Sequence record: NC_101838.1 | Strand: one strand, 5' to 3' | Length of the DNA: 64,000 nt | Source: a phage | Shown: positions 1-64,000 of the stretch, in pieces | Numbering within the stretch: the stretch's first letter is position 1 | Layout of the letters: each line of letters begins with the position of its first letter | The notes under the pieces: model-generated | What the model was told of the DNA's origin: nothing | The model's database searches: none | What the model saw: only the letters and a program-made list of their open reading frames with translations | Translations under genes and position numbers: made by a program

Positions 1-20
1 TTTCCAAAGGAGAGAGGTTA

Positions 21-1568
21 ATGTCTAAGATTTACGGACCGTGTTCTGAAAAGCAGAAGATGATCCTCGAAAACGATGCAGATATCTTGGTAATCGGCGG
101 TGCCGCAGGGTCTGGCAAGTCGTTCCTCTTGCAGTTGATGCCACTTAAAATTATTGATGACCCCCACAGCTCTGTGGTTATGTTCCGAAGAACAACCCCA
201 CAGTTGGAAGGTGAGGGTGGACTATGGCCTAAAGCAGTAGCTATTTATAGTGATCTGCCTGAAAACATTAAGCCAAAGTTCAGAGAGAAGGATCATAAGT
301 TCATTTTTCCACGGTTTGATCCGAACACTGGTAAGTGGGATAGAAGCAAAAAGGGAGCTGTTGTAAAATACTGCCATATGGAGTATGTACAAGATAAGCT
401 TAACCATCAGGGGCTTGAGTACACCATGGTTTGCTTCGATGAGGGCACGCAGTTCGAATGGGAGCAGATAGACTACCTGATGTCTCGTCTGCGATCTCAG
501 TCAAAGTATCCATCAAGAATGGTTATCAGCTGTAACCCCGATTCAGAACACATGCTTGCCAAACTGGTTAGATGGTGGTTGGACGATGAAGGGTATCCAG
601 ATCCGGAGAAATGCGGTAAGAAAAGATATTTTATCCGACGCGACGGTGAATTTATATGGGGAGACTCTAAAGAAGAGTTGATAGAGAAATACACCACGGT
701 TAACGGACTGGGTGTGGAGATCAAGCCAAGACCGTTGTCATTCTCGTTTATAGGCGCAACAATATTCGATAATCCTGTCTGCTTAAGAGATAACCCAGAA
801 TACCTTGCTTTCCTTGAAGGTCTGCCGGAACTGGAAAAAGCTCAGCTTCTTCATGGTAACTGGTTTGCAAAGCCTGAGGGTGCAAACTATTTTCAAAGAT
901 CTTTCCTTCGTGATGCCGATAGAGTACCCCTTGGATCAGTATCTTGCAGGGCATGGGATAAGGCAGGAACCGAGAGAACTTCCGGTAATAAATTTCCTGA
1001 CTTTACCGCCAGTATTAAGGTAAGTAAAGATAGCGACGGCTTTTATTACCTGTCCGGTGATTATTGTCCTGAGAACGTGGATGACGGGAGGTATTCCACA
1101 GGTCTGGAAGGCAAGTTCTGTAAAAAGGCTGGTGAACGAGATGTGATCATCAGGAAACAGGCGCAGTTCGATGGTGATGATTGCATAATCGTCTTCTCTG
1201 TGGACCCAGGTCAGGCAGGTAAGAGTGAGTTCTTAACCTCATCCAGATCCTTGCTCGCCGAAGGGTTCAGGGTTGAAGAAGACCCAATGCCTTCCAACAA
1301 ATCTAAACTGACAAGGTTCTCACCTTTTGCCAATCTTGCACAACAAGGAATGGTGAGGATTGTAAAATCCAGTTTCCATCCTGATACTCTGGAAGCATTT
1401 CTGACTGAACTTGAAAAATTCAACGGGGAAAGATCAACATTTAACAGAAAAGACGACTGGGCAGACTGTGTAGCTTCTGCGATTAATTTCCTGGAGAAAG
1501 AGGAGGTAGCACTTCCTTGTGTGATTCCATCAATCTCATCACCTTCTATGTTCAAGCGTTTTATCTAA
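21..1568 (+). CDS. terminase large subunit
   Basis: 515 aa; N-terminal Walker A P-loop VIGGAAGSGKS; AGGAGAGAGG RBS upstream of ATG at 21; first gene of the structural block, followed by a portal-sized ORF. Confidence 0.8.
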   Translation: MSKIYGPCSEKQKMILENDADILVIGGAAGSGKSFLLQLMPLKIIDDPHSSVVMFRRTTPQLEGEGGLWPKAVAIYSDLPENIKPKFREKDHKFIFPRFDPNTGKWDRSKKGAVVKYCHMEYVQDKLNHQGLEYTMVCFDEGTQFEWEQIDYLMSRLRSQSKYPSRMVISCNPDSEHMLAKLVRWWLDDEGYPDPEKCGKKRYFIRRDGEFIWGDSKEELIEKYTTVNGLGVEIKPRPLSFSFIGATIFDNPVCLRDNPEYLAFLEGLPELEKAQLLHGNWFAKPEGANYFQRSFLRDADRVPLGSVSCRAWDKAGTERTSGNKFPDFTASIKVSKDSDGFYYLSGDYCPENVDDGRYSTGLEGKFCKKAGERDVIIRKQAQFDGDDCIIVFSVDPGQAGKSEFLTSSRSLLAEGFRVEEDPMPSNKSKLTRFSPFANLAQQGMVRIVKSSFHPDTLEAFLTELEKFNGERSTFNRKDDWADCVASAINFLEKEEVALPCVIPSISSPSMFKRFI

Positions 1569-1571
1569 GTG

Positions 1572-1600
1572 TTGCCAATCTTAATTAGATGTGGTACAAT
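1572..1600 (+). promoter_or_regulatory. sigma70-like promoter (TTGCCA-17-TGgTACAAT)
   Basis: -35 1572-1577, 17-bp spacer, extended -10 at 1592-1600. Confidence 0.4.
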
Positions 1601-1617
1601 AAAGTAATTGGAGATAC

Positions 1618-1645
1618 TAGCCCTCTGACGAGGGCTATTTTGTTA
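1618..1645 (+). terminator. intrinsic terminator-like hairpin
   Basis: Stem TAGCCCTC/GAGGGCTA with TGAC loop then TTTTGTT; lies downstream of promoter 1572-1600 and upstream of portal RBS. Confidence 0.45.
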
Positions 1646-1669
1646 TACTGTTTTTGAGGGGTAAAGCTT

Positions 1670-3226
1670 GTGTCCAAAAAGAACCGCAGGAAACACAACG
1701 CCACAGCCAAAACTGTGAATAAATCTGGGAACGCAGGCGCACCAACTCATAATGTTCGTATGAGTGAGATCGGTTCTGGCGCACTTTCCCAAATTATGGC
1801 AGAATCGCAATCTATGATGGTTGAGGAATTGCGTTGGCCTCAGCTGATTGCCACAGTGGAGACTATGAAATGTGATTCCACAGTTGCTACTGCCTTAGAT
1901 ACAAAATATGTTTTCATCACGAAAGCATTCAATGATTTTAAGATCCTTTATAATGTTAAAAGTGAAGACTCTAAGAAAGCTGCCGAGCTTATAGAGTATT
2001 CTTTGCGTAATTTGGCAAACCAACAAACTCTTCGAGATATTGCAAGAAGCGCAGCTACCTTTAACGAGTATGGTTTTTCACTGTTTGAGAAAGTATACCG
2101 CAGAGAGAAAGAAGGTAAATATGCCGGGATGCTTCTTATCGATAAAATTGCATTCCGACCTCAGGCCAGCCTGTCCAGATCAGAGCCGTTTGTTTTTGAT
2201 AAGAATAGTAGAACACTGACAGGTATTTATCAGTCACCTAATGCATTTCTAAACACTCAGAATGCACGCTGGGCTGGACCTCTTGCTGCAATGCCTTCAA
2301 AAGGCTTTAATGAGCCTGAAATTTTCATCCCTGCTAAAAAGCTTATGCTCATGACCCTGTCAGGAACAGAATCTAACCCTGCAGGTGTGTCACCTATGAT
2401 AGGTTGCTACAGATCTTTCCGTGAGAAAGTTCTGATTGAAAACCTTGAGGTTGTTGGCTGTTCCAAAGACCTTGGTGGTGTGCTTGAGCTGAAAATTCCT
2501 TCCAATATTTTGAACAAGGCCAGCATTGACCCGAATTCAATGGAAGGGAGAATGGTTGCAGACCTTATGCTTGACGCAGCAAACGCCCATAGTGGTGAGC
2601 AAAGTTTCTTTATACTTCCGTCTGATAGAGATAAGTCTGGTAAAGAGCTTTACTCCATGACCCTGAAGGGGGTTGACGGTATGGGTAAGCAGTATTCCAC
2701 TAAAGATTTGATTGATGCCCGTAAGAAGGCGATTCTTGACCGTTTCGGTGCTGGCTTTATTAACCTCGGTAACGATAACGTTGGATCCTTCTCTCTGTCT
2801 GAGTCAAAACAGTCTATCCATGGTCATTTTGTTCAGCGTGATATAGATATTATCACTGAAGCCTTCAATAAAGATCTTATTCCACAGCTTCTGGCATTGA
2901 ATGGTATCATCCTTGAAGATGATGATATGCCTAAACTGAAACCTGGTCTGATTGAAGAGGTGGACATGGAGAGCTTCTCCAAGTTTGTCCAGAGGATTGG
3001 TGCTGTAGGTTACTTGCCAAAAACTCCTGCAGTAATTAATAAGATTCTTGAAGTAGGCGGGTTTGATGAAAGATTTGACGAGGACATGGATCAGGAAGAG
3101 CTAATGAAGCTCTTGGGCCAGGACATCAGTAGGGCTGGCGATGGAATGGCTGCAGGATCCACTGGCAACGGCACTTCTAAGATGTCATTAACCAGAGATA
3201 ATTCCATATCCAACATGGAAAATTAA
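1670..3226 (+). CDS. portal protein (putative)
   Basis: 518 aa ORF directly downstream of terminase; GTG start with GAGGGG RBS; assignment by size and position only. Confidence 0.55.
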   Translation: MSKKNRRKHNATAKTVNKSGNAGAPTHNVRMSEIGSGALSQIMAESQSMMVEELRWPQLIATVETMKCDSTVATALDTKYVFITKAFNDFKILYNVKSEDSKKAAELIEYSLRNLANQQTLRDIARSAATFNEYGFSLFEKVYRREKEGKYAGMLLIDKIAFRPQASLSRSEPFVFDKNSRTLTGIYQSPNAFLNTQNARWAGPLAAMPSKGFNEPEIFIPAKKLMLMTLSGTESNPAGVSPMIGCYRSFREKVLIENLEVVGCSKDLGGVLELKIPSNILNKASIDPNSMEGRMVADLMLDAANAHSGEQSFFILPSDRDKSGKELYSMTLKGVDGMGKQYSTKDLIDARKKAILDRFGAGFINLGNDNVGSFSLSESKQSIHGHFVQRDIDIITEAFNKDLIPQLLALNGIILEDDDMPKLKPGLIEEVDMESFSKFVQRIGAVGYLPKTPAVINKILEVGGFDERFDEDMDQEELMKLLGQDISRAGDGMAAGSTGNGTSKMSLTRDNSISNMEN

Positions 3227-3245
3227 AAATTATCAACACAGGGGG

Positions 3246-3274
3246 TTGCAAAACCTCCTTTGGCGTGATAAAAT
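3246..3274 (+). promoter_or_regulatory. sigma70-like promoter (TTGCAA-17-TGaTAAAAT)
   Basis: -35 3246-3251, -10 3269-3274 with TG at 3266-3267. Confidence 0.45.
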
Positions 3275-3293
3275 AATCCACATGGGGAATAAG

Positions 3294-3713
3294 ATGCCAC
3301 AGGAAGAAATGATTTCCTACGAAATCATCTACGAACCTGACACTAAAGATGCTCACGGTGAGTGGATGAGTAAAGACACCATCAAAAAGGCTAAAGATAA
3401 CTGGGACGCAGCATACGCCGCAGGCTTAGTTTCTGAAAACCTTTTTCACTTGACCTCTACAGATGCTTTCACCATTGAAAAGACGTGGATTCAAGAAGAG
3501 TTTGATGTTGTAGTAATTGGTACTGAGCAGGTCATCAAGGCTGGCTCTTGGGTTGCTAAAGTTAAATACAATAATCCTGAATTATGGGAAGCTAAGAAGG
3601 CTGGCATTGTTGGTGGCCTAAGCATTCAGGCAACAGGTAATGTTGATGAAGAGACGGGAGAAATTACCAACGTAAATTTCGGGATCAGTGTTGTAGAAGA
3701 GGGCAATGAATAA
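3294..3713 (+). CDS. hypothetical head-assembly protein (139 aa)
   Basis: Track ORF 3246-3713 begins at a TTG that lies inside a predicted promoter; in-frame ATG at 3294 with GGGGA RBS preferred; function unknown. Confidence 0.4.
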   Translation: MPQEEMISYEIIYEPDTKDAHGEWMSKDTIKKAKDNWDAAYAAGLVSENLFHLTSTDAFTIEKTWIQEEFDVVVIGTEQVIKAGSWVAKVKYNNPELWEAKKAGIVGGLSIQATGNVDEETGEITNVNFGISVVEEGNE

Positions 3714-4693
3714 TGTCTGAAAAAACAATCACTATTAAAGAGAAGGGGATTGCCCTGTGCCATAAGGCGCAAGGTTATAGCGCTAACAACAGACCTGTAT
3801 CTCTTTTAATGAAGAGCGATCTTAAGCCTGAGCAGTTAACAGACGATATTGTTAAGGCACTTCGCCAAGTTACTGTGGAGCTGAGTTTTGAAGAATACCT
3901 GCGTCGTTTCTTCGATATGTGGTATGACGATGCTAAGGCACTGGCTCACCTGCTTGGGTTCGAGATTGAGGAAGAAGCTTGGGCAAAAGAACACCCAGAT
4001 TGGGAGTGGGCACAGGCTGATGCAGAGGCTTGTGTGCAGTGGTTAGAAGAACGTTGTGATAACGTAACCATTCACAAAGCTGCTAAAGAAGGTAAAGATT
4101 TAAGTATTGTTGACCAATACACTCTGCTGAAAACCCAACAAGTTTTTGAGCAGATGACCGCTGATCTCTTCGATGAAGAAGGGAAACTTATTAAAGCGGC
4201 ACAGGAAACCACAGAAGAAGTTGTTACAGACGCTGTGGACAATGTTGATAAATCCGCAAATACCGAGGAGAATCCGGTGGAAGACGTAACCAAGTCTCAA
4301 GAGTACCTGGACCTGCTGAAACAGTTCGAAGAACTGAAAGCTACCAATGAAAAAGCTGAAGAAATCATCAAGGCTCAGGTAGAAGTTGAAAAAGCTAAAA
4401 TGCTGGAAAAAGCTCAGGCGTTAAGCTTCACCACTGAAGAAGACCACGCATCTCTGGTCGAATTCATGCTGGATAAAGCTAACGCCCCTGTTGTTGAATT
4501 GCTGGAAAAAGCTCAAGCTCGTATTGCTGAACTGGAAGCTAAAGTTGAAAAAGCTAAAGAAGAGTTCGCAACCACAGAGCAAGGTAAAGATGGTGATGTC
4601 GTGGTGGACGACATTGCTAAATCTGCTGAAGACATTATTGCTGAAAACGTCGCTAAAGCTCTGGCTCGCGCACGTAAAGAATCCAATAAATAA
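3713..4693 (+). CDS. scaffolding protein (putative)
   Basis: 326 aa; C-terminal half is E/K/A-rich with heptad-like coiled-coil character; located between portal and capsid genes; start overlaps upstream stop (TAATG). Confidence 0.5.
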   Translation: MSEKTITIKEKGIALCHKAQGYSANNRPVSLLMKSDLKPEQLTDDIVKALRQVTVELSFEEYLRRFFDMWYDDAKALAHLLGFEIEEEAWAKEHPDWEWAQADAEACVQWLEERCDNVTIHKAAKEGKDLSIVDQYTLLKTQQVFEQMTADLFDEEGKLIKAAQETTEEVVTDAVDNVDKSANTEENPVEDVTKSQEYLDLLKQFEELKATNEKAEEIIKAQVEVEKAKMLEKAQALSFTTEEDHASLVEFMLDKANAPVVELLEKAQARIAELEAKVEKAKEEFATTEQGKDGDVVVDDIAKSAEDIIAENVAKALARARKESNK

Positions 4694-4714
4694 TTTGTTT
4701 AATAGGGGAAAATA

Positions 4715-5089
4715 ATGATCACCACTCAATATTCTGATATCGTGCTCGGCAAAGTTGATTCTAGCGATGCAGGTTTCAACTTTAAAGAAATTGAAATCAC
4801 TCTCACTGCTGATCACGTTGCTGGCGCAGTAGTTACCAAAACTGGCGCTCTGGCTAATAAAGATGGCACAGACACATTTGGTGTTCTGGTTGACCGTGCA
4901 CTTCTGCCGGACTCTGCTGGCAAAGTTAATCTGGCAGAGCCTCTGACTGTGGGTCAGAAATACAAATTAGTCGTTGCTGTTCGTGGCGTTACTTTCGCTA
5001 AAAAACACCTGAAAGTAGCCAGCGGCGAAGCTGCACCTGCTGCAGTTCTGGAAGCCCTCGAAGCCAAAGGCAACAAAGTTCAGGAATAA
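4715..5089 (+). CDS. head decoration or auxiliary capsid protein (putative)
   Basis: 124 aa, immediately upstream of major capsid gene; strongly optimised codon usage typical of abundant virion proteins. Confidence 0.35.
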   Translation: MITTQYSDIVLGKVDSSDAGFNFKEIEITLTADHVAGAVVTKTGALANKDGTDTFGVLVDRALLPDSAGKVNLAEPLTVGQKYKLVVAVRGVTFAKKHLKVASGEAAPAAVLEALEAKGNKVQE

Positions 5090-5135
5090 TCCTAGATCTT
5101 TGGGAAACAAATTTTAAAGTTATTTGGAGAAAATA

Positions 5136-6137
5136 ATGCGTAAAGATGATTTTGGTATTGTTGATTTAGGTGCTACTCTTGAACTGGTTCCACGCCAATA
5201 TCGCCTGATCACTGGTATGGATCTGTTTGAAACCCATCTCGGCACCTCAACAATCGCACAGATCGAACGTGTTGATGAAGTGGTTGGTGATATCGCCGCT
5301 CGCCGTCGTGGTGGTGAACGTAACTACGTTGATAGCGAACGTGCACAGATCAAAAACCTGAACATCCCGTTCTTCCCACTGGATAAGGGCATCACTGCTG
5401 CGGACGTTCAGAACTTCCGTCGCTACTTCACCCCAGATGCACCGAAAACTGTGCAAGACGTGGTTACTCGTGTAGTTCGTCGTATTCGTCTGAGCCACGA
5501 AACCCTGCGTGAAAAAGCTCTTTTTTCTGCAATTCTGGGTAAATCCTATGCGCCTGGCGACACCACCTGTCAGTATGACTATTACAAACTGTGGGGCGTT
5601 TCCCAGAAATCTATCGAAATCGATCCTAAAAATGCAGCACAGGACCCGATGGAAGTAATCGAAGATGCACGTCTGCACATTGCTCTGCAGGCTGGTGACA
5701 ACGCTGGTGCTTACAACATCATCGCGCTGTGCTCTCCGAAATTCTTCTCAGCACTGGTCCATCACCCGCTGGTAGAGCTGGCTTACACCTACTACAGCTC
5801 TTCTCAGGAACCGCTGCGTCGTCGTCTGGGTGCAGGTGGTGAGCAGAGCATTTACCGTGTGTTTGAACACAAGGGTATGACCTTCATCGAAGACATCTCT
5901 GGCAACATTCCGGACGGTGAGGCTCGTCTGATGCCTATGGGTATCGATCAGATGTTCCAGCTGCACTTTGCTCCGGCTGACACTCTGGAAGATGCAAACA
6001 CCCCAGCTCAAGAGCTGTATATGTGGTATAAACACTCTGCCTACCTGAGAGAACAGAAAATCGAATCTGAAACCTCTATGCTGGCAGTTAACACCCGTCC
6101 AGAGCTGGTTGTTAAAGTAACTCTGAAAAGTGAATAA
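5136..6137 (+). CDS. major capsid protein (lambda gpE-like fold suspected)
   Basis: 333 aa; GGAGA RBS 5 nt upstream of ATG 5136 (track start 5124 is a TTG); highly optimised codons (CTG, CGT, GGT, CCG); followed by strong intrinsic terminator; position after scaffold/decoration genes. Confidence 0.6.
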   Translation: MRKDDFGIVDLGATLELVPRQYRLITGMDLFETHLGTSTIAQIERVDEVVGDIAARRRGGERNYVDSERAQIKNLNIPFFPLDKGITAADVQNFRRYFTPDAPKTVQDVVTRVVRRIRLSHETLREKALFSAILGKSYAPGDTTCQYDYYKLWGVSQKSIEIDPKNAAQDPMEVIEDARLHIALQAGDNAGAYNIIALCSPKFFSALVHHPLVELAYTYYSSSQEPLRRRLGAGGEQSIYRVFEHKGMTFIEDISGNIPDGEARLMPMGIDQMFQLHFAPADTLEDANTPAQELYMWYKHSAYLREQKIESETSMLAVNTRPELVVKVTLKSE

Positions 6138-6161
6138 TCACTAAGGTGATTCATCCCATAT

Positions 6162-6196
6162 GGGGAGGGGGTTCTCCCCTCCCCTTTTTATTTATT
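6162..6196 (+). terminator. intrinsic terminator after major capsid gene
   Basis: 9-bp G/C stem GGGGAGGGG/CCCCTCCCC, 5-nt loop, followed by TTTTTATTTATT. Confidence 0.75.
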
Positions 6197-6217
6197 AGGG
6201 TTTAACAGGAGTGTCCC

Positions 6218-7072
6218 GTGAATAGAGCCGTGTATCCAGTCGAGTATGATCCTCTATTAAGAGTTTTCAATAATCAGTTAAGTTTTTATCAATTTTTAGC
6301 ACAATACAATCCAGAAATCAATGTTGGTTTATCAGCCCTGCTGCCACCAACAGAATTCGTTATTGGCAGTGTTCACTATCCGTGCAGAACGATTGTAGAC
6401 TTCTTCGAGAAGATTGCAAAACACACAGGCCTGCCAATTGATACTGGTATCTCAACTATCCGTATGGGTGTTATTCTTCTGTTCTTCACAGAGAACCTTG
6501 ATGAAAGCACTTTAACACTGCAAAGCGGTGATGTCAATATCACACTCACCCCGTCAGTGTTTAAAGAGGTAGATGCCGCTTTCAAAGTTTCAGTGGCAGA
6601 AGGTCATCTGTGGGACCCTGAAGGGATGCCCAAAAAAGTGACCATAAACGATGAGCAATGCAACGTTGCTTATGCAGAAGATACCCAGACTTTCACCATT
6701 GAGTGGCCTAAGAAACGTTCTCAGGTTGTAAATCTTGGGCTGACTTCTACAGTAGCCCCAGAACCTGAACCAGAGCCGGAGCCACCTGTAGGCCCTACTG
6801 AACCTGGTGGTGGCAGTGAGGAATCACCAGGTCCGACCGCACCGGAGGGTACGGAAGGTACTGAGCAGGATCCTGAACAGGCACAAGAATCAAGATCTTC
6901 TCACGGCGATGTTGATGCCATACTGCAGCAAGCCGCAGCTCTTAACAACGAAGATGACAAGAGTGGTTCGAAAGATGCACTCCAAACCTTCGCTAAAGAG
7001 CACGGTGTTACCTTAAGTAAGGCAAAAACTTTCCAAAATATGATGAAAGATTTTGAGGCTGCACTGGCATAA
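6218..7072 (+). CDS. hypothetical structural protein with Pro/Glu-rich linker
   Basis: 284 aa; GTG start with AGGAG RBS; internal PEPEPEPEPP linker encoded at 6758-6787 followed by an acidic C-terminal region. Confidence 0.4.
   Translation: MNRAVYPVEYDPLLRVFNNQLSFYQFLAQYNPEINVGLSALLPPTEFVIGSVHYPCRTIVDFFEKIAKHTGLPIDTGISTIRMGVILLFFTENLDESTLTLQSGDVNITLTPSVFKEVDAAFKVSVAEGHLWDPEGMPKKVTINDEQCNVAYAEDTQTFTIEWPKKRSQVVNLGLTSTVAPEPEPEPEPPVGPTEPGGGSEESPGPTAPEGTEGTEQDPEQAQESRSSHGDVDAILQQAAALNNEDDKSGSKDALQTFAKEHGVTLSKAKTFQNMMKDFEAALA
6758..6787 (+). repeat. short tandem Pro-Glu codon repeat (low complexity linker)
   Basis: CCA GAA CCT GAA CCA GAG CCG GAG CCA CCT encoding PEPEPEPEPP. Confidence 0.6.
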
Positions 7073-7079
7073 TTTTGTT

Positions 7080-7118
7080 AAGGCCCCTTCCAAATCAGGA
7101 ATGGGGCTTTATTTTTAC
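7080..7118 (+). terminator. intrinsic terminator (bulged stem)
   Basis: AAGGCCCCTTCC ... GGAATGGGGCTT stem followed by ATTTTT. Confidence 0.5.
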
Positions 7119-7131
7119 GAGGTATTTTCAA

Positions 7132-7752
7132 ATGGCATGGTATGAAGATGAAGAGATTATCCCGTCCCCTCCTAACCATGATGGTGTAGTCGATACCCCA
7201 GAAGAACCACCAAAAGAAGATCCTGTACCTCCGGAACCTGATCCAGACCAACCTCTTATTAATATTATGAGGTTGTTGCTTGGCAATGTTGATGAGGAAA
7301 CCCTCCCTGATGAGGTAATTAAAACATTCCTTGACATGGAGAAGTTGAAACTAAATTATCCGGCAGATCCTGATAAGCTGCCCCTGCTTAAGTACAATGT
7401 GCTTGTGCAGCTTGTGCGGTGGCTGATGATGCAGGAAGTGTCCAGCGGTAATGCAAGTATAACTTCCCGTCTGGAAAAAATAGGTGATGAGACCATAGAG
7501 ATTCGTGGTGGATCTTCCTACGCCCAATGGAAGGATTTCCTTGATTGGCTGCTGGCACACCCAGACTATGTAGATTCTGAGCTAGATGCTTACAGCAGAA
7601 TGATTATCATTGGTGGTGTTCGTGTAGACGAAGGAATTCGGGTTAAATTTAATGAAAACAGCAACGGACCGTTCGATGTCCAGGGGATTACACCTATCAG
7701 CGGTCTAAATAACCAACCTCCTCGCCACCCAAGACGCAAACGCAGTTTTTAA
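7132..7752 (+). CDS. hypothetical protein (Pro/acidic-rich N-terminus)
   Basis: Track ORF 7075-7752 starts at a TTG inside a terminator hairpin; in-frame ATG at 7132 with GAGG RBS preferred. Confidence 0.4.
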   Translation: MAWYEDEEIIPSPPNHDGVVDTPEEPPKEDPVPPEPDPDQPLINIMRLLLGNVDEETLPDEVIKTFLDMEKLKLNYPADPDKLPLLKYNVLVQLVRWLMMQEVSSGNASITSRLEKIGDETIEIRGGSSYAQWKDFLDWLLAHPDYVDSELDAYSRMIIIGGVRVDEGIRVKFNENSNGPFDVQGITPISGLNNQPPRHPRRKRSF

Positions 7753-7758
7753 AAATTG

Positions 7759-7787
7759 TTGCTTTTGATGTATCTTTGTGGTAAAAT
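7759..7787 (+). promoter_or_regulatory. sigma70-like promoter (TTGCTT-17-TGgTAAAAT)
   Basis: -35 7759-7764, -10 7782-7787, TG 7779-7780. Confidence 0.45.
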
Positions 7788-7805
7788 ACATTAGTGAGGG
7801 ATATA

Positions 7806-8270
7806 ATGCTAAAGGTTAAATGTCAAACAAGGTTCAACCTAAAGCGTTTAGATCGCTTCTACAAAGAACTTGTGAGACTTGAAAGTAAAACAATAACCTA
7901 CGGCTTTTATGACGAACCTCACCCGTCAGGCTTAAATATGGCAACATTGGCAGCCATTCACAACTTCGGTTGGAACGGGCTGCCTGTTCGCAATTTCATG
8001 GAGACAGCTTTTGCATTTCACAGCACTCAACTACAGACCTTGACAGAAAAATTGTTGAGAGCTATGGCTAGAGGATCAAGTGCAGAGGCTATTCTTAAGC
8101 AGATGGGGGACACAGGGGCCAAAGCTATCCAGTTTGTTATTGAGGCTGGTCAGTTTAGTAACCCTACTGTTAGTGAGCAGTGGGCACAAGAGAAGGGCTT
8201 CAACGAGGCTATGCGGCATTACGATGTGCTGCTGGAATCTGCAACCTTTAAAATTGGACAGCAAAAATAA
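7806..8270 (+). CDS. hypothetical protein (possible head-tail joining)
   Basis: ATG at 7806 with GAGGG RBS, downstream of promoter 7759-7787; position between capsid and tail genes. Confidence 0.4.
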   Translation: MLKVKCQTRFNLKRLDRFYKELVRLESKTITYGFYDEPHPSGLNMATLAAIHNFGWNGLPVRNFMETAFAFHSTQLQTLTEKLLRAMARGSSAEAILKQMGDTGAKAIQFVIEAGQFSNPTVSEQWAQEKGFNEAMRHYDVLLESATFKIGQQK

Positions 8271-8279
8271 GGGGGTTGA

Positions 8280-8705
8280 GTGGCAGCAGGTTATAAGCTG
8301 ATAGGAAAGAACAGGCTAATACCCCGTAAAACATTCAAAGGTCGCCACAGAGTGTATAACAAAACAGTTGGTGGTCCTTTTGCTAACGAGGGGTTAGAAC
8401 TTGAGTATGAAGAGTTTGATGTCTTAGAGTGTGTTGTGCAGCCGTTGACAGGAAGGGCAGCTAAAGATTACTCCTCTCAAATAAATCCAGAAGGTGACAG
8501 ACAGTACGAGGCTTTTACAGTCTACTCCTCAACCAAGTTGTATAGTCCAGATGAAGGAACATATGCAATGGCTGATCAAATTCAGCTGCCTGACATCCGT
8601 GGTGACTTGAAATGGTTTACCGTTTTAAAATGCGATGCATATGTTACCTCTGGTGGTGGGAGATATAGATTTTTTGTGGTAGAAGAGCCTGAAGGAGAAG
8701 ACTGA
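8280..8705 (+). CDS. hypothetical protein (possible neck/tail completion)
   Basis: 141 aa; GTG start after GGGGG RBS; stop overlaps next start (TGATG). Confidence 0.4.
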   Translation: MAAGYKLIGKNRLIPRKTFKGRHRVYNKTVGGPFANEGLELEYEEFDVLECVVQPLTGRAAKDYSSQINPEGDRQYEAFTVYSSTKLYSPDEGTYAMADQIQLPDIRGDLKWFTVLKCDAYVTSGGGRYRFFVVEEPEGED

Positions 8706-9256
8706 TGGAAGCTTTTGAAAAAGTTTTTTCTGATCTTGAAACAACCATTGCTAAGCTTGTCAAGGTTGCCACAGGAAGAACTGTAGTTCTGGCAGAAAGC
8801 TCTACCATACCGAAGCCGGAAGGTGAGTTTGTGCTTTTACAAACCTTGGCGATCAATCCCACCACTTGGGAAGATAATGAGTTTCAAGATGCGGAGGGTA
8901 ATGCTTACGTCACCCACAGCTACACTGTTACTTATCTGTTAACAGCTTATCGTGGCAGGGCATATGCTGCACTTAGCAGAGTATTGCAAGCAATAAACCT
9001 TCCAATGTTTTATGACAAGTATTTCCCTCTGGGATCGTGCTTTGCCTACTCTAACAATTCAACAATCTCACCTCAAAGAGTGCCGTTGAATAAGCAGACG
9101 TATGAAAATAGAGCCACTGTGATGCTGACATTTAACGTAAGGTTTGTTGAAACAGACATTGGGGCTTTTGAGGATCTTCAGGGAATTAAGGCTGAAATAA
9201 CCACACACTTCCCTTCACCCAATTCTGGTAAAGCGGTTACAGACAGTGGTCAGTAA
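8705..9256 (+). CDS. hypothetical protein (possible tail terminator/completion)
   Basis: 183 aa; translationally coupled to upstream gene; directly precedes sheath gene. Confidence 0.4.
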   Translation: MEAFEKVFSDLETTIAKLVKVATGRTVVLAESSTIPKPEGEFVLLQTLAINPTTWEDNEFQDAEGNAYVTHSYTVTYLLTAYRGRAYAALSRVLQAINLPMFYDKYFPLGSCFAYSNNSTISPQRVPLNKQTYENRATVMLTFNVRFVETDIGAFEDLQGIKAEITTHFPSPNSGKAVTDSGQ

Positions 9257-9271
9257 TCGTTATAATTGTGT

Positions 9272-9288
9272 AGTGTAATGATTACACT
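9272..9288. promoter_or_regulatory. 17-bp perfect palindrome (AGTGTAAT-G-ATTACACT) in sheath-gene leader
   Basis: Located 5 nt downstream of a TATAAT hexamer (9261-9266); 1-nt centre suggests a protein-binding operator rather than an RNA hairpin. Confidence 0.3.
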
Positions 9289-9328
9289 GCGTGTTTGATA
9301 TCCGTGCACAGATATTAAGAGGAAACAA

Positions 9329-10705
9329 ATGCCATATTTAGATAAAGTGGTAGATGTTACAGTTAACCTCGGAACCCAGCCTATTGACACTGTAGGTTTC
9401 GAAACTCCCCTGTTCATCGCTATCCACAACAACTTTACTGAGCGAGCTCGCGTATATGCAGAGCTGGATCAGATGGTGGAAGATGGTTTCGCACAAGGCT
9501 CTGCAGCGTATGAGTTTGCAGCAAAAGCTTTTGGTGGTGTATTCCCTCCACAATACGTTATGATCGGCAGACAGGCCAAAGAAAAGACCACTGTAGATTT
9601 TAAAGGTATTGCTGCCGCAGCTGATACCGATGTCGTAATGACTATTGCAAAAGGTAGCTACAATACCTCTTTGATAGTCCCTATCTCTGGTGGAACAGCT
9701 GCAACTCAGATTGCAGAGTCAATGAAGACTAAAATCGAAGCAGATGATAACTTGGACGATATCACTGTAGAGGCTGCTGATGGTGTTATCACCATCACTG
9801 GTGACTGTACTGTTGGTTACCATACTGGTAACTATACAATCAAAAATATCGCCAATGCTGAAAAACCTTCTACAGTAGTTGATAAGATCAATGCTGAGCG
9901 TGACAATTGGTACTTCCTGTGCCATGAAGACCACACCGACATTGAAGCATGTGCTAAGTGGGCTCAGGCTAACTACAAGCTGCATGTCTACTCTACTGCA
10001 GAAGATGTGACTGGTAAAGATAATAACATCGCCACCAAACTGAAAGCTGCACAATATGACAGTGTCGGCATGTACGATCCTCGTGCAGATAAGGACTTCC
10101 CGGAGGGTGGTATCATAGGTGCTATGGCATCCAACGATCCGTCTTACGGCGACAGCTTGCACTTAAAACAGATGCCAGGTGTGATTGCACCGTCTCTGAC
10201 TTTAACTCAGCGTATGGCTATTTGGGAAAACCACGTTAACTTCTACAGAATGATTAACGGTGTTGGCGCTTTCTGGGAAGGTAAGTGTGCTTCAGGTCAG
10301 TATGCAGACGCTATTCGTTTTGCACACTGGATCAAGTTCAGATCTGAAGAATCTATGTTTGGGTACATGCATCGTCGCTCCAACATGGGTTTAAGCATGA
10401 AGATGTCTGATGATGATCTTCCGGTTATCAAGTCTGTTCTGATGAACAACCCGATCAATACTGGCATTAAGAATGGTGCGATCCTGACAGGTTTTGACGA
10501 AGACAATAATGTATTCTACGACCCGATCATCACAGTTCCTAAACGTGCAGAAATCCCAACCAATCAGTTGGCTGCTCGTGTTCTGGAAGGTGTGAAAGTA
10601 GAACTGGTGTATAACAACGCCCTGCACTTCGTTCGTATCCGGATCAACGTCCTTCTGGACAAAGTTGGTTCTAAATCCACCAATGCTGTTGCAATGACTG
10701 AATAA
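9329..10705 (+). CDS. tail sheath protein (putative)
   Basis: 458 aa; AAGAGGA RBS; gene order sheath-tube-chaperone(frameshift)-tape measure as in P2/Mu-type contractile tails. Confidence 0.5.
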   Translation: MPYLDKVVDVTVNLGTQPIDTVGFETPLFIAIHNNFTERARVYAELDQMVEDGFAQGSAAYEFAAKAFGGVFPPQYVMIGRQAKEKTTVDFKGIAAAADTDVVMTIAKGSYNTSLIVPISGGTAATQIAESMKTKIEADDNLDDITVEAADGVITITGDCTVGYHTGNYTIKNIANAEKPSTVVDKINAERDNWYFLCHEDHTDIEACAKWAQANYKLHVYSTAEDVTGKDNNIATKLKAAQYDSVGMYDPRADKDFPEGGIIGAMASNDPSYGDSLHLKQMPGVIAPSLTLTQRMAIWENHVNFYRMINGVGAFWEGKCASGQYADAIRFAHWIKFRSEESMFGYMHRRSNMGLSMKMSDDDLPVIKSVLMNNPINTGIKNGAILTGFDEDNNVFYDPIITVPKRAEIPTNQLAARVLEGVKVELVYNNALHFVRIRINVLLDKVGSKSTNAVAMTE

Positions 10706-10715
10706 GGAAGACTAG

Positions 10716-11189
10716 ATGGAAACTCAAATTTTAACTCCTTATGCGTATGACCCTAAAAAGGTCAAACTGTACCTGATGCAGCAGCGTGTCACTGGCTTCG
10801 CTGCTGACACCAAGATCGTTGTTTCAAGAAACGAAGACAACATCTACCCTCACGTTGGTGTGGATGGCGAAATGTCTGCGGCCCTGTCTCGTAACCAATC
10901 TGGTGTTATGACTGTATCTTTGCAGAACACTTCTGTATGGAACGCTTACCTTTCTGACTGGCAGAAACAGGCATCGATTACTGGTCTGGTATTCTTCCCA
11001 GTTCTGCTGGAAGGTAGCCAGGGTCCTGGTATTTCCACAATTGGTTGGATCCAGAAACAGCCTGACCTGACTTACGGAACCGAAGTAGGTCAGCTGGACT
11101 GGGATATCGGTATTCTGGATGCATGGCTCAACCGTGATAACATCACTGGTGCTCTTACTGGCCTCGCAGGTCTTGCAGGTATTATCTAA
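10716..11189 (+). CDS. tail tube protein (putative)
   Basis: 157 aa; optimised codon usage; followed by intrinsic terminator; position between sheath and chaperone genes. Confidence 0.5.
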   Translation: METQILTPYAYDPKKVKLYLMQQRVTGFAADTKIVVSRNEDNIYPHVGVDGEMSAALSRNQSGVMTVSLQNTSVWNAYLSDWQKQASITGLVFFPVLLEGSQGPGISTIGWIQKQPDLTYGTEVGQLDWDIGILDAWLNRDNITGALTGLAGLAGII

Positions 11190-11205
11190 GGGCACACTTT
11201 AGCAT

Positions 11206-11238
11206 AAGCCTCACCTTCGGGTGAGGCTTTTTGCTTTT
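11206..11238 (+). terminator. intrinsic terminator after tail tube gene
   Basis: AAGCCTCACC / GGTGAGGCTT stem with TTCG loop, followed by TTTTTGCTTTT. Confidence 0.75.
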
Positions 11239-11279
11239 ATGGTTTTGACACACGTTCTTGAATTGCTTGAAAGGTTAAA

Positions 11280-11308
11280 TTGACAATGCACCATAATCAT
11301 GGTAAAAT
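11280..11308 (+). promoter_or_regulatory. sigma70-like promoter (TTGACA-17-TGgTAAAAT)
   Basis: Consensus -35 at 11280-11285, 17-bp spacer, -10 11303-11308 with TG at 11300-11301; follows terminator. Confidence 0.6.
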
Positions 11309-11351
11309 ACACAAATATGGTGCACAACATGACTAATAAGGATGCTATAAA

Positions 11352-11825
11352 ATGGCTATAAACTTTAGACCTACAACAGAGATTGATTTAGCAGGGCACA
11401 ACTTTGTGATCACCCACTGGGGACCGATGAAAGCAATGAAAAACATGCCTAAAATCGGTAAGATTGTGGCTGTCCCGCTAGGTGCTATCGGTGGATCTAT
11501 TATCTCTGGTGGTCAGAATATGGCAGAGGTCCTTCCTACTGCTCTGGCTTACCTGTTCCAAGAACTTGATGATAGCTCTATTGAAGAGTTATTTAAAATC
11601 TTGTTCGAAGATATTACCGTAGATGGTGTGGATAAGCTTAACCCAGATGTTGTGTTTGCAGGGCATCTGCTGGAGATGATTAAGCTGGCAGGTAAGGTTC
11701 TGGAGGTTAACTACGGCTGTTTTTTCACACAAGACGGTTTAGGAAGCCTTCTGGAGATGTTACAGCAGATGGGTATGATTCAGCAGGTGAACAACCTGGA
11801 TCAGACTCCGGAAGAGCAGGAATAA
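11352..11825 (+). CDS. tail assembly chaperone (G-like, unshifted product)
   Basis: 157 aa acidic protein immediately upstream of tape measure gene; contains slippery heptamer T TTT TTC at 11720-11726. Confidence 0.65.
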   Translation: MAINFRPTTEIDLAGHNFVITHWGPMKAMKNMPKIGKIVAVPLGAIGGSIISGGQNMAEVLPTALAYLFQELDDSSIEELFKILFEDITVDGVDKLNPDVVFAGHLLEMIKLAGKVLEVNYGCFFTQDGLGSLLEMLQQMGMIQQVNNLDQTPEEQE

Positions 11826-12085
11826 GCAAGGTTGTTGTGAGGGCCAGTGAGTGGGCAGCCAAGAACAGTTCACTCAACTGGTTCGACTTTCTTTGGTGTA
11901 GGGTGCTCAAGAATTTCAAAGGGGAAAATTTTGAATCGCTAAATCTTGCAGATATGGCGTATTTCCTGAAGCTCTGTGAGTATCTTGATATCGAAGAATT
12001 CCTAGATACCGTCCAAAACAGGGAAATGGAGCGGGAGCAGAAGGCTGCCGCAGCTGCTGCGAAAGCTAAGCGCAGGAGAGGATAA
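11352..12085 (+). CDS. tail assembly chaperone, -1 frameshift fusion product (GT-like, about 244 aa)
   Basis: The -1 frame is open from 11711 (just upstream of the slippery site) to 12085; heptamer T_TTT_TTC at 11720-11726; arrangement matches the conserved G/GT frameshift of tailed phages. Confidence 0.6.
11720..11726 (+). other. -1 programmed ribosomal frameshift slippery heptamer (T_TTT_TTC)
   Basis: X_XXY_YYZ heptamer in frame of chaperone gene; -1 frame open from 11711 to 12085. Confidence 0.6.
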
Positions 12086-12090
12086 TCTAA

Positions 12091-12128
12091 GGGCCGGATT
12101 CCTTTTCTGGGATCTGGCCCTTTTTATT
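12091..12128 (+). terminator. terminator-like hairpin before tape measure gene (likely partial)
   Basis: GGGCCGGAT / ATCTGGCCC stem (one G-U pair), 12-nt loop, then TTTTTATT. Confidence 0.4.
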
Positions 12129-12139
12129 ATGAGGAAACC

Positions 12140-14476
12140 ATGGCTACAAACAAAATAGTTGCCACAACAGTCAACAAGATTGGCTTTGAGATAGAGAACT
12201 CCTCCTACAAAAAAGCTGTAGAGAAAATTCGCAGTATTGGGAGGGAGTTCAGGAAACTGGGCGAGGATTTTAACTCAGCCAACCCCATGAGTAGATGGCA
12301 GGCGGTAGCTGTTAAAACCCAGCAGACAATGCAGCGGGTTGCCAGACAGCAATCTCAGGCAAATGCTAAACTGCACAGAGAGAGCGTAGCACAGGCCAAG
12401 AAAGAGGCTGCAGTAAGGGCTGCAATAGAACGTAGGGAGAATGCGAGACGTAAACAAGCTGTAGGTAATCTTACCGCTAAAAATCCAGAAATGGCTAGGA
12501 TGCGTAAGTTCTACCAGCAGCAAGCTAAAGAGGCCAAAAAGGCTGCCAAATCTGCACCAGTGTCTTACGGCGGTTATAAGGCACCTAAGGCAAGAGTTTT
12601 GGCTAATGCCAAATCTTTCAAATATATCCCAGGTAACCCTAATATGGGTGGTGTGGCTTCCGACCCTAACCTTGTGAAAGCTCAGACAGCCGCTATGAAT
12701 CGTTATCATAGACAGCTAAGAAGAGACAGTAAAGCTGGTATGGATAATAGGCTTATGTCGGATCGTGAGGCAAGGAGAACCCACCTCTACAACTCCGCGA
12801 TAAGACTTTCTGCCAAGTATGGGGCCGGATTCCGTGGAAGCTTGCCAGGATACTCAGAGTTAGAGTCCAGGTTTGCTCGCGGGGAGATGAAGAAGTCAAC
12901 CTTTAACGCCCACCTGTCAGCGCTGCAGTCTGGGTTTAAAAGCGCCACCAGCCAAACGCTTACACTAGGCGATGCCATGAGAGACTTACGTAGATCTGTT
13001 ATTAATGCAACAGCTGCGTATACAGCTTTTTCTGGATTTGCTGCGGTTAACAGATCCGGTCACATGATGGAGGGGGCAAGTGCTGCTCTTACTGCTGTCA
13101 CTGGAGATCCAAACAAAGCCAACAGTGAGGTTGCGTTTGTCCAGCAAGAGGCTATGCGTCTTGGTTTTGATCTCAAATCTGGTCTTCAAGGTTACGCCCA
13201 GATGTCGGTAAACGCCAAAAACCAGATGACAAATCAGGAAGTGCATGAGCTGTTTTCTGCATACTCCCAGTATGCTGCTGCTTATGGTGCCGATGAGGTA
13301 AAATACCAGCGCGGTATTATGGCAATCCAACAGATGCTCGGGAAAGGACAGGTAATGTCCGAAGAACTGAAGCAACAACTTGCTGAAGCATTGCCTGGTG
13401 CATACGAACCTTTTATTAAGGCCACCAAAGAGGCTTTTGGTCTTTCTGAACTCTCCATGGATCAGTTCATGGACATGATGAAGAAAGGTGAGGTTAAAAC
13501 AGCCAAGATCATGAAGTATGTGGCTAAGTACATGAACGAGGCATCTGCAGCTGGTTATGAAAGAATGCAGAAGTCTAACGTGCTGGCAGAAAACAGACTG
13601 AAAACCTTTATCGAACTGACTCGTCAGAAACTGTTCACCCGTTGGTCTGACGAACTAACAGAGTTCTATTATACACTAATCCGCACTGGTGAGACTCTGC
13701 AATTTGTGTGGGATGCCTCTGGTGATTTTGTTAGTGGGTTTGTGAGAGGCCTTAACTGGGTAGTTGGTGAACTGAACAACACTATAGTCAAGATCCGCAT
13801 GTTTTTCCTTGAATGGGGGATTAAATGGGGGTTCATAACAGCTAAGACGAAGGAATATTCTGAAGAGCTTCATGACACCTTTAGCTATGCTAAATGGGCA
13901 GGGTTTGCTGCTGCCATCATGCTGGTCGTCAACGCCCTAACAAAAGGTTTTGTCATGGCATCTATGCTTGTAAAAACCTTTAAATTCCTTAGCTCTCTAA
14001 GGGGTGCAGCTGGAGTAGCAGGTGCCGCTACTACAGAAGGATCTGGTGGTGGAGCTCCGGCAGGAAAAGGTGGGGGTGGCCTCAAGACACCTGGTGGCAA
14101 AGTTGGTCTGCTCGGTAAGCTGGGCATTATCGGTACAATACTAAGCGCCGGGGAATTATTTAATGACCGTTACAACCCACTAAGTGAAAGAAATCAGCAG
14201 CTGGATACTATCAGCGATATGATTCGCAAAGATATCATATCGGGAGGTAACGGATTTGTTAATCCTTTGGACACCTTACCGGGCGGGACTCTTCCGTTGC
14301 CAGGTGGCCCTGGTTTTGCCTCTCAATTAAGAACTATGGAAATGCTACCTTTAGAGATCAGTGATGGGAAAATCACGATTTCAATAGATGAGGGTGAGTT
14401 TAACAAAATATTTGATGCAAAACTTGAGTGGGAGAACAATAAAGATATCAACTTCATGTCTACCGACCTTTGGTAA
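12140..14476 (+). CDS. tail tape measure protein
   Basis: 778 aa; helical/charged N-terminal region, hydrophobic and Gly-rich segment (GAAGVAGAATTEGSGGGAPAGKGGGG); directly after chaperone pair. Confidence 0.7.
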   Translation: MATNKIVATTVNKIGFEIENSSYKKAVEKIRSIGREFRKLGEDFNSANPMSRWQAVAVKTQQTMQRVARQQSQANAKLHRESVAQAKKEAAVRAAIERRENARRKQAVGNLTAKNPEMARMRKFYQQQAKEAKKAAKSAPVSYGGYKAPKARVLANAKSFKYIPGNPNMGGVASDPNLVKAQTAAMNRYHRQLRRDSKAGMDNRLMSDREARRTHLYNSAIRLSAKYGAGFRGSLPGYSELESRFARGEMKKSTFNAHLSALQSGFKSATSQTLTLGDAMRDLRRSVINATAAYTAFSGFAAVNRSGHMMEGASAALTAVTGDPNKANSEVAFVQQEAMRLGFDLKSGLQGYAQMSVNAKNQMTNQEVHELFSAYSQYAAAYGADEVKYQRGIMAIQQMLGKGQVMSEELKQQLAEALPGAYEPFIKATKEAFGLSELSMDQFMDMMKKGEVKTAKIMKYVAKYMNEASAAGYERMQKSNVLAENRLKTFIELTRQKLFTRWSDELTEFYYTLIRTGETLQFVWDASGDFVSGFVRGLNWVVGELNNTIVKIRMFFLEWGIKWGFITAKTKEYSEELHDTFSYAKWAGFAAAIMLVVNALTKGFVMASMLVKTFKFLSSLRGAAGVAGAATTEGSGGGAPAGKGGGGLKTPGGKVGLLGKLGIIGTILSAGELFNDRYNPLSERNQQLDTISDMIRKDIISGGNGFVNPLDTLPGGTLPLPGGPGFASQLRTMEMLPLEISDGKITISIDEGEFNKIFDAKLEWENNKDINFMSTDLW

Positions 14477-14486
14477 TAAACTGTGC

Positions 14487-14512
14487 AGGGGGCTCCGGCC
14501 CCCTTTATTTTA
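14487..14512 (+). terminator. intrinsic terminator after tape measure gene
   Basis: AGGGGGC / GCCCCCT stem, TCCG loop, TTTATTTT tail. Confidence 0.7.
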
Positions 14513-14518
14513 TCGGTG

Positions 14519-14547
14519 TTGTAAAAACGGCTATTTTATGATACAAT
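14519..14547 (+). promoter_or_regulatory. sigma70-like promoter (TTGTAA-17-TGaTACAAT)
   Basis: -35 14519-14524, -10 14542-14547; follows terminator after tape measure gene. Confidence 0.5.
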
Positions 14548-14580
14548 ATCTAGATGGTATCGGAGTGTCCTGGAGAGGTT

Positions 14581-15465
14581 ATGCCAAGCAATATAGTTGA
14601 TGAAAAAGACCTGTACAAGCCTCAAGAGGTTAAATCTCCAAAGGCTGAAAAGGCAGAACAGCAAACTGAAAGCGATGTAAAGTACACTATGTTTGTCAGC
14701 GGTCTTAACTATGGTGGTCGCAATACGGAGATGAAGGGTAAAAACTTTACTAACGATCTTGCCATCATCTTCGATCAGGTTGAGAATTACTCTTTCAAAC
14801 ATTCTGTTGATAAGACTGGGTTTGCGGTGGAAGATAAATCTACCCTGTCAGACCACGCTGTAATTAAAGATGGTGTATTTTCTTTTACTGGTAGGGTAAA
14901 TACATCACCACATATAATCTATGAGCAAAACTACATTGACAGGAATACTGACTCTAAAAACCCTGCAGCGTCTATGCGACCAGGCGCTGCACTGGAGGCT
15001 TTGACTGAGATCATTAATAAGCGCCAGTTGGTTTCTTTGGTTACCGAGGAGAGACTCCTTGAGAACTACATCATAACCAGCCTTTCTGCCAACAAGTCTG
15101 TTGGTGAAGGTGCTGCGATGGTGTTTGATGTAGAACTTACAGAGTTCCGCACATTCTACTTGAACAAGGTTGTTAATGCAACTGTATACAGCAACCCTAA
15201 GAAAGTAGGCAAGACCCAGCAAAAAGGTGCTGTCAACGACTGTAAGAATGGCAGTAACGTAGGTAACAAGAGGGACACAGGGGCATTTGCAGACACTGCA
15301 TCCACAAATGCCGCAGAAGAGTGGCAGCCCTACAAATCTATGATGTGGACGGATGAAAACGGTGTTACTCAATCTGCTGCGGATTGGTATTATCAGGAAT
15401 ATGGAAGACCTTCTACCATAGTCCCATCTGAGCAGGGAAACTACAACAAAGTTAACGGAAAATAA
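14581..15465 (+). CDS. hypothetical tail/baseplate assembly protein
   Basis: Track start 14554 lies at the predicted transcription start; ATG 14581 with GGAGAGG RBS preferred; first gene after tape measure. Confidence 0.4.
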   Translation: MPSNIVDEKDLYKPQEVKSPKAEKAEQQTESDVKYTMFVSGLNYGGRNTEMKGKNFTNDLAIIFDQVENYSFKHSVDKTGFAVEDKSTLSDHAVIKDGVFSFTGRVNTSPHIIYEQNYIDRNTDSKNPAASMRPGAALEALTEIINKRQLVSLVTEERLLENYIITSLSANKSVGEGAAMVFDVELTEFRTFYLNKVVNATVYSNPKKVGKTQQKGAVNDCKNGSNVGNKRDTGAFADTASTNAAEEWQPYKSMMWTDENGVTQSAADWYYQEYGRPSTIVPSEQGNYNKVNGK

Positions 15466-15477
15466 GGGGAGCGTGTA

Positions 15478-15858
15478 ATGGAACTTAAAGATTGGTGCAT
15501 AATCACCTTTGTGTGGGACATTGACGGCTTTCCTGATCAAACCATGCGTGTTGTTTTAGACAATGAGACGTATGAAATGCGTATGCAATGGAATGAGAGG
15601 GATGAGTCCTGGTGGTTATCTCTTGGTCCGGTAGGTGACAGCCCTTTAGTAACCAGAAAAGTAACAGCTTGTCAAGATATTTTAGACGGATTGCATTACA
15701 GAGACGATTTACCGAAAGGTAGATTGATGGCGCTGTCGTTTAAAGACGATCAATATTGGGGCAGGGTTGGAAGATATAACCTTGGGGCGAGATCTGAGCT
15801 ACAACTTGTATACGGCACCCCGGTTGATCTTTACAAGGAACAGCAAGGGTTAGAATAA
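15478..15858 (+). CDS. hypothetical baseplate-associated protein
   Basis: 126 aa; tightly packed in baseplate operon. Confidence 0.35.
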   Translation: MELKDWCIITFVWDIDGFPDQTMRVVLDNETYEMRMQWNERDESWWLSLGPVGDSPLVTRKVTACQDILDGLHYRDDLPKGRLMALSFKDDQYWGRVGRYNLGARSELQLVYGTPVDLYKEQQGLE

Positions 15859-16862
15859 TGGCAGAGTACAGACGTAGAACATGGCGATTATTGTTTGGTC
15901 GTCCTGTAGAACATGGCGGTAAATCAAAAACCAATATCCCAAAATCTGTTGAAAAGAAAGGGGAGAGTGATTCCGGAGTTTATGAAGTTAGCTCAGACAC
16001 TGGTGCTGCCAATATAGAGTTTGACATACAAAAGGACAATACCAAAGAGCCAAACAAAGGTTATGTGACAGTTTACAACCTGTCTGACGATACAGTTAAC
16101 TATCTGGATATGCATCAGGCTGATGCCCTTGCAGTTATGTTTGAAGCTGGCTATGATAATGAGAACCAGTTGATATTCTCCGGAACTGTGGAGTTTGTTG
16201 AAGACAGGTGGGAAGGTCCGACCAGAAAAACTAAGTTCATCTTTGGGGATGGCACTGAGAACATCATTAAGTGCCAAAGCACAAGATCTTATCAGAAAGG
16301 TACACCTCTGAACTCTGTGCTTAATGACCTACTGAAGGATATGAACTTGCCAAAAGGTAGGGTTGTTGGTTTTGGAAACCAGACTTTGCAATACTCTATG
16401 GCTTTCTCTGGAAACACTGCAGAGAACCTCCGCAGGTTTGCAAGGCTGACCAACTCAACATTTAGCGTTCAGGATGGGGCTTTGTATTGGACCAAGGTTG
16501 GAAAAAGGTTCAAAGACTCTGTGTTTGAAATAAGTGCAGAGTCTGGGATGCACGGATCTCCTACCCCTAAAAACCCAGAACCTGCTAAAAAACGAAAAGC
16601 TAAAGCTGCTGCCAAAGGTGGTTCGACATCTAAAAAGAAAAAGAAAAACCCGAGAGAGGATGTTGGCCTTACTGTAACCACATGCCTTAACGGAGCTATC
16701 CTCCCAGAGTCCACTATTTATCTTAAAAGCAAGCAATATACAGGCTTCTATAAGGTGATCACGGTGCATCATAAGGGCACCATAGAAGGTGGTGATTACA
16801 CTACAGAGCTTGGCCTTGGGGAAACAGTGGGTGGAGTTGTTGACAAAACTGAGGAGGTATAA
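15858..16862 (+). CDS. baseplate hub-like protein (putative)
   Basis: 334 aa; position immediately upstream of the spike gene as for Mu/P2 hub proteins; Lys-rich internal stretch KKRKAKAAAKGGSTSKKKKK. Confidence 0.3.
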   Translation: MAEYRRRTWRLLFGRPVEHGGKSKTNIPKSVEKKGESDSGVYEVSSDTGAANIEFDIQKDNTKEPNKGYVTVYNLSDDTVNYLDMHQADALAVMFEAGYDNENQLIFSGTVEFVEDRWEGPTRKTKFIFGDGTENIIKCQSTRSYQKGTPLNSVLNDLLKDMNLPKGRVVGFGNQTLQYSMAFSGNTAENLRRFARLTNSTFSVQDGALYWTKVGKRFKDSVFEISAESGMHGSPTPKNPEPAKKRKAKAAAKGGSTSKKKKKNPREDVGLTVTTCLNGAILPESTIYLKSKQYTGFYKVITVHHKGTIEGGDYTTELGLGETVGGVVDKTEEV

Positions 16863-17539
16863 TGGCAATAAATAGGAAAGATGCTGCTGTAAGATCTTTT
16901 ATAGAAAAAATAATGAGGGACTACCACACCAGTATCAGGGCCAGAGTTGTCAGTGTAGACTACAGTATACCTTCTGCAGCCGTGCAGCCAATAGCTGAAA
17001 CTACGTTTGATGACGGAGATGTGGAGAGATACCCTCTTATCTATGACGTTCCAATTCAGGTGATGTCTGCAAACAGCGGAAAGGCAAGGTTAACACTCCC
17101 TATTAAGGCTGGAGATGTTGTAGGATTGCAGTTTTCAGAGAGAAATGAAAACAATAACGACGATCAACAAACTCACGGCCTGTTTCCAGGGTGGGCAATC
17201 ACCTCTGTTCATTCAGACTCAAACGCCTTACAGATCGATCCTGATAACGTAGAGTTATGGAACGATAGAGTTTATTTTAAACTGACACCTTCTGGCGATT
17301 TTGAGCTTCAAACACCTGGTGGGACATTACGGTGCGACAGCAGCGGGGAGTTTTCTTTCACTAACGGGGCTGCCAATTTGCGAGCTGCTGTGGATGGGAA
17401 TATCAGAATGAATGGTGCTACAATAGACCCATCTGGTAGAATTATAACTGCTGCAGGTGTGGATTTGGATTCATTCTATGCAGAATATAAAGGTCATACC
17501 CACTCTTGCCCTGATGGCGAGACAAGTGGACCGCACTAA
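16862..17539 (+). CDS. baseplate central spike protein (gpV-like, putative)
   Basis: 225 aa; C-terminal His/Cys motif YKGHTHSCPDGETSGPH resembling metal-binding spike apex; located just upstream of gp25-like gene. Confidence 0.45.
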   Translation: MAINRKDAAVRSFIEKIMRDYHTSIRARVVSVDYSIPSAAVQPIAETTFDDGDVERYPLIYDVPIQVMSANSGKARLTLPIKAGDVVGLQFSERNENNNDDQQTHGLFPGWAITSVHSDSNALQIDPDNVELWNDRVYFKLTPSGDFELQTPGGTLRCDSSGEFSFTNGAANLRAAVDGNIRMNGATIDPSGRIITAAGVDLDSFYAEYKGHTHSCPDGETSGPH

Positions 17540-17551
17540 TAGAGGGCTTTC

Positions 17552-18268
17552 ATGGCTACGCTTTATAGTGATATATTGATGGACCCGCAGACAGGCGATT
17601 TGGCGATAGACAAAGGTCTTGAGTTGATAGATTCAAACCAGGTAAGTCTGCGCCAGCGCTTGTGGATGAGGTTTAATACGTGGAAGGGGAGCTGGTACTT
17701 TGACGAGCTGTTTGGCTTCCCTTATATGGACTTTCTCAGCAAGAAGGTCATGAAGACTGTTCTTGATAACAAGATCATGGAAGTGGCAAGACAAGAGCCG
17801 GATGTGCTAAACATCATAAACTTCCAGTCTACCATGGACCGAAGATCGAGAACATACCAAGCGTTCTTCGAGGTTGTTACCAAAGAGAACGAGATTGTAA
17901 GGCTGGCTTTCGTAGGTCTTGATCAGTTCACCTACCCACAGCCTGATTCTGGGACAACCTCTCTCTGTGATGATGAGGGTTGGATTAAGTGGGCTAATAA
18001 ACTGTACTATCTGATCAACTTCAGATTGCCTAGAACAGGAGATGCCACATGGTGGAACCAGTATGCTGGCCCTGAGATGGAAAACCCGATCCCTGTAGGC
18101 TCTCTGTTGACTCAGGATAAAGATCTGCTGATGACTGAGGCAGAACAAACCATTAACCGCAATACCTGGACGCTTGCTCCAGATGAGCGCGAATACTCTG
18201 GTGTTATTGCTACCTCCAATGATGAGGCTATTGCCAACCAGTCTGGTCGTGCTATTGATGTTAACTAA
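17552..18268 (+). CDS. baseplate wedge protein, gp25/gpW-like
   Basis: N-terminal segment MATLYSDILMDPQTGDLAIDKG...GSWYFDELFG resembles the gp25/GPW family signature; 238 aa, so carries an extra C-terminal domain. Confidence 0.55.
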   Translation: MATLYSDILMDPQTGDLAIDKGLELIDSNQVSLRQRLWMRFNTWKGSWYFDELFGFPYMDFLSKKVMKTVLDNKIMEVARQEPDVLNIINFQSTMDRRSRTYQAFFEVVTKENEIVRLAFVGLDQFTYPQPDSGTTSLCDDEGWIKWANKLYYLINFRLPRTGDATWWNQYAGPEMENPIPVGSLLTQDKDLLMTEAEQTINRNTWTLAPDEREYSGVIATSNDEAIANQSGRAIDVN

Positions 18269-18277
18269 GGAGAAATC

Positions 18278-18946
18278 ATGGCTGTAGCTTATCCTACAAT
18301 ACCAATTCCAGATCTTGAAGATGCAGAAACAGTCTTGAGTGATGACTTCTTGGTTGTCAACCAGACTGATGGGACAAGAAAGGCTAAGATTGACGATGTT
18401 GTCAACGATCTTAGCATTACTAAGATAGTCTATTTCACAGAGGGTGGTTATCTTAAGAGCAAGAAGGACTTTGCTTATGACCCAGAAACTAAGCGCTACT
18501 ACACGTGGAACGGGGATTATCCTAAAATAATCCTCCCAGACTCCACTGTAGAGGGTGCTGGGGGTGTGTCTGCAAATGCCTGGTCTGTTTTTGGTGAGCT
18601 TGCTGCAACTTCTTCTGGCAGAATAGTTGATTACGGATCTATCGGTGGTCAGCTTGATATGGATCTTGAAGTTGCGGATACCTTTAAGGTTCGACTAACT
18701 TCAAATACCACAATCTCTTTTGAAAATCAAACAGAAGGTCTTGAAGGAGTGGCGAGAACTATAACCGTATGCATTACTCAGACCTCTGGCGGCAACAAAG
18801 TCTATTGGCCTGGTAATGTTAAATGGTCCTACGGAAGAGATCCTATCCTAACATTTACAGCTGGTGCAACAGATATTTTCAAGTTGGAAACCTACGACAA
18901 CGGGTTAACTTGGTACGGGGCACTGATTATCGCAGGAGCTATCTAA
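18278..18946 (+). CDS. fiber/spike anchor-domain protein
   Basis: 222 aa; N-terminal about 100 aa resemble the N-terminus of the 1479-aa fiber at 21581 (DDFLVVNQTDGTRKAKIDDVV versus DDYLVVQQPDLTRRVKIGDVV; FAYDPETKRYYTWNGDYP versus FAYFEEEDLYLRWKGEFP). Confidence 0.45.
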   Translation: MAVAYPTIPIPDLEDAETVLSDDFLVVNQTDGTRKAKIDDVVNDLSITKIVYFTEGGYLKSKKDFAYDPETKRYYTWNGDYPKIILPDSTVEGAGGVSANAWSVFGELAATSSGRIVDYGSIGGQLDMDLEVADTFKVRLTSNTTISFENQTEGLEGVARTITVCITQTSGGNKVYWPGNVKWSYGRDPILTFTAGATDIFKLETYDNGLTWYGALIIAGAI

Positions 18947-18947
18947 G

Positions 18948-21545
18948 ATGCGTATTCAACATAACATTGATAACGTATTTCAGATGATTGAGGGGCACAG
19001 GAAGTGCCTCGATAACAACACAGGTATTACCAACACCCCTACACAAAATAAGCTAGTAAACCCTGATGGTCTTATAGCTGCAGGGTGGGCAGGTAATAAG
19101 ATAAATAATGATTGGGCAATGCATGAGTCCCAAGCTGTGTTGATTCTGGGATACATTGAAGCATACAGGGCATCGAAAAGCGATTTCTATCTGGGTAGGG
19201 CAAAAGATGCTTGGGAAGCTTACAATAGCCATCTTCTGGGTGCATATGCAGTAGAAAGTAAAATGCAAAGATTGTCCCACTACCCTCTATCCACAGATGG
19301 GGTTCCATCACATGGTGGGTTTAAAGATGTAGTGGTGTCTTTTACCAACGGTAGAGGAAAAATCCCAGCTGGATCTCCGACATGGGGGGAATACCTTGAC
19401 AAGGCATTCCAAGCGTATAACGGTGTGTTAGGAAGAAACACTGTAGACTCTGATGTTTACGGTGGCACAGATGCTAACCCAGATTGGACAACATCCGGAT
19501 TAAGTTGGTGGGTTGAGTGGTACATAGCATGTGATGGTAACCGCTATTGGGCTAACGGTAGCATAGCCGACAGTGGTCATACGTCTGTAGAGTTCGGCAC
19601 AATCCAATTACAAGATAAGGGTGTTACAGGCAGCCACAAGGTGACCTATTGTGTAAGATTACCTCAAGAGCAGGGCGGATCGGTGATACCTGCAGGATCC
19701 CCTGTAATTGTAAATCCTATAAACGTGGTTGCAGATAATCAGGCCCCAGAGTTGGACGGGGAAGAAATGTGGTGTGACGCTTGTTATCAACTCTACACCT
19801 TGACAGGTGAGGAAAAGTATTACACCGCGTTTAAACAGTCTTACAACAAATTGCTTAATTTCAGTGATATAAACGCCTACGACAAACTGTTTAGGAAGAC
19901 CACGTTGATTAAGGCACCGTTTACAGATGGTACTTGCCTTGTTGCAGGAACAGTTCCTGTCATGAGCAGGGACAGTGACGGGTATATCAATTTTAGAATG
20001 AACGCACGCCAGCCTTGCGAAATAATTCAAAAAGGGACTACATACAAAATAGGCAGAGATGCTGAAATTGTTATGAATTTCGGAGGAGAAGGGGTTCTGT
20101 TCCAGCCACATTTCATCCTTAATGATGGCAACAATAACAAAAAACAGTACAGGATAGGAGTTCCTTTTGGAGGGGCAGAGGTAACAGAAATAGTTGCCAA
20201 GGTTACTGATTTCGTAGAGGTGGTTGGTAAAGACGGTAATCCATATCTCTTACCTAAAGAGGAAAACATTGCCGTAAGCGGTGGTGCTAGTGTTAGTATG
20301 CAGTATGATACCGACATTTACAACCACTCTGACAACTTCACCCGTTGTAATATAGCAAGAGGTAAAGTAACTTTCAATTTTGGAAGAGAGATTTCTTTAA
20401 ACTCAGTAACTTATCGCTCAGATGATGAGATGGTAAGGGTCAAATTTCTTGACAAAGACAGGTGGTTATGGTATGCTGATCTATATGCCACTAATGGACA
20501 ATGGGTAACAGAAACTCTTACTCTAGGAGATTTCAAACTAGATCCGACACAACCTCATCACACCGAAGAAGAGATTAAACCTTTCTTTGCTAATCCCAAG
20601 GGGCTAACCTCTGTAGATTTCAGCCTAAGCGACAGACAGATAGGTAATGGCTTGTTTGATCTATATTGCGTCAACACACTGCCGCAATTTTATATTGCAG
20701 ATAGAGATGCTTATCTAATTTGGTTTAGCGTGTGGATGGCAAGCAAGACAGAATCAACCGCTAAGGTTGGCGATTGCTATGTCAGAAACTACAAGCAAGG
20801 CGCATACAGGCACACACCAGGTGTGTTCCCTGCCGGAAAGGTGATAGATAAGGAAAACTATCTCTTAGAGGAAAAGCCAAATTGGCCATACCCTGGCATG
20901 CAATACCCAGCAGTATACTGCATGGGTGCAGAAAACATAGATCGCCATAGATTGTCAAATACAATAGGCTTTCTGTATGACGCTCAAGTCTGGTATAATA
21001 ATACATTTAAGACAGAGGGTCCAGTTGCCTCGCGTTATGTATGGCAGAGAGGTAATGAAGGGCTGACTGGTTGGTGGGAGATGGTAGATAACTCTAAGCT
21101 CCAGTCAAGATCTTTTGTTGCTGCGTGCCGCACAATCTATGAGCTCAAGAAACATAAAGAACCTGTTGATGAAAGATTATTCCTGTTCTGCCAGAAATGG
21201 GCATGGTTCCTCAACAGATTCCAGTCATCTCATTCAGGAAATCTGCCTACAGACTTTAACACCTCTGGGGGATATTCTTATCAAGACAGAGGGGACAGGA
21301 TGTGGGTGGTAGGTGAATGGCTTGCAGGTTGCTGCTGGCTAGGTCTGTGCGGGTATTCAGAGACAATACCTCAAATAGACATTGTTGTAGAAGCCTGTAT
21401 GAAGCTACTGCAAAAGCACCACTTCATCAATGGGGATAATGTTTTAAACGGCTGCTGGGCAGTTTCTGATCCGGTGGGCTATCACTCTGGCGAAATCCTT
21501 CGCGGCCTTGGCCTTTATGCTCAATACCGTGGATTGTACCTTTAA
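18948..21545 (+). CDS. large structural protein (possible tailspike or enzymatic fiber)
   Basis: 865 aa, Trp/Tyr-rich; translationally coupled to the anchor-domain gene; no catalytic motif verified. Confidence 0.35.
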   Translation: MRIQHNIDNVFQMIEGHRKCLDNNTGITNTPTQNKLVNPDGLIAAGWAGNKINNDWAMHESQAVLILGYIEAYRASKSDFYLGRAKDAWEAYNSHLLGAYAVESKMQRLSHYPLSTDGVPSHGGFKDVVVSFTNGRGKIPAGSPTWGEYLDKAFQAYNGVLGRNTVDSDVYGGTDANPDWTTSGLSWWVEWYIACDGNRYWANGSIADSGHTSVEFGTIQLQDKGVTGSHKVTYCVRLPQEQGGSVIPAGSPVIVNPINVVADNQAPELDGEEMWCDACYQLYTLTGEEKYYTAFKQSYNKLLNFSDINAYDKLFRKTTLIKAPFTDGTCLVAGTVPVMSRDSDGYINFRMNARQPCEIIQKGTTYKIGRDAEIVMNFGGEGVLFQPHFILNDGNNNKKQYRIGVPFGGAEVTEIVAKVTDFVEVVGKDGNPYLLPKEENIAVSGGASVSMQYDTDIYNHSDNFTRCNIARGKVTFNFGREISLNSVTYRSDDEMVRVKFLDKDRWLWYADLYATNGQWVTETLTLGDFKLDPTQPHHTEEEIKPFFANPKGLTSVDFSLSDRQIGNGLFDLYCVNTLPQFYIADRDAYLIWFSVWMASKTESTAKVGDCYVRNYKQGAYRHTPGVFPAGKVIDKENYLLEEKPNWPYPGMQYPAVYCMGAENIDRHRLSNTIGFLYDAQVWYNNTFKTEGPVASRYVWQRGNEGLTGWWEMVDNSKLQSRSFVAACRTIYELKKHKEPVDERLFLFCQKWAWFLNRFQSSHSGNLPTDFNTSGGYSYQDRGDRMWVVGEWLAGCCWLGLCGYSETIPQIDIVVEACMKLLQKHHFINGDNVLNGCWAVSDPVGYHSGEILRGLGLYAQYRGLYL

Positions 21546-21548
21546 CAT

Positions 21549-21569
21549 AGGGGGCTGTTTGCCCCCTTT
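21549..21569 (+). terminator. weak terminator or RNA hairpin
   Basis: AGGGGGC / GCCCCCT stem with 5-nt loop but only a short TTT tail. Confidence 0.35.
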
Positions 21570-21580
21570 CAGGAGAAAGA

Positions 21581-24500
21581 ATGGCTGATATTAAAGTTGT
21601 CAGAATTGAATCTCTTCCTGCCACTACCGCAGTGACAGAGGATGATTACCTGGTTGTTCAACAACCAGACCTGACCCGTCGTGTAAAAATTGGCGATGTT
21701 GTCCATGTGGATGGGACTGTTTCTCATGTAATCTCCTTTAAGGAAGGTGGTAAGTTAAACGGCCCAATGGATTTTGCCTATTTCGAAGAGGAAGATCTCT
21801 ACCTGCGTTGGAAAGGCGAATTTCCACACACTGTTCCTGCACTATCTTCACCGTACTCAGATGGTGGGATTACTGACGCTGCATGGATGGTATATACTGA
21901 CCCGTCCCTAAGGGAGGAGCTGGAATCTACCATTGGCGCATCTATGATCATGACAGCCGAAGGGCAGTCTGTCCAGGATGTAATGGATGTTACTGTTCAG
22001 ACAGCTAACGATGCTAAAGCACTTGCACAGCGTGTAGATTTTGGTACGGTGCACACTGTAGGTGATGTTATTCACCTTGATAACTTTGTGGGTCCTGCAG
22101 TTATTGAAGAGGGAAGAACCACCAACTACCCTTCTGTAGCAGCTGGTGAAAAATTTCTGAACGGTGTAGTATCTCGTCGTGATACTACAACTGTTGATGG
22201 TATTTTCCGTGGCGCTACATCCGGAGCCATGTATACCATCGCAGTAACCAACGGTGTAGCAACAACAAAAAGAATAGCACTTCGTGATGAATTTAAACGC
22301 CTGGAGGCAAACAACCCAACAAGAACAGTTATCCGTGCTGGAGATGATTTAAACACGGCAGGGTACTTGCAGCTTGACGCAACAGGCCGTTGGGGCATGT
22401 GGAACCAACAAACAGCCTCGTGGCAACCTCTTGCTATAGAGCAAGGCGGTACGGGGGCCAGAGATGCCGCTGGAGTCCGTATCAATATCGGGGCTTTCTA
22501 TAAGCAACGTGCAGCCCTTGAGCCAAATTTCAATATCAATAACTTGACTGGTAATCAGGATGGTGTATACTACCAGCCGATGACTGCTTATGCAACTGAG
22601 GCAAATGGTTACCCTGCAGGTTCTGGTGCTGGTCACTTGATTGTTTGGCAGAACAATGCTAACGGCGGTACAGGTTGTCGTCAGGAATACTATCCATTCT
22701 CTAACGTGGATGTTTGGTATTTGAGAACCTATCAGGCCAACACAAACCAGTGGACTGCATGGCAGCCAATGGTCAGACCTCGTAACGATGATACCTTTAG
22801 ATCGCACATCGGTCTCGGGTCTAGAAACTCCCCTACCTTCGGGCACCTTTACCTGTCTCAAAGTTCTGCTGATGTTAAGTCAGCATCAGGTATTGTTAAC
22901 GGGGACAAATACAGCGCTGACGGTGTCCTTGAGCATGGATATAGGATCTACTCTGAGGTAAGAAACGACAATAAGGCTTGGTTGACAATCCACCTGCACA
23001 AAGGTGCAAAAGGATCTGAAACCCATAGATATTTAGGTTTCCGCGAAGACGGCGTGTTAGACTGCCCTAAATACATGCAGGTTGGGGATCTTACTGGTCA
23101 GCTGACAAACTGGGGACTTGGAGAGTGGATTCGTAGTTCAGGAGCAGAAAGAGGCTTCTGGGGGTCCAAGAAAGCCGCCAAGATGGTTATCTGGGATGGT
23201 GGGATGGACGAATCCGGTAACGGCACTCTGGAATGGGGTGTTTATAACAACCGGAAGGCCAAGTGGGAACCTCTACCTCAAGCCGCAGGTGGCACCGGGG
23301 CTACAACTTTAGCAGATGCTCAGAATCTGTTCAAAGTTCCTATAGCAGCAGGTGTAAAAGACTTCTTAACACTGCCAAGAACCGCAGGGATGGAAGATGG
23401 GAAATACTACCCAATCATCGTTAGAACAGATCCATATTATGCTCCAGCAACTGGCACTGATATTACTATAGTCACCAGGTCTTCATCTGGAAATGACCCT
23501 ATGAACTGTGCCACCCTGCAGTGTCACTATAGAACTGGTGGCTGGACTGACAGGGGAGACTCTTTCTACGGGGTAGTAAATTTCTACCAGAATGAAAAAG
23601 CACTTCTTGGGATGGTTGCTCCAACAAGGGGTAAACAAGAGTATGTTGCTTTCTATGTAGAGGCTCGTGCTTTCCCTGTCAGCATATACGCAAGTAGAAA
23701 TGTTGTCGAAGTGTTTACCAGAGAGCAAGATTACCAGGTTGGGGCTGTAACAGACAATCAGGATGGGGTTAAGTTCGTTGCACCTCTTCAGTCAGCAGAT
23801 TTGAATCTTGCTATTCTTGGTGATAACAACACCAATACCAGACCTATTGTTGACTTCAAAGGTACTTCAGGGTTCTACACTGGGGGCGGCACACAGTGGC
23901 ACTATATAGGCACTGCTGAACGCTATGCTGTGATGAGCAAAATGAATATGCCAAAAGTCGAGCTATGGGCAGACGGTCTTGACTATTTGTGCTACGGCAG
24001 TCCTAGAAAGGCGTTATTCTCTAATGCAGGATTCCAGTGTGCATCCGATGGGACAGAGGATCTGACTAACGGTACGTTTACCTCTAAATGCGGTAATGGT
24101 GCTGGTCTCAAAGGTCAGGCAGAGTTCAGATCTACTCCGGAAGCGGGTCAAGTTATTGTTCGCGATGTTGTAGGCACAGCTCATAGATTCTACAACTTCA
24201 ACAAGGATGGTACTTTCTCAGCACCGGGTGGTTTTGTATGCCACACAGGTGCAGACTGGAACAACCAGTTCGGGAATAACAACCCTTCTAAAATAATGGC
24301 AGGCAATGTCAACGGACCTGAAGGATCGATGGTTGTTGGTGGGTTGTCTGTGGCATTTTCTGGAAACTACGCTTTCCAGATGGCAGGTCGTTTAGATCAG
24401 CTGTACACTCGTTCCATAGAGCAGGGAAACCACAGAGCGTGGAACAAAGTTATTCAGCACCGTGGTCAAGGGTTGGGAACTAATGACCTTAACGACTACA

Positions 24501-26020
24501 AGGCAGATCGTGAAGGGATTTACCATCAAGAGGCAAATGCCAACGCCACAGCGGAAAGAAATTACCCACCAGGGCAGCAGATGGCTGGTACGCTGATCGT
24601 TCTTAGAAACTCCGCTAACGAAGGAACAGGTTGTATCCAGATATATAAAATGTATCTTGGTGGAACATGGGAAAGGTATTACAATAACCTTGGCAGCGGA
24701 ATGGCTTGGAGTCCTTGGAAGAGAACAAGCTTCCCAGAAAACACAACTGCTCCAGTTATGCCTGACTTGTGGTTGCCTTTAACCTCTAACCTAAAACCTG
24801 CATTGGGTGAAGGTGAGATGGTCTTCTCCAGACCTTCCACAGCAACCTATTTCACTAAGCGGGGTGTTATGGCTGTTGCACAAGCAAACCAACCACGTTT
24901 TGAAAGAGATGGGTTGCTTATCGAGGGGCAAAGGACAAACCTCATGCTCAACAGTGAGGACCCAAGCAAGTGGGGTGCACAGCAAGCGATTACTGTCGGT
25001 AGCACTGTAACAAATACTAACGGCACAAAAGGCGCAAGATTTACAGTAAACACCACATCCGGTTTAGAAACAACAGCGTTAAACCTTGCTACAGTTCCAG
25101 CCACCAGAGGTGCCGATGTAACAGGTGCTGAGAAATTCTGTACTGGGTCTATTATTGCAAGGGGAGGTAAAGCGAACCAGAGATTACGTATAAGATTCGA
25201 CATGTACGACGGATCCACCACAACATTTCAAGGTGATGCTTATGTTAACCTGTCAACACTTGAAGTTAAAACAACAGGTGTTGCAGCGGGGAGAATTAAA
25301 GTAAAAGCTGAGAGATGGCAAACAGCCGGACCTGCTTGGATAAGGGTTGTTGCTACGTTTGAGGCAGTGTCCTCTGACAGGAATATCGGTTGCCAGTTCC
25401 AGATTGCCCCGCCGGAGAGTTCTCAACATGCCGTAGGGGATTGGGTTGACGTTGCAATACCTCAGTTTGAGTTGGGATCTTGTGAGTCCTCGTTTATCCC
25501 TACAGGGTCTTCACCTGTAACCAGGGCGGCAGATCTTTGTAAATTCCCAATGACTGATAACCTAGCGCCCAGACCATTCACTATCGCCGCTACGGTTGAT
25601 GCCAACTGGAGAGGCTGGGGCAAAGCTCCTAACGCAGCCCCTAGGGTTATTGATACAGAGGGTCATCAATCCGGTGCTGCATTTATCATGGGGTTTGGCT
25701 CTGCAACAAATATTGCGGAGGACGGTTATCCATACTGTGATATTGGAGGGTCAAACAGACGTGTTTACGAGATGGCTAAAGCCCGTAAATTGAAAATTGG
25801 GTTCAGGATAAAAGATGACGGTAAAACCTGCTCTTTTGCTAACGGACTGGTGAGCACGGAAACGCAGTCTTCTTGGGAATTCCTAGCAGGAGGCGCTTTC
25901 ATCCGCATTGGTGGTCAAACGGCGACAGGTGAAAGACACTTATTTGGTCATATTAAGGACATAAGAGTTTGGAACTCTGCACTGACAGACACCCAGCTTA
26001 TGATGGAGAGTGTTGAATAA
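21581..26020 (+). CDS. giant tail fiber/spike protein with C-terminal lectin-like (LamG-type) domain
   Basis: 1479 aa; N-terminal anchor domain shared with 18278 ORF; C-terminus ...HLFGHIKDIRVWNSALTDTQL matches the concanavalin/LamG-type motif. Confidence 0.5.
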   Translation: MADIKVVRIESLPATTAVTEDDYLVVQQPDLTRRVKIGDVVHVDGTVSHVISFKEGGKLNGPMDFAYFEEEDLYLRWKGEFPHTVPALSSPYSDGGITDAAWMVYTDPSLREELESTIGASMIMTAEGQSVQDVMDVTVQTANDAKALAQRVDFGTVHTVGDVIHLDNFVGPAVIEEGRTTNYPSVAAGEKFLNGVVSRRDTTTVDGIFRGATSGAMYTIAVTNGVATTKRIALRDEFKRLEANNPTRTVIRAGDDLNTAGYLQLDATGRWGMWNQQTASWQPLAIEQGGTGARDAAGVRINIGAFYKQRAALEPNFNINNLTGNQDGVYYQPMTAYATEANGYPAGSGAGHLIVWQNNANGGTGCRQEYYPFSNVDVWYLRTYQANTNQWTAWQPMVRPRNDDTFRSHIGLGSRNSPTFGHLYLSQSSADVKSASGIVNGDKYSADGVLEHGYRIYSEVRNDNKAWLTIHLHKGAKGSETHRYLGFREDGVLDCPKYMQVGDLTGQLTNWGLGEWIRSSGAERGFWGSKKAAKMVIWDGGMDESGNGTLEWGVYNNRKAKWEPLPQAAGGTGATTLADAQNLFKVPIAAGVKDFLTLPRTAGMEDGKYYPIIVRTDPYYAPATGTDITIVTRSSSGNDPMNCATLQCHYRTGGWTDRGDSFYGVVNFYQNEKALLGMVAPTRGKQEYVAFYVEARAFPVSIYASRNVVEVFTREQDYQVGAVTDNQDGVKFVAPLQSADLNLAILGDNNTNTRPIVDFKGTSGFYTGGGTQWHYIGTAERYAVMSKMNMPKVELWADGLDYLCYGSPRKALFSNAGFQCASDGTEDLTNGTFTSKCGNGAGLKGQAEFRSTPEAGQVIVRDVVGTAHRFYNFNKDGTFSAPGGFVCHTGADWNNQFGNNNPSKIMAGNVNGPEGSMVVGGLSVAFSGNYAFQMAGRLDQLYTRSIEQGNHRAWNKVIQHRGQGLGTNDLNDYKADREGIYHQEANANATAERNYPPGQQMAGTLIVLRNSANEGTGCIQIYKMYLGGTWERYYNNLGSGMAWSPWKRTSFPENTTAPVMPDLWLPLTSNLKPALGEGEMVFSRPSTATYFTKRGVMAVAQANQPRFERDGLLIEGQRTNLMLNSEDPSKWGAQQAITVGSTVTNTNGTKGARFTVNTTSGLETTALNLATVPATRGADVTGAEKFCTGSIIARGGKANQRLRIRFDMYDGSTTTFQGDAYVNLSTLEVKTTGVAAGRIKVKAERWQTAGPAWIRVVATFEAVSSDRNIGCQFQIAPPESSQHAVGDWVDVAIPQFELGSCESSFIPTGSSPVTRAADLCKFPMTDNLAPRPFTIAATVDANWRGWGKAPNAAPRVIDTEGHQSGAAFIMGFGSATNIAEDGYPYCDIGGSNRRVYEMAKARKLKIGFRIKDDGKTCSFANGLVSTETQSSWEFLAGGAFIRIGGQTATGERHLFGHIKDIRVWNSALTDTQLMMESVE

Positions 26021-26352
26021 TGAATACTTTTACCCTTGGGTTTACTGACAGGGAGGATTTTAACGGTTTCATGGACGAAATCGGCTTTTACGAGAATGAG
26101 GTGTTACAAAACACCCTTCTTGTAGAGGTTGTCGGGTTCATTTACACAGAGACTGGAGACACTTATGAGGCCGAAGATGAATTTGGCAACATGGTTGTCT
26201 ACCCGGTTTGCGAGAAAAGTGAATTGTTTTATGTTAACGTTCTGGCTCTGGACGAGGATGCAGAAAACATCGTCTCTAAAAGCGGAAAAGTTGTAGATCC
26301 GATAAGGTTGAACATGTTCGACCCATCAGTATCCACCTTGGAAGCACTTTAA
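26020..26352 (+). CDS. hypothetical acidic protein (possible fiber assembly factor)
   Basis: 110 aa; start overlaps upstream stop (TAATG); followed by terminator. Confidence 0.3.
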   Translation: MNTFTLGFTDREDFNGFMDEIGFYENEVLQNTLLVEVVGFIYTETGDTYEAEDEFGNMVVYPVCEKSELFYVNVLALDEDAENIVSKSGKVVDPIRLNMFDPSVSTLEAL

Positions 26353-26358
26353 AGTATT

Positions 26359-26388
26359 GCCCTCGCTTCGGCGGGGGCTTTTTGTTTG
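26359..26388 (+). terminator. intrinsic terminator
   Basis: GCCCTCGC / GCGGGGGC stem, TTCG loop, TTTTTGTTTG tail. Confidence 0.65.
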
Positions 26389-26390
26389 TA

Positions 26391-26419
26391 TTGCGTATTA
26401 ACTTAAAATCTGGTAAAAT
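26391..26419 (+). promoter_or_regulatory. sigma70-like promoter (TTGCGT-17-TGgTAAAAT)
   Basis: -35 26391-26396, -10 26414-26419; follows terminator; drives M/L/K/J-like cassette. Confidence 0.5.
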
Positions 26420-26450
26420 AACTATCATGATTGTTTAACCTGGAGGCACA

Positions 26451-27041
26451 ATGTTTTTATGGGAAAGGCCTAGATACCTTCCAGATATCAGATTGGAGCT
26501 GCTGGCAGATATTGTTACGTTTAAAAGTCCGTTTACAGGTAAAACGCAAAAAGTAACCTATGCCACACCTAACTGGAAAGGCACTTTGACGGTTTCCAAT
26601 ATCAGCGAGTCACAGTTGCTAGAGCTTAAGAGCTTTGTTGATCAGGTGTATAAAGATGGAAACATCTTTCTTATTAAAACTTACGGTCACTCAGTTACAG
26701 CTAATGAGCCAATCGCCCTTGGGCCTACTGGTAACGACGATTTTTTGAAGACGGTTGGGTGGGAGCCAAACAGAGACATAGCTAGAGCTGGGGATAAAAT
26801 ATCTGTCAATGATGAATTGAAAGTGGTAACAGCTCCAGTGCGTAGCGATGGTGTTGGGTCTGCTGTTATAAGCATATCTCCAAGACTTAGAAAACCTATT
26901 GCCGCAGGGGACACTACGAAGATAATAACTCAATCTCCGAAGGGTAGGTTTCATATCAGAGATATTTATAAAATTAAGCAAAAAGTCGATGCTATGCAAA
27001 AAGGTGATAATATAGTTATCAACTTCTTTGAGGATTTCTAA
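26451..27041 (+). CDS. minor tail protein, lambda gpM-like (tentative)
   Basis: 196 aa; region WKGTLTVSNISESQLLELKSFVDQVYKDGNIFL resembles lambda M (recalled); own promoter and GGAGG RBS. Confidence 0.4.
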   Translation: MFLWERPRYLPDIRLELLADIVTFKSPFTGKTQKVTYATPNWKGTLTVSNISESQLLELKSFVDQVYKDGNIFLIKTYGHSVTANEPIALGPTGNDDFLKTVGWEPNRDIARAGDKISVNDELKVVTAPVRSDGVGSAVISISPRLRKPIAAGDTTKIITQSPKGRFHIRDIYKIKQKVDAMQKGDNIVINFFEDF

Positions 27042-27042
27042 G

Positions 27043-27594
27043 ATGATCAGAGCGCCATTAGATAATTTATTTCTTGAAAAGCTGGAGCTTGATGGTGTTG
27101 AGATCTTAATTGCTGCAAAGCTGGAGCTACCGACAGGAACTGTCAGGGTGTGCTCAGGCACTGGTGTTGTAGTAATTGAGGGGCAACATTTTATAGGGAT
27201 AGGTGGATCAGCAACGTTAACTGCTGTGTCTGAGAAAGATGCCACCAACTTCGGATCTGTGGTAGCGACATTGAACGGGTTTGATCCTAAGTATGTGGGT
27301 GATCTTCTGAAGACGGAGTATTCCGGTTGTCGTGCCACGTTGTACATTACCGCTATGGAGAATGGTCTGCCTGTCACAACTAATGGCTTGTTTGACGGCC
27401 TTATAACAGATATGGCTATTCAGACAGGGGAGAATAGTGCTTTGTCCATATCCATCTCTTCCATCTTCAACAGTTGGTTAAGAGGTTTTCCTTATCGGTA
27501 CACGGAGGAAAGCCACAGCTCAAGAAACGATAATGACAGATTTTTTAAATATGTGGATCAGGTGGCGAGCCGCCCGATCATTTGGGAGGTTTAA
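27043..27594 (+). CDS. minor tail protein, gpL-position (tentative)
   Basis: 184 aa from ATG 27043 (track start 27028 is TTG); GAGGA RBS; between M-like and K-like genes. Confidence 0.3.
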   Translation: MIRAPLDNLFLEKLELDGVEILIAAKLELPTGTVRVCSGTGVVVIEGQHFIGIGGSATLTAVSEKDATNFGSVVATLNGFDPKYVGDLLKTEYSGCRATLYITAMENGLPVTTNGLFDGLITDMAIQTGENSALSISISSIFNSWLRGFPYRYTEESHSSRNDNDRFFKYVDQVASRPIIWEV

Positions 27595-28019
27595 TGAGCA
27601 CACATCCTCGTCTAGTGGACTGGCAAGAAAGATTGTGGAAAGTATTTGACGAAGAGGCCACCATACCTTTTGAATGGGGATTCCACGATTGTTGCACCTT
27701 TGCAGCTAAGTGTGTTGATGCCCAATACGGAACAGATTTTCTTTCTAACTTCGAAGGAACGTATAAAACAGAGTTGGAAAGCAAAAGATGGTGCATGCTT
27801 CGTTTCAAAACCACACACCTGCCTACTATTTTTGATCTCTTTCTGACTCGGCTGGATACTCCTAAACAGGTTCAGCGTGGAGATATTGTCATTTTCGAAG
27901 GTCTGAACGGGCTCACCGCTGGTGTGTTCTGGAACAACCAGATTTGGGCGAAAGGTGATAAAGGGGTCTTTATGTTCGACATGAAAGATTCTATCGTTGT
28001 TGATGTCTGGAGGTATTAA
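27594..28019 (+). CDS. tail tip assembly protein, gpK-position, Cys-containing
   Basis: 141 aa from ATG 27594 overlapping upstream stop; motif FEWGFHDCCTF; directly upstream of J-like gene. Confidence 0.3.
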   Translation: MSTHPRLVDWQERLWKVFDEEATIPFEWGFHDCCTFAAKCVDAQYGTDFLSNFEGTYKTELESKRWCMLRFKTTHLPTIFDLFLTRLDTPKQVQRGDIVIFEGLNGLTAGVFWNNQIWAKGDKGVFMFDMKDSIVVDVWRY

Positions 28020-31000
28020 TGCCAATTGCAATGATTGATAACATCGTTGCTTCTGCAAGATCTTCAAGTTATGACTGGAACGCATCCAAGGCAGCTCTGG
28101 CTGACAGCCTGAACACTGTTACCACCAGAACTTTGGATAAGATTTTTGAGGGCAACAAATCTTACAGAAGTCAGCAAGATAGACAAAAGCTTCTCAGATC
28201 TTCTGCTGCACCTTGCTCGGTAGTGTATGGGAAGACACGCACATCCGGATTGCTTGCGTTTTTGGAGCAGGATAGCGACAGAACCCTCCATTGTGCTATT
28301 GTTCTTGCCAATCACCCTCTGGAAGGTGTAGAAGATATACTTATCGACGGTAATCCTATTTCCTCGTATGGAGATTTGGTATCGTGGGAGCTACATAACG
28401 ACAGAAAAACATCTGATCCTTTCATGGGCACACACTGCCCATCATGGTCACCGGACATGATAGGTAGAGGGATCAGTTGGCTACGTGCCAGTTTCAAGTT
28501 TGACCCTAACAAGTTTCCTTTTGGGTTGCCAAACGTTACACTCGTTAAGGTTGGTAAAAAATGCTATGATCCTCGTATCAGTAAAGAGGTGTACACCAAT
28601 AACGCAGCCTTGGTGATCCTAGACTATTTAAGAACGTACCTTAAATGTCCTGACGAAACCATCAACTGGGAGTCCTTTAAGGAGGCCGCCAACATATGCG
28701 ACGAGGCGGTAAAAAACGCTGACGGAACCAGTGAGCGACGTTACACCATTAACGGTGAGTTTGACATGGATGAGGCCCCAGCAAGCATTATGGCAGAAAT
28801 GCTGAAAGCTTGTGGTGCAGATCTCAGCTATGTAGCTGGTAAGTATGGTTTGCTGGTTGGTGCATACTATGGCCCGGCAACAATGACACTGAGTGAGGAT
28901 TGTGTCTGTGGTGAGGTCAAGATCTATCCGGAAGCCTCATTTGACAAAAGATCCAACACAATAACCGGCAGATTCACCAGTCCTACCAAAGGGTATTCTG
29001 AAACAGATTTTCCATCAGTGTTTGTCTCAGAGTGGATAGAGAAGGATGGAGAAAGAAAGATAATCGATATAGACTATCGCTTTGTTACCAGTCCTTATCA
29101 AGCTCAGCGTGTTTCTGCAATCTTCCTAAGACGTGCCAGAGCTGGCAGGATTATTGAAGTCACCTGCAATATGCGAGGTTTCAAATTTAAACCTGGTCGT
29201 TACGTTACAATGGACCTCCCAAGTATTGGTATAGTGGGCCAAGAAATGAGAGTTCTTGAATGGGAGTTTACCAAAAAGGGTGGTGTCAAGGTAAAACTTC
29301 GTCAAGATGCTAAAGAGTGGAATGATGCCACAGGACAACTTCCGGATTCTGGCGATGTAGATATTCCAATATCTCCATCTGGTGTAGCTCAACCGCAAAA
29401 CTTCAGATATTCCGTTCTCCAAGCTGGAGAAGTAACTCACGGTGTTTTGGCTTGGGACAACGTTGGGACCTACGCTCAAAATATTGTGCAGGTAAGAAAG
29501 AACGGAGAGATTGTTTGGACAGCACAAACAGTTGAGCAGTTTGTCCGAGTAGAAGGCTTGACCAAAGGGTCATACACAGCAACCGTGGTTGCAACATCTT
29601 ATAAAGGTGGCGTATCTCCGGAAGCATATTGTGAGTTCAACATTCAGGCACCTGAAGCTCCTGTTTCTGTAGAGGTTAAACAGGGATACTTTGCTATTAC
29701 CCTGATCCCGCACAGCAGAGACTTGGCTAGTGTAAGCACCCAGTACGACTTTTGGACATCTGGGATGACAAGATTGCCAGATACCAGTGATGCAACCGTT
29801 ACTTCAAAAGCCACTCGTATGGGTGTTGGTTCAACTTGGACATCTGAAGGTCTGCAGAACGATAAGATTTATTACTGGTATATCAGGACAACAAATGCTT
29901 TTGGTTCATCTGCTTTTGTGGAGTGTGCAGCCCACTGTTACACATCCATAGAAGATCTTATGCCACAGATTGATGCTGAGTTCAAAAAGACAGAGACTTA
30001 TAAAGAGCTTACCGCCAATCTTGATAATGCAGTCAAGGAAATGGATAAAAATGTTGGTGCAGTCAATGACCGTGTTACTAGCATTTTTGAAGAGCTTGGG
30101 GACACAATAGAGGGTGTTGTCAGAGAGACGACAGAAAAATTTACAGGGGTTAATGGAGAAATTTCTGCCCTTAACAGTAAGCTGGTAGCAGCTCAGCAAT
30201 CCTTTGACGATAAACTTGCAGCAGAGTCTGGTAGGCTTGGGTCACTAATCGAGACAACAAATAGATCAACCGTTGATCTTGTTAATCGTAAAACTCAAGC
30301 ATTGAGTGAGCAAATAACTGCAACTCAAGGTACTCTGCGGGAAGAGTTGAAGAACACTGAGAGCAAACTTAACTCCTCTATTCAAGAAACCAACAAGGCA
30401 ACAACCGATCTGCTAAATAAGACAACGGAAGCTATTAAGCAGGATCTGGTGGCAGCTACAGGGAAGATCACCAAGCTGGAAGATGATGTGCAGAAAGAGG
30501 TTGCCAATCTGCAAGCATCTATTCAAGAAACTAATAGTACAACAGTTGATCTTGTTAATAATACAGCCACAGCGATCCGTCAAGAACTTACCTCTGCAAA
30601 ACAAGAAATTGTTGACGAAATGGGTAATATTGATGAGCTCAGGGCTACAGTATCTAATACCTCTAAAGCTGTAACAACACTTGAGGGTAAAATAGATGCT
30701 CAGTGGGGAGCTAAGATTCAGGTAGACTCTGCAGGGAATAAGTATGTTGCAGGTATCCAGTTGGGGATGGAAGGGTCTGGGGGCCAAGTTCAATCCTACT
30801 TCATGGTTAGTGCAAACAATTTTGCGGTATACAACCCAGGAAATGGAACAGCAACCCTTGCTTTCGCAATCAAGAACAACCAAGCGTTCTTGAAAGACGC
30901 TTTTATAGAGAACGGGACGATTTCATCTGCCAAGATCGCACAAGAAATTTCGTCAAACAACTACGATGGCAACGGGTACCATAAATACGGTTGGTATATT

Positions 31001-31618
31001 AACAAGAACGGGCACGCCCAATTTATGGATGTGTGGGTGAAAGGCAACATCAACGCCAGTTCTGGTAACTTCACAGGGGCAGTTAACGCCACTAGTGGTA
31101 CCTTCCGTGGGGATGTTTATGCCAATAATGGTAGCTTTAGAGGCACCATAGATGCAACCGGAGGTACCTTCCGTGGTCGTGTAGAAGCTTCTGTTATCCG
31201 CGCTAACCAGTTCGAAGGTGCAATTGTTGCACACAGGACTTACGGGGATTGTGCTCCAGTATATAACTCCCAGCAAAGGGTTTGCCGTTGGAGGTGGAGA
31301 TACGTAGATAACGTTTCAGGTCAGGGTAAGAACGTAACATTCTTCTTTAAACTGAATGGTACTCTTGCCAGCTCCCAACTGAATGCATGGATAGCTGGTC
31401 ATCAGATCCTTGCTGGCAAGAAGTATTTTAACGACAACAACGGCATGTGTGCGGTAGGGATAACAGGTCTGGGTGAACAAACTATAGACATTGTTATCGA
31501 GATTTACACACCGTGGTCAACGTCGAGCGTGACAGGTGTCACAATCTCCTGTCCTACTGTGATAGTAAGTCGTTCAAACTCTAGCTTCCAGGGACCTTGG
31601 AACGAGTCTCACGACTAA
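28019..31618 (+). CDS. host specificity / central tail fiber protein, lambda gpJ-like
   Basis: 1199 aa; central coiled-coil region with repeated ...TTDLLNKT.../...TTVDLVNNT... blocks; C-terminal tandem GNFTGAVNATSGTFRGDVYANNGSFRGTIDATGGTFRG repeats; follows M/L/K-like genes. Confidence 0.55.
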   Translation: MPIAMIDNIVASARSSSYDWNASKAALADSLNTVTTRTLDKIFEGNKSYRSQQDRQKLLRSSAAPCSVVYGKTRTSGLLAFLEQDSDRTLHCAIVLANHPLEGVEDILIDGNPISSYGDLVSWELHNDRKTSDPFMGTHCPSWSPDMIGRGISWLRASFKFDPNKFPFGLPNVTLVKVGKKCYDPRISKEVYTNNAALVILDYLRTYLKCPDETINWESFKEAANICDEAVKNADGTSERRYTINGEFDMDEAPASIMAEMLKACGADLSYVAGKYGLLVGAYYGPATMTLSEDCVCGEVKIYPEASFDKRSNTITGRFTSPTKGYSETDFPSVFVSEWIEKDGERKIIDIDYRFVTSPYQAQRVSAIFLRRARAGRIIEVTCNMRGFKFKPGRYVTMDLPSIGIVGQEMRVLEWEFTKKGGVKVKLRQDAKEWNDATGQLPDSGDVDIPISPSGVAQPQNFRYSVLQAGEVTHGVLAWDNVGTYAQNIVQVRKNGEIVWTAQTVEQFVRVEGLTKGSYTATVVATSYKGGVSPEAYCEFNIQAPEAPVSVEVKQGYFAITLIPHSRDLASVSTQYDFWTSGMTRLPDTSDATVTSKATRMGVGSTWTSEGLQNDKIYYWYIRTTNAFGSSAFVECAAHCYTSIEDLMPQIDAEFKKTETYKELTANLDNAVKEMDKNVGAVNDRVTSIFEELGDTIEGVVRETTEKFTGVNGEISALNSKLVAAQQSFDDKLAAESGRLGSLIETTNRSTVDLVNRKTQALSEQITATQGTLREELKNTESKLNSSIQETNKATTDLLNKTTEAIKQDLVAATGKITKLEDDVQKEVANLQASIQETNSTTVDLVNNTATAIRQELTSAKQEIVDEMGNIDELRATVSNTSKAVTTLEGKIDAQWGAKIQVDSAGNKYVAGIQLGMEGSGGQVQSYFMVSANNFAVYNPGNGTATLAFAIKNNQAFLKDAFIENGTISSAKIAQEISSNNYDGNGYHKYGWYINKNGHAQFMDVWVKGNINASSGNFTGAVNATSGTFRGDVYANNGSFRGTIDATGGTFRGRVEASVIRANQFEGAIVAHRTYGDCAPVYNSQQRVCRWRWRYVDNVSGQGKNVTFFFKLNGTLASSQLNAWIAGHQILAGKKYFNDNNGMCAVGITGLGEQTIDIVIEIYTPWSTSSVTGVTISCPTVIVSRSNSSFQGPWNESHD

Positions 31619-31624
31619 CCTTTA

Positions 31625-31653
31625 AAGCCCCGCTTCGGCGGGGTTTATTTTTA
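31625..31653 (+). terminator. intrinsic terminator after J-like gene
   Basis: AAGCCCCGC / GCGGGGTTT stem, TTCG loop, TTTATTTTTA tail. Confidence 0.7.
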
Positions 31654-31661
31654 TGCTCAGA

Positions 31662-31690
31662 TTGACTATTGTTACAAAATTTGGTAAAAT
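31662..31690 (+). promoter_or_regulatory. sigma70-like promoter (TTGACT-17-TGgTAAAAT)
   Basis: -35 31662-31667, -10 31685-31690; follows terminator after J-like gene. Confidence 0.55.
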
Positions 31691-31723
31691 ACCTTGTAGA
31701 GATTTTCATACCGGAGGAGTGAC

Positions 31724-33214
31724 GTGGCTAAGTATGGATTGACAGAGGCTGGTTTCGTTATACCAACCCTAAATGACCTAATCGTTGAAACTAAGCAAAG
31801 CCTGATCCGTGCTTTTGGCGAAAACTTCAACGTACAAAGTAACTCCGTTGCAGATAAGCTGACCACTATTTTCAACGAGCGAGAGTATCAACTTATTCTT
31901 ATGGCAGCATCTGTATACGCATCACAGACGCTGTATGGGGCAGAAGGTATTTACCTGGATGAGCTTCTTGGAAGACAGGGTATTTACCGAAGAGGCCGTT
32001 CTAAATCATCAGGTACCTGCCAGTTGACAATCAACACAACTGTGCCGTACAATATGATTTATGATTCCAAAACTTATACGCTAGACAGTGGCAACTTTGT
32101 TCTTAGCAACGATGTGCAAGTAGCAGGGAATCTTATTGCTCACAGAATAAATGCTCCAGACCTAAGGATTGGGAAATACAACTTCCAAATTACCAACCAG
32201 ACAGATGGAAGTATCAAAACAAAAAGCCTGGTTTTAACAGATAAGTCTCTGGACTCTTCTGATTTGCCAAGCTTTTACGGAGAGATTAAGCAATTCATTG
32301 TCGATAATACAACCCTGTTGAACGACGATTTGATTCAGATCGATATGTTGACAGGAACGTTGTGGATAGGGTACAATTCGAATCTTGATCAAGTTGGACT
32401 TAACAGCAGGGTAGATTTCAGAGTATCCCCGATTGTAGGGGAAAGAACTATCACACTGGATGTTATCGCTAACGAGGCTGGTGAGCTGTCAAGAGAGGCA
32501 GAAACCGTGACAACAATGTCACCTACTCCTAGTGGATTTATCAAGCTTACCAACAGAGAAAGATTCAATGAGGGCAGGGATGTTGAGAAAGACTCAGAGT
32601 ATCGCTTAAGAGCTTCCAGCACAAAACAGTTAACATCTAAGGCTACCCGTCCTGCAATCCTTAGCGCTGTAAGCGAGGTGAAAGGTGTTGAGAAAGTGAG
32701 AGTGTTCTCCAACAACACCGATAAAACTGATGCTAAAGGTATACCTCCTTACAAGTTCCAAGTGGTTGTGTTTGGTGGTGCAACGGAGGACATTTGCCAG
32801 GCACTTTACCAAACTATAGCTTGTACGAACAGGACTTATGGTAATATTTTCTACGATGTCACTACATCTGACGGTCAAACTGAAAGAATTTATTACTCCA
32901 AGGCAAATACCTACCGCCTAGATGTAAGAATTACCTACTCCGGTGCTGCGCTTTCTACAACCGAAAAAGATGCCATTGTAGAGGCTCTTTTGCAGGTTGT
33001 TAACGGACTGGATGTTGCAGATACGTTGTATAATATCCAATTGGTAGGTGCTGCATCTGCTGCTGTGTCAATAGGTAGATTTAATAGACTGGTAATTCAA
33101 GTTAAACCAGTAGGGGCTTCTGATGAAGCTTACACTACAAACGATATTGTTGCGAACATGACCGAGGTGTTTGACCTCGACGAAAGTAATATAACTTTCC
33201 AACAAACTATTTAA
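31724..33214 (+). CDS. baseplate wedge protein, J-like (gp6/gpJ family, putative)
   Basis: 496 aa; GTG start with GGAGGA RBS downstream of promoter 31662-31690; N-terminus GLTEAGFVIPTLNDLIVETKQSLIRAFGENF resembles Baseplate_J family. Confidence 0.45.
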   Translation: MAKYGLTEAGFVIPTLNDLIVETKQSLIRAFGENFNVQSNSVADKLTTIFNEREYQLILMAASVYASQTLYGAEGIYLDELLGRQGIYRRGRSKSSGTCQLTINTTVPYNMIYDSKTYTLDSGNFVLSNDVQVAGNLIAHRINAPDLRIGKYNFQITNQTDGSIKTKSLVLTDKSLDSSDLPSFYGEIKQFIVDNTTLLNDDLIQIDMLTGTLWIGYNSNLDQVGLNSRVDFRVSPIVGERTITLDVIANEAGELSREAETVTTMSPTPSGFIKLTNRERFNEGRDVEKDSEYRLRASSTKQLTSKATRPAILSAVSEVKGVEKVRVFSNNTDKTDAKGIPPYKFQVVVFGGATEDICQALYQTIACTNRTYGNIFYDVTTSDGQTERIYYSKANTYRLDVRITYSGAALSTTEKDAIVEALLQVVNGLDVADTLYNIQLVGAASAAVSIGRFNRLVIQVKPVGASDEAYTTNDIVANMTEVFDLDESNITFQQTI

Positions 33215-33225
33215 GGCGGCGAGAT

Positions 33226-33912
33226 ATGGCAGAGATTAAGTCGGATGTTAACCACATCCACACTCTGCCAGATTTTGTTCAGGGAGGTCTTGACTACCTA
33301 CCTGGAGATTTTCTGGCTGAGAAGGTTAATTTAGTCACATTCTTAACCGTATACCTTAAAAGGTTGGAGGATGTTGATAAGATGCTGGTAGGTTTGGCTG
33401 AAGGAAGATTGCTTAACAATGCCAGCGGAAGATACCTTGACGAAGTTGGTAATCAACTTGGTATTCTTAGGAATGGACTTTCAGATGCTGATTTTCGTGC
33501 CACACTAATTATTCAGCAGGCCGCAGCATCAAGGGGCGGGACTCGCGAAGATGTCATCTCCACCTTGCGACAATTGTTCGGAAGAGACAATTTCGATACG
33601 TGGAAAGGAGACAACTTCAGGTTTGACATAAATATTAGAAAAACTTGCTTTGACATATTGCAGTCTATCGATCAGATCTTAGATATGCTACCATTGCCTT
33701 GTCATTTGCGTCTTACAGAATCGCAAGGGCAAGCTTTTGGTTTTGAAGGGGACTCTACAGCTCTGGGCTTCGGATCAGTGTGGGAAGAAAACCAATTCGG
33801 AGTTGGTGGGCTGGCTACTTTGCTATATGTTCCTGACGTAAGACCTGATTGGGACACCACAACCATTTATTGTGAAAGTATTACAGTAAACGCAACTAGA
33901 CAGGAGGGTTAA
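33226..33912 (+). CDS. baseplate protein, gpI-like (putative)
   Basis: 228 aa directly after J-like gene as in P2/Mu baseplate operons. Confidence 0.35.
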   Translation: MAEIKSDVNHIHTLPDFVQGGLDYLPGDFLAEKVNLVTFLTVYLKRLEDVDKMLVGLAEGRLLNNASGRYLDEVGNQLGILRNGLSDADFRATLIIQQAAASRGGTREDVISTLRQLFGRDNFDTWKGDNFRFDINIRKTCFDILQSIDQILDMLPLPCHLRLTESQGQAFGFEGDSTALGFGSVWEENQFGVGGLATLLYVPDVRPDWDTTTIYCESITVNATRQEG

Positions 33913-35984
33913 TGGCAACAGCTGTTTTTAAACCTTACCGTGATTACTCTACAATGGCTGCACAGTTTCATTACCGCACAGTTCAGGATACTGCCGTTCC
34001 TGGTAGAGATTATGATCATGTTGAGGGCGATGTAACTATCCCAGTTGGGGCAACCAGTATTGAGATCCCAGTGGAAATTGTTGACAAATTACCCAACAGG
34101 TTGCCAAGAAGCTTCTTTATGGAGTTTTCATCAAAATCTCAAGGAGTGATGATTGGAACACAAAGGGCGAAATGTACAATAGTTTCAGATGAGAATCTTG
34201 ACAGGATATCTTGGGATACTGTTGAGGAGAGAATGTTTCACCCAAGATATTGGGTTACAACCACTCAGCAGACTGAAAGTACCTGTATTGTTGCAGATAA
34301 CAACTGTTGTATTAACCGTTTAGTGTCAAGAACATATGGAGGTATGGCTGGGTGCATTTGGGAAACAGTTGACAAGTATGACCATTTCGGTATTGGGTTT
34401 GATGATCACTATGAGATGAGAAACACCAAGCTTTGGTTCAGAATGTCAATAACCAACGCCAGCAACTTCTCCACTCCTGAAAAGATGATTATGACTGTAG
34501 ACCTTGTTGATGGCACAATCATCTATGTTCCTTTAGCTCAATATGCTGTCAGCATCTCAGAGGATAAAAATGTTGCAGAAATTCATATTGATTTTGAGGA
34601 CTGCGTCGGGATGGACCAGAACAACAACATGATGGGTGTTGATCCTCGGCAGGTGAGAAGGATTTTAATACCACTTATGCCTAAAGACTGGGTAAGTAAT
34701 AGCACAGATCCAAGAACGGAAAATGTAGAGTGTGAGTTGCGCCTAGATCTGCTTCAGCCAGACACAGGCTGGAAAATGATGCAACTTAATAATATCCAGG
34801 TGAGAGAGCACGACGTTGGGATCTGCACCGCATATGACGATATGTGGAACGTGTCCCCTTTAAGGGTGTTGAACAATATCAAGCGTCTGGGCTATACCGG
34901 AACCATAAACCATTATGTTGGTATGAGTCATTATTATGACTACACATGGTCAGGAACCCAATGGTCTATAAACAGAACAGGAGCGCTAAACGCTGCAGCT
35001 TATAAATGGCATGATGATTTTATGTACAATGCCAAACGACATAACTTCGACGTTATGCAATCTGTAAGTTTTGAGCTTTTCAGCGATGCCTGCCCGTTGG
35101 AATGGACCCAAAGAGACTGGAACGATAACTACGCTAAAACAGGGTATACACCTTGTAGCTACCTCCTGTCTCCAACCATTGAAGAGGGTATGAATTTCCT
35201 TACTGCAGTATTTAAGAATTTTGCATCAGCCGCTATGAGAAACAACCTGCCAGTGATTATGCAGGTTGGTGAACCGTGGTGGTGGTACAATACCGATACT
35301 CGTAGACCTTGTATTTATGATTACCCTACAAAACAGGCGTTTTATGATGAGACAGGCGAGTATGCATTAGATATTGGGACTATTGACGATCCTAAAACTG
35401 GCGGTGTTTACGATAAGTATGTAGCATTTTGTCGTGGTAAGCTTGGCGCTCGTATTGCTGCTATTTCAAAGGCAATAAAGGCACACGCTGCATCAGCTCA
35501 GATGACAGCTCTGCTGTTTTTCCCAACCATTATGGAAACCGAGCTTACGCAAAAGCTTAACCTTGCTGACCAATATAAAAAGGAAGCAGGTGCTCTTGAT
35601 TTCTTCTGCACCGAGTGCTACGATTGGGTGATGCAGGGAGGTATTGAAAAGGCAAAAGAGTCTGTAAACATACCTATCGTTAAGTTAGGTTGGCAACCGT
35701 CTGAAATACAATACCTTGCAGGGTTCGTTCCTAGTAAAGAGCTTGCTCCGGTATATGGTTACGACCCAACTAGGAATTACCAAGAATTTTTATGGAGATG
35801 TATTTGCGGAAACATGGCAACTATAGAGTATAGATACCCTGAGGTAAAACAGTATGTGTGGGCATACCCGCAAGTAATGTCTGACAGCATCACTGTTACC
35901 GCTAGAGATTCTACCGTGCTTCATATGGGGCAGGTTGCTCTGAAAGGGTATGTAGAAGATGTTGTCCCGCCAGACTTCTCATAA
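33912..35984 (+). CDS. structural protein with N-terminal Calx-beta-like domain
   Basis: 690 aa; N-terminal motif TAVPGRDYDHVEGDVTIPVGATSIEIPVEIVDK typical of Calx-beta domains. Confidence 0.4.
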   Translation: MATAVFKPYRDYSTMAAQFHYRTVQDTAVPGRDYDHVEGDVTIPVGATSIEIPVEIVDKLPNRLPRSFFMEFSSKSQGVMIGTQRAKCTIVSDENLDRISWDTVEERMFHPRYWVTTTQQTESTCIVADNNCCINRLVSRTYGGMAGCIWETVDKYDHFGIGFDDHYEMRNTKLWFRMSITNASNFSTPEKMIMTVDLVDGTIIYVPLAQYAVSISEDKNVAEIHIDFEDCVGMDQNNNMMGVDPRQVRRILIPLMPKDWVSNSTDPRTENVECELRLDLLQPDTGWKMMQLNNIQVREHDVGICTAYDDMWNVSPLRVLNNIKRLGYTGTINHYVGMSHYYDYTWSGTQWSINRTGALNAAAYKWHDDFMYNAKRHNFDVMQSVSFELFSDACPLEWTQRDWNDNYAKTGYTPCSYLLSPTIEEGMNFLTAVFKNFASAAMRNNLPVIMQVGEPWWWYNTDTRRPCIYDYPTKQAFYDETGEYALDIGTIDDPKTGGVYDKYVAFCRGKLGARIAAISKAIKAHAASAQMTALLFFPTIMETELTQKLNLADQYKKEAGALDFFCTECYDWVMQGGIEKAKESVNIPIVKLGWQPSEIQYLAGFVPSKELAPVYGYDPTRNYQEFLWRCICGNMATIEYRYPEVKQYVWAYPQVMSDSITVTARDSTVLHMGQVALKGYVEDVVPPDFS

Positions 35985-35996
35985 TCAGGAGATAAA

Positions 35997-37037
35997 ATGT
36001 CAAAACCTAGTTTTCCATTAGAGATTTGGGCAGAGGAGGATCAGGTTCTGCCTAACACCCACAGACAGAACAGGCTACGCCCGATTGATGATTTGTGGAG
36101 AAAAGGTTGGGATCTTGGTCAAAAGCCCTCATGTGAAGAACTTAACTATATTTTCAATATGCTCGGAACTTGGGCAAAATACATTGCTGACGAGCAGATC
36201 CCCGCTCAAGAAGGCCGTTATCTGGTACGTGATAATAACTTGAGTGATCTTTTGAACATTCCTGTTGCCCGTAGAAACCTTGGGATTATTACTAAGGAAG
36301 AGGCAGACGCCAGGTATGTAAAAGTTACAGGTGATACAATGACAGGCCCATTGGGTTTGCAACGTATCAACTTTAAAGCTGCAGAGACAGATAAGGCTTG
36401 GATAGAGACAACTATTGGCCCAGATAAGACAACTCTCGACTTTGGGTTAAGTGATAATACTGGTTCGTTTGATGATGGTGGTACATCTACGGTAGATGCG
36501 TTTCGTTGGAGATTCCAGCCAACTCAGCCGGATATTAATCCAGAGTTCACTTTGATGTACCTTAACGCGATCACGGCTAACCGTGCGCTGTTGAAAGTGG
36601 TAGGCAATGTTGAAGTTGTCGATAACATGAGGTGCAATAACCTTACTATCAGCAATACAGCAACATTCACCAACTGTAATGTGGCTAGTCAGTTGACGGC
36701 TGGGTCAGTATATGTTAATGGTGGTGCAAGTTGTGACAGTATGGTTGTAAGAAGCCAGCACTGTGTTGTCGGTAACAGAAATGTGGTGCGCTCCGTGAAT
36801 GGAGTGACGGCTAACGGTAACGGTGATGTAACGATCACTATCCCGCAGACAGGTGTGCAAGACATCAGAATCGGTGCAAGACTTGTGGACGGCGTTTCTG
36901 AGTCTCCAATCCGCAACGGCTACGTTGTCACAGGCTGGCATTTCGGTGACAAAAAAGAGATGCGTGGTTCAACTTACTGGGCAGGACCTTTACAAAAACT
37001 TGTAAACGGTCAATGGATCACTGTTAATTATGCATAG
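35997..37037 (+). CDS. tail fiber protein (paralog A)
   Basis: 346 aa; YVKVTGDTMTGPL fiber motif; C-terminus QKLVNGQWITVNYA shared with paralog at 38049; followed by tail fiber assembly chaperone; TAG stop. Confidence 0.6.
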   Translation: MSKPSFPLEIWAEEDQVLPNTHRQNRLRPIDDLWRKGWDLGQKPSCEELNYIFNMLGTWAKYIADEQIPAQEGRYLVRDNNLSDLLNIPVARRNLGIITKEEADARYVKVTGDTMTGPLGLQRINFKAAETDKAWIETTIGPDKTTLDFGLSDNTGSFDDGGTSTVDAFRWRFQPTQPDINPEFTLMYLNAITANRALLKVVGNVEVVDNMRCNNLTISNTATFTNCNVASQLTAGSVYVNGGASCDSMVVRSQHCVVGNRNVVRSVNGVTANGNGDVTITIPQTGVQDIRIGARLVDGVSESPIRNGYVVTGWHFGDKKEMRGSTYWAGPLQKLVNGQWITVNYA

Positions 37038-37051
37038 ATCGGAGGACTAGC

Positions 37052-37636
37052 ATGAAAATACTCCAAGAGTTTAAACTTTACCAACCGGGATCTGGCGAAT
37101 ACCACGCCAACAAGGAAACCAAAGAGCTGACCCCTCAAGAGGTTGAGGACTACACCGCATACACTGGGTATTTTTTACGTAATGATGATGGCGATTGGTA
37201 TGTGCAGTCAAGAACATTACGACAAGAAAATCCGGGTTGTATCTTCCTACTTGTTGACGAAAAGGGAATTCTTAAGACATCTACAGAAGAACCTGATGCC
37301 TTATGGCCTGCTCCAGGTCTTCGTGTGGTTATCGCCAAAAAAGAAGAGGTACCAGAAAACATTATGCTTCACCACGACGCTTTGCGTTTAGTTGGTGATG
37401 AATTTGTCACAGACAATGAATTCTTTGTTCAACAGGCAGAGGGTGTCATAGAGACAGAACTTGCTTGGGCTACTGCTAGAATTGGTGCCTATCAAGACAT
37501 GATTGACCTTGAATATGATCTTACTGATGACCAGAAACGTAACATCAGAGATTTGAAAATGTACAGGGTAAAACTTCTTGAAATAGATACATCTAAAGCC
37601 CCTGACATTTTCTTCCCGGAGCGACCTACCCTCTAA
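37052..37636 (+). CDS. tail fiber assembly chaperone (Tfa-like)
   Basis: 194 aa; C-terminal ...AWATARIGAYQDMIDLEYDLTDDQKRNIRDLKMYRVKLLEIDTSKAPDIFFPERP resembles Tfa family C-termini. Confidence 0.55.
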   Translation: MKILQEFKLYQPGSGEYHANKETKELTPQEVEDYTAYTGYFLRNDDGDWYVQSRTLRQENPGCIFLLVDEKGILKTSTEEPDALWPAPGLRVVIAKKEEVPENIMLHHDALRLVGDEFVTDNEFFVQQAEGVIETELAWATARIGAYQDMIDLEYDLTDDQKRNIRDLKMYRVKLLEIDTSKAPDIFFPERPTL

Positions 37637-37647
37637 GAGGAGGTGTT

Positions 37648-37962
37648 GTGGAGTTGGATTTGGCGGCATTGTACGGTATCTGCATGGGTACCGTTGTCCC
37701 GATCTGTGTATGGGCTTTCAACCAGTGGCACACCAAATGGAAAGGCATTTCCAAGAGGTTGGATGAGCTGGAGAAAGACCTCATCTTAGTGAAAAACAGT
37801 ATGGTTACAAAAGATAAACTTGATTCCGTTATAGAGACCCGGTTAAGCAAGCTAGAGGCCGATATTAACGACCTTAAGCAGGATGTCAGGACAGATGTCT
37901 CCGGCATCAGAGCCGATGTACAAAAGATTTTGCACATGCTCGTAGAGCATAGTAAAAGGTAA
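37648..37962 (+). CDS. membrane protein with coiled coil (holin- or i-spanin-like candidate)
   Basis: 104 aa; GTG start; N-terminal hydrophobic segment LAALYGICMGTVVPICVWAF followed by charged helical region. Confidence 0.35.
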   Translation: MELDLAALYGICMGTVVPICVWAFNQWHTKWKGISKRLDELEKDLILVKNSMVTKDKLDSVIETRLSKLEADINDLKQDVRTDVSGIRADVQKILHMLVEHSKR

Positions 37963-37972
37963 ACAAAGGTCA

Positions 37973-38004
37973 GAACGGAAAGGACTCCGTTCTTGCATTT
38001 TGTT
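37973..38004 (+). terminator. intrinsic terminator
   Basis: AGAACGG / CCGTTCT stem, 7-nt loop, TGCATTTTGTT tail. Confidence 0.55.
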
Positions 38005-38021
38005 CCCTAAAGTGTTAAAAT
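37993..38021 (+). promoter_or_regulatory. sigma70-like promoter (TTGCAT-17-TGtTAAAAT)
   Basis: -35 37993-37998, -10 38016-38021; follows terminator; upstream of fiber paralog B. Confidence 0.5.
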
Positions 38022-38048
38022 AGTCCTAAGGAATTTTCTCAGGAGAAC

Positions 38049-39095
38049 GTGATGACTAAACCAGTTATCCCTCTTGATATTTGGGCCAATCAGGATGTTG
38101 TGCTTGAAAATACGGGAGAGTTGAATAAGTCTCAACCAAAAAAAGAAGAGAGATTGAAAGGTTGGGATATGACACAAAGAGTGGCATGTGAAGTTGTTAA
38201 CTTTGAACTTCACATGCTTTCTGCGTGGTTAAAGCATTTAACAGAAGATGTTGTCCCGGGATGGGATAATAGATTCTTAAGGGTCACTAATAATCTAGCA
38301 GACGTTCCAGACAAAGCTGCTGCACGTCAAGTTCTCAATGTATACTCGCCTGAAGAAATGGACGATCTATATATTGACAAGTCTGGAGACATAATGACTC
38401 AGACTCAAACTTTAGGTCTTCAAAGAATCGAGTTTGCATCTGCGTCAACAGACAATGCGGCAATATATACCACCATAACTCCAGACAAGACGACGATGGA
38501 TTTCTGGATTATGGACAACATCGGTGGTGCTGACGGCACAGACCTTGATGATCCTTCTCACCAAATAGACGGGTTCCGTTGGAGATTTCAACCTTCTGGT
38601 GGGCAGCCTGTGTTTTCGGCTATGAAGCTCAATGCTATAACTGCCAACCGTGCAAGACTGGCTATCCAAGGGAATCTTGAATGCAACGATGCAAAAAGTT
38701 CCTCTGCAAATGCCAATGCGGTCACGATACCAAGAGCCACTATTAATGGACAACAATCCTGCGGAAGCGCTCAAATAGGTGGAAGAGTTGATTGTAACGA
38801 TGAAACCGTCAGGGGCCAATACGCAACAGTTGGTGGAAGAAACGTGGTCCGCAGGGTAAATGGTAACGGCGCAGACAGTAGTGGTAACCTTACTATTCCT
38901 ATGCCTAGCAGAGGGGTTGATGATGTAAGGATAGCAAACCGTTTCAAAACCACCTACAGAGAGTCAAGAGTCTACCCTGGGCATGTGATGTGCTCTGGTA
39001 ACTACGCTTATAAACACCCTTATCAAGGTGACTACTGGACAGGTGCTATCCAAAAACTTGTAAATGGTCAATGGATCACTATATCTTATGCTTAA
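38049..39095 (+). CDS. tail fiber protein (paralog B)
   Basis: 348 aa; alignable to 35997 ORF at N-terminus (PLDIWANQD versus PLEIWAEED), fiber motif SGDIMTQTQTLGLQRIEF, and identical C-terminal QKLVNGQWIT. Confidence 0.6.
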   Translation: MMTKPVIPLDIWANQDVVLENTGELNKSQPKKEERLKGWDMTQRVACEVVNFELHMLSAWLKHLTEDVVPGWDNRFLRVTNNLADVPDKAAARQVLNVYSPEEMDDLYIDKSGDIMTQTQTLGLQRIEFASASTDNAAIYTTITPDKTTMDFWIMDNIGGADGTDLDDPSHQIDGFRWRFQPSGGQPVFSAMKLNAITANRARLAIQGNLECNDAKSSSANANAVTIPRATINGQQSCGSAQIGGRVDCNDETVRGQYATVGGRNVVRRVNGNGADSSGNLTIPMPSRGVDDVRIANRFKTTYRESRVYPGHVMCSGNYAYKHPYQGDYWTGAIQKLVNGQWITISYA

Positions 39096-39106
39096 AAAGA
39101 GGGTAA

Positions 39107-39373
39107 ATGAAACTAACTCAGTTTTTATGGGGACTGGTTGCGGCATCTGATGACCCTACGAAAGTGTCCCAAACTAAGCTATGGTCGAACATAGGCATGG
39201 CGGTGATGACTGGGGTGTTTATTCATATGGGGTATAATGATACGCTTCCTGAATGGTATGCGTGGATATACGCGCCTTCAGTAGCTTGCCCCCAGCTTAT
39301 TAGCAAATTCATCTCGCTCCGGTGGGGTTGCCAGCACCCTGACCACGTTAAAAACGAAGAGCAAAAAGCTTAA
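39107..39373 (+). CDS. small hydrophobic protein (possible holin or fiber-associated membrane protein)
   Basis: 88 aa with hydrophobic stretches FLWGLVAA and IGMAVMTGVFIHMGY. Confidence 0.3.
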   Translation: MKLTQFLWGLVAASDDPTKVSQTKLWSNIGMAVMTGVFIHMGYNDTLPEWYAWIYAPSVACPQLISKFISLRWGCQHPDHVKNEEQKA

Positions 39374-39382
39374 GGAGAAATC

Positions 39383-41128
39383 ATGGCGCAAGACATGACA
39401 AGCTTTGAGCAGGCGGTAGATCAAGTAATTGTTGATTCTGAACGTTTGCACTTGGTTGTCAACGGTAACGCTGTGGATGAAGTTGTCGTAGAGGATGGAA
39501 CCACCATCCCTACGGTACGAAAAGCCATGCTTGACAACCTTTATTTTAAAACGCCACCGATCCCTTGGGCGTATGGTGCATCCACAACAGTTTTTAACCA
39601 GCTGTACGAGTTTAAAGGGGACACAGGCCCTCAGTGGTGGTACGCTCCCGCAGCATCAAAATCTAACCCGGTTAGAATGCCAGCAGATCCTTCACAATCT
39701 CCAAACTGGAGATTATATACCGACTCTGCAGTAATGGCAAAATACTACGCAAAACTTAACAGCCCGAGGTTCGAAGGTGACCCACGAGTACCTACACCTC
39801 CAATGGACGATAAGTCAGAGTCCATAGCAAACACAGAGTTTGTTGTTGACTATGTTGATAGCATATTTAAAGCCATGGAGGGGATGAAAGTTACTGTAGG
39901 GTCTTTGGTGGTAAAAGGTCTTACAGAACTCGCTAACACTATAGTTGGTGGCACCCTTACCTTACATGGACCTGTTAATGGGGCAGATTCTACTGCACGC
40001 TTTAGGAATCTAATCCTCACGGCAAATACTTCTACACTTACTTTTGCGTGGAGCGATCCTAAGCATGCAGACTGGAGAAGTACAGAGCTGCAACCTCATG
40101 AAGTGTCCACCCACAGGGTTATAGCTGACACTATAACTTCTGGGAAACCAGTGGCTAATAATAACGATGTGCATTTTGATGGTCTGGGTAATAACTTTTT
40201 TGACTACGTGTACATTCGTGGTAATGCCATGAAGGCAGCAACCGAACCGACATTGCAGGTCGATGGGACCACCAGGGTTAAGAACCTTGAGGTAACAGGT
40301 ACCGTTACAGGGATAACATACTCTGTCGATGGCACCATGATCTACCCTAGCTATATTGAAAGCACGGGTGATGCATTGATAAATGGCGATTTGGAGGTTG
40401 GCGGGTCTGTAGTTATTCGAGGTACAGCCTCTATCCAAAATATAGCTCTGAATACTCTAAGAGTCAATGAGCGTGCAACTTTTGAAGGAGAAGGGCTTAC
40501 AGCCAATAAAGGTACAATTACCGAGCTAACCACCACCACTTTAACTGCAACAACTGCAAACTCTGAAAACTGCAACATTACCAGAAACTTGCAGGTAAAT
40601 GGAGATGTTAGTTTAAACGCCGCAGGGACTGGCACCACCTACCTTCACAACCTTGAAATATCTGGCACAGTGACCGGGTGGCTGCCAGACTTCTCTAATG
40701 TCAACTTTGTCTGTAATGGCATTAACTCCAGTGGTAAGATAACCACCTCTCAAGAAATTGAGGCGGGTAAAACCATTACTGCCCCTACTTTCCACACAGG
40801 AAAGGTAGATTTTGACTTAGAGGAGGTTGACGCGTCCAGTGGGACATGGACACCTAACGGGCAGGCCAGCATGTATGTTGTCCACGCGAAAGGGGATTTT
40901 ACAATAGGACAGTGGCCTGGGACATCAGCGGAAGATAAACCTTATCCATTCACTGCAGTTATCTATGTCATTCAGGATGCTGTAGGTCACAACGTGACTT
41001 TGCACGATAAGTATGCTATCCTGTCGGCAACACCTGTTATTAACAACAAGGCTAACAGTGTTACCTTGCTGCAATTAACGTATTGTGGTGTTGGTGATAT
41101 TGTAGACGTAGTAATTGCACAACGTTAA
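39383..41128 (+). CDS. tail fiber protein (beta-helix-like repeats)
   Basis: 581 aa; repeated Thr/Gly/Asn-rich segments (LEVTGTVTG, LEISGTVTG, VNGDVSLN); AGGAGA RBS; followed by terminator. Confidence 0.5.
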   Translation: MAQDMTSFEQAVDQVIVDSERLHLVVNGNAVDEVVVEDGTTIPTVRKAMLDNLYFKTPPIPWAYGASTTVFNQLYEFKGDTGPQWWYAPAASKSNPVRMPADPSQSPNWRLYTDSAVMAKYYAKLNSPRFEGDPRVPTPPMDDKSESIANTEFVVDYVDSIFKAMEGMKVTVGSLVVKGLTELANTIVGGTLTLHGPVNGADSTARFRNLILTANTSTLTFAWSDPKHADWRSTELQPHEVSTHRVIADTITSGKPVANNNDVHFDGLGNNFFDYVYIRGNAMKAATEPTLQVDGTTRVKNLEVTGTVTGITYSVDGTMIYPSYIESTGDALINGDLEVGGSVVIRGTASIQNIALNTLRVNERATFEGEGLTANKGTITELTTTTLTATTANSENCNITRNLQVNGDVSLNAAGTGTTYLHNLEISGTVTGWLPDFSNVNFVCNGINSSGKITTSQEIEAGKTITAPTFHTGKVDFDLEEVDASSGTWTPNGQASMYVVHAKGDFTIGQWPGTSAEDKPYPFTAVIYVIQDAVGHNVTLHDKYAILSATPVINNKANSVTLLQLTYCGVGDIVDVVIAQR

Positions 41129-41135
41129 TATATCT

Positions 41136-41162
41136 AACCGCTCCTGACGGGGCGGTTTTCTT
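41136..41162 (+). terminator. intrinsic terminator (probably leaky; no promoter before next gene)
   Basis: AACCGCTCC / GGGGCGGTT stem, TGAC loop, TTTTCTT tail. Confidence 0.55.
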
Positions 41163-41176
41163 ACCTGGAGAACACA

Positions 41177-41422
41177 ATGCTTCCAATCCCTTTGCTAAAA
41201 CTTGGTCGTCATTTCCTCGATAAGAGGGGTGGAATTAAGGAACTTGCTGTTCTGTCATACCCAATAGACAACAGTGATGGTACAAGCAACACAGTATCCT
41301 ATGTAAATAGCTTAGCTATACTTTTTGATGATGGTCAGCTTAATATTACTGGCTATAATAGGTTCGGAGAGTGTCGGACTGGAGATCTTGATACAATAAA
41401 CTATCCTAATGAGGCAGCTTAG
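41177..41422 (+). CDS. 81-codon ORF in frame with downstream giant fiber ORF (probable N-terminal segment)
   Basis: ATG 41177 with GGAG RBS; ends at TAG 41420-41422; same frame as 41567-46804 with no other stop in between. Confidence 0.45.
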   Translation: MLPIPLLKLGRHFLDKRGGIKELAVLSYPIDNSDGTSNTVSYVNSLAILFDDGQLNITGYNRFGECRTGDLDTINYPNEAA

Positions 41423-41566
41423 AACGTAGACCATGTTTGGAGAGCTGACCGTGCATTTGTAATCCGCACATTCGATAATAAATTTTTCTATATTGGTTGC
41501 ACAGCTGGTCTTATCGGATCGGAGGCAGCAGGTGGAAACGATGTTTGTGTCAGAGAGTGGACACCT

Positions 41567-44500
41567 TTGCCGGAACAGATCGTAACAGGGTTGCATTTGG
41601 ACACCCATCCTGAGAGACTTGTTGAAGTAATGGGTGGCGTAAACAATACAGTGTGGGTAATTGCTGCACCAGAGGCTGATGGTATGCTTCACCTGTACGG
41701 CTCTGGCAATAATACTTACGGCTCTCTTCATGTTGACAAAAGTCAACACGCTACTCCAGTTAAGATCGGTGAAACATCTGAAAGTCCAGAGACAGGTCCT
41801 TGGAAAAATCCAAGAATTAATTGTGAAGTTCATGACAACTCGGTTATTTTTGGTGGTCCTAACGGATTCTGGATTGCAGGTTACGATTTCTTAAGAAATA
41901 ACAGCAAAAACACACTAGTTTATCCAGCCGAGCATGTGACTCTTGACCAGTTTAAAGGCATCCCGGTGGGCGAGACATGGAAAGGGTTCATGTGTGGACC
42001 TAATGGTGCAATTATAGCCACAGAAAGGATGCACAAACCTGATGACCAACAGCTTGTTAACGTATTCTACGGGCAAGACGTCTGGGGAGATGACACATGG
42101 CGTTCCTTAAATATCACCTACACCCATGAGGTGATAATGGCTCGTGGATACGGCACAAGTGGCATTTTCTTCAATAATGGCACCAAACAGTATCGTGGCT
42201 TCTCTCGCAATCTGTGCAATGATATTGGTGCACAATCTGCAAACAACAGTCCTAGGGCTAATTTTATTCACTATCAGGCTCTGGCTACGGCTAAATACGT
42301 CGAGCAACGGATGCCAGTAAGCTGGACAGAAAGTGTTTATTTCCAGGGTATCCACAGAGAAGGTTTCTTAGGGACCTTTACTGTTGTTAATGGCAAACTT
42401 TGGTGGTCAGGCATCCCAAGGGGAAGTTTTGCAGGCTCTAATAACCTGTTTGGCGGCAGACTTAATAGTCAGGGGTTCACAGAGGTTCCTGAGAATTGGT
42501 ATAAAAATGTCCCAGTAGACAGTTGGGGCGTTGATGATATTTTCGACGTTAATGGTGTTAGTAGTGTTAGCAATATCTACATTGGTGACACGGTCAAGAT
42601 GAAATTGAAGCCTCAGCCAGAGGGGGCTACGTTCATTATTGACAAGATTGAGTTGGTAAATGCTGCAGGTACGGTTGTTACAGATGCAAATTACCAATTC
42701 TCCACCAACTGGAACCACGGTGGGGCCAACGAAGTTGTTGTTACCCAGTATAACAGAAATGTTAACAGACGTGGCCTGTACTCTGTAAAAATAACCTATC
42801 ATGACAAGCATGGCACAGGCAGAACCCATACGACAAGAACTTTGAACTGGAACACCATAGTTCCTGCGTATCCGTCCAACGGCAAGTGGCATACTGTCGG
42901 TAGAAACAAACAGTTCCATGTCAACGATACTGTATACTTCGGGCTTAACGCAGCTCAACCTGTTGTAGAAGGCGATACATCGTATATGGTACGACTCCAT
43001 AGAATGGATGCCGGGTCTGTAACCTACGATGTGACTCAAGAGATCTACGATCAGAGACGTACCACGTATGACAATGTTGTGAAAACACAAGCCTTGTGGG
43101 AGTTCAACCCTAACGGCAGAGGCGGTAAAATGTTGCAGGTCAACGAGCAAAACGGAACATCGTTGACTGTCCATGAACATCCAGATCCTTGGCCTGATCC
43201 TGGAAAACCTAACTCTGGGGCTCGTACACTGAAAATTGTCAGCCATGATGCAGGATATTTCGGAATACGCTGGGAAGCTACAGTAAGATATGTCGACGGG
43301 ACAACAAACAACATAGGGATTACACTTGGCGGCACTAGTGAAGATAACTCGCTGAAAATTGCCTACACGCCCAGAGGTATCTCTATTGATAATATGGATG
43401 TTGTTCGCAATGGTTACGGCGATGTGAATGTCAAAGTTACTCTTGGCGAACATCTTGGTGGGGAAAGGATCATCATGTATGCCTTTGATCATGATCCACG
43501 CACCAATGGAACTTATGCAAATCAGGCATGGAGTTACCTGATAAATGCACCTGAGCCGAATACTAAAGAGTTCTACTATGGTATGAAGCGAGATGTGTGC
43601 AAGAAAACAGGAACACATGACTGGATTGCTATCTGCGTTAAAGATGAGCGCACAGCTTGGGATGAACCTGTTAACAGATGGTTCATAGGTATTCCTACCA
43701 GAAGTGATAAGTATGTCGCAGAATATATTGTATGCATGGGTGGTACCAACCTGAACATGTGTTGGAACGAGGATGCAAACAAATACTCTGATTATGACTA
43801 TATGAGGGATTACTCTTGTAATCAGTGGTTTAACCAATCAACAGGATACCCTCCACGTCAGGCGAGAGTAAACCCTGCAATCTTCACAGATACGCAGGTT
43901 TTCTTGACAAAACAGGCCAACGAGGTTCAGACCTTCAAGAATAAATACGATCCTAACAAGTGGTTCTACAACTGTTACGGCGCATTTTTCTGGGGACCTG
44001 GTGAGTTACCTGGTGGAGGATCTTGCTTGAATGAGGCAACTTACGCCAGTGACTACATCATGGGGCAGGTCAAGAAGTATAAGATAATCCCCGGTCCTGA
44101 GACTCTGGGCAATGCCGTTGACCCTTATATCATCATGACTGCACTGAGATCAAACATGGACGGGACATCCATGTCTATGCAAATTCCGGTAACAAACGGG
44201 TACAAACGTGTTGTGATGATCATTAAGTGCGACTTAATAGGTAAACAAGTTCTTGCAGAAAACGGGACATCCACACATCCTTTTGAGATTGCTCTGCACT
44301 ATCAGTTTGCTGACTCGCCTTTTGCAGGTGATAAGAGAATATCTGATACAGATACACAGCGTTGTAAGAAAGTATTGTTGGGTGCAGGTTGGTGGTGGTA
44401 TGAGTTTGATTTAACAGACAAATTCACCGACACATCTAAAGTTGTAACAGGACTTCGTCTAGACCTTGGCGAGAACATGCACAAAGCTGTTTGTGATGGC

Positions 44501-46804
44501 ACCTATGGTGACCCTACAATATACCTAAAATATATTTCTTTTGAGCATCCGGAAGATGTTGTCTATGGTCCAAAACTGAGATTGTTTGGCAGTTGGATTG
44601 CAAAAGATAGGGTAGGCATGGGTAAGAAGGTAAGAGGGTTCTTGGTTGATGCAGGAACAGAAGACATGCTGGTTAATGCAGTATGGCCTGAATTACCTGG
44701 GACTCAGTGGGACAACTCAGCCAAATCTATAAACTGGTTTAACATTCATAGGGCCATGTGGACCACTAACTGCTACTTGTGGAGAGAGCTTAACGATCAG
44801 GCCTTTGGATTCAGCGATGGTAGAAGGATGGCGATCATTTGCTGGACAACACTGCAAAGATGTTATGACCATGACTATGAGATTGGGGGCAGGGCATGGA
44901 AAAATATCAGAGATAGAATCATAACCAATTTTGCAGACGACAACGGTGGTGGAGCACATAACTTTGGCACAAGCCGACTCATCCATTTGAACGGATCCTC
45001 AGCCTACAAGAAAGAAGGTTACTCTGGGTCTATGATCGAGTGGGGTCTGGTGAAAGATGCTCGTGTATTGATGGGCCAGCAACTTGCTGCTGCAATAGGT
45101 CCTAGTGCAGTGCAGTCTGCTAAACCAGCGTGGTTCGATATCCCATTATGGTCCTCTGGAACACCAGGGGCTGCTGCAATCAACCCTACCACTGGGGATC
45201 TGGAAATCTCCTGGGAAGACCTGAAGCAGGTCGGTGGCTGGGATAAGACCGGGTACCAGGTGCAGTGGTGGAGGGCTGACGGATCTTTAGCCGCTGATGA
45301 GTTTGTTAAGGACAATTTCTACACTATGTCCTCTGCAAAAGCACAGGAATTGTTCGGTCAGGCAACTCCGTCAACGATCACCATGTCTATGTGCTGTAAA
45401 GACAACAGGACTGGAGCTTTGGGGCCAAGGGTTGCTAAAGTTTTCTCAGGTATTAAATGGAATCTACCTGTCCAAAGTATTTCATGGAAGCAAATAGGTG
45501 ATAACAAGCTGCTGGTTACCCCTGCCTGTCAGTTCAACGCAACTCTTAACGTTGATCCTGCTGTTGCGGCAAACTCAGCTAAAGCTTCTGACTTCTCTGT
45601 GTCTAACACTGCTATGGCAGATGTGAGGAAGATTGACACGCTGAACGCCAGAATTACCTGTAAAAACACTTATGGCACATTCCAAATCATCAACAACTTC
45701 ACAGATGCTGATTCTAAGGTAGTGAGGACAGCAAGCCAGACTCTGAGTTTAGGAACTCTGGCCTATGCGGCCCTGATCACCGAGCAGTCGGCAACACTCC
45801 AAGGAGGTGGTGTAGGCAAGTCCATTGCAACACCTGTGTGGAAGCCAAATGAGTGGGTTGTGTTTGATTTGACTGTGGACTTCTCCAGCGATAATAACTG
45901 GACATGGGTAAGGAATTGTTTGTCACAATTGATGGGCGGTCCAAGCTCCGTTAGTGATAGTCACGACTCTACTGACCCGAGTGTGTTCCAGGTAGGTAAA
46001 ACTCACCCAGAGACTGGAGAAACGTTGCCTGACAGGAAGTATGCGTTGGTTTGCATCTCTTACGGGAAGGCAGATGTCACATTCTCAGGGACACACACTT
46101 ATAACGGAACTTACAACTTCTCAAGGAAGTATAGTCTCAAAGCAGGGAACATTATAGACGAGGTCGGTGTGCTGTATAATCCGGGCAACGGCATAGGGAT
46201 TGTGGGCGGTAAACTGCAGATGCAGGAACCTTCTATCACCCCTTCCAACGTATCCGGGATTAGAAAGACTTGGGAAAGTAGTAATACCAACATTGCAACA
46301 GTGGATGCCACCACAGGGCTGGTAACATTTAAAGCTACTGGGAATGTCACCATAAAGTTTGTAGTTAGAGATGATGCAGGCCGCAAAACGTCTTCAACAT
46401 CGTTTACTGTCAGACAGATGGCACCTCAGTGGTTTATTTGGGAAGGAAATCCTCTTGACGGGGCTTACCCTAGACCTGCAGGAACGTCCAATATGAGGGT
46501 CTTTACCGGTCCGGTCATGAACAATCCGACCACAACCACCAACCCTACATTTTTTGGTGCTTACATACCTGAAATTATTGGCCTACCAAGGAACCAGATA
46601 CAACTGCTTTTCGGAGCAGGTGTTGATGGTCTAGCCACTTTTGGGTACAGTGACAACATTGATGCAGCCAGAAGCTCGGGTTGGATTGGATTTAAGTTTC
46701 AGTGGAACCCTGGTGGTAGAACATTAGGTGTTGCAAGCATAGGTGTTATGCTACCTGGTAACCAGCAATACCATCTCGAAGCTTATACAAACTTCCCTAG
46801 TTAA
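41567..46804 (+). CDS. giant tail fiber/host-range protein (1745 aa as annotated from a TTG start)
   Basis: Long ORF with Gly/Asn/Trp-rich repeats; no in-frame ATG or GTG between upstream TAG and annotated TTG start; followed by bidirectional terminator. Confidence 0.55.
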   Translation: MPEQIVTGLHLDTHPERLVEVMGGVNNTVWVIAAPEADGMLHLYGSGNNTYGSLHVDKSQHATPVKIGETSESPETGPWKNPRINCEVHDNSVIFGGPNGFWIAGYDFLRNNSKNTLVYPAEHVTLDQFKGIPVGETWKGFMCGPNGAIIATERMHKPDDQQLVNVFYGQDVWGDDTWRSLNITYTHEVIMARGYGTSGIFFNNGTKQYRGFSRNLCNDIGAQSANNSPRANFIHYQALATAKYVEQRMPVSWTESVYFQGIHREGFLGTFTVVNGKLWWSGIPRGSFAGSNNLFGGRLNSQGFTEVPENWYKNVPVDSWGVDDIFDVNGVSSVSNIYIGDTVKMKLKPQPEGATFIIDKIELVNAAGTVVTDANYQFSTNWNHGGANEVVVTQYNRNVNRRGLYSVKITYHDKHGTGRTHTTRTLNWNTIVPAYPSNGKWHTVGRNKQFHVNDTVYFGLNAAQPVVEGDTSYMVRLHRMDAGSVTYDVTQEIYDQRRTTYDNVVKTQALWEFNPNGRGGKMLQVNEQNGTSLTVHEHPDPWPDPGKPNSGARTLKIVSHDAGYFGIRWEATVRYVDGTTNNIGITLGGTSEDNSLKIAYTPRGISIDNMDVVRNGYGDVNVKVTLGEHLGGERIIMYAFDHDPRTNGTYANQAWSYLINAPEPNTKEFYYGMKRDVCKKTGTHDWIAICVKDERTAWDEPVNRWFIGIPTRSDKYVAEYIVCMGGTNLNMCWNEDANKYSDYDYMRDYSCNQWFNQSTGYPPRQARVNPAIFTDTQVFLTKQANEVQTFKNKYDPNKWFYNCYGAFFWGPGELPGGGSCLNEATYASDYIMGQVKKYKIIPGPETLGNAVDPYIIMTALRSNMDGTSMSMQIPVTNGYKRVVMIIKCDLIGKQVLAENGTSTHPFEIALHYQFADSPFAGDKRISDTDTQRCKKVLLGAGWWWYEFDLTDKFTDTSKVVTGLRLDLGENMHKAVCDGTYGDPTIYLKYISFEHPEDVVYGPKLRLFGSWIAKDRVGMGKKVRGFLVDAGTEDMLVNAVWPELPGTQWDNSAKSINWFNIHRAMWTTNCYLWRELNDQAFGFSDGRRMAIICWTTLQRCYDHDYEIGGRAWKNIRDRIITNFADDNGGGAHNFGTSRLIHLNGSSAYKKEGYSGSMIEWGLVKDARVLMGQQLAAAIGPSAVQSAKPAWFDIPLWSSGTPGAAAINPTTGDLEISWEDLKQVGGWDKTGYQVQWWRADGSLAADEFVKDNFYTMSSAKAQELFGQATPSTITMSMCCKDNRTGALGPRVAKVFSGIKWNLPVQSISWKQIGDNKLLVTPACQFNATLNVDPAVAANSAKASDFSVSNTAMADVRKIDTLNARITCKNTYGTFQIINNFTDADSKVVRTASQTLSLGTLAYAALITEQSATLQGGGVGKSIATPVWKPNEWVVFDLTVDFSSDNNWTWVRNCLSQLMGGPSSVSDSHDSTDPSVFQVGKTHPETGETLPDRKYALVCISYGKADVTFSGTHTYNGTYNFSRKYSLKAGNIIDEVGVLYNPGNGIGIVGGKLQMQEPSITPSNVSGIRKTWESSNTNIATVDATTGLVTFKATGNVTIKFVVRDDAGRKTSSTSFTVRQMAPQWFIWEGNPLDGAYPRPAGTSNMRVFTGPVMNNPTTTTNPTFFGAYIPEIIGLPRNQIQLLFGAGVDGLATFGYSDNIDAARSSGWIGFKFQWNPGGRTLGVASIGVMLPGNQQYHLEAYTNFPS

Positions 46805-46816
46805 CAGGAGGCAAAT

Positions 46817-46846
46817 AAAAAGGGGCCAGACGGCCCCTTTCTTTTT
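46817..46846. terminator. bidirectional intrinsic terminator between convergent late and early blocks
   Basis: AAAGGGGCC / GGCCCCTTT stem with AGAC loop, A-tract upstream and T-tract downstream. Confidence 0.75.
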
Positions 46847-46850
46847 ATAA

Positions 46851-47051
46851 TTAGTAATATTCCCAACACGACCCATCTTCAGACGGCTGGACACGTTTAC
46901 CTTCATGATCGACATAGGTGTAACCACAGCCTTCACAGATAACAGGGGCCGCATAACCTTCCTTCCACTGGTCCTCTGTGATCAGTCCTTTCAGATCTCC
47001 GCAGTCACGACCAAACAACTCTTCAGAACAATCTTTGCAAAAATCAGCCAT
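46851..47051 (-). CDS. small Cys-rich zinc-ribbon-like protein
   Basis: 66 aa with CxxC...C...CxxC...C pattern (CKDC, CEGC); GAGGA RBS. Confidence 0.4.
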   Translation of the reverse strand: MADFCKDCSEELFGRDCGDLKGLITEDQWKEGYAAPVICEGCGYTYVDHEGKRVQPSEDGSCWEYY

Positions 47052-47054
47052 TTC

Positions 47055-47462
47055 TCAGTCCTCGCATTTAACAAATTTTTCTACAGATCCACCAAGCACA
47101 GCTTGTTGTTTAATGGCACTTTCTTCATCATAGTGGATAGATTTATGTTCCGTACCTCCAAACTTACCTGTGTGGAAGGTGTGCACCCAAATCTCTTTAG
47201 GAAGGGATTTATTCTCTTCCTCCACCAACTCCCACATACCCCACAAGTGATCTGCGATATCTCTGATGAAATATCCCTCACCGAGGTTTGTATTCACACT
47301 ATAAGCTGATTCGTGATCTCCGCAAATATAACGGAAGGCAGTGTACTCTTTACCTGGTGTGAAGTGAGTGTCCATTAGTATAGCTGTTAAAGAATAAGGG
47401 TCTCGAAAGCCTAAGAACTTTAGTTTAACAATTTCGACATTTACATCCGCAAGATTATCCAT
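47055..47462 (-). CDS. hypothetical protein (His-rich motifs)
   Basis: Track start 47501 would lie upstream of the predicted promoter start; in-frame ATG at 47462 has GAGGAG RBS 6 nt upstream; motifs CGDHES and HTFHTGKFGGTEH. Confidence 0.4.
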   Translation of the reverse strand: MDNLADVNVEIVKLKFLGFRDPYSLTAILMDTHFTPGKEYTAFRYICGDHESAYSVNTNLGEGYFIRDIADHLWGMWELVEEENKSLPKEIWVHTFHTGKFGGTEHKSIHYDEESAIKQQAVLGGSVEKFVKCED

Positions 47463-47492
47463 GACGATCTCCTCTGTTCGGTTGGTGAGATA

Positions 47493-47521
47493 ATCATACA
47501 TAGATCTGGTGTTGGTGTCAA
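47493..47521 (-). promoter_or_regulatory. sigma70-like promoter on minus strand (TTGACA-17-TATGAT)
   Basis: Minus-strand -35 at 47521-47516 and -10 at 47498-47493; upstream of ATG 47462. Confidence 0.5.
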
Positions 47522-47599
47522 GTTTAATTTTAAGCGATTCTGGGGAGGTATTTTGTTCAGGAGGGTAATCACACAGGGTAGGGCAATTTATGAAGGCAC

Positions 47600-47617
47600 A
47601 GGCCTCGTTTGAGGCCT
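47600..47617. other. GC-rich hairpin without U-tract in early intergenic region
   Basis: AGGCCTC-GTTT-GAGGCCT; not followed by a T-run on either strand. Confidence 0.3.
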
Positions 47618-47626
47618 TAAAATAGG

Positions 47627-48007
47627 TTATGACGCTTTGACGTAGCGCTCTGACAAAGCTGGGAAGCCAAAAGCAGTACCTATACTACCGTATGCTACCC
47701 ACCATTGAAGTTCATCGTGACACCATTTTCCGATCAGGAAGGTGCTGGGGTAGCGGGTCAGTATTTTGGCATAAGCTTTAGGGTCTGCATCCTCTGGGAT
47801 AATGATACTTGGAACATCTTTGTTATGACCACAGCAGCAGTTTAGAGTTTTCAATCCTGCCGCCCATAGACTCATGATAGGCTTAGCCATGCACTTATCA
47901 AGGCACACACGTTTTTTGCCGTCACGGAGCTTTTTAGGCACATCAACGATAACATTTTGATGCTTGGCACCTTTCACTTTCCAATTATAGGATTTACACT
48001 TGCACAT
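47627..48007 (-). CDS. Cys-rich hypothetical protein
   Basis: 126 aa; CKCK...CLDKC...NCCCGH cysteine clusters; GGAG RBS. Confidence 0.35.
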   Translation of the reverse strand: MCKCKSYNWKVKGAKHQNVIVDVPKKLRDGKKRVCLDKCMAKPIMSLWAAGLKTLNCCCGHNKDVPSIIIPEDADPKAYAKILTRYPSTFLIGKWCHDELQWWVAYGSIGTAFGFPALSERYVKAS

Positions 48008-48037
48008 TTAATCAGTCTCCATCTAGAAAGCAATACT

Positions 48038-48208
48038 TTACTTAAAATCTTTGTCACCTATTACGATTGCACGAATCCACTCATTGTGATGTTCAATGGC
48101 GGTAAGGTGTAACATAATGCAGTGATTGTCATTACCAAACACGGTGCGGTAAGCTTTAGCAGCACCATGATATAACTTCCACATCAGGTAATGATATCTT
48201 CGCCTCAT
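48038..48208 (-). CDS. small ORF (56 aa) not in supplied track
   Basis: ATG overlaps stop of upstream gene in an ATGA arrangement at 48205-48208; fills an otherwise unexplained 200-nt gap. Confidence 0.3.
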   Translation of the reverse strand: MRRRYHYLMWKLYHGAAKAYRTVFGNDNHCIMLHLTAIEHHNEWIRAIVIGDKDFK

Positions 48209-48684
48209 GGCTCTTTCTCCGGTTCAGGATCTGGGTAATCTTCAATAATAAAGGGCCATCCGTTCCGCTTAGCCTCAGACTTGTACTCAATCTCCTTCAT
48301 TGCAAACTCTAACTGATTTTTAGCCGGAATACATGCCGGAGAATCATCAACCCAGATATCTGGGTAGATATCAAACTGCGCCAGGTAGGCTGCCTTCTGA
48401 ACACCGCCAGTATAAAACACACCAACATCGAGCTCCTTGCGCCAATACTCAATGTCCACATTGTCTTGAGTAATGAATCGGAAAGTCACAAGGTACACTG
48501 TCCACCCCTCCTTCTTCAGGTCCCTGATCAGGCGGGAGAAGATGAAAGGGCTCGCATTAAACGTTCCATCAAAGTCAATGGCAATGATGTGTGTGCCGTG
48601 GCGAGTCTCGTATGGATTGCTTGTGGTAAGATTACTGTAGTTAAAAGGAACTTCTTCCCCGCAGTAGCTGTAGTCCATATTCAC
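48205..48684 (-). CDS. HAD-superfamily phosphatase/nucleotidase-like protein
   Basis: 159 aa; motif I IAIDFDGT (DxDGT) near N-terminus. Confidence 0.45.
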   Translation of the reverse strand: MNMDYSYCGEEVPFNYSNLTTSNPYETRHGTHIIAIDFDGTFNASPFIFSRLIRDLKKEGWTVYLVTFRFITQDNVDIEYWRKELDVGVFYTGGVQKAAYLAQFDIYPDIWVDDSPACIPAKNQLEFAMKEIEYKSEAKRNGWPFIIEDYPDPEPEKEP

Positions 48685-48956
48685 ACCTTCTCGTTGATAA
48701 ATTTACGGGCGGTTTGGTGGGTTGTTTCTGCTGTCTTCAGAATGATATTAATTTTATTGTCAAGATCATTCATCTCTGCAGTTAGTTCAGGAATCTCTCC
48801 GGCATGCATAGTGAAATCATACATAGACATGCCCAGAATCTCATTGATGCGACGGTTGCATTCTGCAGCACGCTGGTTCATTTTCCAAGCTAACACCAAA
48901 GCCTCCTGCGTAGCCTCTAGTGCAAAATCTAATACGTCGGCCTCTTCTTTCGTCAT
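48681..48956 (-). CDS. hypothetical protein
   Basis: 91 aa; start overlaps upstream stop; AGGAGAG RBS. Confidence 0.35.
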   Translation of the reverse strand: MTKEEADVLDFALEATQEALVLAWKMNQRAAECNRRINEILGMSMYDFTMHAGEIPELTAEMNDLDNKINIILKTAETTHQTARKFINEKV

Positions 48957-49014
48957 CTCAGTCTCTCCTGTTGTATTGTTGGTAGGTGTATGAATACCTT
49001 ATAACTCACCTTTT

Positions 49015-49581
49015 TTATTCAAACTGCAATAGTAAGTCCACCACCGCGCTAGGTCTGTCAACAAATTCCCCAGGTCCACATGCCCACAGAGGGTATCCGT
49101 CTACATACCGCCAAATCCAACCTGCGGTGTGGAGTTCGAGCAGGGCAGTGCCGTCCTTACTGTCAACCACTCTTTCCCACAGTGTCGGGCAGCGAAGCTT
49201 GAGGACCGGATCACCTCCCTTATACCCGCCCATGTAGATACCCATTGCAAAGTTCAGCATCATCTTTTTGTGCACTGATCTCTTACTGAGGGTGCTCATC
49301 ACTTCCTCTTTGTGAATGTTTGTAAGCTTCTCTTTGGCTACCCGCAGATCGTTGCAACCATTGTTCAGCAGATCTTCCAGACACTTGATCCGAAGGTCGT
49401 GAATGTCTTTGTCGTGTACCGTTGGCACAGGGTCGTAGCGGTATAGCACTGTTGATACAAGGTTGCTCGGGTGTGGGTCTGACAGCAACCCATAACCCCA
49501 ATACTCTTCTGTATCTGAAAGGACAAGACACCCAATGTCTCTGTCAAGCTTTCCTGTGTTGTAAGCCACATTGACCGCCAT
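49015..49581 (-). CDS. hypothetical protein
   Basis: 188 aa ORF from track in minus-strand early block. Confidence 0.35.
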   Translation of the reverse strand: MAVNVAYNTGKLDRDIGCLVLSDTEEYWGYGLLSDPHPSNLVSTVLYRYDPVPTVHDKDIHDLRIKCLEDLLNNGCNDLRVAKEKLTNIHKEEVMSTLSKRSVHKKMMLNFAMGIYMGGYKGGDPVLKLRCPTLWERVVDSKDGTALLELHTAGWIWRYVDGYPLWACGPGEFVDRPSAVVDLLLQFE

Positions 49582-49583
49582 GA

Positions 49584-49829
49584 CTATAGCTCCACTAGCA
49601 AAGTGCTTTCAAAGTGCCGTTCATGCAGACCGTTGTAAGGGACCACTTCCACAACGCCATCACGGACATACGGGGCCATCATGGTGGCATAATCTCCAAA
49701 CGGGTTGGTATTGTCACTAACCACAACCACCTTCTGCCCTTCCTTGGCAGAGTGCCAAATAGATCTGCACTTCATCAGGTGTTCGAGAGCTCCAGGTAAA
49801 ATTTTGTTACGTTCTTTACGGGTCTTCAT
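49584..49829 (-). CDS. hypothetical protein
   Basis: 81 aa ORF from track, tightly packed. Confidence 0.3.
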   Translation of the reverse strand: MKTRKERNKILPGALEHLMKCRSIWHSAKEGQKVVVVSDNTNPFGDYATMMAPYVRDGVVEVVPYNGLHERHFESTLLVEL

Positions 49830-50275
49830 AACAGATATAGCTCCTTATGAAAGTGGTCTTTTAATTTCTCGCTGAGAAACTTCTTGATACCTTCCTCTAA
49901 AGTGTTTTCGATGTAGTCCAGCTTAACTGCTTCGATGGACATATCATAGATCGCCAGCTCTAAGCTGTCAAGTCCCATCATAGCATGAACCATAAGATTT
50001 TCATCTTCAGATACATTCAGAGGACTTCCTATAACATCTGTAGGTAGGATAGTTTCCCAATTATTCTGGGGGGTGGTTCTCCCGCCATCCACTTTACGGC
50101 GCAGTTCGAAGGTGTTCTTAGTGTAGAACACTTCATAAGAAACGATACGACTATCGCTCTCATAATAAACGAAGTTCAGGTAGGAGCCTAGCCGCAGTCG
50201 GCAAACTTCTACCCCAAACCATTGTTTCTTATAAGAATTCAGGCTAATGCTGTCGCATTCACGCTTGCTCAACAC
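49826..50275 (-). CDS. hypothetical protein
   Basis: 149 aa ORF from track, overlapping stop/start with neighbour. Confidence 0.3.
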   Translation of the reverse strand: MLSKRECDSISLNSYKKQWFGVEVCRLRLGSYLNFVYYESDSRIVSYEVFYTKNTFELRRKVDGGRTTPQNNWETILPTDVIGSPLNVSEDENLMVHAMMGLDSLELAIYDMSIEAVKLDYIENTLEEGIKKFLSEKLKDHFHKELYLL

Positions 50276-50291
50276 GGCTATCTCCTTTTTG

Positions 50292-50525
50292 TTAATCTTC
50301 GTAAATCAGGATTTCTGCTTTAGGTTTTCGTGCTTTCAAGTCCAGCTCTATCCAGTGCACCATAGCTGTTTCAAGAAAAACAGCTTGGATGCATCCGTCC
50401 TCAGCGTGCCCCACCAACATAACAAGATCTTCACCTTCGTCATCTGCATCACGAACATACAGAATCTCTCCAGATTCAAAGTCTTTCACAACCTGATTGC
50501 TGGATAATTTACGAATTTTTGCCAT
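50292..50525 (-). CDS. small paralog family member 3
   Basis: 77 aa; shares G-E-[IV]-[VL] ... conserved Cys ... [IV][FY] pattern with the two adjacent genes. Confidence 0.35.
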   Translation of the reverse strand: MAKIRKLSSNQVVKDFESGEILYVRDADDEGEDLVMLVGHAEDGCIQAVFLETAMVHWIELDLKARKPKAEILIYED

Positions 50526-50526
50526 A

Positions 50527-50790
50527 TCAGAAACCCTCTAAAAAGCTTTTGTAGAAAATAATTTCAGTGTCCACACCTGTCACGATCTTATCGTTTCGGA
50601 TCTCATCTGTGAGGTAGGTATCGAAACGTAGTACTTGTGTGGTATTGTCACACATCCACTCAGCTGTGACCATTGCGAAAATCTTAGCATCTTCATTATC
50701 TGGTGTGAATGTTACCACCTCGCCGCACTTAAACTTTTCGATAGGTTGAGTGTTAGCTTTCGGTTCTGCGATAGTGATTTTCGTGGTCAT
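50527..50790 (-). CDS. small paralog family member 2
   Basis: 87 aa; tandem with 50292 and 50790 ORFs. Confidence 0.35.
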   Translation of the reverse strand: MTTKITIAEPKANTQPIEKFKCGEVVTFTPDNEDAKIFAMVTAEWMCDNTTQVLRFDTYLTDEIRNDKIVTGVDTEIIFYKSFLEGF

Positions 50791-51056
50791 TACTCTTCCT
50801 CCATAGTTTCACCAAATACTTCGATACGAGCATCGAGCTCGGTTGCTTTCAGCTCCCCAACAAAATCTTTTAGTTCTTTCTCGTCCAGATCGTAAGCCCA
50901 CACACAAGAAGAACATGCAGATTTCACAATCAGCAGCGTAGATACACGACCTGACTCTGTGATCATGCTCACAATGGTTCCCACAGGGAACGTGTTGATA
51001 GCTTTTTTAACTGGGCGTTCAGCTTTAATTACTACCTCTGTTGCCATAAATAACAT
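50790..51056 (-). CDS. small paralog family member 1
   Basis: 88 aa; tandem with the two downstream genes. Confidence 0.35.
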   Translation of the reverse strand: MLFMATEVVIKAERPVKKAINTFPVGTIVSMITESGRVSTLLIVKSACSSCVWAYDLDEKELKDFVGELKATELDARIEVFGETMEEE

Positions 51057-51062
51057 CCTCTC

Positions 51063-52544
51063 TTACTTAGCGTACTCGATTAATTCCACAGTTTTCCCAA
51101 AGCTCGGGATATAATTTTTATTATACCCTTCGGTGAGAACCCATAAAGTATCGTACTTTTTCCACTTGTTGTCAACAGCCTTTTGTTCAAAGTTATGCTC
51201 AAAGTAGAGGTCGGTAAGGACGATGACATCTTTTGCATTCGGTATGTTAGCATCCAGATACTCGAACACGCAGGCGGCTGTTGTGCCCCATGTTGAGTGG
51301 ACCTCATAGTTAATCATCTCATCGATGTTACCGCGAGTGTATACTTTAACCTCTCCAACCTCCGTTGACCAACAGAACATAGTAACCTTAAACTCTTTAT
51401 ACAAATTGCACAACCCGGTGATCTCATTGAACATTTTCTTTAAAGTTCTTTGTGAGATCGACCCAGAAACGTCTAAAGCCACTACAATATCTATAGTGTT
51501 TTCCGGATTACGACCAGGAACAATAACGTGTTGATTCTTGTTTATAGCTCCAACTTTTCGCATTGTGGTGGTCAAAGACCCAGATCGGCGACCAGGTTTT
51601 CTGTAGGTTAACTCAGCCTTTCTTTTAGATAACATACGTTGCTTAATAATATCTATATAATTGATTACAGGCTTGCCTCTGTTTTTGACAAACTCGCGCA
51701 CCGCCTCGGGACAACGACCTCCTGAAGCTTGCATTGCTGCTTCCAACATGTCACCAGAGTCCTGCATGGCCTGATCTTTGTCAGATTGACTGATTACTGG
51801 TTGCGGCTGATCATACCCCATAGCCTTTCCAAGATCATCACTAGTGCCACCGTTCCCGCTCATGTGATCATCGGTTTGTCGTTTATCTCCTTGGGAGTTC
51901 TCACCTTTACCGTTCTTACTTTTACCGCCATTCTGATCTCTTTGTTTATCAAGAACTGCATAGACGTTCTCAGCAATCCATCCATGAAACCTCATGTCGC
52001 AGTAGCAATTAGCTAAGAAGCCAAAAGGCTTACCTTTTACGAACTCAGTGCTTTTCCCCTTCGGGAAGAAAACACAAGGAGGCTTGCTAAAGTCAACCAC
52101 AAGACCTGTGTTGATAACGTGATCACAAGCAATATTGAACAGTTCCGGCTCAAAGCTTTTACCACGGACCAGATGATCACAGATAATATGCCCCACCTCA
52201 TGTGACAGAAGAAAGGCCACCTCTTTCACAGATTTTGGGGAATAGAAAACCTCAGCCATCTCAAACTGCTTGTCAGTCAGAGATGCTTTAAGAATGGTTT
52301 TACGCTCATCCGCCAACCCCATAATGAACTCAGGGCTGTAGTAGATGCGTTTATGGTCGGTTGCCATGGTGGAGCACCATGTGTGGTTTTCTACGAACTG
52401 CAACCCTGACAGTAGTGTGCCATAAAACGGCAGCTTTTCAAGGAGATACATACGTGCAGCCTGCAACATTCTCAGGGCATCATCTTTCTGCGAGGCAATG
52501 ATTTCTGAACTTCTGCTATCCATTAAAACTCCAGAAGGGGCCAT
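51063..52544 (-). CDS. HExxH metallopeptidase-like domain plus von Willebrand factor A domain protein
   Basis: 493 aa; N-terminal LLSHEVGHIICDH zinc-binding motif; C-terminal vWA MIDAS motif IVVALDVSGSIS. Confidence 0.6.
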   Translation of the reverse strand: MAPSGVLMDSRSSEIIASQKDDALRMLQAARMYLLEKLPFYGTLLSGLQFVENHTWCSTMATDHKRIYYSPEFIMGLADERKTILKASLTDKQFEMAEVFYSPKSVKEVAFLLSHEVGHIICDHLVRGKSFEPELFNIACDHVINTGLVVDFSKPPCVFFPKGKSTEFVKGKPFGFLANCYCDMRFHGWIAENVYAVLDKQRDQNGGKSKNGKGENSQGDKRQTDDHMSGNGGTSDDLGKAMGYDQPQPVISQSDKDQAMQDSGDMLEAAMQASGGRCPEAVREFVKNRGKPVINYIDIIKQRMLSKRKAELTYRKPGRRSGSLTTTMRKVGAINKNQHVIVPGRNPENTIDIVVALDVSGSISQRTLKKMFNEITGLCNLYKEFKVTMFCWSTEVGEVKVYTRGNIDEMINYEVHSTWGTTAACVFEYLDANIPNAKDVIVLTDLYFEHNFEQKAVDNKWKKYDTLWVLTEGYNKNYIPSFGKTVELIEYAK

Positions 52545-52556
52545 TGGCCCCTGTCA

Positions 52557-53597
52557 TTATTTAACGTGTTTGAAAATACCTGCCAACTCGGTCATTGTCA
52601 TGCGGGTGGTCTTCATAAGATCTGTCATAGCTTTCTCCATAATTGGAGATACTACCATAAAGTTTCCTTTAGTGAAACCTTTATTCCAGTCGGTCACCAA
52701 CAGGGGTTTAAGTCCAGCTCCAAGACGTTCACCAGTTAAAGCACAGCATTTGCGAATATACGAACTCTTAAATTGGCTGAATGACAGATCAACTTTCATA
52801 CCTACATCGTAGAACGTTTGACAATAGAAAGTGTAAGCTTTGGCAATCTCAACATCATCAGGTAGTGCAGGAACCTCTTCTGTAAGCTCCTCTTCGACCT
52901 CCTGAGTCTCTTTTTCCTCTTCATGCACCTGTTGCGTCATTTCTTCAATCTCTTCTGTGATAGGCTCGTTTACAATGTCGGAAATGTGCTTCTTGGGTGC
53001 ACGATAAGTAACTTTAGACATCGGTAGCATATCTTCCTCCTCTTCTTCGTCAAAGAGTGCTAGTTTATCCTCTTCCGTTCCATATTGCAAGATGAAATCT
53101 TCAAAAGTATAATCACCTTTCAATTTCTCCATACGCTCTTCGCTCAGGTGGAGCATCATCTGCTGGACAATTTTTCGATCAGTTTCGTCTTTAATCAAGA
53201 CTGCAGTCTTTTTATCTACCAGACAGTCCTTTAGAGAGTTGCATCTCAATCCCACCACACAACAGTTATCAACCGCATAAGGACCTTCATCATCTATCCG
53301 CTCCAGGGATGGGTAGAAAGGATTCCCCAGCCCGTTTTCATCTGTGTGCATGTCAAAAGGTATAAGGGTATAGTCGCATACTCCATCTCCTAAAAGTTTT
53401 TTACCAAATAGGAGGTATTCTTCCCATGACAGGTCGAACTCTATATCTCGTTTCCGTGCGTTATTCTGTTTGCGTCTATATTTTTTGAGCAAGCGCTCTA
53501 ACTCTTCTGGTGTATAATATTTTTCAAGATTCATGAGTCGTCTCTCGTGCTCTGTAAGTGAAGAAATCGTATCAATTGTCTCAACAGATGTCAACAT
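52557..53597 (-). CDS. Endonuclease VII/HNH-like zinc-binding domain protein with acidic linker and C-terminal domain
   Basis: N-terminal region GDGVCDYTLIPFD...ERIDDEGPYAVDNCCVVGLRCN resembles EndoVII-type fold (recalled); acidic linker DEEEEED; internal Met preceded by SD-like GGAGGAAG lies in a 27-bp inverted repeat; ATG 53597 preferred over track TTG 53600. Confidence 0.4.
   Translation of the reverse strand: MLTSVETIDTISSLTEHERRLMNLEKYYTPEELERLLKKYRRKQNNARKRDIEFDLSWEEYLLFGKKLLGDGVCDYTLIPFDMHTDENGLGNPFYPSLERIDDEGPYAVDNCCVVGLRCNSLKDCLVDKKTAVLIKDETDRKIVQQMMLHLSEERMEKLKGDYTFEDFILQYGTEEDKLALFDEEEEEDMLPMSKVTYRAPKKHISDIVNEPITEEIEEMTQQVHEEEKETQEVEEELTEEVPALPDDVEIAKAYTFYCQTFYDVGMKVDLSFSQFKSSYIRKCCALTGERLGAGLKPLLVTDWNKGFTKGNFMVVSPIMEKAMTDLMKTTRMTMTELAGIFKHVK
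52998..53024. repeat. 27-bp inverted repeat, left copy
   Basis: Exact reverse complement of 54862-54888 (CCGATGTCTAAAGTTACTTATCGTGCA); overlaps an in-frame Met of the minus-strand ORF. Confidence 0.85.
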
Positions 53598-53607
53598 CAA
53601 AAACGTG

Positions 53608-53636
53608 TTGACTTTACTCTAACTCCACAATATAGT
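53608..53636 (+). promoter_or_regulatory. sigma70-like promoter (TTGACT-17-TATAGT) for plus-strand early block
   Basis: -35 53608-53613, -10 53631-53636, in the divergent intergenic region. Confidence 0.5.
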
Positions 53637-53676
53637 GCACCCATTCGAAAGAAAACTAACATAGGAGCACTTACTT

Positions 53677-54576
53677 ATGGCAAATCTTAACAGTTTTAGT
53701 ACGCGGTGGAAACAGGACATAACAACCAATCTTTCAGCTGGGGACATCCTTTCTGCAATTTACGAGGCTTTAGATGATAAAGCTACTTCAAAAGCGGTTT
53801 GTACCAACCCATTAATTCCTATAGTGATGAAGGTTATTGAGCGTAGATTGGTATCTGGGTCTGATAAGTGGACATATTTAGATAATGAAGGACACACCTA
53901 TTCCAATGGGTATGTCGATATAAAAGTAGAATACGCGGTATCATACCGCCGGAGCGGTTCTGTAACTTTCAACTTCTCTGGAGGTTTTCGATCTCTGGCC
54001 ACCTCACCTTTTGTTTCCTCAGAGGAGAAGTATGAGCTGCCATTTCTTTGGATGATGGCTAACGCGACAGGAAAAACCCCCGTTAGCATCCGAGTAAAAT
54101 ACAACTACAACGGATCTAGTAAGATCTATGCCGAAAGTGTCTCAGCAAGTTTTTATTTTGTGATGGGGGATGGAATCCTCAAACATATAAAGATGTGCGA
54201 TATGCATGATGTTATAAATGAAGTGACTGATAAGAATGTTCTAGTGAAAGACCTCAACAATTTTTATACACCCGGAGACTATTACGTCAGCCGTCCACTG
54301 TGCATCTTTAATGCCGCACACCCTCTAGGTGAGTATTTGATCGCCAATAGCGATATTGCCAATAACCGCTTCGAGGTAGCAAGAGTTCAGAATGAGGTAT
54401 TGACATCTTGCAAGAGCGGTGATAAGTTTACCGAAGAAGAGATGGGTGTTTTAGAAATGATGGGATATAAGTGTAGCCTTTGGGTAGATGAGGTGTTCAA
54501 TGATTGCATCTATGGACAGGATATTTACCCATTAAAGAAGTATACTGATTCCAGTTTAATTTACGCGGAGATTTGA
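53677..54576 (+). CDS. hypothetical early protein
   Basis: 299 aa; AGGAG RBS; downstream of promoter 53608-53636. Confidence 0.45.
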   Translation: MANLNSFSTRWKQDITTNLSAGDILSAIYEALDDKATSKAVCTNPLIPIVMKVIERRLVSGSDKWTYLDNEGHTYSNGYVDIKVEYAVSYRRSGSVTFNFSGGFRSLATSPFVSSEEKYELPFLWMMANATGKTPVSIRVKYNYNGSSKIYAESVSASFYFVMGDGILKHIKMCDMHDVINEVTDKNVLVKDLNNFYTPGDYYVSRPLCIFNAAHPLGEYLIANSDIANNRFEVARVQNEVLTSCKSGDKFTEEEMGVLEMMGYKCSLWVDEVFNDCIYGQDIYPLKKYTDSSLIYAEI

Positions 54577-54578
54577 CT

Positions 54579-54851
54579 ATGATGAAGTCATGTGGTAGTG
54601 TATATTATGTTGGTGAGAATGTTCAGGCAGATAGTGTGTGGAAATCCATTAAGTCCACCACCGATGATGCCTTTCTGAGCGGGTTATGTTTTCCCAGCCC
54701 AGGGGACACTCTCCCTTACCCTGGAGATTTTGTTGTCAACAAGATGGACGGTTATACCGTGTGCCTGATGGTTGAAAAAATCTTTTTAGACACTAGACAC
54801 AATCACCGTCTTGTGTTAAAATTTCAAGAATGTAAAATGACAATTGCCTAA
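54579..54851 (+). CDS. hypothetical protein
   Basis: About 90 aa from ATG 54579 (track TTG 54573); GGAG RBS. Confidence 0.35.
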   Translation: MMKSCGSVYYVGENVQADSVWKSIKSTTDDAFLSGLCFPSPGDTLPYPGDFVVNKMDGYTVCLMVEKIFLDTRHNHRLVLKFQECKMTIA

Positions 54852-54861
54852 GGAGACCTTG

Positions 54862-54888
54862 CCGATGTCTAAAGTTACTTATCGTGCA
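54862..54888. repeat. 27-bp inverted repeat, right copy
   Basis: CCGATGTCTAAAGTTACTTATCGTGCA; contains ATG 54865 start of acidic protein gene. Confidence 0.85.
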
Positions 54889-55221
54889 GCTATTTACTGC
54901 AATGAACACCCAATCAATAATGATGGTCACTGCCTTTTTAAAGAAAATCAATTGGGCTGTATTGTCCTCCCTGATGAAGGGGAAGGTTATCTGATTGCGT
55001 TGACAGGGTTTGAACCTGAAGCTCTGGAAGCCAATCTTGACTACCTGGTAGAGGAGGGTGCTGCAGACCTGGTTGCCAATGGCCTCTCCATAAGCCTTGA
55101 CGAAGTGGAGCGCTTCATGGGCAATTACCGTGTAGTGCGTGAGTTTACTATCGAGGTGGAAACTCCAGAGTGGGGTAGCCATGAAACTAATGCCGAAGAA
55201 AAAGAAGAGGAGGTAGAATAA
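54865..55221 (+). CDS. acidic hypothetical protein
   Basis: 118 aa from ATG 54865 (track TTG 54844); AGGAGA RBS; first 8 codons lie in the 27-bp inverted repeat; C-terminus highly acidic (EEKEEEVE). Confidence 0.45.
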   Translation: MSKVTYRAAIYCNEHPINNDGHCLFKENQLGCIVLPDEGEGYLIALTGFEPEALEANLDYLVEEGAADLVANGLSISLDEVERFMGNYRVVREFTIEVETPEWGSHETNAEEKEEEVE

Positions 55222-55478
55222 TGAAAGTGCAGATCTTGACTAATGCCGAGAAGATGTTTATTGAAGATACACCTTTTGAAGCTGGTGAGCTACAGTTCAT
55301 TTATTTTGTTGACTTAGATAAGGTGTTCCCTGCACTGAATCTTGGTCTGGATGAAGTTCCTCATAAGGTTTTGTGCCAAGTTGTTCGTGCATTAGCGGCA
55401 GATGGGGAGTTCCACACCCTTGAAGATGTCCAGACCTACGGGTATCTTGAACTACAACGAGAAGAAGAGGTGGACTGA
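55221..55478 (+). CDS. acidic hypothetical protein
   Basis: 85 aa; start overlaps upstream stop. Confidence 0.35.
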   Translation: MKVQILTNAEKMFIEDTPFEAGELQFIYFVDLDKVFPALNLGLDEVPHKVLCQVVRALAADGEFHTLEDVQTYGYLELQREEEVD

Positions 55479-55480
55479 TA

Positions 55481-55861
55481 ATGGCCCAGTGGAAGACAAC
55501 AGTTGACCTTCATGATCAGTGGTTAGGACGCATCACTGAAGACGGGAAGCTAGTGGAGTGGGACAATAAGCATGTTAGCGAGTTGGCAAGTATTGTAGCT
55601 GGCAAGTTACGCTCCAAGTTCCCTGAACAACTGGATCCTGATAGTTCAAAGTTCGATCCTGAGTTAGAGGATGTTGTATACTACTTCGACACCGTTGATG
55701 ACTACGACGCGTGGTTTGCAGCACGGGAGCTTTACCCACAAGGCTCTGCTATGCGCCAGATGGAAGAAGATTATCCTCCGTGCGAGCAATTTAATAGCGC
55801 AATGACTTGCCTCTACGATTGGGCAGATAAGAACCTTGTCTGGATTCGGACTGCATTCTAG
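55481..55861 (+). CDS. hypothetical protein
   Basis: 126 aa; TAG stop. Confidence 0.35.
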   Translation: MAQWKTTVDLHDQWLGRITEDGKLVEWDNKHVSELASIVAGKLRSKFPEQLDPDSSKFDPELEDVVYYFDTVDDYDAWFAARELYPQGSAMRQMEEDYPPCEQFNSAMTCLYDWADKNLVWIRTAF

Positions 55862-55875
55862 CAGGTGGGGCAAGG

Positions 55876-56169
55876 ATGCCACTTAAAAGAGTAATAAACA
55901 TGTTATACCAGAAACACGAACTTTGTGCAGAAAAAGAGTTAAATTTTGACAAAGTTATCCACAGATATTGTTATGGAAAAACCGGAAGACAATTAAGAAG
56001 ATGCACTCCAGCATTCTTTCACCCCAGCAGGCGACTAAGCCCTGAAGAAGCAACAGCAGAAAGGGTTGCATACAACTGGGAAGTTGTGTACGATATTGAC
56101 AGATCCGATGTGACATCTGTTTTGGAAAACTTTGAAAACACTTACACACAAGTAGAGGACTTTTACTAA
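55876..56169 (+). CDS. hypothetical protein
   Basis: 97 aa; stop overlaps start of AAA+ gene. Confidence 0.35.
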   Translation: MPLKRVINMLYQKHELCAEKELNFDKVIHRYCYGKTGRQLRRCTPAFFHPSRRLSPEEATAERVAYNWEVVYDIDRSDVTSVLENFENTYTQVEDFY

Positions 56170-57353
56170 TGTCAAGAAACGTATTTGAAAGTGGTCAAAT
56201 CACTGTCCGTGAGTTGCCAGCCATCATTCAGTTTGCCCAGCGTCATAACCGATCTGTCCTGATTTTAGGACCAATGGGCGTGGGGAAGAGCCAGGTGATG
56301 AAGCAGATCGCTGATAATATGTTCGGTGAGCGAGATGACAACCTGGTTGACGTGCGGCTGTCAGATAAAGATCCTGCCGACTTATCTGGGCTACCTATCC
56401 CTGTAGAAGCGGATGGAACTACACGTACAGTGTTTGCAATTCCAGAATTTTGGCCTGCAGATCCGGACTGGAGCGGAATTATCTTTCTGGATGAGCTCAC
56501 TCATGCAGATAACTATCTGCAAAAGGTTGCAATGCAGATTATGCTCGACCACAAGTGCGGCACCTATGCATTCCCTAAAGGCTCTGTTTTTGTGGCTGCG
56601 GGTAACCGTTCTACAGATGGTGCGGTTCTTTCGGCGCTCGAAGCCCCTCTGGCTAACCGTTTTATCATTGTAGAAGTTACAAGCAATGCAGAGGTGTTTA
56701 TTGAGGACTACGCATTCCTCAATGGGGTGCACTCCTCTGTAATTGGGTATCTGAAAAGAGTTCCATCAGCTATCGATAATTATGAGGCTATGGCTGAGAT
56801 TAATTGTCCATCTTTTGCCACACCGCGATCTTGGGTTGCTGCATCTGACATCTTGCACGATTTTGACAGCGGTATTATTTCTGACGCTATGGCCCGTGTT
56901 CTTCTGCAAGGTGCTATTGGTCACACTGCAGCGGTAGAGATCTGGACCTACCACACCAAGAAACGCAACTTACCGGAAATCGGTCGGATTATGGCAGGGG
57001 GTTGCAAAGAATACATAGGTCCTAAACAGCCAGACATCTTGTGGATTCTTGGGTCTGAAGGTTGTATCGCTATTCGTAATATGATGGAAAATGCAAGTAT
57101 CTCCGACGAAGATCTTGTTAGCTGTGTAGCAAACTTCCTCGATTTCCTTTGGGAAAATTTCAAGGACGAGAACCGAGATTTTGTATTCTCAGTCTTTATG
57201 GCGATGATGAAACCTAATGCCTTAGGAAATGCCTTGCTTATCGGTAAAGGGCGTGACAAGATCGTTGCTCAACTGATCAAAGCGTACCCAAACCTGATGA
57301 AGATTGTAAAAGAGTTTGGTGAAGAGTTTAGCGCCATTTTAGCTAAAGCTTAA
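56169..57353 (+). CDS. MoxR/CobS-type AAA+ ATPase
   Basis: 394 aa; Walker A LILGPMGVGKSQ, Walker B IIFLDELTHA. Confidence 0.7.
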   Translation: MSRNVFESGQITVRELPAIIQFAQRHNRSVLILGPMGVGKSQVMKQIADNMFGERDDNLVDVRLSDKDPADLSGLPIPVEADGTTRTVFAIPEFWPADPDWSGIIFLDELTHADNYLQKVAMQIMLDHKCGTYAFPKGSVFVAAGNRSTDGAVLSALEAPLANRFIIVEVTSNAEVFIEDYAFLNGVHSSVIGYLKRVPSAIDNYEAMAEINCPSFATPRSWVAASDILHDFDSGIISDAMARVLLQGAIGHTAAVEIWTYHTKKRNLPEIGRIMAGGCKEYIGPKQPDILWILGSEGCIAIRNMMENASISDEDLVSCVANFLDFLWENFKDENRDFVFSVFMAMMKPNALGNALLIGKGRDKIVAQLIKAYPNLMKIVKEFGEEFSAILAKA

Positions 57354-57362
57354 GGGGGTTGT

Positions 57363-57743
57363 ATGGCTAAAGTAGGTAAGCGGGGAAATTACCGGGTGGT
57401 ATTGACCGAGGAGCCGGAGAAGGAGTACGAATGCAGCTCCACTTGCGTGATCGATATCCGAGAAAAAGATGTAGATGAAATCTGGTTTAAAATATTAGAC
57501 GCTTGCGACAGCAGTGATTATTTCTTCATCTATGTCAACGATAAGGCTGGATTCTTCCATGACGACGGAGAGTTGCCGTATGAAATCTATGAACTTGTAG
57601 AGGCTTGCCATCGTGGAGATGCGGAGTTGTTTGGCCTACGGCTGAAAAGCGGTAAATTCTTCTATCAAGATGAGTGCATGAATCTTCATAACTTTGTAGA
57701 GGGAACTTGCAACGATGGAGAGATTTTGGCACACTACGATTAA
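57363..57743 (+). CDS. hypothetical protein
   Basis: 126 aa; AGGGGG RBS; followed by terminator. Confidence 0.35.
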   Translation: MAKVGKRGNYRVVLTEEPEKEYECSSTCVIDIREKDVDEIWFKILDACDSSDYFFIYVNDKAGFFHDDGELPYEIYELVEACHRGDAELFGLRLKSGKFFYQDECMNLHNFVEGTCNDGEILAHYD

Positions 57744-57754
57744 TTTCTAAGACC

Positions 57755-57783
57755 TCCCCCGCTTCGGCGGGGATTTTCTATTT
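57755..57783 (+). terminator. intrinsic terminator
   Basis: TCCCCCGC / GCGGGGA stem, TTCG loop, TTTTCTATTT tail. Confidence 0.6.
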
Positions 57784-57792
57784 GGAGTCATT

Positions 57793-58293
57793 GTGAAAAT
57801 TAAGATCTTTGCTATTATTTTGAGCGCACTTTTATCGCTGCCTGTTGTTGCAGCACCAAAACAAAAAGTATATCATACTTGCAAGCCATCAGATACTAAG
57901 GAAAACATTCTGGCATGCAATATCTACAGGGAAGCTAGAGGAGATGGCACGATGGGTATGCTGGCATCTGGGTTTGCCACACTAAACAGGAAATCCCACC
58001 CTAAATACCCAGACACTATAAGAAAGATTGTCTACCAACCTAACCAGTTTTCGTGGACAAACCACGGCAAAACTTTTAAGGTGACAGAAAAAGATTCATG
58101 GGATCACGCTAAAAGTCTTGCAAAGATGCTTCTAAAGGTCTATAATAACAACCATGTTGCATACATGGCTATGGATATAACAGGTGGAGCAACACACTAC
58201 CATACAACCAAAGTACGACCGAAGTGGGCAAAAAAGATGCAGAGGACAGCTCAATTCGGGAGTCATATCTACTACAAGGAGCGCAATAAATGA
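57793..58293 (+). CDS. endolysin candidate, SleB-like cell wall hydrolase with Sec-type signal peptide
   Basis: 166 aa; N-terminal MKIKIFAIILSALLSLPVVAAPK signal-like sequence; motifs NIYREARGDG and QPNQFSW typical of SleB/Hydrolase_2 family. Confidence 0.55.
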   Translation: MKIKIFAIILSALLSLPVVAAPKQKVYHTCKPSDTKENILACNIYREARGDGTMGMLASGFATLNRKSHPKYPDTIRKIVYQPNQFSWTNHGKTFKVTEKDSWDHAKSLAKMLLKVYNNNHVAYMAMDITGGATHYHTTKVRPKWAKKMQRTAQFGSHIYYKERNK

Positions 58294-60272
58294 TTGTAAA
58301 CAGTAATGAAACTAAAGCGGTACTGACCGGGAATATGGAGGTCACCAGGGGCTCAATTTCTCTGAACAAAGAGACTTTTGGGCTAATCATTAAAGGGATT
58401 TACGAAGACAAGGTGCTGGCAAGCTGCCGTGAACCAATCTTCAATGCCGTGGACTCTCATGTTGAGTCTGGACGGGGTGATGTACCGATCATCATTCACT
58501 CTCCTACAGACCTTGAACCATACTTCTTTGTGCAGGACGTTGGATTGGGCATGTCAGAAGAGATGGTCCGCAACACTTTCATGAACCTCGGGGAGTCAAC
58601 CAAGCGCAACAGCAACGCTCTGGTAGGTAATAAAGGTGTTGGTTCAAAGGCTCCGTTCAGCATGGTGGACACTTTCGATGTTATCAGTGTGCACAATGGT
58701 GTTGAAAGCACATATCTATTGTTCTTGGATCAGGGTATCCCAAACGTTACCAAGATCCGTGAGCGGAAGACTGAAGAGCACAACGGGGTAAAAGTTCAGT
58801 TCCATGTTAAGAAAGAGCATGTCCTGAAATATCGCACTGCTATTGCATCGTGCTTACGCTATGCGAAGTTTCCGTTCATCGTCACCGATCCTATGACCAG
58901 TAAGATGTTAGAAGGTGACAAGGTTGAGGCACAGTATCATTACGAGAAGGATGGCTGGAAAATGACCATCCTGAAAGGTTATACCAGTTCTGATGAGAGC
59001 CGTGTTGTGATGGGTCACCAACCTTACCGCTCCAAGTTCCTGGAGACATTGACCGATTACCCTGCAATCTGCGTGGAAATTCCTATTGGGGATTGCAATA
59101 TTAACCCTGGGCGTGAATGGACCATAGAGGGCCATGACGACGGTGGATTCCAGGATCGCCTGGAGGCCTTTGTCAAAGAAGGTATACGTCTTCGCGGGGC
59201 AGAAGTTGTTGCAGAACTGGAGACGGCAAAAACCTCCGCAGAAGCACGTGAAATGATGAAGAATAGTGGAGTGTTCGGACACATCTTCGGCAAAAACTTT
59301 ATGTGGAACCGTTGGGAAGAAACAGGGCTTGGCGACTTAGGCGATTGTGAAATTTTCGCTGGCGGCTTAAATAAAGGCCGCATAGGCTATGCTCGTTACG
59401 GAAAGTCGGAGTTCTTACGAGGTGTATACCTTGTATTTAACGACGGAGACGGCAAATATAACCGGAATAAGTGTAACTACTTAAGCGAGATCACCGGACG
59501 CAACGTTTTCTATTGCCGGAACACGGATCTGGTGAAAGAGTTTAAAGAGGCGGCACACCATCCGTTCTTTGCAGATACGGTCAAATTGTTATCGGAGCTT
59601 CCACGCCGACCTGCGAAGAAAGGTGAAACCAAAACTCGTTACGAGCCAGGCTACTGGGTTAAGAAGCTTAGAGAGGATGGCTACTTCCATCGTGAGCGCC
59701 TCACGAAGGCAGAGTTCAAGAAGATTAAGCATTGCATCCCTTATGAGGGGGATATCCAACGGGGAAGCTGCTGGCTGGGCCAGATGAGTAACATCTACCA
59801 GCAAAATTATGACCGTGTGCGTGCTGCACTCCAGATTCCTGAAGGTGAAGATCTGTACCTGGTATCAGAATCTCGTCTGCTTTGGACTGATCCTGATTGC
59901 CAGTATGTTACAGAGAAGAATGTGGAACATTTGTTGAAAGAGGATGCTTGGAAATTCTTACTGACTCGCGCAGCAAATGAAACTTCATATGACAGCCTGT
60001 ATAGACAATTAGGGAAAATTATCCCCATGCAGGATTTTGGAAATTATCGGCCACATTTCCACAAGTGGGAAGGTAACACCGCGTGGAAGCACAGTGAGCT
60101 AAATCATCGTGCCAAAATCTTAATCGCCAACCGGGTTAAGTGCGGGAAGGCCTATATTGCAAGATTGGAAAAGAAATATCCACTTTTGAAGCATGTGGGC
60201 TTGAAATATTGGGACACTCCTGCTATGATTGAATACCGTGAACTGATTGATACAAAGAATAACATCAAATAA
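58290..60272 (+). CDS. rIIA: rIIA-like protein (N-terminal GHKL ATPase fold)
   Basis: 660 aa; GHKL motifs EPIFNAVDSH, VQDVGLGM, GNKGVGSKAPFSMVDTFDVISVH, similar to recalled T4 rIIA N-terminus; followed by rIIB-like gene. Confidence 0.7.
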   Translation: MIVNSNETKAVLTGNMEVTRGSISLNKETFGLIIKGIYEDKVLASCREPIFNAVDSHVESGRGDVPIIIHSPTDLEPYFFVQDVGLGMSEEMVRNTFMNLGESTKRNSNALVGNKGVGSKAPFSMVDTFDVISVHNGVESTYLLFLDQGIPNVTKIRERKTEEHNGVKVQFHVKKEHVLKYRTAIASCLRYAKFPFIVTDPMTSKMLEGDKVEAQYHYEKDGWKMTILKGYTSSDESRVVMGHQPYRSKFLETLTDYPAICVEIPIGDCNINPGREWTIEGHDDGGFQDRLEAFVKEGIRLRGAEVVAELETAKTSAEAREMMKNSGVFGHIFGKNFMWNRWEETGLGDLGDCEIFAGGLNKGRIGYARYGKSEFLRGVYLVFNDGDGKYNRNKCNYLSEITGRNVFYCRNTDLVKEFKEAAHHPFFADTVKLLSELPRRPAKKGETKTRYEPGYWVKKLREDGYFHRERLTKAEFKKIKHCIPYEGDIQRGSCWLGQMSNIYQQNYDRVRAALQIPEGEDLYLVSESRLLWTDPDCQYVTEKNVEHLLKEDAWKFLLTRAANETSYDSLYRQLGKIIPMQDFGNYRPHFHKWEGNTAWKHSELNHRAKILIANRVKCGKAYIARLEKKYPLLKHVGLKYWDTPAMIEYRELIDTKNNIK

Positions 60273-60282
60273 GGAGACCAAG

Positions 60283-61488
60283 ATGATTTTCATTTACGAA
60301 CACTTCAAAACTCGTAAAGAAGCACGTGACCGCCGTGCAGAACTTGAGAAGAAGGGTTTCACATGTGCCATTGAGAAAGGTGACACAACCTGGACACTGG
60401 CAGTGGGTGCCCCAGAGTTGTTCGATCCTGACCGTGACAGCGTCTGCTACACCCGTGAGGATTTTGAAACCCGTGAAGAGGCCCGTTTATTTCGATATGG
60501 GCTGGAAGATAACGGTAAGTACGCCATGATCTTAGACTTGGGCGAAGGTTCCGTTAAACGTTGGGGCGTGGTATACCCACTGTGTGTTGTTCACGGTGTG
60601 GGGTTCACTGGGGTGGCAATCAAGTCAGAAGAACCTTTAGTAGAAGTCAAAGATCCGGTGCTGGAGGTGGTGAGCAGTGTGTCTCAGCAACAGACTCGAA
60701 GCATCGAGCCTTTAGTAGTTATTTGTGGAGAACTCCTCCAGATCACCTGCAACGAAGGTATTTTTGAAATTCGCCGCAGTGAAAGTGAGGAAGTTTACCA
60801 GAAAGTCTTCGACCATATCTCTGTTCAGGAATATGACGAGGCAATTGGTGAAATCCTTGTCTGGGTGGAACGCAAGAATGAGTTCACCACACTTGCAGAC
60901 AACCTGATCATGAAGGATGGTAAGCTCTACTACTACGGTGTAGAGATGCGATCCACCATTGCAAAGAAAATTGAGAAAGATTATGCAGACGGAACACTGG
61001 ATGACCGCTATGTGAAATTCCTAGTTCGCCTGCTACGCAATCCTTCTGCAAAATCTGTAAACATGCTCTACGATTTTATGCAGGCCAACGATATCCAGAT
61101 TGCAGAAGATGGTCGAATCATTTGCTACAAAGGGGTTCAGTTTAACGGCAGCAAGTGGGTGGATTGGCACAGTGGTAAAGTTCCACAATACCAGGGTGCT
61201 TTTGTATCCATGCCTCGTAACTTTGTAGAGGATGATCCGGAAGCTGCGTGCTCCTATGGCTTACACTGCGCCAGCAAAGAGTATGCAAAGAGCTACGGCA
61301 CTGTAATGACTGTTATGGTTGATCCTGCAGATGTGGTTAGTGTGCCATACCAACACAATAGCGCTAAGTGCCGTGCATGCCGCTATGAGATTGTGGTAGC
61401 TCCGGAAGCACGCAAAGATGGAGACCCTATTGAATATGTAGTTGATCGTGACGGCAACACTATCGACATTCTTTACGAGGAGGCGTAA
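60283..61488 (+). CDS. rIIB: rIIB-like protein
   Basis: ATG 60283 with AGGAGA RBS (track start 60247); C-terminal region LRNPSAKSVNMLYDFMQANDIQIAEDG ... CSYGLHCASKEYAKSYG ... DVVSVPYQHNSAKCRACRYEIV resembles recalled T4 rIIB. Confidence 0.65.
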   Translation: MIFIYEHFKTRKEARDRRAELEKKGFTCAIEKGDTTWTLAVGAPELFDPDRDSVCYTREDFETREEARLFRYGLEDNGKYAMILDLGEGSVKRWGVVYPLCVVHGVGFTGVAIKSEEPLVEVKDPVLEVVSSVSQQQTRSIEPLVVICGELLQITCNEGIFEIRRSESEEVYQKVFDHISVQEYDEAIGEILVWVERKNEFTTLADNLIMKDGKLYYYGVEMRSTIAKKIEKDYADGTLDDRYVKFLVRLLRNPSAKSVNMLYDFMQANDIQIAEDGRIICYKGVQFNGSKWVDWHSGKVPQYQGAFVSMPRNFVEDDPEAACSYGLHCASKEYAKSYGTVMTVMVDPADVVSVPYQHNSAKCRACRYEIVVAPEARKDGDPIEYVVDRDGNTIDILYEEA

Positions 61489-62858
61489 TGGAAAAAGGGC
61501 AGTATGATGTAGGCACAGATGCTGCCCTCGTTGCAATCATGAGCGGTGAGAATGTCTTCGTTTCAGGACCCGCAGGTTGTGGGAAGACGTACCTCATCAA
61601 CATGATCCAGTCAATGTATGGAGACTCTTGCATAACGGTTGCCCCGACAGGGGTTGCCGCTTTAAACGTTAATGGAGCAACAGCACACCGAACCTTCGAT
61701 CTTGCAGCAGGTGTGAGCATGGAGTCAGACTGGACTGCAATAAGGGCAAAAACAGCAAAGCCTTTGAAAAGCAAGGCATTTACCATCCTAATTATCGATG
61801 AAATCTCTATGATCCGTGCTGATAAGTTTATAGAGATGGATAGGAAACTCCGCTTCCTTCGAAAAAATGACAAACCTTTCGGAGGCATACAGGTCATATT
61901 GTTTGGCGATTTTTACCAGGCACCTCCTGTTGTCTCTTCTATGGAGAAGGAGGCCTACTTCAACTTCTACCACACAGACCTATGTTGCTATACCGAATCT
62001 TGGAAAGAGCTGGACCTTCACAACATAGCCCTAATAGACCAGTTCCGACAGGAGTCTATTCGATTTGCCACAATGCTCAACTGTGTTCGTGAGGGTCGTC
62101 GCATAAAAGAGGTTGTAGCAGAACTTAATGCTCGCTGTTACAAAGGCGGTGTACCAACAGACGCTCTCACAATTTGCGCCACCAACAAACAAGCAGAGGA
62201 AGTGAACAGAAGGTTCTATGATGCCATCAACGCCCCAGAGAAGGTATACACTGGTGAAATGAAGGGTAAGTTTCCCTCCACCCTGCCAGTTGAGCAGGAG
62301 ATGAAGTTGAAAATTGGCATGAAAGTTATGATAACCGCCAACGATGTTGACCCGACGCACAAAGTACCTTATTATGTTAACGGAACACGTGCCACAATTG
62401 TTAAATTTAAGAACAAGGCGGTGGTGGTAGAGCTTGAAGATGGAACACAGGTTGACATAGAGCAGAGGTTGTGGGAAAATAACGAGTATAAGCCATCTCA
62501 GAGATACAACATTGCAGAAAGGAAGATGGAGAAGTTTATAGAGAGGGTAGTGATTGGGTCATACAGGCAACTTCCTCTGAAATCTGGGTATGCCGTAACA
62601 TCTCATAAAAGTCAAGGACTTACGCTAGATTGTTACAACCTGGACCTTGGAAAGAACGGAGCTTTCTCTCCTGGGATGACGTATGTTGCTTTGAGTCGGG
62701 TTAAGACAATACAAGGAATAAACTTGTTGCGTCCACTAAGAGAAGTTGACATTATTGTTGACCCGCGAGTCGTAGAGTTTTACAATACAACATTCCCTGA
62801 CTTAGACAAAATTGTCAGGAAAGATTTTGAAACCAGAGCTGAAGAGGGGGACGTATGA
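61488..62858 (+). CDS. Dda-like SF1 DNA helicase
   Basis: 456 aa; Walker A GPAGCGKT, Walker B ILIIDEISM, motifs GDFYQAPPV, YAVTSHKSQGLTLD, YVALSRVK. Confidence 0.75.
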   Translation: MEKGQYDVGTDAALVAIMSGENVFVSGPAGCGKTYLINMIQSMYGDSCITVAPTGVAALNVNGATAHRTFDLAAGVSMESDWTAIRAKTAKPLKSKAFTILIIDEISMIRADKFIEMDRKLRFLRKNDKPFGGIQVILFGDFYQAPPVVSSMEKEAYFNFYHTDLCCYTESWKELDLHNIALIDQFRQESIRFATMLNCVREGRRIKEVVAELNARCYKGGVPTDALTICATNKQAEEVNRRFYDAINAPEKVYTGEMKGKFPSTLPVEQEMKLKIGMKVMITANDVDPTHKVPYYVNGTRATIVKFKNKAVVVELEDGTQVDIEQRLWENNEYKPSQRYNIAERKMEKFIERVVIGSYRQLPLKSGYAVTSHKSQGLTLDCYNLDLGKNGAFSPGMTYVALSRVKTIQGINLLRPLREVDIIVDPRVVEFYNTTFPDLDKIVRKDFETRAEEGDV

Positions 62859-63196
62859 GTTTGTGGAGAAATATAGTTAACTACGTGTGTGGCAATCCAA
62901 CTCCTGAAGAGAAGGATGTTGTGATTCACGATTTTACTAAAAGATCTCGTGAAAAAGATCTACTGCTAACAAAGGTGACTGATAAAGATCCTGCAGTAGG
63001 GGACTGGGCAGGTTTTGCGTTCACATCGGACAAATACACCTTTAACAAAGGTGACTATCTTGTTGTGGATTTTAACGAGGACATCGAGGGTGCTGAACCT
63101 TACTATCAGACCCTTATTGTTGCAGGGTGTGTTGATCTCTCTGCAGGCATGCACAGTTTGATTCTTTTTGAGCTTGACTCTGAAGACCTTCAGTAG
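62855..63196 (+). CDS. hypothetical protein
   Basis: 113 aa; ATG overlaps helicase stop (ATGA); TAG stop. Confidence 0.35.
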   Translation: MSLWRNIVNYVCGNPTPEEKDVVIHDFTKRSREKDLLLTKVTDKDPAVGDWAGFAFTSDKYTFNKGDYLVVDFNEDIEGAEPYYQTLIVAGCVDLSAGMHSLILFELDSEDLQ

Positions 63197-63213
63197 TAAG
63201 ATGTGAGTATAAA

Positions 63214-63231
63214 GGGGAGGCACTCCTCCCC
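63214..63231 (+). other. GC-rich hairpin without U-tract upstream of methyltransferase gene
   Basis: GGGGAGG-CACT-CCTCCCC followed by A-rich sequence. Confidence 0.3.
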
Positions 63232-63258
63232 ACAAAAAACTAGGGAGAGCACCAAACG

Positions 63259-64000
63259 ATGAGCAAAACCAAATTAGAACTAACCTGGATAGGTAAAAAC
63301 GAGCGCAAAAAGTTAGAGCCGCACATTTTGTTAGAAGATTCTAGCAAGTCTTACCACAGCCAGAAAGTGACCGAAAACGATATTTTTGATAATAAACTGA
63401 TTTTTGGAGATAACTTATTAGCATTGAAGGCGCTAGAGCAAGAGTATGCAGGCAAAGTGAAGTGTGTTTACATAGACCCACCATTCAATACTGGAAGGGC
63501 TTTTGAGCACTACGATGATAGCCTAGAGCATTCCATTTGGCTGGGCTTAATGAGGGATAGGTTAGAAATAATTCGTAATCTTCTAAGTGATGATGGGGTA
63601 ATATTCGTTCACTTAGATGATTGCGAAATGGCGTATTTAAAAGTTTTGATGGACGAGATTTTTGGTCGTGCAAATCAGTTAAATACCATATCGATGACCA
63701 CAAATTCCCCTTCGGGATTTAAGGCAACAGGAGCCACAGTTTTCTCCACAGCAAACTTTTTGCTCGTATATGCAAAAGATCGCACCCAGAAACCGCTTAA
63801 CAAAATCTATATACCTAAAGGGTATGATACAGGATATAACAAATACCTATTAAACCCGGATGACCATTATAAAAATTGGACGTGGTGCGGTATTGCCGAT
63901 GCGTTTGCAAAGGCCAATGGCTATAAAGATGCAAAAGAAGCCAAGAAAAAACTGCCTGACACATTCGATGATGAATTAGCACAATTCGCAATTGATAATG
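63259..64000 (+). CDS. N6-adenine DNA methyltransferase (partial; 3-prime end beyond window)
   Basis: ATG 63259 with AGGGAGAG RBS; open to window end (not in track because no stop); motif VYIDPPFNTG (DPPF/Y) and FGDNLLALKAL upstream, as in Type III Mod-like methylases. Confidence 0.65.
   Translation, partial: MSKTKLELTWIGKNERKKLEPHILLEDSSKSYHSQKVTENDIFDNKLIFGDNLLALKALEQEYAGKVKCVYIDPPFNTGRAFEHYDDSLEHSIWLGLMRDRLEIIRNLLSDDGVIFVHLDDCEMAYLKVLMDEIFGRANQLNTISMTTNSPSGFKATGATVFSTANFLLVYAKDRTQKPLNKIYIPKGYDTGYNKYLLNPDDHYKNWTWCGIADAFAKANGYKDAKEAKKKLPDTFDDELAQFAIDN

Follow-up and report, generated by a model that had tools for sequence, protein, structure and literature searches.

The Dit proteins of siphoviruses form rings, and in phage lambda gpK acts as an assembly factor that is thought to be missing from mature tails. 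In the Queuovirinae (Seuratvirus and Nonagvirus, including vB_Eco_SLUR76, CAjan and the 9g-like phages), a module of four genes encoding proteins of 194, 194, 144 and 1040 amino acids stands directly after the tape measure gene and ends the non-contractile tail. Separate receptor-binding genes are found 3' of J in these phages (PMC8594841). Here we describe homologues of all four, likewise in this order, with products of 196, 183, 141 and 1199 amino acids, so that a tip set that ends non-contractile lambda- and T5-like tails is found among the baseplate genes of a contractile-tailed phage. We suggest, with a probability of roughly 65%, that a siphovirus tip module was captured by a Vequintavirus ancestor and that its J protein is now an accessory baseplate fibre. 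We found no paper that treats these genes together as an entire tip module that was captured.

A variable fibre slot and its transcription units

The window, the whole stretch of 64,000 nucleotides that was analysed (NC_101838.1), comes from a Vequintavirus, an rV5-like E. coli myovirus 99% identical to JeffSchatz. All features described below lie on its + strand. The ORF coordinates of the original prediction were re-found as given, and annotated relatives use later starts for two of the genes (27043 vs 27028 and 27594 vs 27582). The proposed Mu/P2-type order is present: 3' of the tape measure come the tube initiator, plug, hub, spike and sheath initiator and, further on, the Baseplate_J wedge and a second wedge protein, in agreement with the phi92 cryo-EM gene assignments. 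The gp25/W-like sheath initiator (17552..18268; phrog_4233 and phrog_120, 'baseplate wedge subunit') forms the upstream edge of the fibre slot; by position it is phi92 gp139, and a homologue at 92% identity bears PF10934 (Sheath_initiator). At the downstream edge is the Baseplate_J wedge protein (31724..33214; PF04865, phrog_6), with identities of 60%, 51% and 42% to SSE121, phiTE and 2L372X, respectively, followed in the P2 gpI-like position by the second wedge protein (33226..33912; phrog_4056, 'baseplate protein').

The slot holds four fibre-associated genes and then the four-gene unit at 26451-31618, which we call the cassette. The extra genes had been seen as one insertion of about 13 kb; they are indeed there, but in two layers, an older fibre set (the 222-aa and 865-aa proteins and the N-terminus of the 1479-aa protein) common to Seunavirus, and the cassette of about 5.3 kb, seen in Vequintavirus only. 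The predicted fibre anchor domain was found in the 222-aa protein (18278..18946; phrog_7760), where Tail_spike_N (PF18668) scores 41 bits against a cut-off of 25; an SSE121 homologue in the equivalent position is 41% identical. The adjoining 865-aa tail/fibre protein (18948..21545; phrog_2871, annotated 'tail protein') is 35% identical to SSE121 gp038. The allelically variable 1479-aa protein (21581..26020) is a fibre with Tail_spike_N at its N-terminus, but its earlier 'LamG-type' label is weak because the Laminin_G_3 match is sub-threshold (18.7 bits, cut-off 27.6). Alternative alleles have about 1273 aa and a C-terminal Peptidase_S74, and a 110-aa ORF (26020..26352; phrog_1361) is tied to the 1479-aa allele, being missing wherever another is present.

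The idea of an autonomous unit with a terminator-promoter pair on each side held up well. The intrinsic terminator 5' of the cassette (26359..26378; an 8-bp stem with seven G-C pairs and a T run) has the same sequence as rV5 t041 and, with the one 3' of the cassette (31625..31646; a 9-bp stem with six G-C pairs), is one of the strongest two within 20 kb. The late-promoter motif TGGTAAAATA occurs at 26411..26420 and again at 31682, inside the sigma-70-like promoter of the wedge operon (31662..31691). These copies are identical to the published predicted rV5 promoters P040 and P036, respectively, and the window contains four exact copies in total against 0.17 expected. Judging by these signals, the cassette is predicted to be its own late transcription unit, read from a late promoter of the type that the phage itself uses, and the same promoter-terminator template recurs at further late units in the genome.

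Four proteins of a predicted siphovirus-type tail tip

Profile matches and structural models indicate that 26451-31618 encodes a complete siphovirus-type tail-tip module. Its first product, a Dit-like protein of 196 aa (26451..27041), belongs to phrog_1302 ('distal tail protein', E 1e-49) and is 32% identical to the product of the first Seuratvirus gene after the tape measure; its assignment as Dit is weak, since in the PDB its family profile matches the T5-type Dit pb9 with E-values of just 0.004-0.1. The 183-aa protein that follows (c188; 27043..27594) is 40% identical to its Seuratvirus homologue and resembles gpL and the N-terminal piece of a hub. Its profile matches residues 17-178 of T5 pb3 (E 5e-6), and its AF2 model (pLDDT 79) matches T5 pb3 (2e-6), lambda gpL (8iyk_L, 2.6e-5) and the T1 tip complex, as well as Chi and GTA tail tips. 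The third protein (141 aa; 27594..28019) is a member of DUF6950 (PF22262, 116 bits) with an NlpC/P60 fold according to its AF2 model (pLDDT 94), which matches MepS/Spr (E 5e-5, probability 1.0). Asp-Cys is invariant in this family, and no conserved His was found in it. The likeness of these three small proteins to lambda M, L and K, as originally proposed, stands by position and fold but not by sequence family: a Pfam search of the three gave no lambda M, L or K family matches, and hhalign probabilities against lambda M/L/K were 0.3-9%.

The likeness of the 1199-aa protein to J was clearly upheld. The family profile of its N-terminal hub domains (aa 1-492; 28019..29494) matches residues 266-782 of T5 pb3 (E 2e-36), T1 J (4e-14) and residues 265-481 of lambda J (2.7e-8), so that these domains and c188 would together reconstitute a siphovirus hub. 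The Ig/FN3-like domains (aa 493-652; 29495..29974) match PF24489 (Ig_J_second) over its cut-off, at 104.9 bits, and PF24421 under its cut-off of 29, at 24.4 bits, and are 31% identical to residues 667-836 of lambda J (BLASTP). A coiled-coil shaft with apolipoprotein-type coiled-coil matches (aa about 655-890; 29981..30688) is the sole allelic, recombining part of the protein: it alone distinguishes the 1199-aa allele from the 1279-aa allele, and the region has 98% nucleotide identity to L086, compared with 74% for its flanks. The Phage_Tail_Tip domain (aa 878-1017; 30650..31069; PF09327, 131 bits) is 30% identical to residues 858-990 of lambda J (BLASTP), and the best PDB sequence match of the entire protein is 8iyk_J (E 1e-26). 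The C-terminal 160 or so amino acids (31136..31618), a candidate receptor-binding end, lie beyond the portion alignable to SLUR76 J and are essentially genus-specific by tblastn. They were found in 116 Vequintavirus records, nearly all with at least 90% identity and two with 80-90%, and the sole other match was a weak one (30%) to a Seuratvirus-like J end. The large cassette gene is already called 'J' in public records.

Distribution and origin of the module

By sequence, the nearest relatives of the module appear to be the post-tape-measure modules of Queuovirinae-like enterobacterial siphoviruses, not lambda. All four genes are collinear with those of Seuratvirus SLUR76, with identities of 32, 40, 45 and 53%, and, among the matches listed from the phage collection, none outside the genus comes closer than the Queuovirinae. 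Most of 80 IMG/VR loci, on contigs of 6-85 kb, share this gene order, and many of them have an ORF of about 950-1140 aa whose end lies directly 5' of the module. The cassette was not found in SSE121, phiTE or Aeromonas 2L372X, where 11-15 flanking tail genes are collinear. In Septuagintavirus W70 the wedge gene adjoins the sheath-initiator gene, and in phi92 the slot is occupied by gp140-144, none of which is reported as J-like. Given this absence from sister genera, the four genes are not ordinary baseplate components shared by all relatives.

Vertical inheritance of the four genes as ordinary baseplate components, followed by loss in the other genera, would be in keeping with their universal presence within Vequintavirus, with their presence at this locus in a divergent relative known from metagenomes and with a composition identical to that of the flanks; the cassette and its flanks showed no difference in G+C, and we count this lack of a compositional trace against capture. 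We nevertheless regard this explanation as very improbable and largely refuted. At least five related genera or lineages have collinear operons without the cassette, and in two of them, phiTE and Septuagintavirus, the slot is empty. The non-Vequintavirus c188 homologues, among the matches listed (a spread sample of the 224), are all in genomes no larger than 85 kb; many of the IMG/VR modules lie directly 3' of an ORF of tape-measure size; and J is closer to its Seuratvirus counterpart (53% identity) than some core baseplate proteins of different myovirus genera are to each other. There is good support for a siphovirus as the source of the module, as the suggestion of modular acquisition had anticipated, and we infer the direction of transfer and the donor from distribution rather than from a rooted phylogeny. 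A Vequintavirus ancestor may have taken the module from a Queuovirinae-like siphovirus through recombination at a terminator-promoter junction.

The cassette is under strong purifying selection. Its dN/dS is about 0.02-0.03, and its dN, measured against the divergent relative with the cassette at the same locus, is close to the values for the baseplate genes on either side. The four reading frames are all intact in about 117 Vequintavirus genomes, across which the cassette is nearly invariant except for coiled-coil length; the suggestion that it is a variable host-range determinant is therefore not borne out. The same intact frames and low dN/dS, together with a dedicated late promoter and a protein (rV5 gp37) detected in virions, leave next to no probability that the cassette is inert, carried along as a decaying recombination remnant without function.

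Place in the virion and comparison with known tail tips

Mass spectrometry of rV5 virions identified gp37, the orthologue of the J-like protein, by four peptides (4.2% coverage), and two proteins that are probably non-structural had scores near that of gp37. The three small cassette proteins, gp38-40, were not among the 19 virion proteins found in this shallow survey, in which small low-copy proteins are easily missed. It is conceivable, though we consider it unlikely, that J is the sole virion component, attached by its hub-like N-terminus, and that the other three proteins are assembly factors or chaperones. The mass spectrometry fits such an arrangement, as does the role in assembly of lambda gpK, the analogue of the DUF6950 protein in position and fold, and the DUF6950 protein has a rate of evolution about four times that of its neighbours. 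However, apart from the shallowness of the survey, Dit and gpL-type parts are integral in the T5, lambda and T1 tip structures (PDB), and the conservation of c188 at 99% or more in 117 genomes fits a structural interface.

The cassette was also originally called a central fibre, which is an assumption; the phage brings a hub and a spike of its own. A module placed on the tail axis, its Dit ring and its cone of J surrounding or underlying the myovirus hub and spike so as to give a contractile tail a lambda-like tip, seems quite improbable to us: the genome already has genes for a tube initiator, plug, hub and P2-type spike, arranged in the standard order, the same proteins fill the axis in the related phi92 and phiTE structures, the spike apex must stay free for envelope piercing, and the cassette comes without a second tape measure or tube gene. 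These points have to be set against the retention by the module of every hub domain that closes siphovirus tail tubes, and against the low abundance in mass spectrometry, which would suit three copies per virion. Under the capture model that we prefer, a J trimer would be one accessory fibre among several on a multivalent baseplate, and the Dit-like and gpL-like proteins would supply a conical base for holding and docking it. The DUF6950 protein would be an assembly factor, as is lambda gpK, and the conserved C-terminal domain of J may bind a conserved, rather than strain-variable, surface structure. A Dit hexamer and hub trimer normally need a tube and tape measure above them, which we count against this model.

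Unlike the Queuovirinae module, the cassette has no tape measure or tube and stands amid contractile-tail baseplate genes; its J is extended by about 155 aa at the C-terminus and is followed by a wedge protein gene. With lambda M-L-K-I-J it shares the functional order of ring protein, hub accessory, NlpC/P60 protein and J: the Ig, tail-tip and hub regions of lambda J recur in the cassette J, the c188 model matches gpL, and lambda K carries a C40 (NlpC/P60) peptidase annotation. In contrast to lambda, there is no gpI gene, the K-like protein has no MPN domain, the L-like protein has no conserved cysteine cluster, and the ring protein is the size of T5 Dit, not of gpM. The T5 tip is similar in its Dit, pb9, and in pb3, although the T5 hub is one polypeptide whereas that of the cassette is split, and the central, distal fibre pb4 and the receptor binder pb5 of T5 are separate proteins. 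The RcGTA tip (Dit, hub, peptidase and 'megatron') follows the same four-part logic as the cassette. The c188 model and the J N-terminal profile match GTA particle chains and the megatron of the marine siphophage R4C, with distant similarity only (E 1e-2 to 1e-4), and these tails are non-contractile. In phi92 the slot genes gp140-144 (endosialidase and others) include no J-type module, but phi92 and the other 'Swiss-army-knife' baseplates of rV5 relatives have the same core, the same fibre slot from sheath initiator to wedge and, as multivalent baseplates, several co-expressed fibre sets.

Baseplate operon and fibre slot

Over positions 26000-34000 the window shares 99.2% identity with Escherichia phage JeffSchatz (Bas55, Vequintavirus) and 92-99% with about 120 other rV5-like genomes; it therefore belongs to an E. 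coli phage with a contractile tail and a genome of about 136 kb, of a kind that is well sampled. The + strand carries every gene from 7.8 to 46 kb. PHROG and Pfam scans, read together with the JeffSchatz annotation, give the order on this strand as sheath (9329-10705), tube (10716-11189), tail chaperone (11352-11825), tape measure (12140-14476), tube initiator (14554-15465), plug (15478-15858), hub (15858-16862), spike (16862-17539) and gp25-like sheath initiator (17552-18268), followed by eight intervening genes (18278-31618), a Baseplate_J wedge (31724-33214), a second wedge protein (33226-33912) and, after 33912, further fibres. The run from tube initiator to sheath initiator and the two wedges has the order of a Mu/P2/phi92-type contractile baseplate operon; its homologues are collinear in phages phiTE, SSE121 and 2L372X, and phi92 cryo-EM gives the same roles to the corresponding genes gp134-139 and gp145/146 (PMC13450770). 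The original prediction of a Mu/P2 gene order interrupted by an inserted stretch was thus correct. The 238-aa product of 17552-18268 matched no Pfam family at E 0.01 or below in our scan, and a 92%-identical homologue carries PF10934 (Sheath_initiator) in a precomputed table; the discrepancy probably reflects a difference in library version or threshold. Farther along, GC skew and AT skew change sign at about 46000-54000, and from about 46.9 kb onwards small genes on the - strand form a block in the annotated relative; the late structural operons end here.

The first three of the eight genes in the slot between sheath initiator and wedge encode fibre proteins, of 222 aa (with a Tail_spike_N anchor), 865 aa (phrog_2871) and 1479 aa. 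The last, predicted to be a LamG-type fibre, also has Tail_spike_N, and its Laminin_G_3 match is sub-threshold only, which makes the LamG assignment weak. After this gene lies a 110-aa ORF (26020-26352; phrog_1361, function unknown), which travels with the 1479-aa fibre allele and is missing in HeinrichReichert and in the divergent metagenomic relative L086/L087. The fibre allele of those phages is about 1273 aa long and ends in a Peptidase_S74 self-cleaving chaperone domain; the 110-aa ORF may be a separate chaperone for the 1479-aa allele.

A four-gene module related to siphovirus tail tips

The four remaining genes (26451-31618), encoding proteins of 196, 183, 141 and 1199 aa, are tightly packed behind a strong terminator. 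The prediction that the largest is J-like was borne out: it contains PF09327 (Phage_Tail_Tip, 131 bits against a cut-off of 22) and PF24489 (Ig_J_second, 104.9 bits against 27), with PF24421 slightly under its cut-off (24.4 bits against 29), and it matches phrog_31 'central tail fiber J' at E 9e-165. Its best PDB sequence match is lambda J (8iyk, E 1e-26), at 30-31% identity over aa 498-669 and 891-1046. A family profile of its N-terminal 500 aa matches residues 266-782 of the T5 hub protein pb3 (E 2e-36), as well as T1 J (4e-14) and lambda J residues 265-481 (2.7e-8), so that tail-tip and Ig domains are joined to an N-terminal hub homologous to J and pb3. It is not equivalent to lambda J over its full length, since NCBIfam lambda_TipJ scores 152 bits against a cut-off of 1950 and aligns to aa 497-1037 only. 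Nor is the gene placed as in lambda: it lies 13.5 kb downstream of the tape-measure gene, beyond the phage's own hub and spike. That the module is an axial central fibre is an unlikely rival reading: it retains the hub domains with which siphoviruses close the tail tube, and against it stand the phage's own tube initiator, plug, hub and P2-type spike.

The three small proteins had been likened to lambda M, L and K. At the level of sequence families we reject this: neither Pfam (also applied to relatives) nor NCBIfam assigns them to the families of lambda M, L or K, NCBIfam gives none of them a name, and hhalign of their family profiles against the lambda proteins is negative, with probabilities of 0.4%, 0.3% and 9%. 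Single-sequence PDB searches likewise gave no match; matches came only from family profiles and a fold search. At the level of folds the models uphold the likeness for gpL and for an NlpC/P60 domain.

The 196-aa protein is probably better described as Dit-like. Phage_min_tail (gpM) matches neither it nor 30 relatives; it matches phrog_1302 'distal tail protein' at E 1e-49, and the top three PDB hits of its family profile are T5-type Dit pb9 sequences, at weak E values of 0.004-0.1. PF05100 (Phage_tail_L) is absent from 28 relatives of the 183-aa protein, two of which match PF09931, a hub N-terminal domain. Starting from the single sequence (188 aa with an earlier start), a homologue search returned only 3 near-identical proteins, and searches with alignments were used instead; family alignments for the structure models were built from database proteins. 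The model (pLDDT 79) matches lambda gpL in Foldseek (8iyk_L, E 2.6e-5, probability 1.0, TM 0.54), T5 pb3 (2e-6) and the T1 tip (1e-4), as well as the equivalent chains in the tips of Chi, JBD30 and GTA; the protein thus shares its fold with gpL and the hub N-terminal domain. gpL has a C-terminal cysteine cluster for an iron-sulfur centre; the 183-aa protein has only two Cys, and none falls among the conserved columns of 69 relatives. Its family profile matches T5 pb3 residues 17-178 (E 5e-6). Taking this match together with that of the J N-terminus to residues 266-782 and with the gpL-like fold, we conclude that the two proteins form one siphovirus hub, split as in lambda L and J. Fused or extended forms of the Dit-like protein and hub piece may exist in some lineages: in three distant IMG/VR relatives (L067, L068, L071) the Dit-like gene encodes about 335 rather than about 196 aa, and only positions 173-359 of the 390 in PHROG 2048 align to the 188-aa protein.

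The 141-aa protein matches DUF6950 (PF22262) alone in the Pfam scan, not NLPC_P60. Its model (pLDDT 94) nevertheless matches NlpC/P60 peptidases (MepS/Spr, E 5e-5, probability 1.0, TM about 0.6), the superfamily (C40 peptidase) in which lambda K is annotated, and on this model we are confident of an NlpC/P60 fold. At 141 aa it does not accommodate the MPN domain of gpK. Asp36-Cys37 is invariant among 74 family sequences and no His is conserved, so that the usual catalytic triad appears doubtful; the protein may be a non-canonical or inactive member, and the 'cell wall hydrolase' of public records is a putative label. Compared with L086 the window's protein is 59% identical (dN 0.39), against 84-89% (dN about 0.1) for its three neighbours, and within the genus it is conserved at 98-99%; either much faster evolution or replacement in one lineage would give this pattern. 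No lambda gpI equivalent lies between the K-like and J-like genes: the DUF6950 gene ends at 28019, where J starts, with no further ORF.

Outside Vequintavirus, the J-like protein is best matched by the central fibres that siphoviruses of the Queuovirinae carry, at 52-53% identity over aa 48-1044. Immediately after its tape-measure gene, Seuratvirus SLUR76 has genes of 194, 194, 144 and 1040 aa, collinear with and homologous to all four of ours at identities of 32, 40, 45 and 53%. An IMG/VR scan with the DUF6950 family found 80 loci, all but three Vequintavirus-like contigs being on contigs of 6-85 kb; the same four-gene order is complete in most of them, and in many an ORF of about 950-1140 aa ends a few bases before the first module gene. 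From this gene order, the native context of the module is the end of a non-contractile tail. It encodes everything a siphovirus tip needs except the tape measure and gpI. An apparent second myovirus with the module, 'Vibrio phage vB_VibM_83AMN', was discarded, as its record classifies the phage in Queuovirinae.

Distribution, age and regulation of the module

Relatives were found through the wedge protein and their loci were then compared. The interval between sheath initiator and wedge holds no genes in phiTE (Certrevirus), only a terminator; it is empty in Septuagintavirus W70, where the wedge (W70_114) adjoins a phrog_4233 gene (W70_115); it has one fibre gene in Aeromonas phage 2L372X, three genes in Seunavirus SSE121 and gp140-144, none reported as J-like, in phi92. 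Of the SSE121 genes, the first two are homologues of the 222- and 865-aa genes, and the third shares homology with the N-terminal part of the 1479-aa gene. By tblastn, 11-15 tail and baseplate genes are in order in SSE121, phiTE and 2L372X, and none of the four cassette genes was found there. The synteny comparison proposed with the original prediction thus yielded myovirus loci lacking the cassette: phiTE, W70, 2L372X, SSE121 and phi92. A search of 50,697 phage records places the 183-aa protein, at an identity of at least 99%, in 117 of them (Vequintavirus), and the wedge protein at 95% or more in 116; its other 224 matches are all below 60%, and those outside Vequintavirus that were listed, a spread sample of the 224, are all in genomes of at most 85 kb. 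The cassette is therefore in essentially every Vequintavirus and in no other myovirus lineage examined. Vertical inheritance with losses elsewhere is a very unlikely rival explanation; near-universal presence in the genus suits it, and the cassette-free loci of at least five other lineages and the small genomes of the remaining matches that were listed speak against it. About 18-22 records (MG0656xx; 'Campylobacter phage C14, C15, D1, A112b ...', host Campylobacter jejuni) are 96-99% identical to E. coli Vequintavirus genomes in this region, and their host labels look doubtful.

Capture would be old. L086/L087 has the cassette at the same locus, and dN against the window is 0.08-0.12 for the cassette and 0.05-0.09 for flanking baseplate genes; synonymous sites are saturated in this comparison, making dN/dS only approximate. 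The shared locus, the saturation and a dN like that of the flanks suggest that capture predates the split of the two lineages. Composition gives no sign of foreign origin, the G+C of the cassette being the same as that of its flanks, which fits an old, fully adapted acquisition.

The terminator-promoter pairs predicted to bound the cassette held up. It is flanked by the two strongest terminator predictions in 20 kb, each followed after about 35-40 nt by the rV5 late-promoter motif TGGTAAAATA. The motif has four exact + strand copies in the window (7779, 11300, 26411 and 31682), all intergenic, against 0.17 expected by chance; three of the four are preceded, at a distance of about 35-75 nt, by a hairpin terminator whose loop is TTCG. 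For rV5, the two motifs that flank the cassette had already been predicted as putative late promoters (P040 and P036), and the terminator upstream of it as t041 (PMC3606486, Table S4). Since the same template precedes the tail chaperone gene, the cassette uses the phage's own late signals. The recurrence also led us to reject the idea that the junctions are direct repeats left by insertion; they are no insertion scar. phiTE has a terminator at exactly the same inter-operon boundary, which would be a natural site for adding modules.

A possible role on the virion

The module had been proposed as a host-range determinant. Unlike a fast-changing determinant, the J-like protein is about 96-100% identical within Vequintavirus outside aa 650-900, and dN/dS, where it can be estimated, is roughly 0.02-0.03; this is the pattern of a device, structural or adhesive, that is conserved. 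The BASEL study agrees, having found most of the fibre locus conserved (PMC8594841). Residues 650-900 form a coiled-coil shaft with two versions in the genus, in proteins of 1199 and 1279 aa whose difference is confined to this part. The corresponding DNA (29901-30650) is 98% identical to L086, against about 74% for the remaining cassette, and the shaft appears to have been exchanged recently as a recombination cassette.

The J orthologue of rV5, gp37 (1279 aa), was detected in virions, albeit with only 4 peptides (4.2% coverage), which map onto the window's protein; on this ground the J-like protein is likely in virions. Orthologues of the three small proteins, rV5 gp38-40, are absent from the 19 virion proteins listed. 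This absence suits a less likely rival, in which the small proteins act only as chaperones; against it, the Dit and gpL-type parts are integral in T5, lambda and T1 tip structures. Another rival, that the whole cassette is an inert remnant, is very unlikely given the low dN/dS and the detection of gp37. No Vequintavirus structure was found in the literature searched.

We suggest instead, as most likely, that the genus ancestor captured a Queuovirinae-like tip module at a terminator-promoter junction in the fibre slot, and that the J trimer would now serve as one accessory fibre of a multivalent baseplate, held by a base of the hub and Dit parts that the module itself encodes. In the classical lambda assembly pathway the tape measure is added only after J has come together with I, L and K, and by analogy a tape-measure-free J/L complex is plausible as a stand-alone unit. 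Queuovirinae encode their terminal receptor binder separately, downstream of J, and in phages that lack this gene a C-terminal extension of J is proposed to take its place. By analogy with these phages, the extension of about 155 aa in our J may bind the receptor directly. The C-terminal 160 aa recur in 116 records of Vequintavirus, with an identity of at least 90% in nearly all; outside the genus they match weakly the end of one Seuratvirus-like J only.

Parts of this have been labelled before. Public names for the J-like gene are 'tip attachment protein J', 'central tail fiber J' and 'host specificity protein J'; a neighbouring gene is named 'distal tail protein'. COG4733 was noted in the rV5 paper, and BASEL describes a lateral tail fibre that has a fibronectin domain. 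In the public records examined, names of the small genes are inconsistent ('tail fiber protein', 'baseplate protein', 'cell wall hydrolase' or 'hypothetical protein'), and those supported here are Dit-like protein, gpL-like hub piece, and NlpC/P60-fold DUF6950 protein without a conserved catalytic His. The literature searched gives only gene-level labels, with no paper recognising the four genes as a complete, Queuovirinae-related, genus-specific tip module or asking how a hub/Dit complex fits a contractile baseplate. The matter bears on therapy, since cocktails against E. coli commonly include phages of the rV5 group, whose individual fibres have yet to be assigned to their genes (PMC8594841).

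We rate the module as a case of module exchange between tailed phages, a known phenomenon. Movement of tail fibres and receptor binders between phages is familiar, and a whole tip complex is an unusually large exchange: ring and hub parts that normally have meaning only at the end of a non-contractile tube have been fixed in a contractile-tailed genus and have stayed almost unchanged there. Where and how it docks on the baseplate would show how far tail modules are reusable across morphotypes. More speculatively, and with perhaps three chances in ten of being right, the virion could bear a siphovirus tip cone in fully assembled form (Dit ring, gpL-like trimer and J trimer) as an organelle of the contractile baseplate. 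The tube-closing hub complex would then have been put to new use, either as a socket for a fibre or as a second sensor, triggered by a receptor and signalling to the baseplate. A full cone demonstrated on the virion would be of considerably greater interest, for it would be a tail architecture not yet seen in any solved myovirus.

Follow-up and report, generated by a model that had tools for sequence, protein, structure and literature searches.

The region at positions 33912-46804 of the window, the 64,000-nucleotide stretch of NC_101838.1 that was analyzed, encodes a multi-fiber host-attachment cluster that is ordinary for an rV5-like phage and has been described previously. The sole unusual detail of the cluster is a premature stop codon inside the largest "fiber" gene. 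Nucleotide comparisons give 99.6% identity between the region and phage WalterGehring/Bas51, and 95-98% identity, with unchanged gene order, for about 100 other Vequintavirus isolates; 107 records span at least 80% of it. Gene sizes and order are those of rV5 genes 27-34, the Vequintavirus tail-fiber module, and on sequence grounds the window is assigned to a Vequintavirus, an rV5-like myovirus of E. coli. We consider it highly probable that the region is the distal baseplate/tail-fiber late operon of such a phage, acting through the receptor mechanism outlined below and carrying a nonsense allele of its giant gene. Gene identities, domain homologies, paralogy, the GMSHY motif, the hairpins, and the nonsense codon with its uniqueness are direct observations; receptor assignments come from published genetics on relatives, and virion locations from published cryoEM and mass spectrometry (MS) on relatives.

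The genes of the locus were described in the rV5 genome and proteome paper of 2013 (Kropinski et al. 2013, PMC3606486), in the BASEL collection papers, and through cryoEM of phiTE, phi92, and Bas49/Bas54. Genes 27-34 of rV5 (V5) and their counterparts in WalterGehring/Bas51 correspond to those of the locus gene by gene and in unchanged order, with 95-99.6% nucleotide identity. The rV5/BASEL protein sizes (690, 346, 194, 104, 347, 88, 581, and 1875-1878 aa) are shared here, as are the late-promoter motif and terminators of rV5. The rV5 paper had already noted the paralog pair (42.3% identity) and the Tfa chaperone (PMC3606486). There are two differences: codon 82 of the gp27 ortholog is TGG in rV5 and Bas51 and TAG here, and the flanking J-like fiber is a shorter allele of 1199 aa, versus 1279 aa. 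Every gene listed in the initial annotation is present, and its claim of a fiber arsenal is right in outline but not new, because phages of this group have already been described in print as carrying a multivalent apparatus. The arsenal is not "unusually large", as had been proposed; it is normal for the family, nine annotated fiber proteins being reported for Bas49/Bas54 (PMC12143355). All genes and signals described below lie on the plus strand except the bidirectional terminator that ends the module.

The first gene of the cluster (33912-35984) encodes a 690-aa lateral fiber or tailspike, the ortholog of rV5 gp34, recognized from its ORF, Pfam domains, and a PDB match. It had been called a Calx-beta protein; that name fits at most an N-terminal domain with a borderline score (PF03160, 26.1 bits against a cut-off of 27, E 9e-6). 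The main body consists of NCTSP_N and TIM-barrel_NCTSP domains, i.e., it is N4 gp65-like (PF23845, 269.8 bits, and PF23844, 48.5 bits; cut-off 27), and the PDB match is to the N4-type Gp64 (9lc0, E 2e-24). A GMSHY motif at residues 337-341 (34920-34934), the only occurrence in the six frames of the window, corresponds to the conserved signature of NGR-binding fibers (preprint 10.64898/2026.04.02.716166). By analogy, the protein putatively binds and deacetylates the NGR glycan. Both domains and the GMSHY motif are common to gp65/gp64 of phage N4, which has a non-contractile tail sheath with appendages and uses the NGR glycan receptor pathway (PMC8669472). Genetic dependence on wecB and nfrB is likewise shared, as seen in hosts of relatives (PMC8669472). 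The N4 domain, however, sits on a podovirus tail sheath, whereas here it is on a myovirus baseplate fiber with an extra Calx-beta-like N-terminal domain. In rV5 virions, MS detected gp34 with 4 peptides (10.3% coverage). The TIM barrel with its GMSHY motif would bind, and probably deacetylate, a wecB/nfrB-dependent NGR surface glycan, which would serve as the primary, reversible receptor.

Two short tail fiber genes follow, paralog 1 (346 aa, 35997-37037, rV5 gp33 ortholog; ORF, PDB, PHROG 4465) and paralog 2 (348 aa from 38049 or 347 aa from the ATG at 38052, ending at 39095; rV5 gp30 ortholog; ORF, PHROG 4465). The two proteins were rightly taken to be paralogs, being 42% identical (E 5e-94). 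They were also said to share both ends and to have diverged in the middle, which is true only of the C-terminal end: the motif YW.G..QKLVNGQWIT..YA is common to both, and the underlying 62-nt DNA repeat is 82% identical. Otherwise divergence runs along the whole length. The N-termini are merely 30-50% identical, windowed identity peaks at alignment columns 121-150 (70%) and in the last 17 columns, and the minima are at columns 211-255 (20%) and 301-330 (27%). PDB matches identify the N-terminus of paralog 1 as a baseplate-wedge attachment domain (residues 1-108 match the phiTE short tail fiber, 9cuy_c, E 1.4e-19) and its C-terminus as a Mu gpS-like tip (residues 286-343 match residues 440-501 of Mu tail fiber protein S, 5yvq, E 1.7e-6). 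A Mu gpS-like C-terminal similarity has also been stated for fiber class TC1 (PMC12143355), and the N-terminus of the phiTE short tail fiber is bound to the wedge (PMC11972413).

The Tfa-type tail fiber assembly chaperone (194 aa, 37052-37636, rV5 gp32 ortholog) starts 15 nt past the stop codon of the first short-fiber gene, and paralog 2 is without a chaperone gene, as had been observed. The assignment comes from Pfam (Caudo_TAP, PF02413, 45.8 bits against a cut-off of 22.1) and PHROG (136, E 2e-36). The same arrangement, a Tfa gene behind the first of the two paralogs but none behind the second, recurs in L003, L004 (a diverged lineage), and L006. In phage Mu, where gpS is served by the chaperone gpU (PDB 5YVQ), the tip resembles the C-terminal ~60 residues of the short fiber, and a Caudo_TAP chaperone gene likewise lies directly downstream of the fiber gene. 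The present arrangement differs from Mu in having one chaperone gene for two paralogous fibers, a different N-terminal attachment, and no invertible G-segment-type switching. The short fibers would be fastened to the baseplate wedge by their N-terminal domains, and their Mu gpS-like tips would touch the LPS outer core, the terminal receptor. The single chaperone would fold the tips, possibly those of both paralogs because the extreme C-terminus is common to both.

The two paralogs might instead bind different LPS chemotypes as alternative terminal receptors, so that the irreversible step would be truly bivalent and the roles of the pair neither redundant nor structural. The idea goes back to the rV5 paper (PMC3606486); we regard it as possible but doubtful. 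Consistent with it are the low identity of the pair, with its minima near the tip, the dN/dS values of 0.01 and 0.11, and the retention of both copies, in the same order, in a lineage where the giant protein has diverged to 47% identity. However, neither paralog shows allelic variation within the genus, every tested member needs the same LPS-core glucose (PMC8594841), and the paralogs might sit at two different baseplate positions or co-assemble. The two copies have not evolved alike: paralog 1 retains 75% identity with its counterpart in the diverged lineage L004, and paralog 2, at only 45% against the second L004 paralog, is the faster-evolving copy.

The 581-aa lateral fiber (39383-41128; ORF, PDB, Foldseek) is the ortholog of rV5 gp28 and belongs to the phiTE gp241 family. 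Residues 8-325 match a phiTE 'putative tail fiber protein' (PDB 9cuy_g, E 7e-77), the best Foldseek match is the phiTE baseplate, and orthologs 99% identical to it carry the precomputed domains PF26208/PF26209 (Phage_phiTE_241_N/_C). The N-terminus anchors in the baseplate fiber network and the C-terminus is the head domain. The protein had been described as beta-helix-like, which agrees with the published TC8 fiber class but is weakly marked here. The bactofilin match (PF04519, E 0.014) reaches 16 bits against a cut-off of 27.9. The AlphaFold monomer model is poor (pLDDT 52) and confident for residues 480-580 only; its short periodic strands at 324-374 fall in a stretch with pLDDT below 70. 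A TC8 fiber and a Mu-like short tail fiber are visible in the Bas49/Bas54 maps (PMC12143355), and the 581-aa fiber would be part of the proximal fiber network seen by cryoEM. In the baseplate of the Pectobacterium phage phiTE (PDB 9CUY/9MJN), which has attachment domains homologous to short fiber residues 1-108 and 581-aa fiber residues 8-325, the short and long tail fibers are modelled bound to the wedge and the fiber network (PMC11972413). The distal parts differ, the phiTE short fiber having 554 aa with a coiled coil and an Ig-rich head and its long fiber 793 aa; phiTE is, moreover, flagellotropic.

Two small proteins are interspersed among the fibers. The 104-aa protein (37648-37962; PHROG 5345, unknown function), annotated in rV5 as the 'membrane protein' gp31, has an N-terminal hydrophobic segment (maximum Kyte-Doolittle 19-residue mean 1.91, residues 5-23) followed by a coiled-coil-like stretch, and is kept in L004 at 50% identity. 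The 88-aa small putative membrane protein (39107-39373, rV5 gp29) matches the PHROG 1322 'membrane protein' family (E 1e-32), and no similarity was found between it and the 104-aa protein.

Several of the fiber genes were thought to be separate transcription units with their own terminators and promoters. Two internal hairpins and one late-promoter-like motif bear this out in part; generic sigma-70 and terminator scans showed no enrichment (40 vs 33.4 and 15 vs 13.4). A terminator-like hairpin at 37972-37993 (-12.8 kcal/mol, z -2.64), followed by UGCAUUUUGUU, closes the unit whose late promoter precedes the baseplate-J gene. The late-promoter-like motif TGTTAAAATA at 38013-38022, 30 nt upstream of the second short-fiber gene, is the same sequence as P030 in rV5 Table S4 (PMC3606486). 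The pattern TGKTAAAATA has 5 matches, all on the plus strand, against 0.42 expected, and those at 31682 and 38013 sit just upstream of late genes. The intrinsic terminator hairpin between the 581-aa and giant genes (41136-41157, -14.9 kcal/mol, z -3.9), followed by UUUUCUUA, is listed as t028 in the same rV5 table (PMC3606486); no late-promoter motif follows it. The late structural module ends at a strong bidirectional terminator (46819-46840, -16.6 kcal/mol, z -4.2; t026/t027 in rV5 Table S4).

The giant Ig-like protein gene (41177-46804), the ortholog of rV5 gp27 identified by homology to bas51_0041 and by its Big_2 domain, is interrupted. The initial annotation listed a giant fiber of roughly 1800 aa; a gene of 1875 codons does start at 41177, but its reading frame is cut short by a TAG at 41420-41422. 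It is as long as bas51_0041 of WalterGehring, with 7 nucleotide differences in 5628 nt and no indels, and its central part is present in 117 phage records. A dN/dS of 0.06-0.07 versus relatives indicates strong purifying selection. The gp27 ortholog has been annotated as 'lateral tail fiber protein with intimin domain', and the BASEL authors consider it a lateral tail fiber. The protein scores 34.9-38.6 bits for Big_2 (PF02368, cut-off 22.8) and has weak intimin matches in the PDB (E 0.006) and a weak RCC1-like signal at residues 45-199; the AlphaFold monomer model of its N-terminus is poor (pLDDT 40).

The intact protein would be a weakly expressed accessory adhesin or fiber, made from a gene that lies beyond a terminator and lacks its own late-promoter motif. 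Alternatively, it may be a Hoc-like decoration or adhesin elsewhere on the virion, or a non-virion protein, in which case the fiber count is one too high; this we judge rather unlikely. The only firm domain is indeed Big_2/intimin-like Ig near the C-terminus, and residues 1593-1760 match PHROG 215, 'head and packaging; structural protein with Ig domain'. MS of rV5 virions yielded three low-quality non-tryptic peptides of gp27, the protein is not among the three of nine annotated fibers that cryoEM of Bas49/Bas54 resolved (PMC12143355), and the gene is repeatedly lost without apparent lethality. Yet it lies at the end of the tail-fiber operon, residues 41-194 match a PHROG 'tail protein' family (E 6e-26), and the BASEL annotation is that of a tail fiber; the purifying selection fits a host-interaction role without locating the protein.

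The amber codon arises from a TGG to TAG change at codon 82 (W82*; the changed base is the A at 41421), which the initial annotation missed. All 62 phage records matching the 61-mer around it differ by one base, so that a stop at this codon is conserved in none of them, and searches of viral, metagenome, and genome contig collections did not find the 31-mer with TAG. A sequencing or assembly error or a minority variant, leaving the giant protein intact and the rV5-type fiber set complete, would explain a single-base change found in no other record searched and set among near-identical relatives, but we consider it improbable: substitution errors are rare in consensus assemblies, and independent disruptions in four other genomes show that null alleles occur and are tolerated. 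These are a TGA at codon 558 (Logan assembly SRR22133733), a TAG at codon 883 (ERR15872107 and SRR23255629), a frameshift beside a G6 run (SRR27718206), and a 2.9-kb deletion with indels (APECc02). The giant gene therefore looks like an accessory component that is sporadically lost, despite its dN/dS of about 0.07.

Read-through of the amber codon by a phage tRNA or by a host suppressor (e.g., the supE44 of DH5alpha- or C600-type isolation hosts), with full-length protein made at a reduced level, is less probable still. The close relatives PMBT16 and CM1 were isolated on DH5alpha. The base after the amber codon is A, a context that favors amber suppression. On the other hand, there is no tRNA in the window, and neither the tRNA cluster of the closest relative nor the set of six tRNAs in rV5 (PMC3606486) includes one with a CUA anticodon. 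The site is also not a conserved recoding site, because the stops differ between genomes (codons 82, 558, and 883). A chance internal restart is conceivable at the ATG at 42137 (codon 321), which is preceded by GAGGTGATA. The preferred reading is a true nonsense allele: because of the stop at codon 82, the largest component of the cluster in NC_101838.1 probably contributes nothing, and on a non-suppressing host the phage would be without the giant protein and would rely on its remaining fibers.

Published work describes three sets of lateral fibers in the Vequintavirinae and phi92-like phages, a 'nanosized Swiss army knife' (PMC8594841; phi92 cryoEM, PMC13450770), and several co-expressed fiber and spike types per baseplate in phi92. 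phi92 also has a homolog of the NGR-type deacetylase fiber, gp142, and a downward-pointing Mu/Milano-like short fiber, gp147 (PMC13450770). phi92-like phages, by contrast, have a single short-fiber gene, together with endosialidase and colanidase spikes not found here; the rV5 group, unlike phi92, has the duplicated short fiber and the giant Ig-like protein. The Vequintavirinae depend on wecB and nfrB, the remainder of the ECA pathway being dispensable (PMC8669472), need the LPS outer-core glucose as well (PMC8594841), and have been described as effectively monovalent on K-12. By analogy, this genetics on relatives points to conserved rather than variable receptors, the NGR glycan, bound via the 690-aa protein, and, as the terminal receptor, the LPS outer-core glucose. 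The suggested "multivalent host-range apparatus" is in line with the multivalent adsorption apparatus that is the accepted description of Vequintavirinae and phi92-like phages, but it has to be tempered here: the arsenal is normal, the genetics on relatives speaks for conserved receptors, and the giant gene carries a nonsense codon.

As a discovery the cluster has small value, since the apparatus of rV5-like and phi92-like phages, the paralog pair, the single Tfa, and the NGR-type fiber are in the literature and partly resolved by cryoEM. It is a long shot, though one that the count of five independent lesions (W82amber, opal 558, amber 883, the frameshift, and the 2.9-kb APECc02 deletion) brings to mind, that the giant gene is a hotspot where function is lost reversibly or recurrently and that natural or laboratory populations might cycle between virions with and without the accessory adhesin. 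If true, such cycling would be a cheap bet-hedging of host range or niche (e.g., mucus or surface adherence versus burst size) and not mere laboratory decay. For annotation, the value lies in recognizing that the largest fiber-like gene is a null allele, which is relevant to host-range prediction, phage therapy cocktails, and fiber engineering. Its sporadic loss in relatives marks the gene as accessory, and the contrast between amber and wild-type phages offers an easy route to the role of the 200-kDa Ig-like protein.

The fiber region (33912-46804) is matched by 125 records in the phage collection, all of them rV5-like E. coli myoviruses of the genus Vequintavirus. At least 80% of the region is covered by 107 records, nearly all at 90-99% identity, and Escherichia phage WalterGehring (Bas51) is 99.6% identical across its full length. 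Genes 34 to 27 of rV5 have the same order and sizes (690, 346, 194, 104, 347, 88, 581, and 1878 aa; rV5 Table S3). The closest relative varies along the window (JeffSchatz for 10-34 kb, PMBT16 for 40-64 kb); thus, the window comes from a mosaic isolate. Sixteen "Campylobacter phage" records (MG0656xx; host Campylobacter jejuni) also match the region, the two listed being 95.7% identical; these are probably mislabelled or contaminant assemblies.

The fiber arsenal described by the initial annotation is real and right in outline, but it is an ordinary known system and some details were inaccurate. All of its elements are already published for the rV5-like group: the paralogous short tail fibers and the Tfa chaperone (PMC3606486), the NGR (N4 glycan receptor)-type fiber (PMC8669472; preprint 10.64898/2026.04.02.716166), the fiber repertoire and the concept of a "Swiss army knife", for phi92 and the BASEL phages (PMC8594841), and a partial cryoEM placement of the fibers (PMC11972413, PMC13450770, PMC12143355). 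New here, as a modest observation, are only an amber allele of the giant gene (41177-46804), the ortholog of rV5 gene 27, and the recurrent independent inactivation of that gene. Upstream of the region, the J-like central/lateral fiber (28019-31618; Phage_Tail_Tip and Ig_J domains) is 1199 aa long vs 1279 aa in rV5 and WalterGehring, and is a different allele of one variable fiber gene. Pfam (E<=0.001) recovered no LamG domain from the three large fiber proteins upstream.

Several fiber genes had been described as separate transcription units with their own terminators and promoters. This was borne out in part, by a family-specific late motif and by hairpins, but not by generic sigma-70 and terminator scans, which gave no enrichment over shuffled sequences. 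The sole informative scan was that for the motif, TGKTAAAATA, which has five occurrences (0.42 expected), each of them on the + strand (7779, 11300, 26411, 31682, and 38013). The late-promoter-like site at 31682 precedes the baseplate-J gene and that at 38013 the second short fiber; three stable hairpins map to 37972-37993, 41136-41157, and 46819-46840. These two sites and the hairpins coincide with P036, P030, t028, and t026/t027 of rV5 (PMC3606486), and the remaining gene junctions do not exceed about 12 nt. Together, these features outline two late units, with the giant gene in addition. Because it lies behind a terminator and has no late-promoter motif of its own, the giant gene is probably expressed at a low level by read-through.

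The 690-aa product of the first gene (33912-35984) had been called a Calx-beta protein. That match is borderline (26.1 bits against a cut-off of 27), and the main body consists instead of the NCTSP_N and TIM-barrel_NCTSP domains (269.8 bits) carried by gp65, the non-contractile sheath protein of phage N4; there is also a PDB match to an N4-type Gp64 chain. The motif GMSHY, reported to be the perfectly conserved signature of NGR-binding fibers (2026 preprint, cited above), occurs at residues 337-341 and nowhere else in the window. Vequintavirinae require host wecB and nfrB, the rest of the ECA pathway being dispensable (PMC8669472), and rV5 gp34 was detected by virion mass spectrometry (PMC3606486).

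The two short fibers (35997-37037 and 38052-39095) are paralogs, as proposed (42% identity, E 5e-94). The likely start of the second is not the GTG at 38049 but the ATG at 38052, which is the annotated start in relatives. They share the C-terminal sequence YW.G..QKLVNGQWIT..YA, encoded by a 62-nt DNA repeat, but the proposed pattern of common ends flanking a diverged middle does not hold: identity peaks at 70% in alignment columns 121-150, is 30-50% at the N-termini, and is lowest in columns 211-255 (20%) and 301-330 (27%), near the tip. Recent gene conversion between the paralogs was rejected; the only sizeable DNA repeats are the 62-nt 3' end and a 28-nt internal stretch, each 82% identical. 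Homology to the phiTE short fiber, the N-terminus of which binds the baseplate wedge in the cryoEM structure (PMC11972413), covers residues 1-108. Residues 286-343 are similar to the tip of Mu tail fiber protein S, and fiber class TC1, with a Mu-like C-terminus, is visible in the Bas49 and Bas54 maps of the RBPseg study (PMC12143355).

A chaperone gene (37052-37636; Caudo_TAP/Tfa, above the Pfam cut-off) does follow the first paralog only. The same paralog/chaperone layout is kept in a diverged lineage (ERR15872107) whose giant protein is 47% identical to that of the window. The first paralog of that lineage is 75% identical to its counterpart and the second just 45%; hence the duplication is an old one, with the second copy evolving faster. 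Behind each short-fiber gene or gene pair, inside the fiber operon, lies one conserved small ORF (37648-37962, 104 aa; 39107-39373, 88 aa), the products of which are probably membrane proteins. Homology between the two was rejected (E 12).

The 581-aa protein (39383-41128) belongs to the phiTE gp241 fiber family; residues 8-325 match PDB 9cuy_g (E 7e-77), and its orthologs carry PF26208/PF26209. The earlier description "beta-helix-like" is plausible and agrees with class TC8, in which an N-terminal helical bundle, two beta-helices, and a C-terminal head are seen in the Bas49/Bas54 maps (PMC12143355), but the bactofilin-type beta-helix match is sub-threshold and the model is poor. AlphaFold2, using a 25-sequence alignment, gave a mean pLDDT of 52 and was confident just at 480-580, the C-terminal domain; a Foldseek search recovered the phiTE anchor, as expected, the other matches being weak ones to spikes. 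Neither a beta-helix nor a glycosidase call can be supported from such a model and such matches.

The suggestion of a multivalent host-range apparatus fits the published "Swiss army knife" view but is tempered by the published genetics: on K-12 these phages act as effectively monovalent, and the short-fiber paralogs are invariant within the genus (PMC8594841).

The giant gene, which in relatives runs from an ATG equivalent to window position 41177 to 46804 (1875 codons), is present as initially annotated but is interrupted by an in-frame TAG at 41420-41422 that had escaped notice. This amber codon (W82*) replaces TGG, the codon in WalterGehring and rV5_ev168. Beyond it, the gene has six other base differences from WalterGehring and no indels; two of the changes, at 45527 and 45529, fall in one codon (GGG to TGT, G1451C). 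The surrounding 61-mer differs by one base in 62 of 62 matching phage records, and the TAG-containing 31-mer was absent from an exact scan of viral, metagenome, and genome contig collections. The amber aside, no in-frame stop on the coding strand lies between two long open stretches other than at a normal gene boundary. A phage suppressor tRNA was rejected: the window is tRNA-free, and no CUA anticodon is present in the tRNA cluster of the closest relative; a suppressor is also absent among the six rV5 tRNAs (PMC3606486). No convincing restart follows the amber before the ATG of codon 321, which by chance follows GAGGTGATA. The simplest reading is that the amber is a recent, private null mutation. 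The WalterGehring tRNA cluster, which falls just beyond the left end of the window, includes a tRNA-like gene of 99 nt (7896-7994 of that locus) annotated as tRNA-Lys; ARAGORN returned this gene as tRNA-??? with a four-base anticodon (atcc), and it may be intron-containing or aberrant.

Four further disruptions of the giant gene, independent of one another, are found in relatives: a private TGA (opal) at codon 558 (8672-8674) in the Logan assembly SRR22133733; a TAG replacing Gln at codon 883 (9647-9649) in at least two samples of the diverged lineage (ERR15872107, SRR23255629); a frameshift adjoining a G6 run (about 6995-7020) in SRR27718206; and, in the RefSeq genome APECc02, a ~2.9 kb deletion plus indels (759-3431) that leave three small ORFs. 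The APECc02 deletion junction was found in that genome alone. With the giant protein as query, protein database searches exposed four broken alleles and returned short fragments only, never the full length, which seems to reflect the database or its pre-filter; these searches are unusable for the frequency of truncated alleles. An IMG/VR scan gave a single related locus, with the gene intact.

The central part of the giant gene is present in 117 records, and its dN/dS is 0.06-0.07 against three relatives. The gene is kept by selection across the lineage, yet it is dispensable for propagation. Its synonymous divergence from SRR22133733 is ~0.33 vs 0.07-0.12 in the neighboring fiber genes (35997-41128), which suggests a separately exchanged, mosaic allele. 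An antisense 476-aa ORF inside it (42407-43837, - strand) was rejected as a real gene; since the frame is interrupted in SRR22133733, in the diverged lineage, and in an intact relative with the same short-fiber layout, it is open by chance. The contig of the diverged lineage also encodes, a few kb downstream from its fiber module (15786-16649, - strand), a protein with a YadA_anchor (trimeric autotransporter) domain and a length of 565 aa or more, an unusual phage cargo.

The firm domain of the giant protein is a Big_2/intimin-like Ig near the C-terminus. An RCC1-like signal at residues 45-199, the region struck by the amber, is a sub-threshold Pfam match, and an AlphaFold model of the N-terminus, with three admissible sequences only, was unusable (pLDDT 40). 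The evidence for this putative tail fiber in rV5 virions consists of three weak peptides (PMC3606486). The amber allele helps the annotation and offers a ready-made genetic handle on this uncharacterized 200-kDa protein.

Follow-up and report, generated by a model that had tools for sequence, protein, structure and literature searches.

Organization of the split tail fibre locus

The window analysed here is a stretch of 64,000 nucleotides (sequence record NC_101838.1, one strand) that belongs to Escherichia phage nomine (MN850649, 137,991 bp), an rV5-like Vequintavirus. Two plus-strand open reading frames, annotated separately in GenBank (nomine_39 and nomine_40; RefSeq YP_011697937 and YP_011697938), together constitute one rV5 gp27-type "lateral tail fiber protein with intimin domain". 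The features of the locus are as follows.

41138..41162, plus strand: intrinsic terminator hairpin CCGCTCC-TGAC-GGGGCGG, then TTTTCTT (read from the sequence)
41167..41170, plus strand: Shine-Dalgarno GGAG, 6 nt 5' of the ATG (read from the sequence)
41177..41179, plus strand: authentic start codon (ATG) of the gp27-type lateral tail fibre gene (annotated CDS start in relatives)
41177..41422, plus strand: 5' fragment, 81 sense codons and the premature TAG (nomine_39, QHR76207.1)
41300..41773, plus strand: N-terminal RCC1-like repeat region, residues ~42-199, with the TAG inside (profile matches)
41420..41422, plus strand: premature amber TAG, codon 82; relatives have TGG (Trp), with G in place of the A at 41421
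41423..46804, plus strand: 1793 sense codons and TAA, intact (PHROG 15684 match, collinearity with JeffSchatz)
41567..41569, plus strand: TTG taken as a start by ORF callers and GenBank (nomine_40, QHR76208.1)
43574..45077, plus strand: codons ~800-1300, the allelically variable central part of the fibre (where the differences from JeffSchatz cluster)
46220..46375, plus strand: Big_2 (bacterial Ig-like, intimin-like) domain near the C-terminus (PF02368, E = 1.6e-8)
46818..46850, no strand assigned: GC-rich hairpin flanked by runs of A and T (read from the sequence)

The two open reading frames share a reading frame, their starts being 390 nucleotides apart (41567-41177). The upstream one (41177-41422) runs for 81 codons from an ATG to a TAG, and the downstream one (41567-46804) is listed as 1745 codons beginning with TTG. 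Translated as a single frame, 41177-46804 contains one internal stop, at codon 82, and ends in TAA at 46802-46804. The 48 codons at 41423-41566 are open, and no in-frame ATG, GTG, or TTG occurs before 41567. An earlier note, made from the letters alone, had described the shared frame with the TAG as its sole intervening stop, and all of its sequence statements hold. This includes the GGAG and ATG of the upstream frame (the GGAG is present at 41167-41170, and its predicted anti-Shine-Dalgarno duplex of -6.4 kcal/mol is inside the range of real starts), the lone TTG of the downstream frame, and the rarity of TAG as a stop, which ends 4 of the 66 genes in the window (TAA ends 52 and TGA 10). Its estimate that 48 codons would stay open by chance about 10% of the time is slightly generous; the value computed from the base composition of the window is 5.4%. 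For all 1793 codons 3' of the TAG, the chance is about 5e-48.

The gene order at the locus is a gp28-type glycosidase fibre gene, the gp27-type gene, and then convergent minus-strand genes, an order that is equal in JeffSchatz, rV5, HdK5, WalterGehring, magaca, naswa, inoa, and navn. The terminator hairpin sits between the upstream fibre gene (39383-41128) and the gp27-type gene; HdK5 has a terminator annotated at the equivalent position, and the hairpin is not among the matches of a simple consensus scan. From 46854-47051 onward the genes lie on the minus strand, and the hairpin at 46818..46850 precedes them, marking the gp27-type gene as the end of the plus-strand structural block. Two other candidate features were rejected: a minus-strand ORF at 41312-41833 (173 aa), which has a stop in rV5 and whose only two differences from rV5 are both non-synonymous, and a sigma-70-like match at 41332-41359, which is no more than the chance expectation for the region.

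Identity and domains of the fibre protein

A single family profile, PHROG 15684 (1878 positions), covers both pieces. The 81-aa piece matches positions 1-81 (E = 6.5e-47) and the remainder of the protein matches positions 83-1877, so that the family match is full-length and collinear. The fibre proteins bas55_0041, bas54_0041, and bas51_0041 are examples of this same lateral tail fibre family.

The repeat-like motifs flanking the TAG, to which the earlier note pointed, are RCC1-like repeats. In a close homologue, the 557-aa P0001, residues 42-115 match phrog_4219 ("regulator of chromosome condensation") and residues 45-199 match PF25390 (E = 3.8e-4, below Pfam's cut-off); in the orthologues EF1-1 and KE22 (phAPEC8-like, Seunavirus), PF00415 is above that cut-off. 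At the other end of the protein, the PF02368 match is also above Pfam's cut-off, and in the PDB the Big_2 region weakly resembles chains of intimin and S-layer proteins. AlphaFold2, run on P0001 without an alignment, returned a pLDDT of 38.7 and no confident three-dimensional model; the protein homologue search gave 3 matches, too few for an alignment. The BASEL paper describes moderate allelic variation in rV5 gp27. The fibre proteins named in the rV5 proteomics text consulted are gp30, 32, 33, 41, and 43, with gp27 not mentioned there, and in cryo-EM of Bas49 and Bas54 no more than three fibres were resolved close to the baseplate.

Comparison with related phages

In the relatives, the gene is single and uninterrupted, with 1875-1878 codons from the equivalent ATG. 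It is one CDS of 5628-5637 nt in JeffSchatz, rV5, HdK5, WalterGehring, AlexBoehm, JohannBauhin, MaxBurger, and MaxTheCat, and the equivalent of ATG 41177 is the CDS start in phAPEC8-like and Seunavirus orthologues as well. In 193 of 212 phage records, tblastn aligns the N-terminal 199 aa without a break; among them are phAPEC8-like and Seunavirus phages, whose alignments start where the annotated CDS does. The comparison of orthologous fibre genes that the earlier note had proposed thus bears out its suggestion of one protein of 1875 codons: the reading frame is continuous in the relatives, none of them has a small gene ending here, and the stretch at 41423-41566 is kept at the amino-acid level, other genera included.

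The stop codon is confined to nomine. Codon 82 is TGG in 62 of 63 phage records and TAG in none; it is TGG in all eight loci that were read directly, and tryptophan occupies residue 82 in 14 of 14 full-length members of the cluster. An 81-nt query carrying TGG matches 62 of the 63 records at 99% or more, and the same query carrying TAG has no 100% match, those 62 records being one mismatch away. Megablast of the 81-mer found nothing in complete E. coli genomes; it did match one mislabelled "plasmid", which is one mismatch from the TAG form, as are the TGG-bearing records. Exact-pattern scans of IMG/VR, GTDB genomes, and JGI metagenomes for a TAG-bearing 36-mer and its NNN-codon version found none, a result that is uninformative because these collections contain no close relatives at the site. 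The sole other contig encoding the exact 81-aa product, Logan ERR3941088 (911 bp), was rejected as a second instance; it ends at "TG" and has no second TAG.

The closest allele, in WalterGehring, differs at 7 of 5628 nt (99.9% nucleotide identity), the G-to-A change at 41421 included, in a phage that differs from nomine by about 3-4% outside the gene. The alignment to JeffSchatz bas55_0041 is collinear and gap-free; codon 82 is the only difference in the first 700 codons (2.1 kb), and the 203 other differing codons all lie between codons ~700 and ~1700. Over the first 740 codons, nomine and rV5 are separated by 155 synonymous and 26 non-synonymous differences, which points to purifying selection on the frame on both sides of the TAG. 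Residue 82 itself is not conserved farther away, being Thr or Gln in distant genera.

Predicted consequences of the amber codon

The most probable explanation, and one in which we have considerable confidence, is that the 1,875-codon gp27 orthologue of nomine was recently knocked out by a nonsense mutation private to this phage, TGG (Trp82) to TAG, and that the loss of the fibre is tolerated. The sequence comparison establishes that the mutation exists, that it is recent and confined to nomine, and that the ancestral gene was continuous. The earlier note had coupled a nonsense mutation to a downstream restart; the mutation stands, with TGG in the relatives, and the restart at TTG is unsupported, given its duplex of -3.8 kcal/mol and the 0 of 66 genes that begin with TTG.

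The change at 41421 turns codon 82 into a stop in the last and largest of the lateral tail fibre genes. Translation would begin normally at ATG 41177 and yield just 81 residues, the stop falling within the RCC1-like repeats. Beyond it, 1793 codons would be essentially untranslated in a non-suppressor host, with at most a trace of spontaneous readthrough, and credible re-initiation sites appear to be absent 3' of the TAG. Virions would then be assembled without one of several side fibres. No polarity on later genes is expected, since the gene is the last before the convergent minus-strand genes. The isolation host, E. coli K-12 MG1655, is not known to carry an amber suppressor.

The viability of nomine would follow from the dispensability of the fibre on K-12. 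In MaxBurger, the orthologue is bas54_0041 (an orthology confirmed here), and this gene tolerates disruptive transposon insertions on E. coli K-12 (HIDEN-SEQ preprint, 10.1101/2025.11.20.689424), so loss of the nomine orthologue should likewise be viable. The absence of the fibre from nomine virions, and the reason why its loss is tolerated, are inferred. The TAG is an ordinary knockout of a fibre that is not needed on laboratory E. coli and is not a recoding signal.

Alternative explanations

Readthrough or suppression, which the earlier note listed among its candidate explanations, would mean that ribosomes pass the TAG, whether by efficient readthrough or with the help of an amber suppressor tRNA from host or phage, and make useful amounts of full-length fibre with a substituted residue 82. 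An A follows the stop (TAGA), a context reportedly favourable to nonsense suppression in E. coli; the variability of residue 82 in distant genera means that a substitution might be tolerated; the tRNA-Tyr(GUA) of the relatives is one mutation short of a suppressor; and the 3' reading frame is perfectly intact, but an intact frame is equally expected after a very recent mutation. The 64-kb window contains no tRNA genes, and JeffSchatz encodes seven tRNAs, none with a CUA anticodon; for the tRNA cluster, the check for a suppressor covers this relative only, since the nomine cluster falls beyond the window (its JeffSchatz counterpart is at about 134 kb). Four window genes end in TAG at positions orthologous to those of the relatives, and MG1655 is not known to suppress amber codons. 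The RNA after the TAG has no unusual structure (MFE -17.6 against a shuffle mean of -18.7 kcal/mol, z = +0.36), and the sequence flanking the TAG is identical in relatives with TGG. Programmed readthrough calls for a conserved stop, and the TAG recurs in none of the 63 records; under reassignment conserved genes would contain many in-frame TAGs and TAG would not serve as a stop, yet it is in-frame in 1 of 66 genes and terminates four. Decoding of the TAG is accordingly a very unlikely account. Still less probable is a restart at TTG 41567, or at a later ATG or GTG, producing an N-terminally shortened but functional fibre, as the annotation of nomine_40 implies. The 1745-codon frame is listed and annotated as a protein, but the Shine-Dalgarno duplex at the TTG is weak against the median of -7.3 kcal/mol for real starts, and so are all nine in-frame candidates within the next 200 codons (-2.2 to -5.8 kcal/mol). 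The first candidate lies 144 nt past the stop, probably too far for coupled re-initiation, and the product would be without at least 130 N-terminal residues. This N-terminal part is common to phAPEC8-like proteins, Seunavirus proteins, and phi92 gp150 and is therefore presumably a virion-attachment module. TTG 41567 is an internal Leu codon in the relatives; it is an artefact of the split and not a credible initiation site. A pair of genuine genes, one for a small 81-aa protein and one for a fibre starting at 41567, is found only in the GenBank annotation of nomine; every relative has one CDS here, in which codon 82 is a sense codon, a single PHROG profile covers the two pieces, and the comparative data already refute this reading, to which we give practically no chance of being correct.

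The rival that deserves most weight, though we consider it improbable, is that the TAG is a sequencing, assembly, or consensus artefact or a miscalled minority variant, the phage really having TGG and making the full fibre. The TAG is a single base change in a background otherwise identical to relatives over 2.1 kb, the material sequenced was a crude enrichment (two phages, two overnight enrichments, no plaque purification), and the APECc02 and V18 records of the gene are split in ways that resemble sequencing errors. The earlier note had also raised sequencing error, which loses ground against the 255x coverage of the Illumina NextSeq data and the intactness of every other gene compared: the other 65 JeffSchatz gene equivalents wholly in the window contain no stops and no frameshifts. 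The change is, moreover, a substitution rather than a homopolymer indel, and three sister genomes of the same study carry different lesions in this same dispensable gene. Different lesions in one gene, with clean structural modules in magaca and naswa, are what mutation in a tolerant gene would produce; random error predicts otherwise. A true nonsense mutation in nomine is for these reasons preferred.

Recurrent lesions in gp27-type genes

The gp27-type gene of magaca has a private lesion of its own, TAC to TAG at codon 617, and private deletions occur in those of naswa (-1 nt), ime (-2 nt), and Alma (-1 nt). With nomine, five genomes thus have a private lesion each, of which two are ambers, two are deletions of 1 nt, and one is a deletion of 2 nt; in magaca and naswa, the structural module is otherwise undamaged. 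Four of the 12 Vequintavirus species in the study that described nomine carry such lesions, Alma being additional; the lysates of that study were enriched twice overnight in liquid culture with rough E. coli K-12 before being sequenced. No gp27-type lesion is present in the 11 plaque-isolated BASEL relatives. We would only tentatively, and against the balance of our own expectation, regard the nomine amber as one case of a recurrent fibre knock-out rather than as an isolated accident. If the knock-out is recurrent, fibre loss could be positively selected on hosts that have no O-antigen or capsule; alternatively, on and off alleles of the fibre could coexist in natural populations. Recurrence of the lesions is the only mildly novel point.

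For annotation, nomine_39 and nomine_40 are best described as the halves of one nonsense-mutated fibre gene, and the 1745-aa TTG-start "protein" should not be propagated as a real product. Nomine is predicted to be without one of its side fibres. Because only 7 nt separate its allele from that of WalterGehring, allele swaps could reveal what the fibre binds. Caution is also warranted in that phages from rough laboratory strains may already be without host-range determinants.

Comparison with known systems

The nomine gene is like the lateral fibre of rV5 (gp27) and the BASEL phages in position, start codon, and 1875-codon length, as well as in its C-terminal Big_2 domain and N-terminal RCC1-like repeats, and differs in having TAG for TGG at codon 82 and two annotated ORFs. 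An in-frame stop also parts one reading frame in programmed readthrough, as in the A1 protein of Q-beta, and in the TAG-reassigned genomes of crAss-like and Lak phages with suppressor tRNAs. Unlike in those systems, the nomine stop is unconserved and affects 1 of 66 genes, and a suppressor tRNA was not found in the window or in JeffSchatz.

Classical amber (UAG) mutants of phages are grown on supD, supE, or supF hosts. As in nomine, they have an in-frame TAG one base from a sense codon, and TGG to TAG is a typical route. In contrast, the nomine mutation arose spontaneously in a non-essential gene, in a phage isolated on a host not known to suppress amber codons, which would make the allele a plain null rather than a conditional lethal.

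A further parallel is with lambda PaPa, in which a frameshift in stf reportedly divided the side tail fibre gene into two ORFs, with loss of the side fibres. The lesion in lambda PaPa is a frameshift after decades of laboratory passage, whereas that in nomine is a nonsense substitution in a phage taken through two overnight enrichments, and its fibre loss is a prediction. In both phages, a point lesion kills a dispensable side-fibre gene and leaves two adjacent ORFs; the lesion is recognised only by way of relatives, and the phage grows well on K-12.

Identity of the phage

The window falls by megablast among the rV5-like coliphages (Vequintavirus), with JeffSchatz (Bas55) as the best match (97.9% over 24 kb). 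It belongs to Escherichia phage nomine, deposited as MN850649 by Olsen et al. 2020 (PMC7552041), whose isolation host was E. coli K-12 MG1655. Isolation in that study involved two successive overnight liquid enrichments, after which the lysate was sequenced on an Illumina NextSeq with no plaque purification; nomine was one of two phages in its lysate (sample 23A, Lemvig), and its coverage was 255x.

Elsewhere in the window, the head scaffold, decoration, and major capsid proteins (3713-6134) share only 75-87% identity with those of JeffSchatz. The flanking genes are 99-100% identical; here the head module has been replaced in mosaic fashion. Divergence from JeffSchatz is also found at 55900-56166 (79%) and 52560-53534 (91%, with gaps).

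Organization of the split fiber gene

The region in question is arranged as follows, all on the plus strand:

41138-41162, terminator hairpin after the preceding gene, read from the sequence and just 5' of the GGAG
41167-41170, GGAG ribosome-binding site, 6 nt 5' of the ATG at 41177
41177-41422, ORF of 81 codons with an ATG start and a TAG stop
41567-46804, ORF of 1745 codons listed from a TTG start, in the same frame

This layout bears out the earlier note in full. Translated in one frame, 41177-46804 comprises 1875 codons, of which only codon 82 is an internal stop, and the 48 codons from the TAG to the TTG are free of stops, ATG, and GTG, as claimed, and also of TTG. The note's chance of about 10 percent for that open stretch was somewhat generous, the value computed from the window base composition being 5.4%; on the same basis, 1793 open codons have a probability of about 5e-48. 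By exact sequence match, GenBank carries the two products as QHR76207.1 (nomine_39, 81 aa) and QHR76208.1 (nomine_40, 1745 aa). In phage HdK5, a terminator is annotated at the position equivalent to the 41138-41162 hairpin.

One continuous gene in related phages

In several related phages the gene is annotated as one CDS of 5628-5637 nt that starts at the ATG equivalent to 41177. It is named “lateral tail fiber protein with intimin domain” in JeffSchatz (bas55_0041), WalterGehring (bas51_0041), AlexBoehm, JohannBauhin, MaxBurger (bas54_0041), and MaxTheCat, and Ig-like domain protein in rV5 (gp027) and HdK5. Against PHROG 15684, the 1878-position profile of this fiber type, the 81-aa piece aligns to positions 1-81 (E = 6.5e-47) and the downstream piece to positions 83-1877. 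Queried by tblastn, the N-terminal 199 residues align as one unbroken match to 193 of 212 phage records, reaching phAPEC8-like (~40% identity) and Seunavirus (~30%) phages, where the match begins at the annotated start of the tail protein gene. A conserved small gene ending near the TAG, the scenario named in advance as fatal to a single-gene reading, is excluded because the match is continuous and starts at annotated gene starts.

The rV5 gp27 gene has been described as the final large gene for a lateral tail fiber, with moderate allelic variation (BASEL paper, PMC8594841), and the differences between nomine and JeffSchatz, which cluster in codons ~800-1300, agree with this description. In LL12, gp27 is similar to the N-terminal part of gp150 of phi92, which is predicted to be a tail spike (PMC7229145). 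The sharing of the N-terminal part among proteins with differing distal parts suggests that it is a virion-attachment module.

Several database records are unusual. Some 15-19 “Campylobacter phage” records with C. jejuni as host (including MG065635, MG065654, MG065658, MG065661, MG065666, and MG065682) resemble E. coli Vequintaviruses throughout the region, at ~92-96% identity, and may be mislabelled or contaminant coliphages. The fiber gene is also carried by CP057073.1 (57597-57677), a Vequintavirus-sized PLSDB “plasmid” of 137,565 bp, listed as non-mobilizable and as coming from E. coli of cattle feces; it is probably a phage genome.

Origin of the amber codon

In each of the eight relatives whose sequence was read at this site, codon 82 is TGG (Trp) rather than the TAG of nomine. 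Among 50,697 phage records, an 81-nt query centred on the TAG found no 100% match, and 62 of its 63 matches had one mismatch; with TGG substituted, 62 of 63 matches reached at least 99%. The 90% protein cluster has 14 full-length members, every one with Trp82; the closest, P0014, otherwise differs from nomine at only three residues. Codon 82 is the only difference from JeffSchatz in the first 700 codons, and WalterGehring differs at just 7 of 5628 positions, one being the G-to-A change at 41421. Relative to rV5, the first 740 codons hold 155 synonymous and 26 non-synonymous codon differences, with 165 of 203 nucleotide changes at third positions, an excess that points to purifying selection on the frame on both sides of the TAG. 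The recent nonsense mutation that the earlier note listed as one option fits these comparisons, and the codon-82 change is private to nomine and recent. P0014 itself (HCN3189136.1) is an intact 1875-aa protein in a third-party annotation under “Escherichia coli”; it is recorded on a contig of 137,991 bp, exactly as long as the genome of nomine, a match that is strange if due to chance and could otherwise stem from cross-referencing between databases.

Readthrough or suppression of the TAG, also proposed, is not supported, and neither is its reassignment. TAG is indeed a rare stop (TAA 52, TGA 10, and TAG 4 among 66 genes mapped in the window), and it terminates four other genes, each aligned full-length with its JeffSchatz orthologue, and only this one of the 66 has an internal TAG. 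ARAGORN found no tRNA in the 64-kb window, and the JeffSchatz tRNA cluster at 134.4-135.2 kb, outside the window's range, has no CUA anticodon (Arg-tct, Tyr-gta, Ser-tga, Thr-tgt, Met/Ile-cat, Pro-tgg, and one odd tRNA). For the 100 nt beginning with the TAG, predicted folding is no stronger than in shuffled sequence (z = +0.36), and the sequence after the TAG is present in relatives with TGG as well. In the defining features that were tested, the nomine TAG matches neither programmed readthrough nor reassignment. Downstream restart fares no better: in-frame candidates among the following 200 codons have anti-SD pairing energies of -2.2 to -5.8 kcal/mol, with TTG 41567 at -3.8 against a median of -7.3 for 66 real starts, none of which is TTG. 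Mechanical calling of ORFs produced the TTG “start”. Within the JeffSchatz cluster, the tRNA-Ser(tga) called by ARAGORN (segment L014, 34677-34767) is absent from the GenBank annotation, and where ARAGORN gives a 99-nt tRNA whose anticodon is called as four bases (L014, 34866-34964), GenBank has a 97-nt “tRNA-Lys”.

A sequencing error, the remaining proposal, would have to have arisen despite the 255x Illumina coverage, as a substitution rather than a homopolymer indel, and in a window where the 65 other complete JeffSchatz genes align full-length with no stops or frameshifts. Random base-calling error is also not expected to concentrate different private lesions in the same gene of other genomes. 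Mutations in a gene that tolerates them would be expected to produce such a pattern, and on this indirect evidence an error is unlikely. The nomine TAG is therefore read as an ordinary amber null allele of the rV5 gp27-type fiber gene.

Recurrent lesions in the same gene

Different private lesions disrupt this gene in four further genomes:

magaca (MN850612; L017), TAC to TAG at gene codon 617, a second amber
naswa (MN850595; L019), one G missing from a GGGG run, alignment column 2284
ime (MN850576; L018), two bases (AT) missing, alignment columns 3155-3156
Alma (OV101294; L020), one T missing, alignment column 624

The first three and nomine come from the same K-12 liquid-enrichment study, in which the gene is disrupted in 4 of 12 Vequintavirus species and intact in eight (nom, isim, naam, nomo, pangalan, and nimi by annotation; also inoa and navn). 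Among BASEL relatives it is a single CDS in 11 of 11. In magaca and naswa, comparison with 46 JeffSchatz proteins showed the remainder of the structural module to be intact, the exceptions being the terL intron, allelic differences in one fiber, and a small hypothetical gene that is frameshifted in magaca. The recurrence of independent lesions after K-12 liquid enrichment is the only point of wider interest; that it reflects selection or a standing on/off polymorphism, rather than mere tolerance, seems rather unlikely.

The large terminase gene is unbroken in nomine (21-1568) and JeffSchatz, but the copies of magaca and naswa (L022, 318-2184; L023, 1-1552) are interrupted by a ~350 bp insertion matching the intron reported for LL12 (PMC6658697). 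Five database proteins from Logan/ENA contigs of 49-132 kb (P0005-P0009) are further truncated N-terminal products of 72, 81, 91, 101, and 135 aa, and the 81-aa product, of a V18-type allele, may represent an independent stop at the same codon. V18 itself (NC_041937; L015, 6001-8022) has an in-frame deletion of fiber residues ~86-315, most of the RCC1-like region, but keeps Trp82; its gene is further broken into four annotated CDS. In the APECc02 RefSeq record (NC_041869; L004, 1278-3502), the gene lies in at least three or four CDS, with frameshifts from ~codon 115 that look like sequencing errors.

Consequences of the truncation

Codon 82 falls within an N-terminal RCC1-like repeat region:

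residues 45-199, PF25390, below Pfam's cut-off
residues 42-115, phrog_4219
distant orthologues, PF00415, above cut-off

The 81-residue product would thus hold only part of a domain. Because the gene closes the plus-strand structural block and convergent genes follow, an early stop cannot exert polarity on genes further downstream. The MaxBurger orthologue, confirmed as bas54_0041, tolerates disruptive transposon insertions (HIDEN-SEQ preprint, 10.1101/2025.11.20.689424) and is therefore dispensable for E. coli K-12 infection and infective virion formation; the same preprint reports some fiber genes to be conditionally essential on clinical isolates. The nomine virion would lack the gp27-type fiber and grow normally on K-12, with a natural host range that is possibly narrower. 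A supE or supF host might restore a working fiber, since residue 82, Trp in close relatives, is Thr or Gln in other genera.

There is little new in this allele. Its useful outputs are an annotation correction and a natural knock-out, alongside which WalterGehring offers an almost identical intact copy. In laboratory lambda, an stf frameshift splits the dispensable side-fiber gene into two ORFs. This is the closest analogy to nomine, where a dispensable side-fiber gene has likewise become two ORFs, although here the lesion is an amber.
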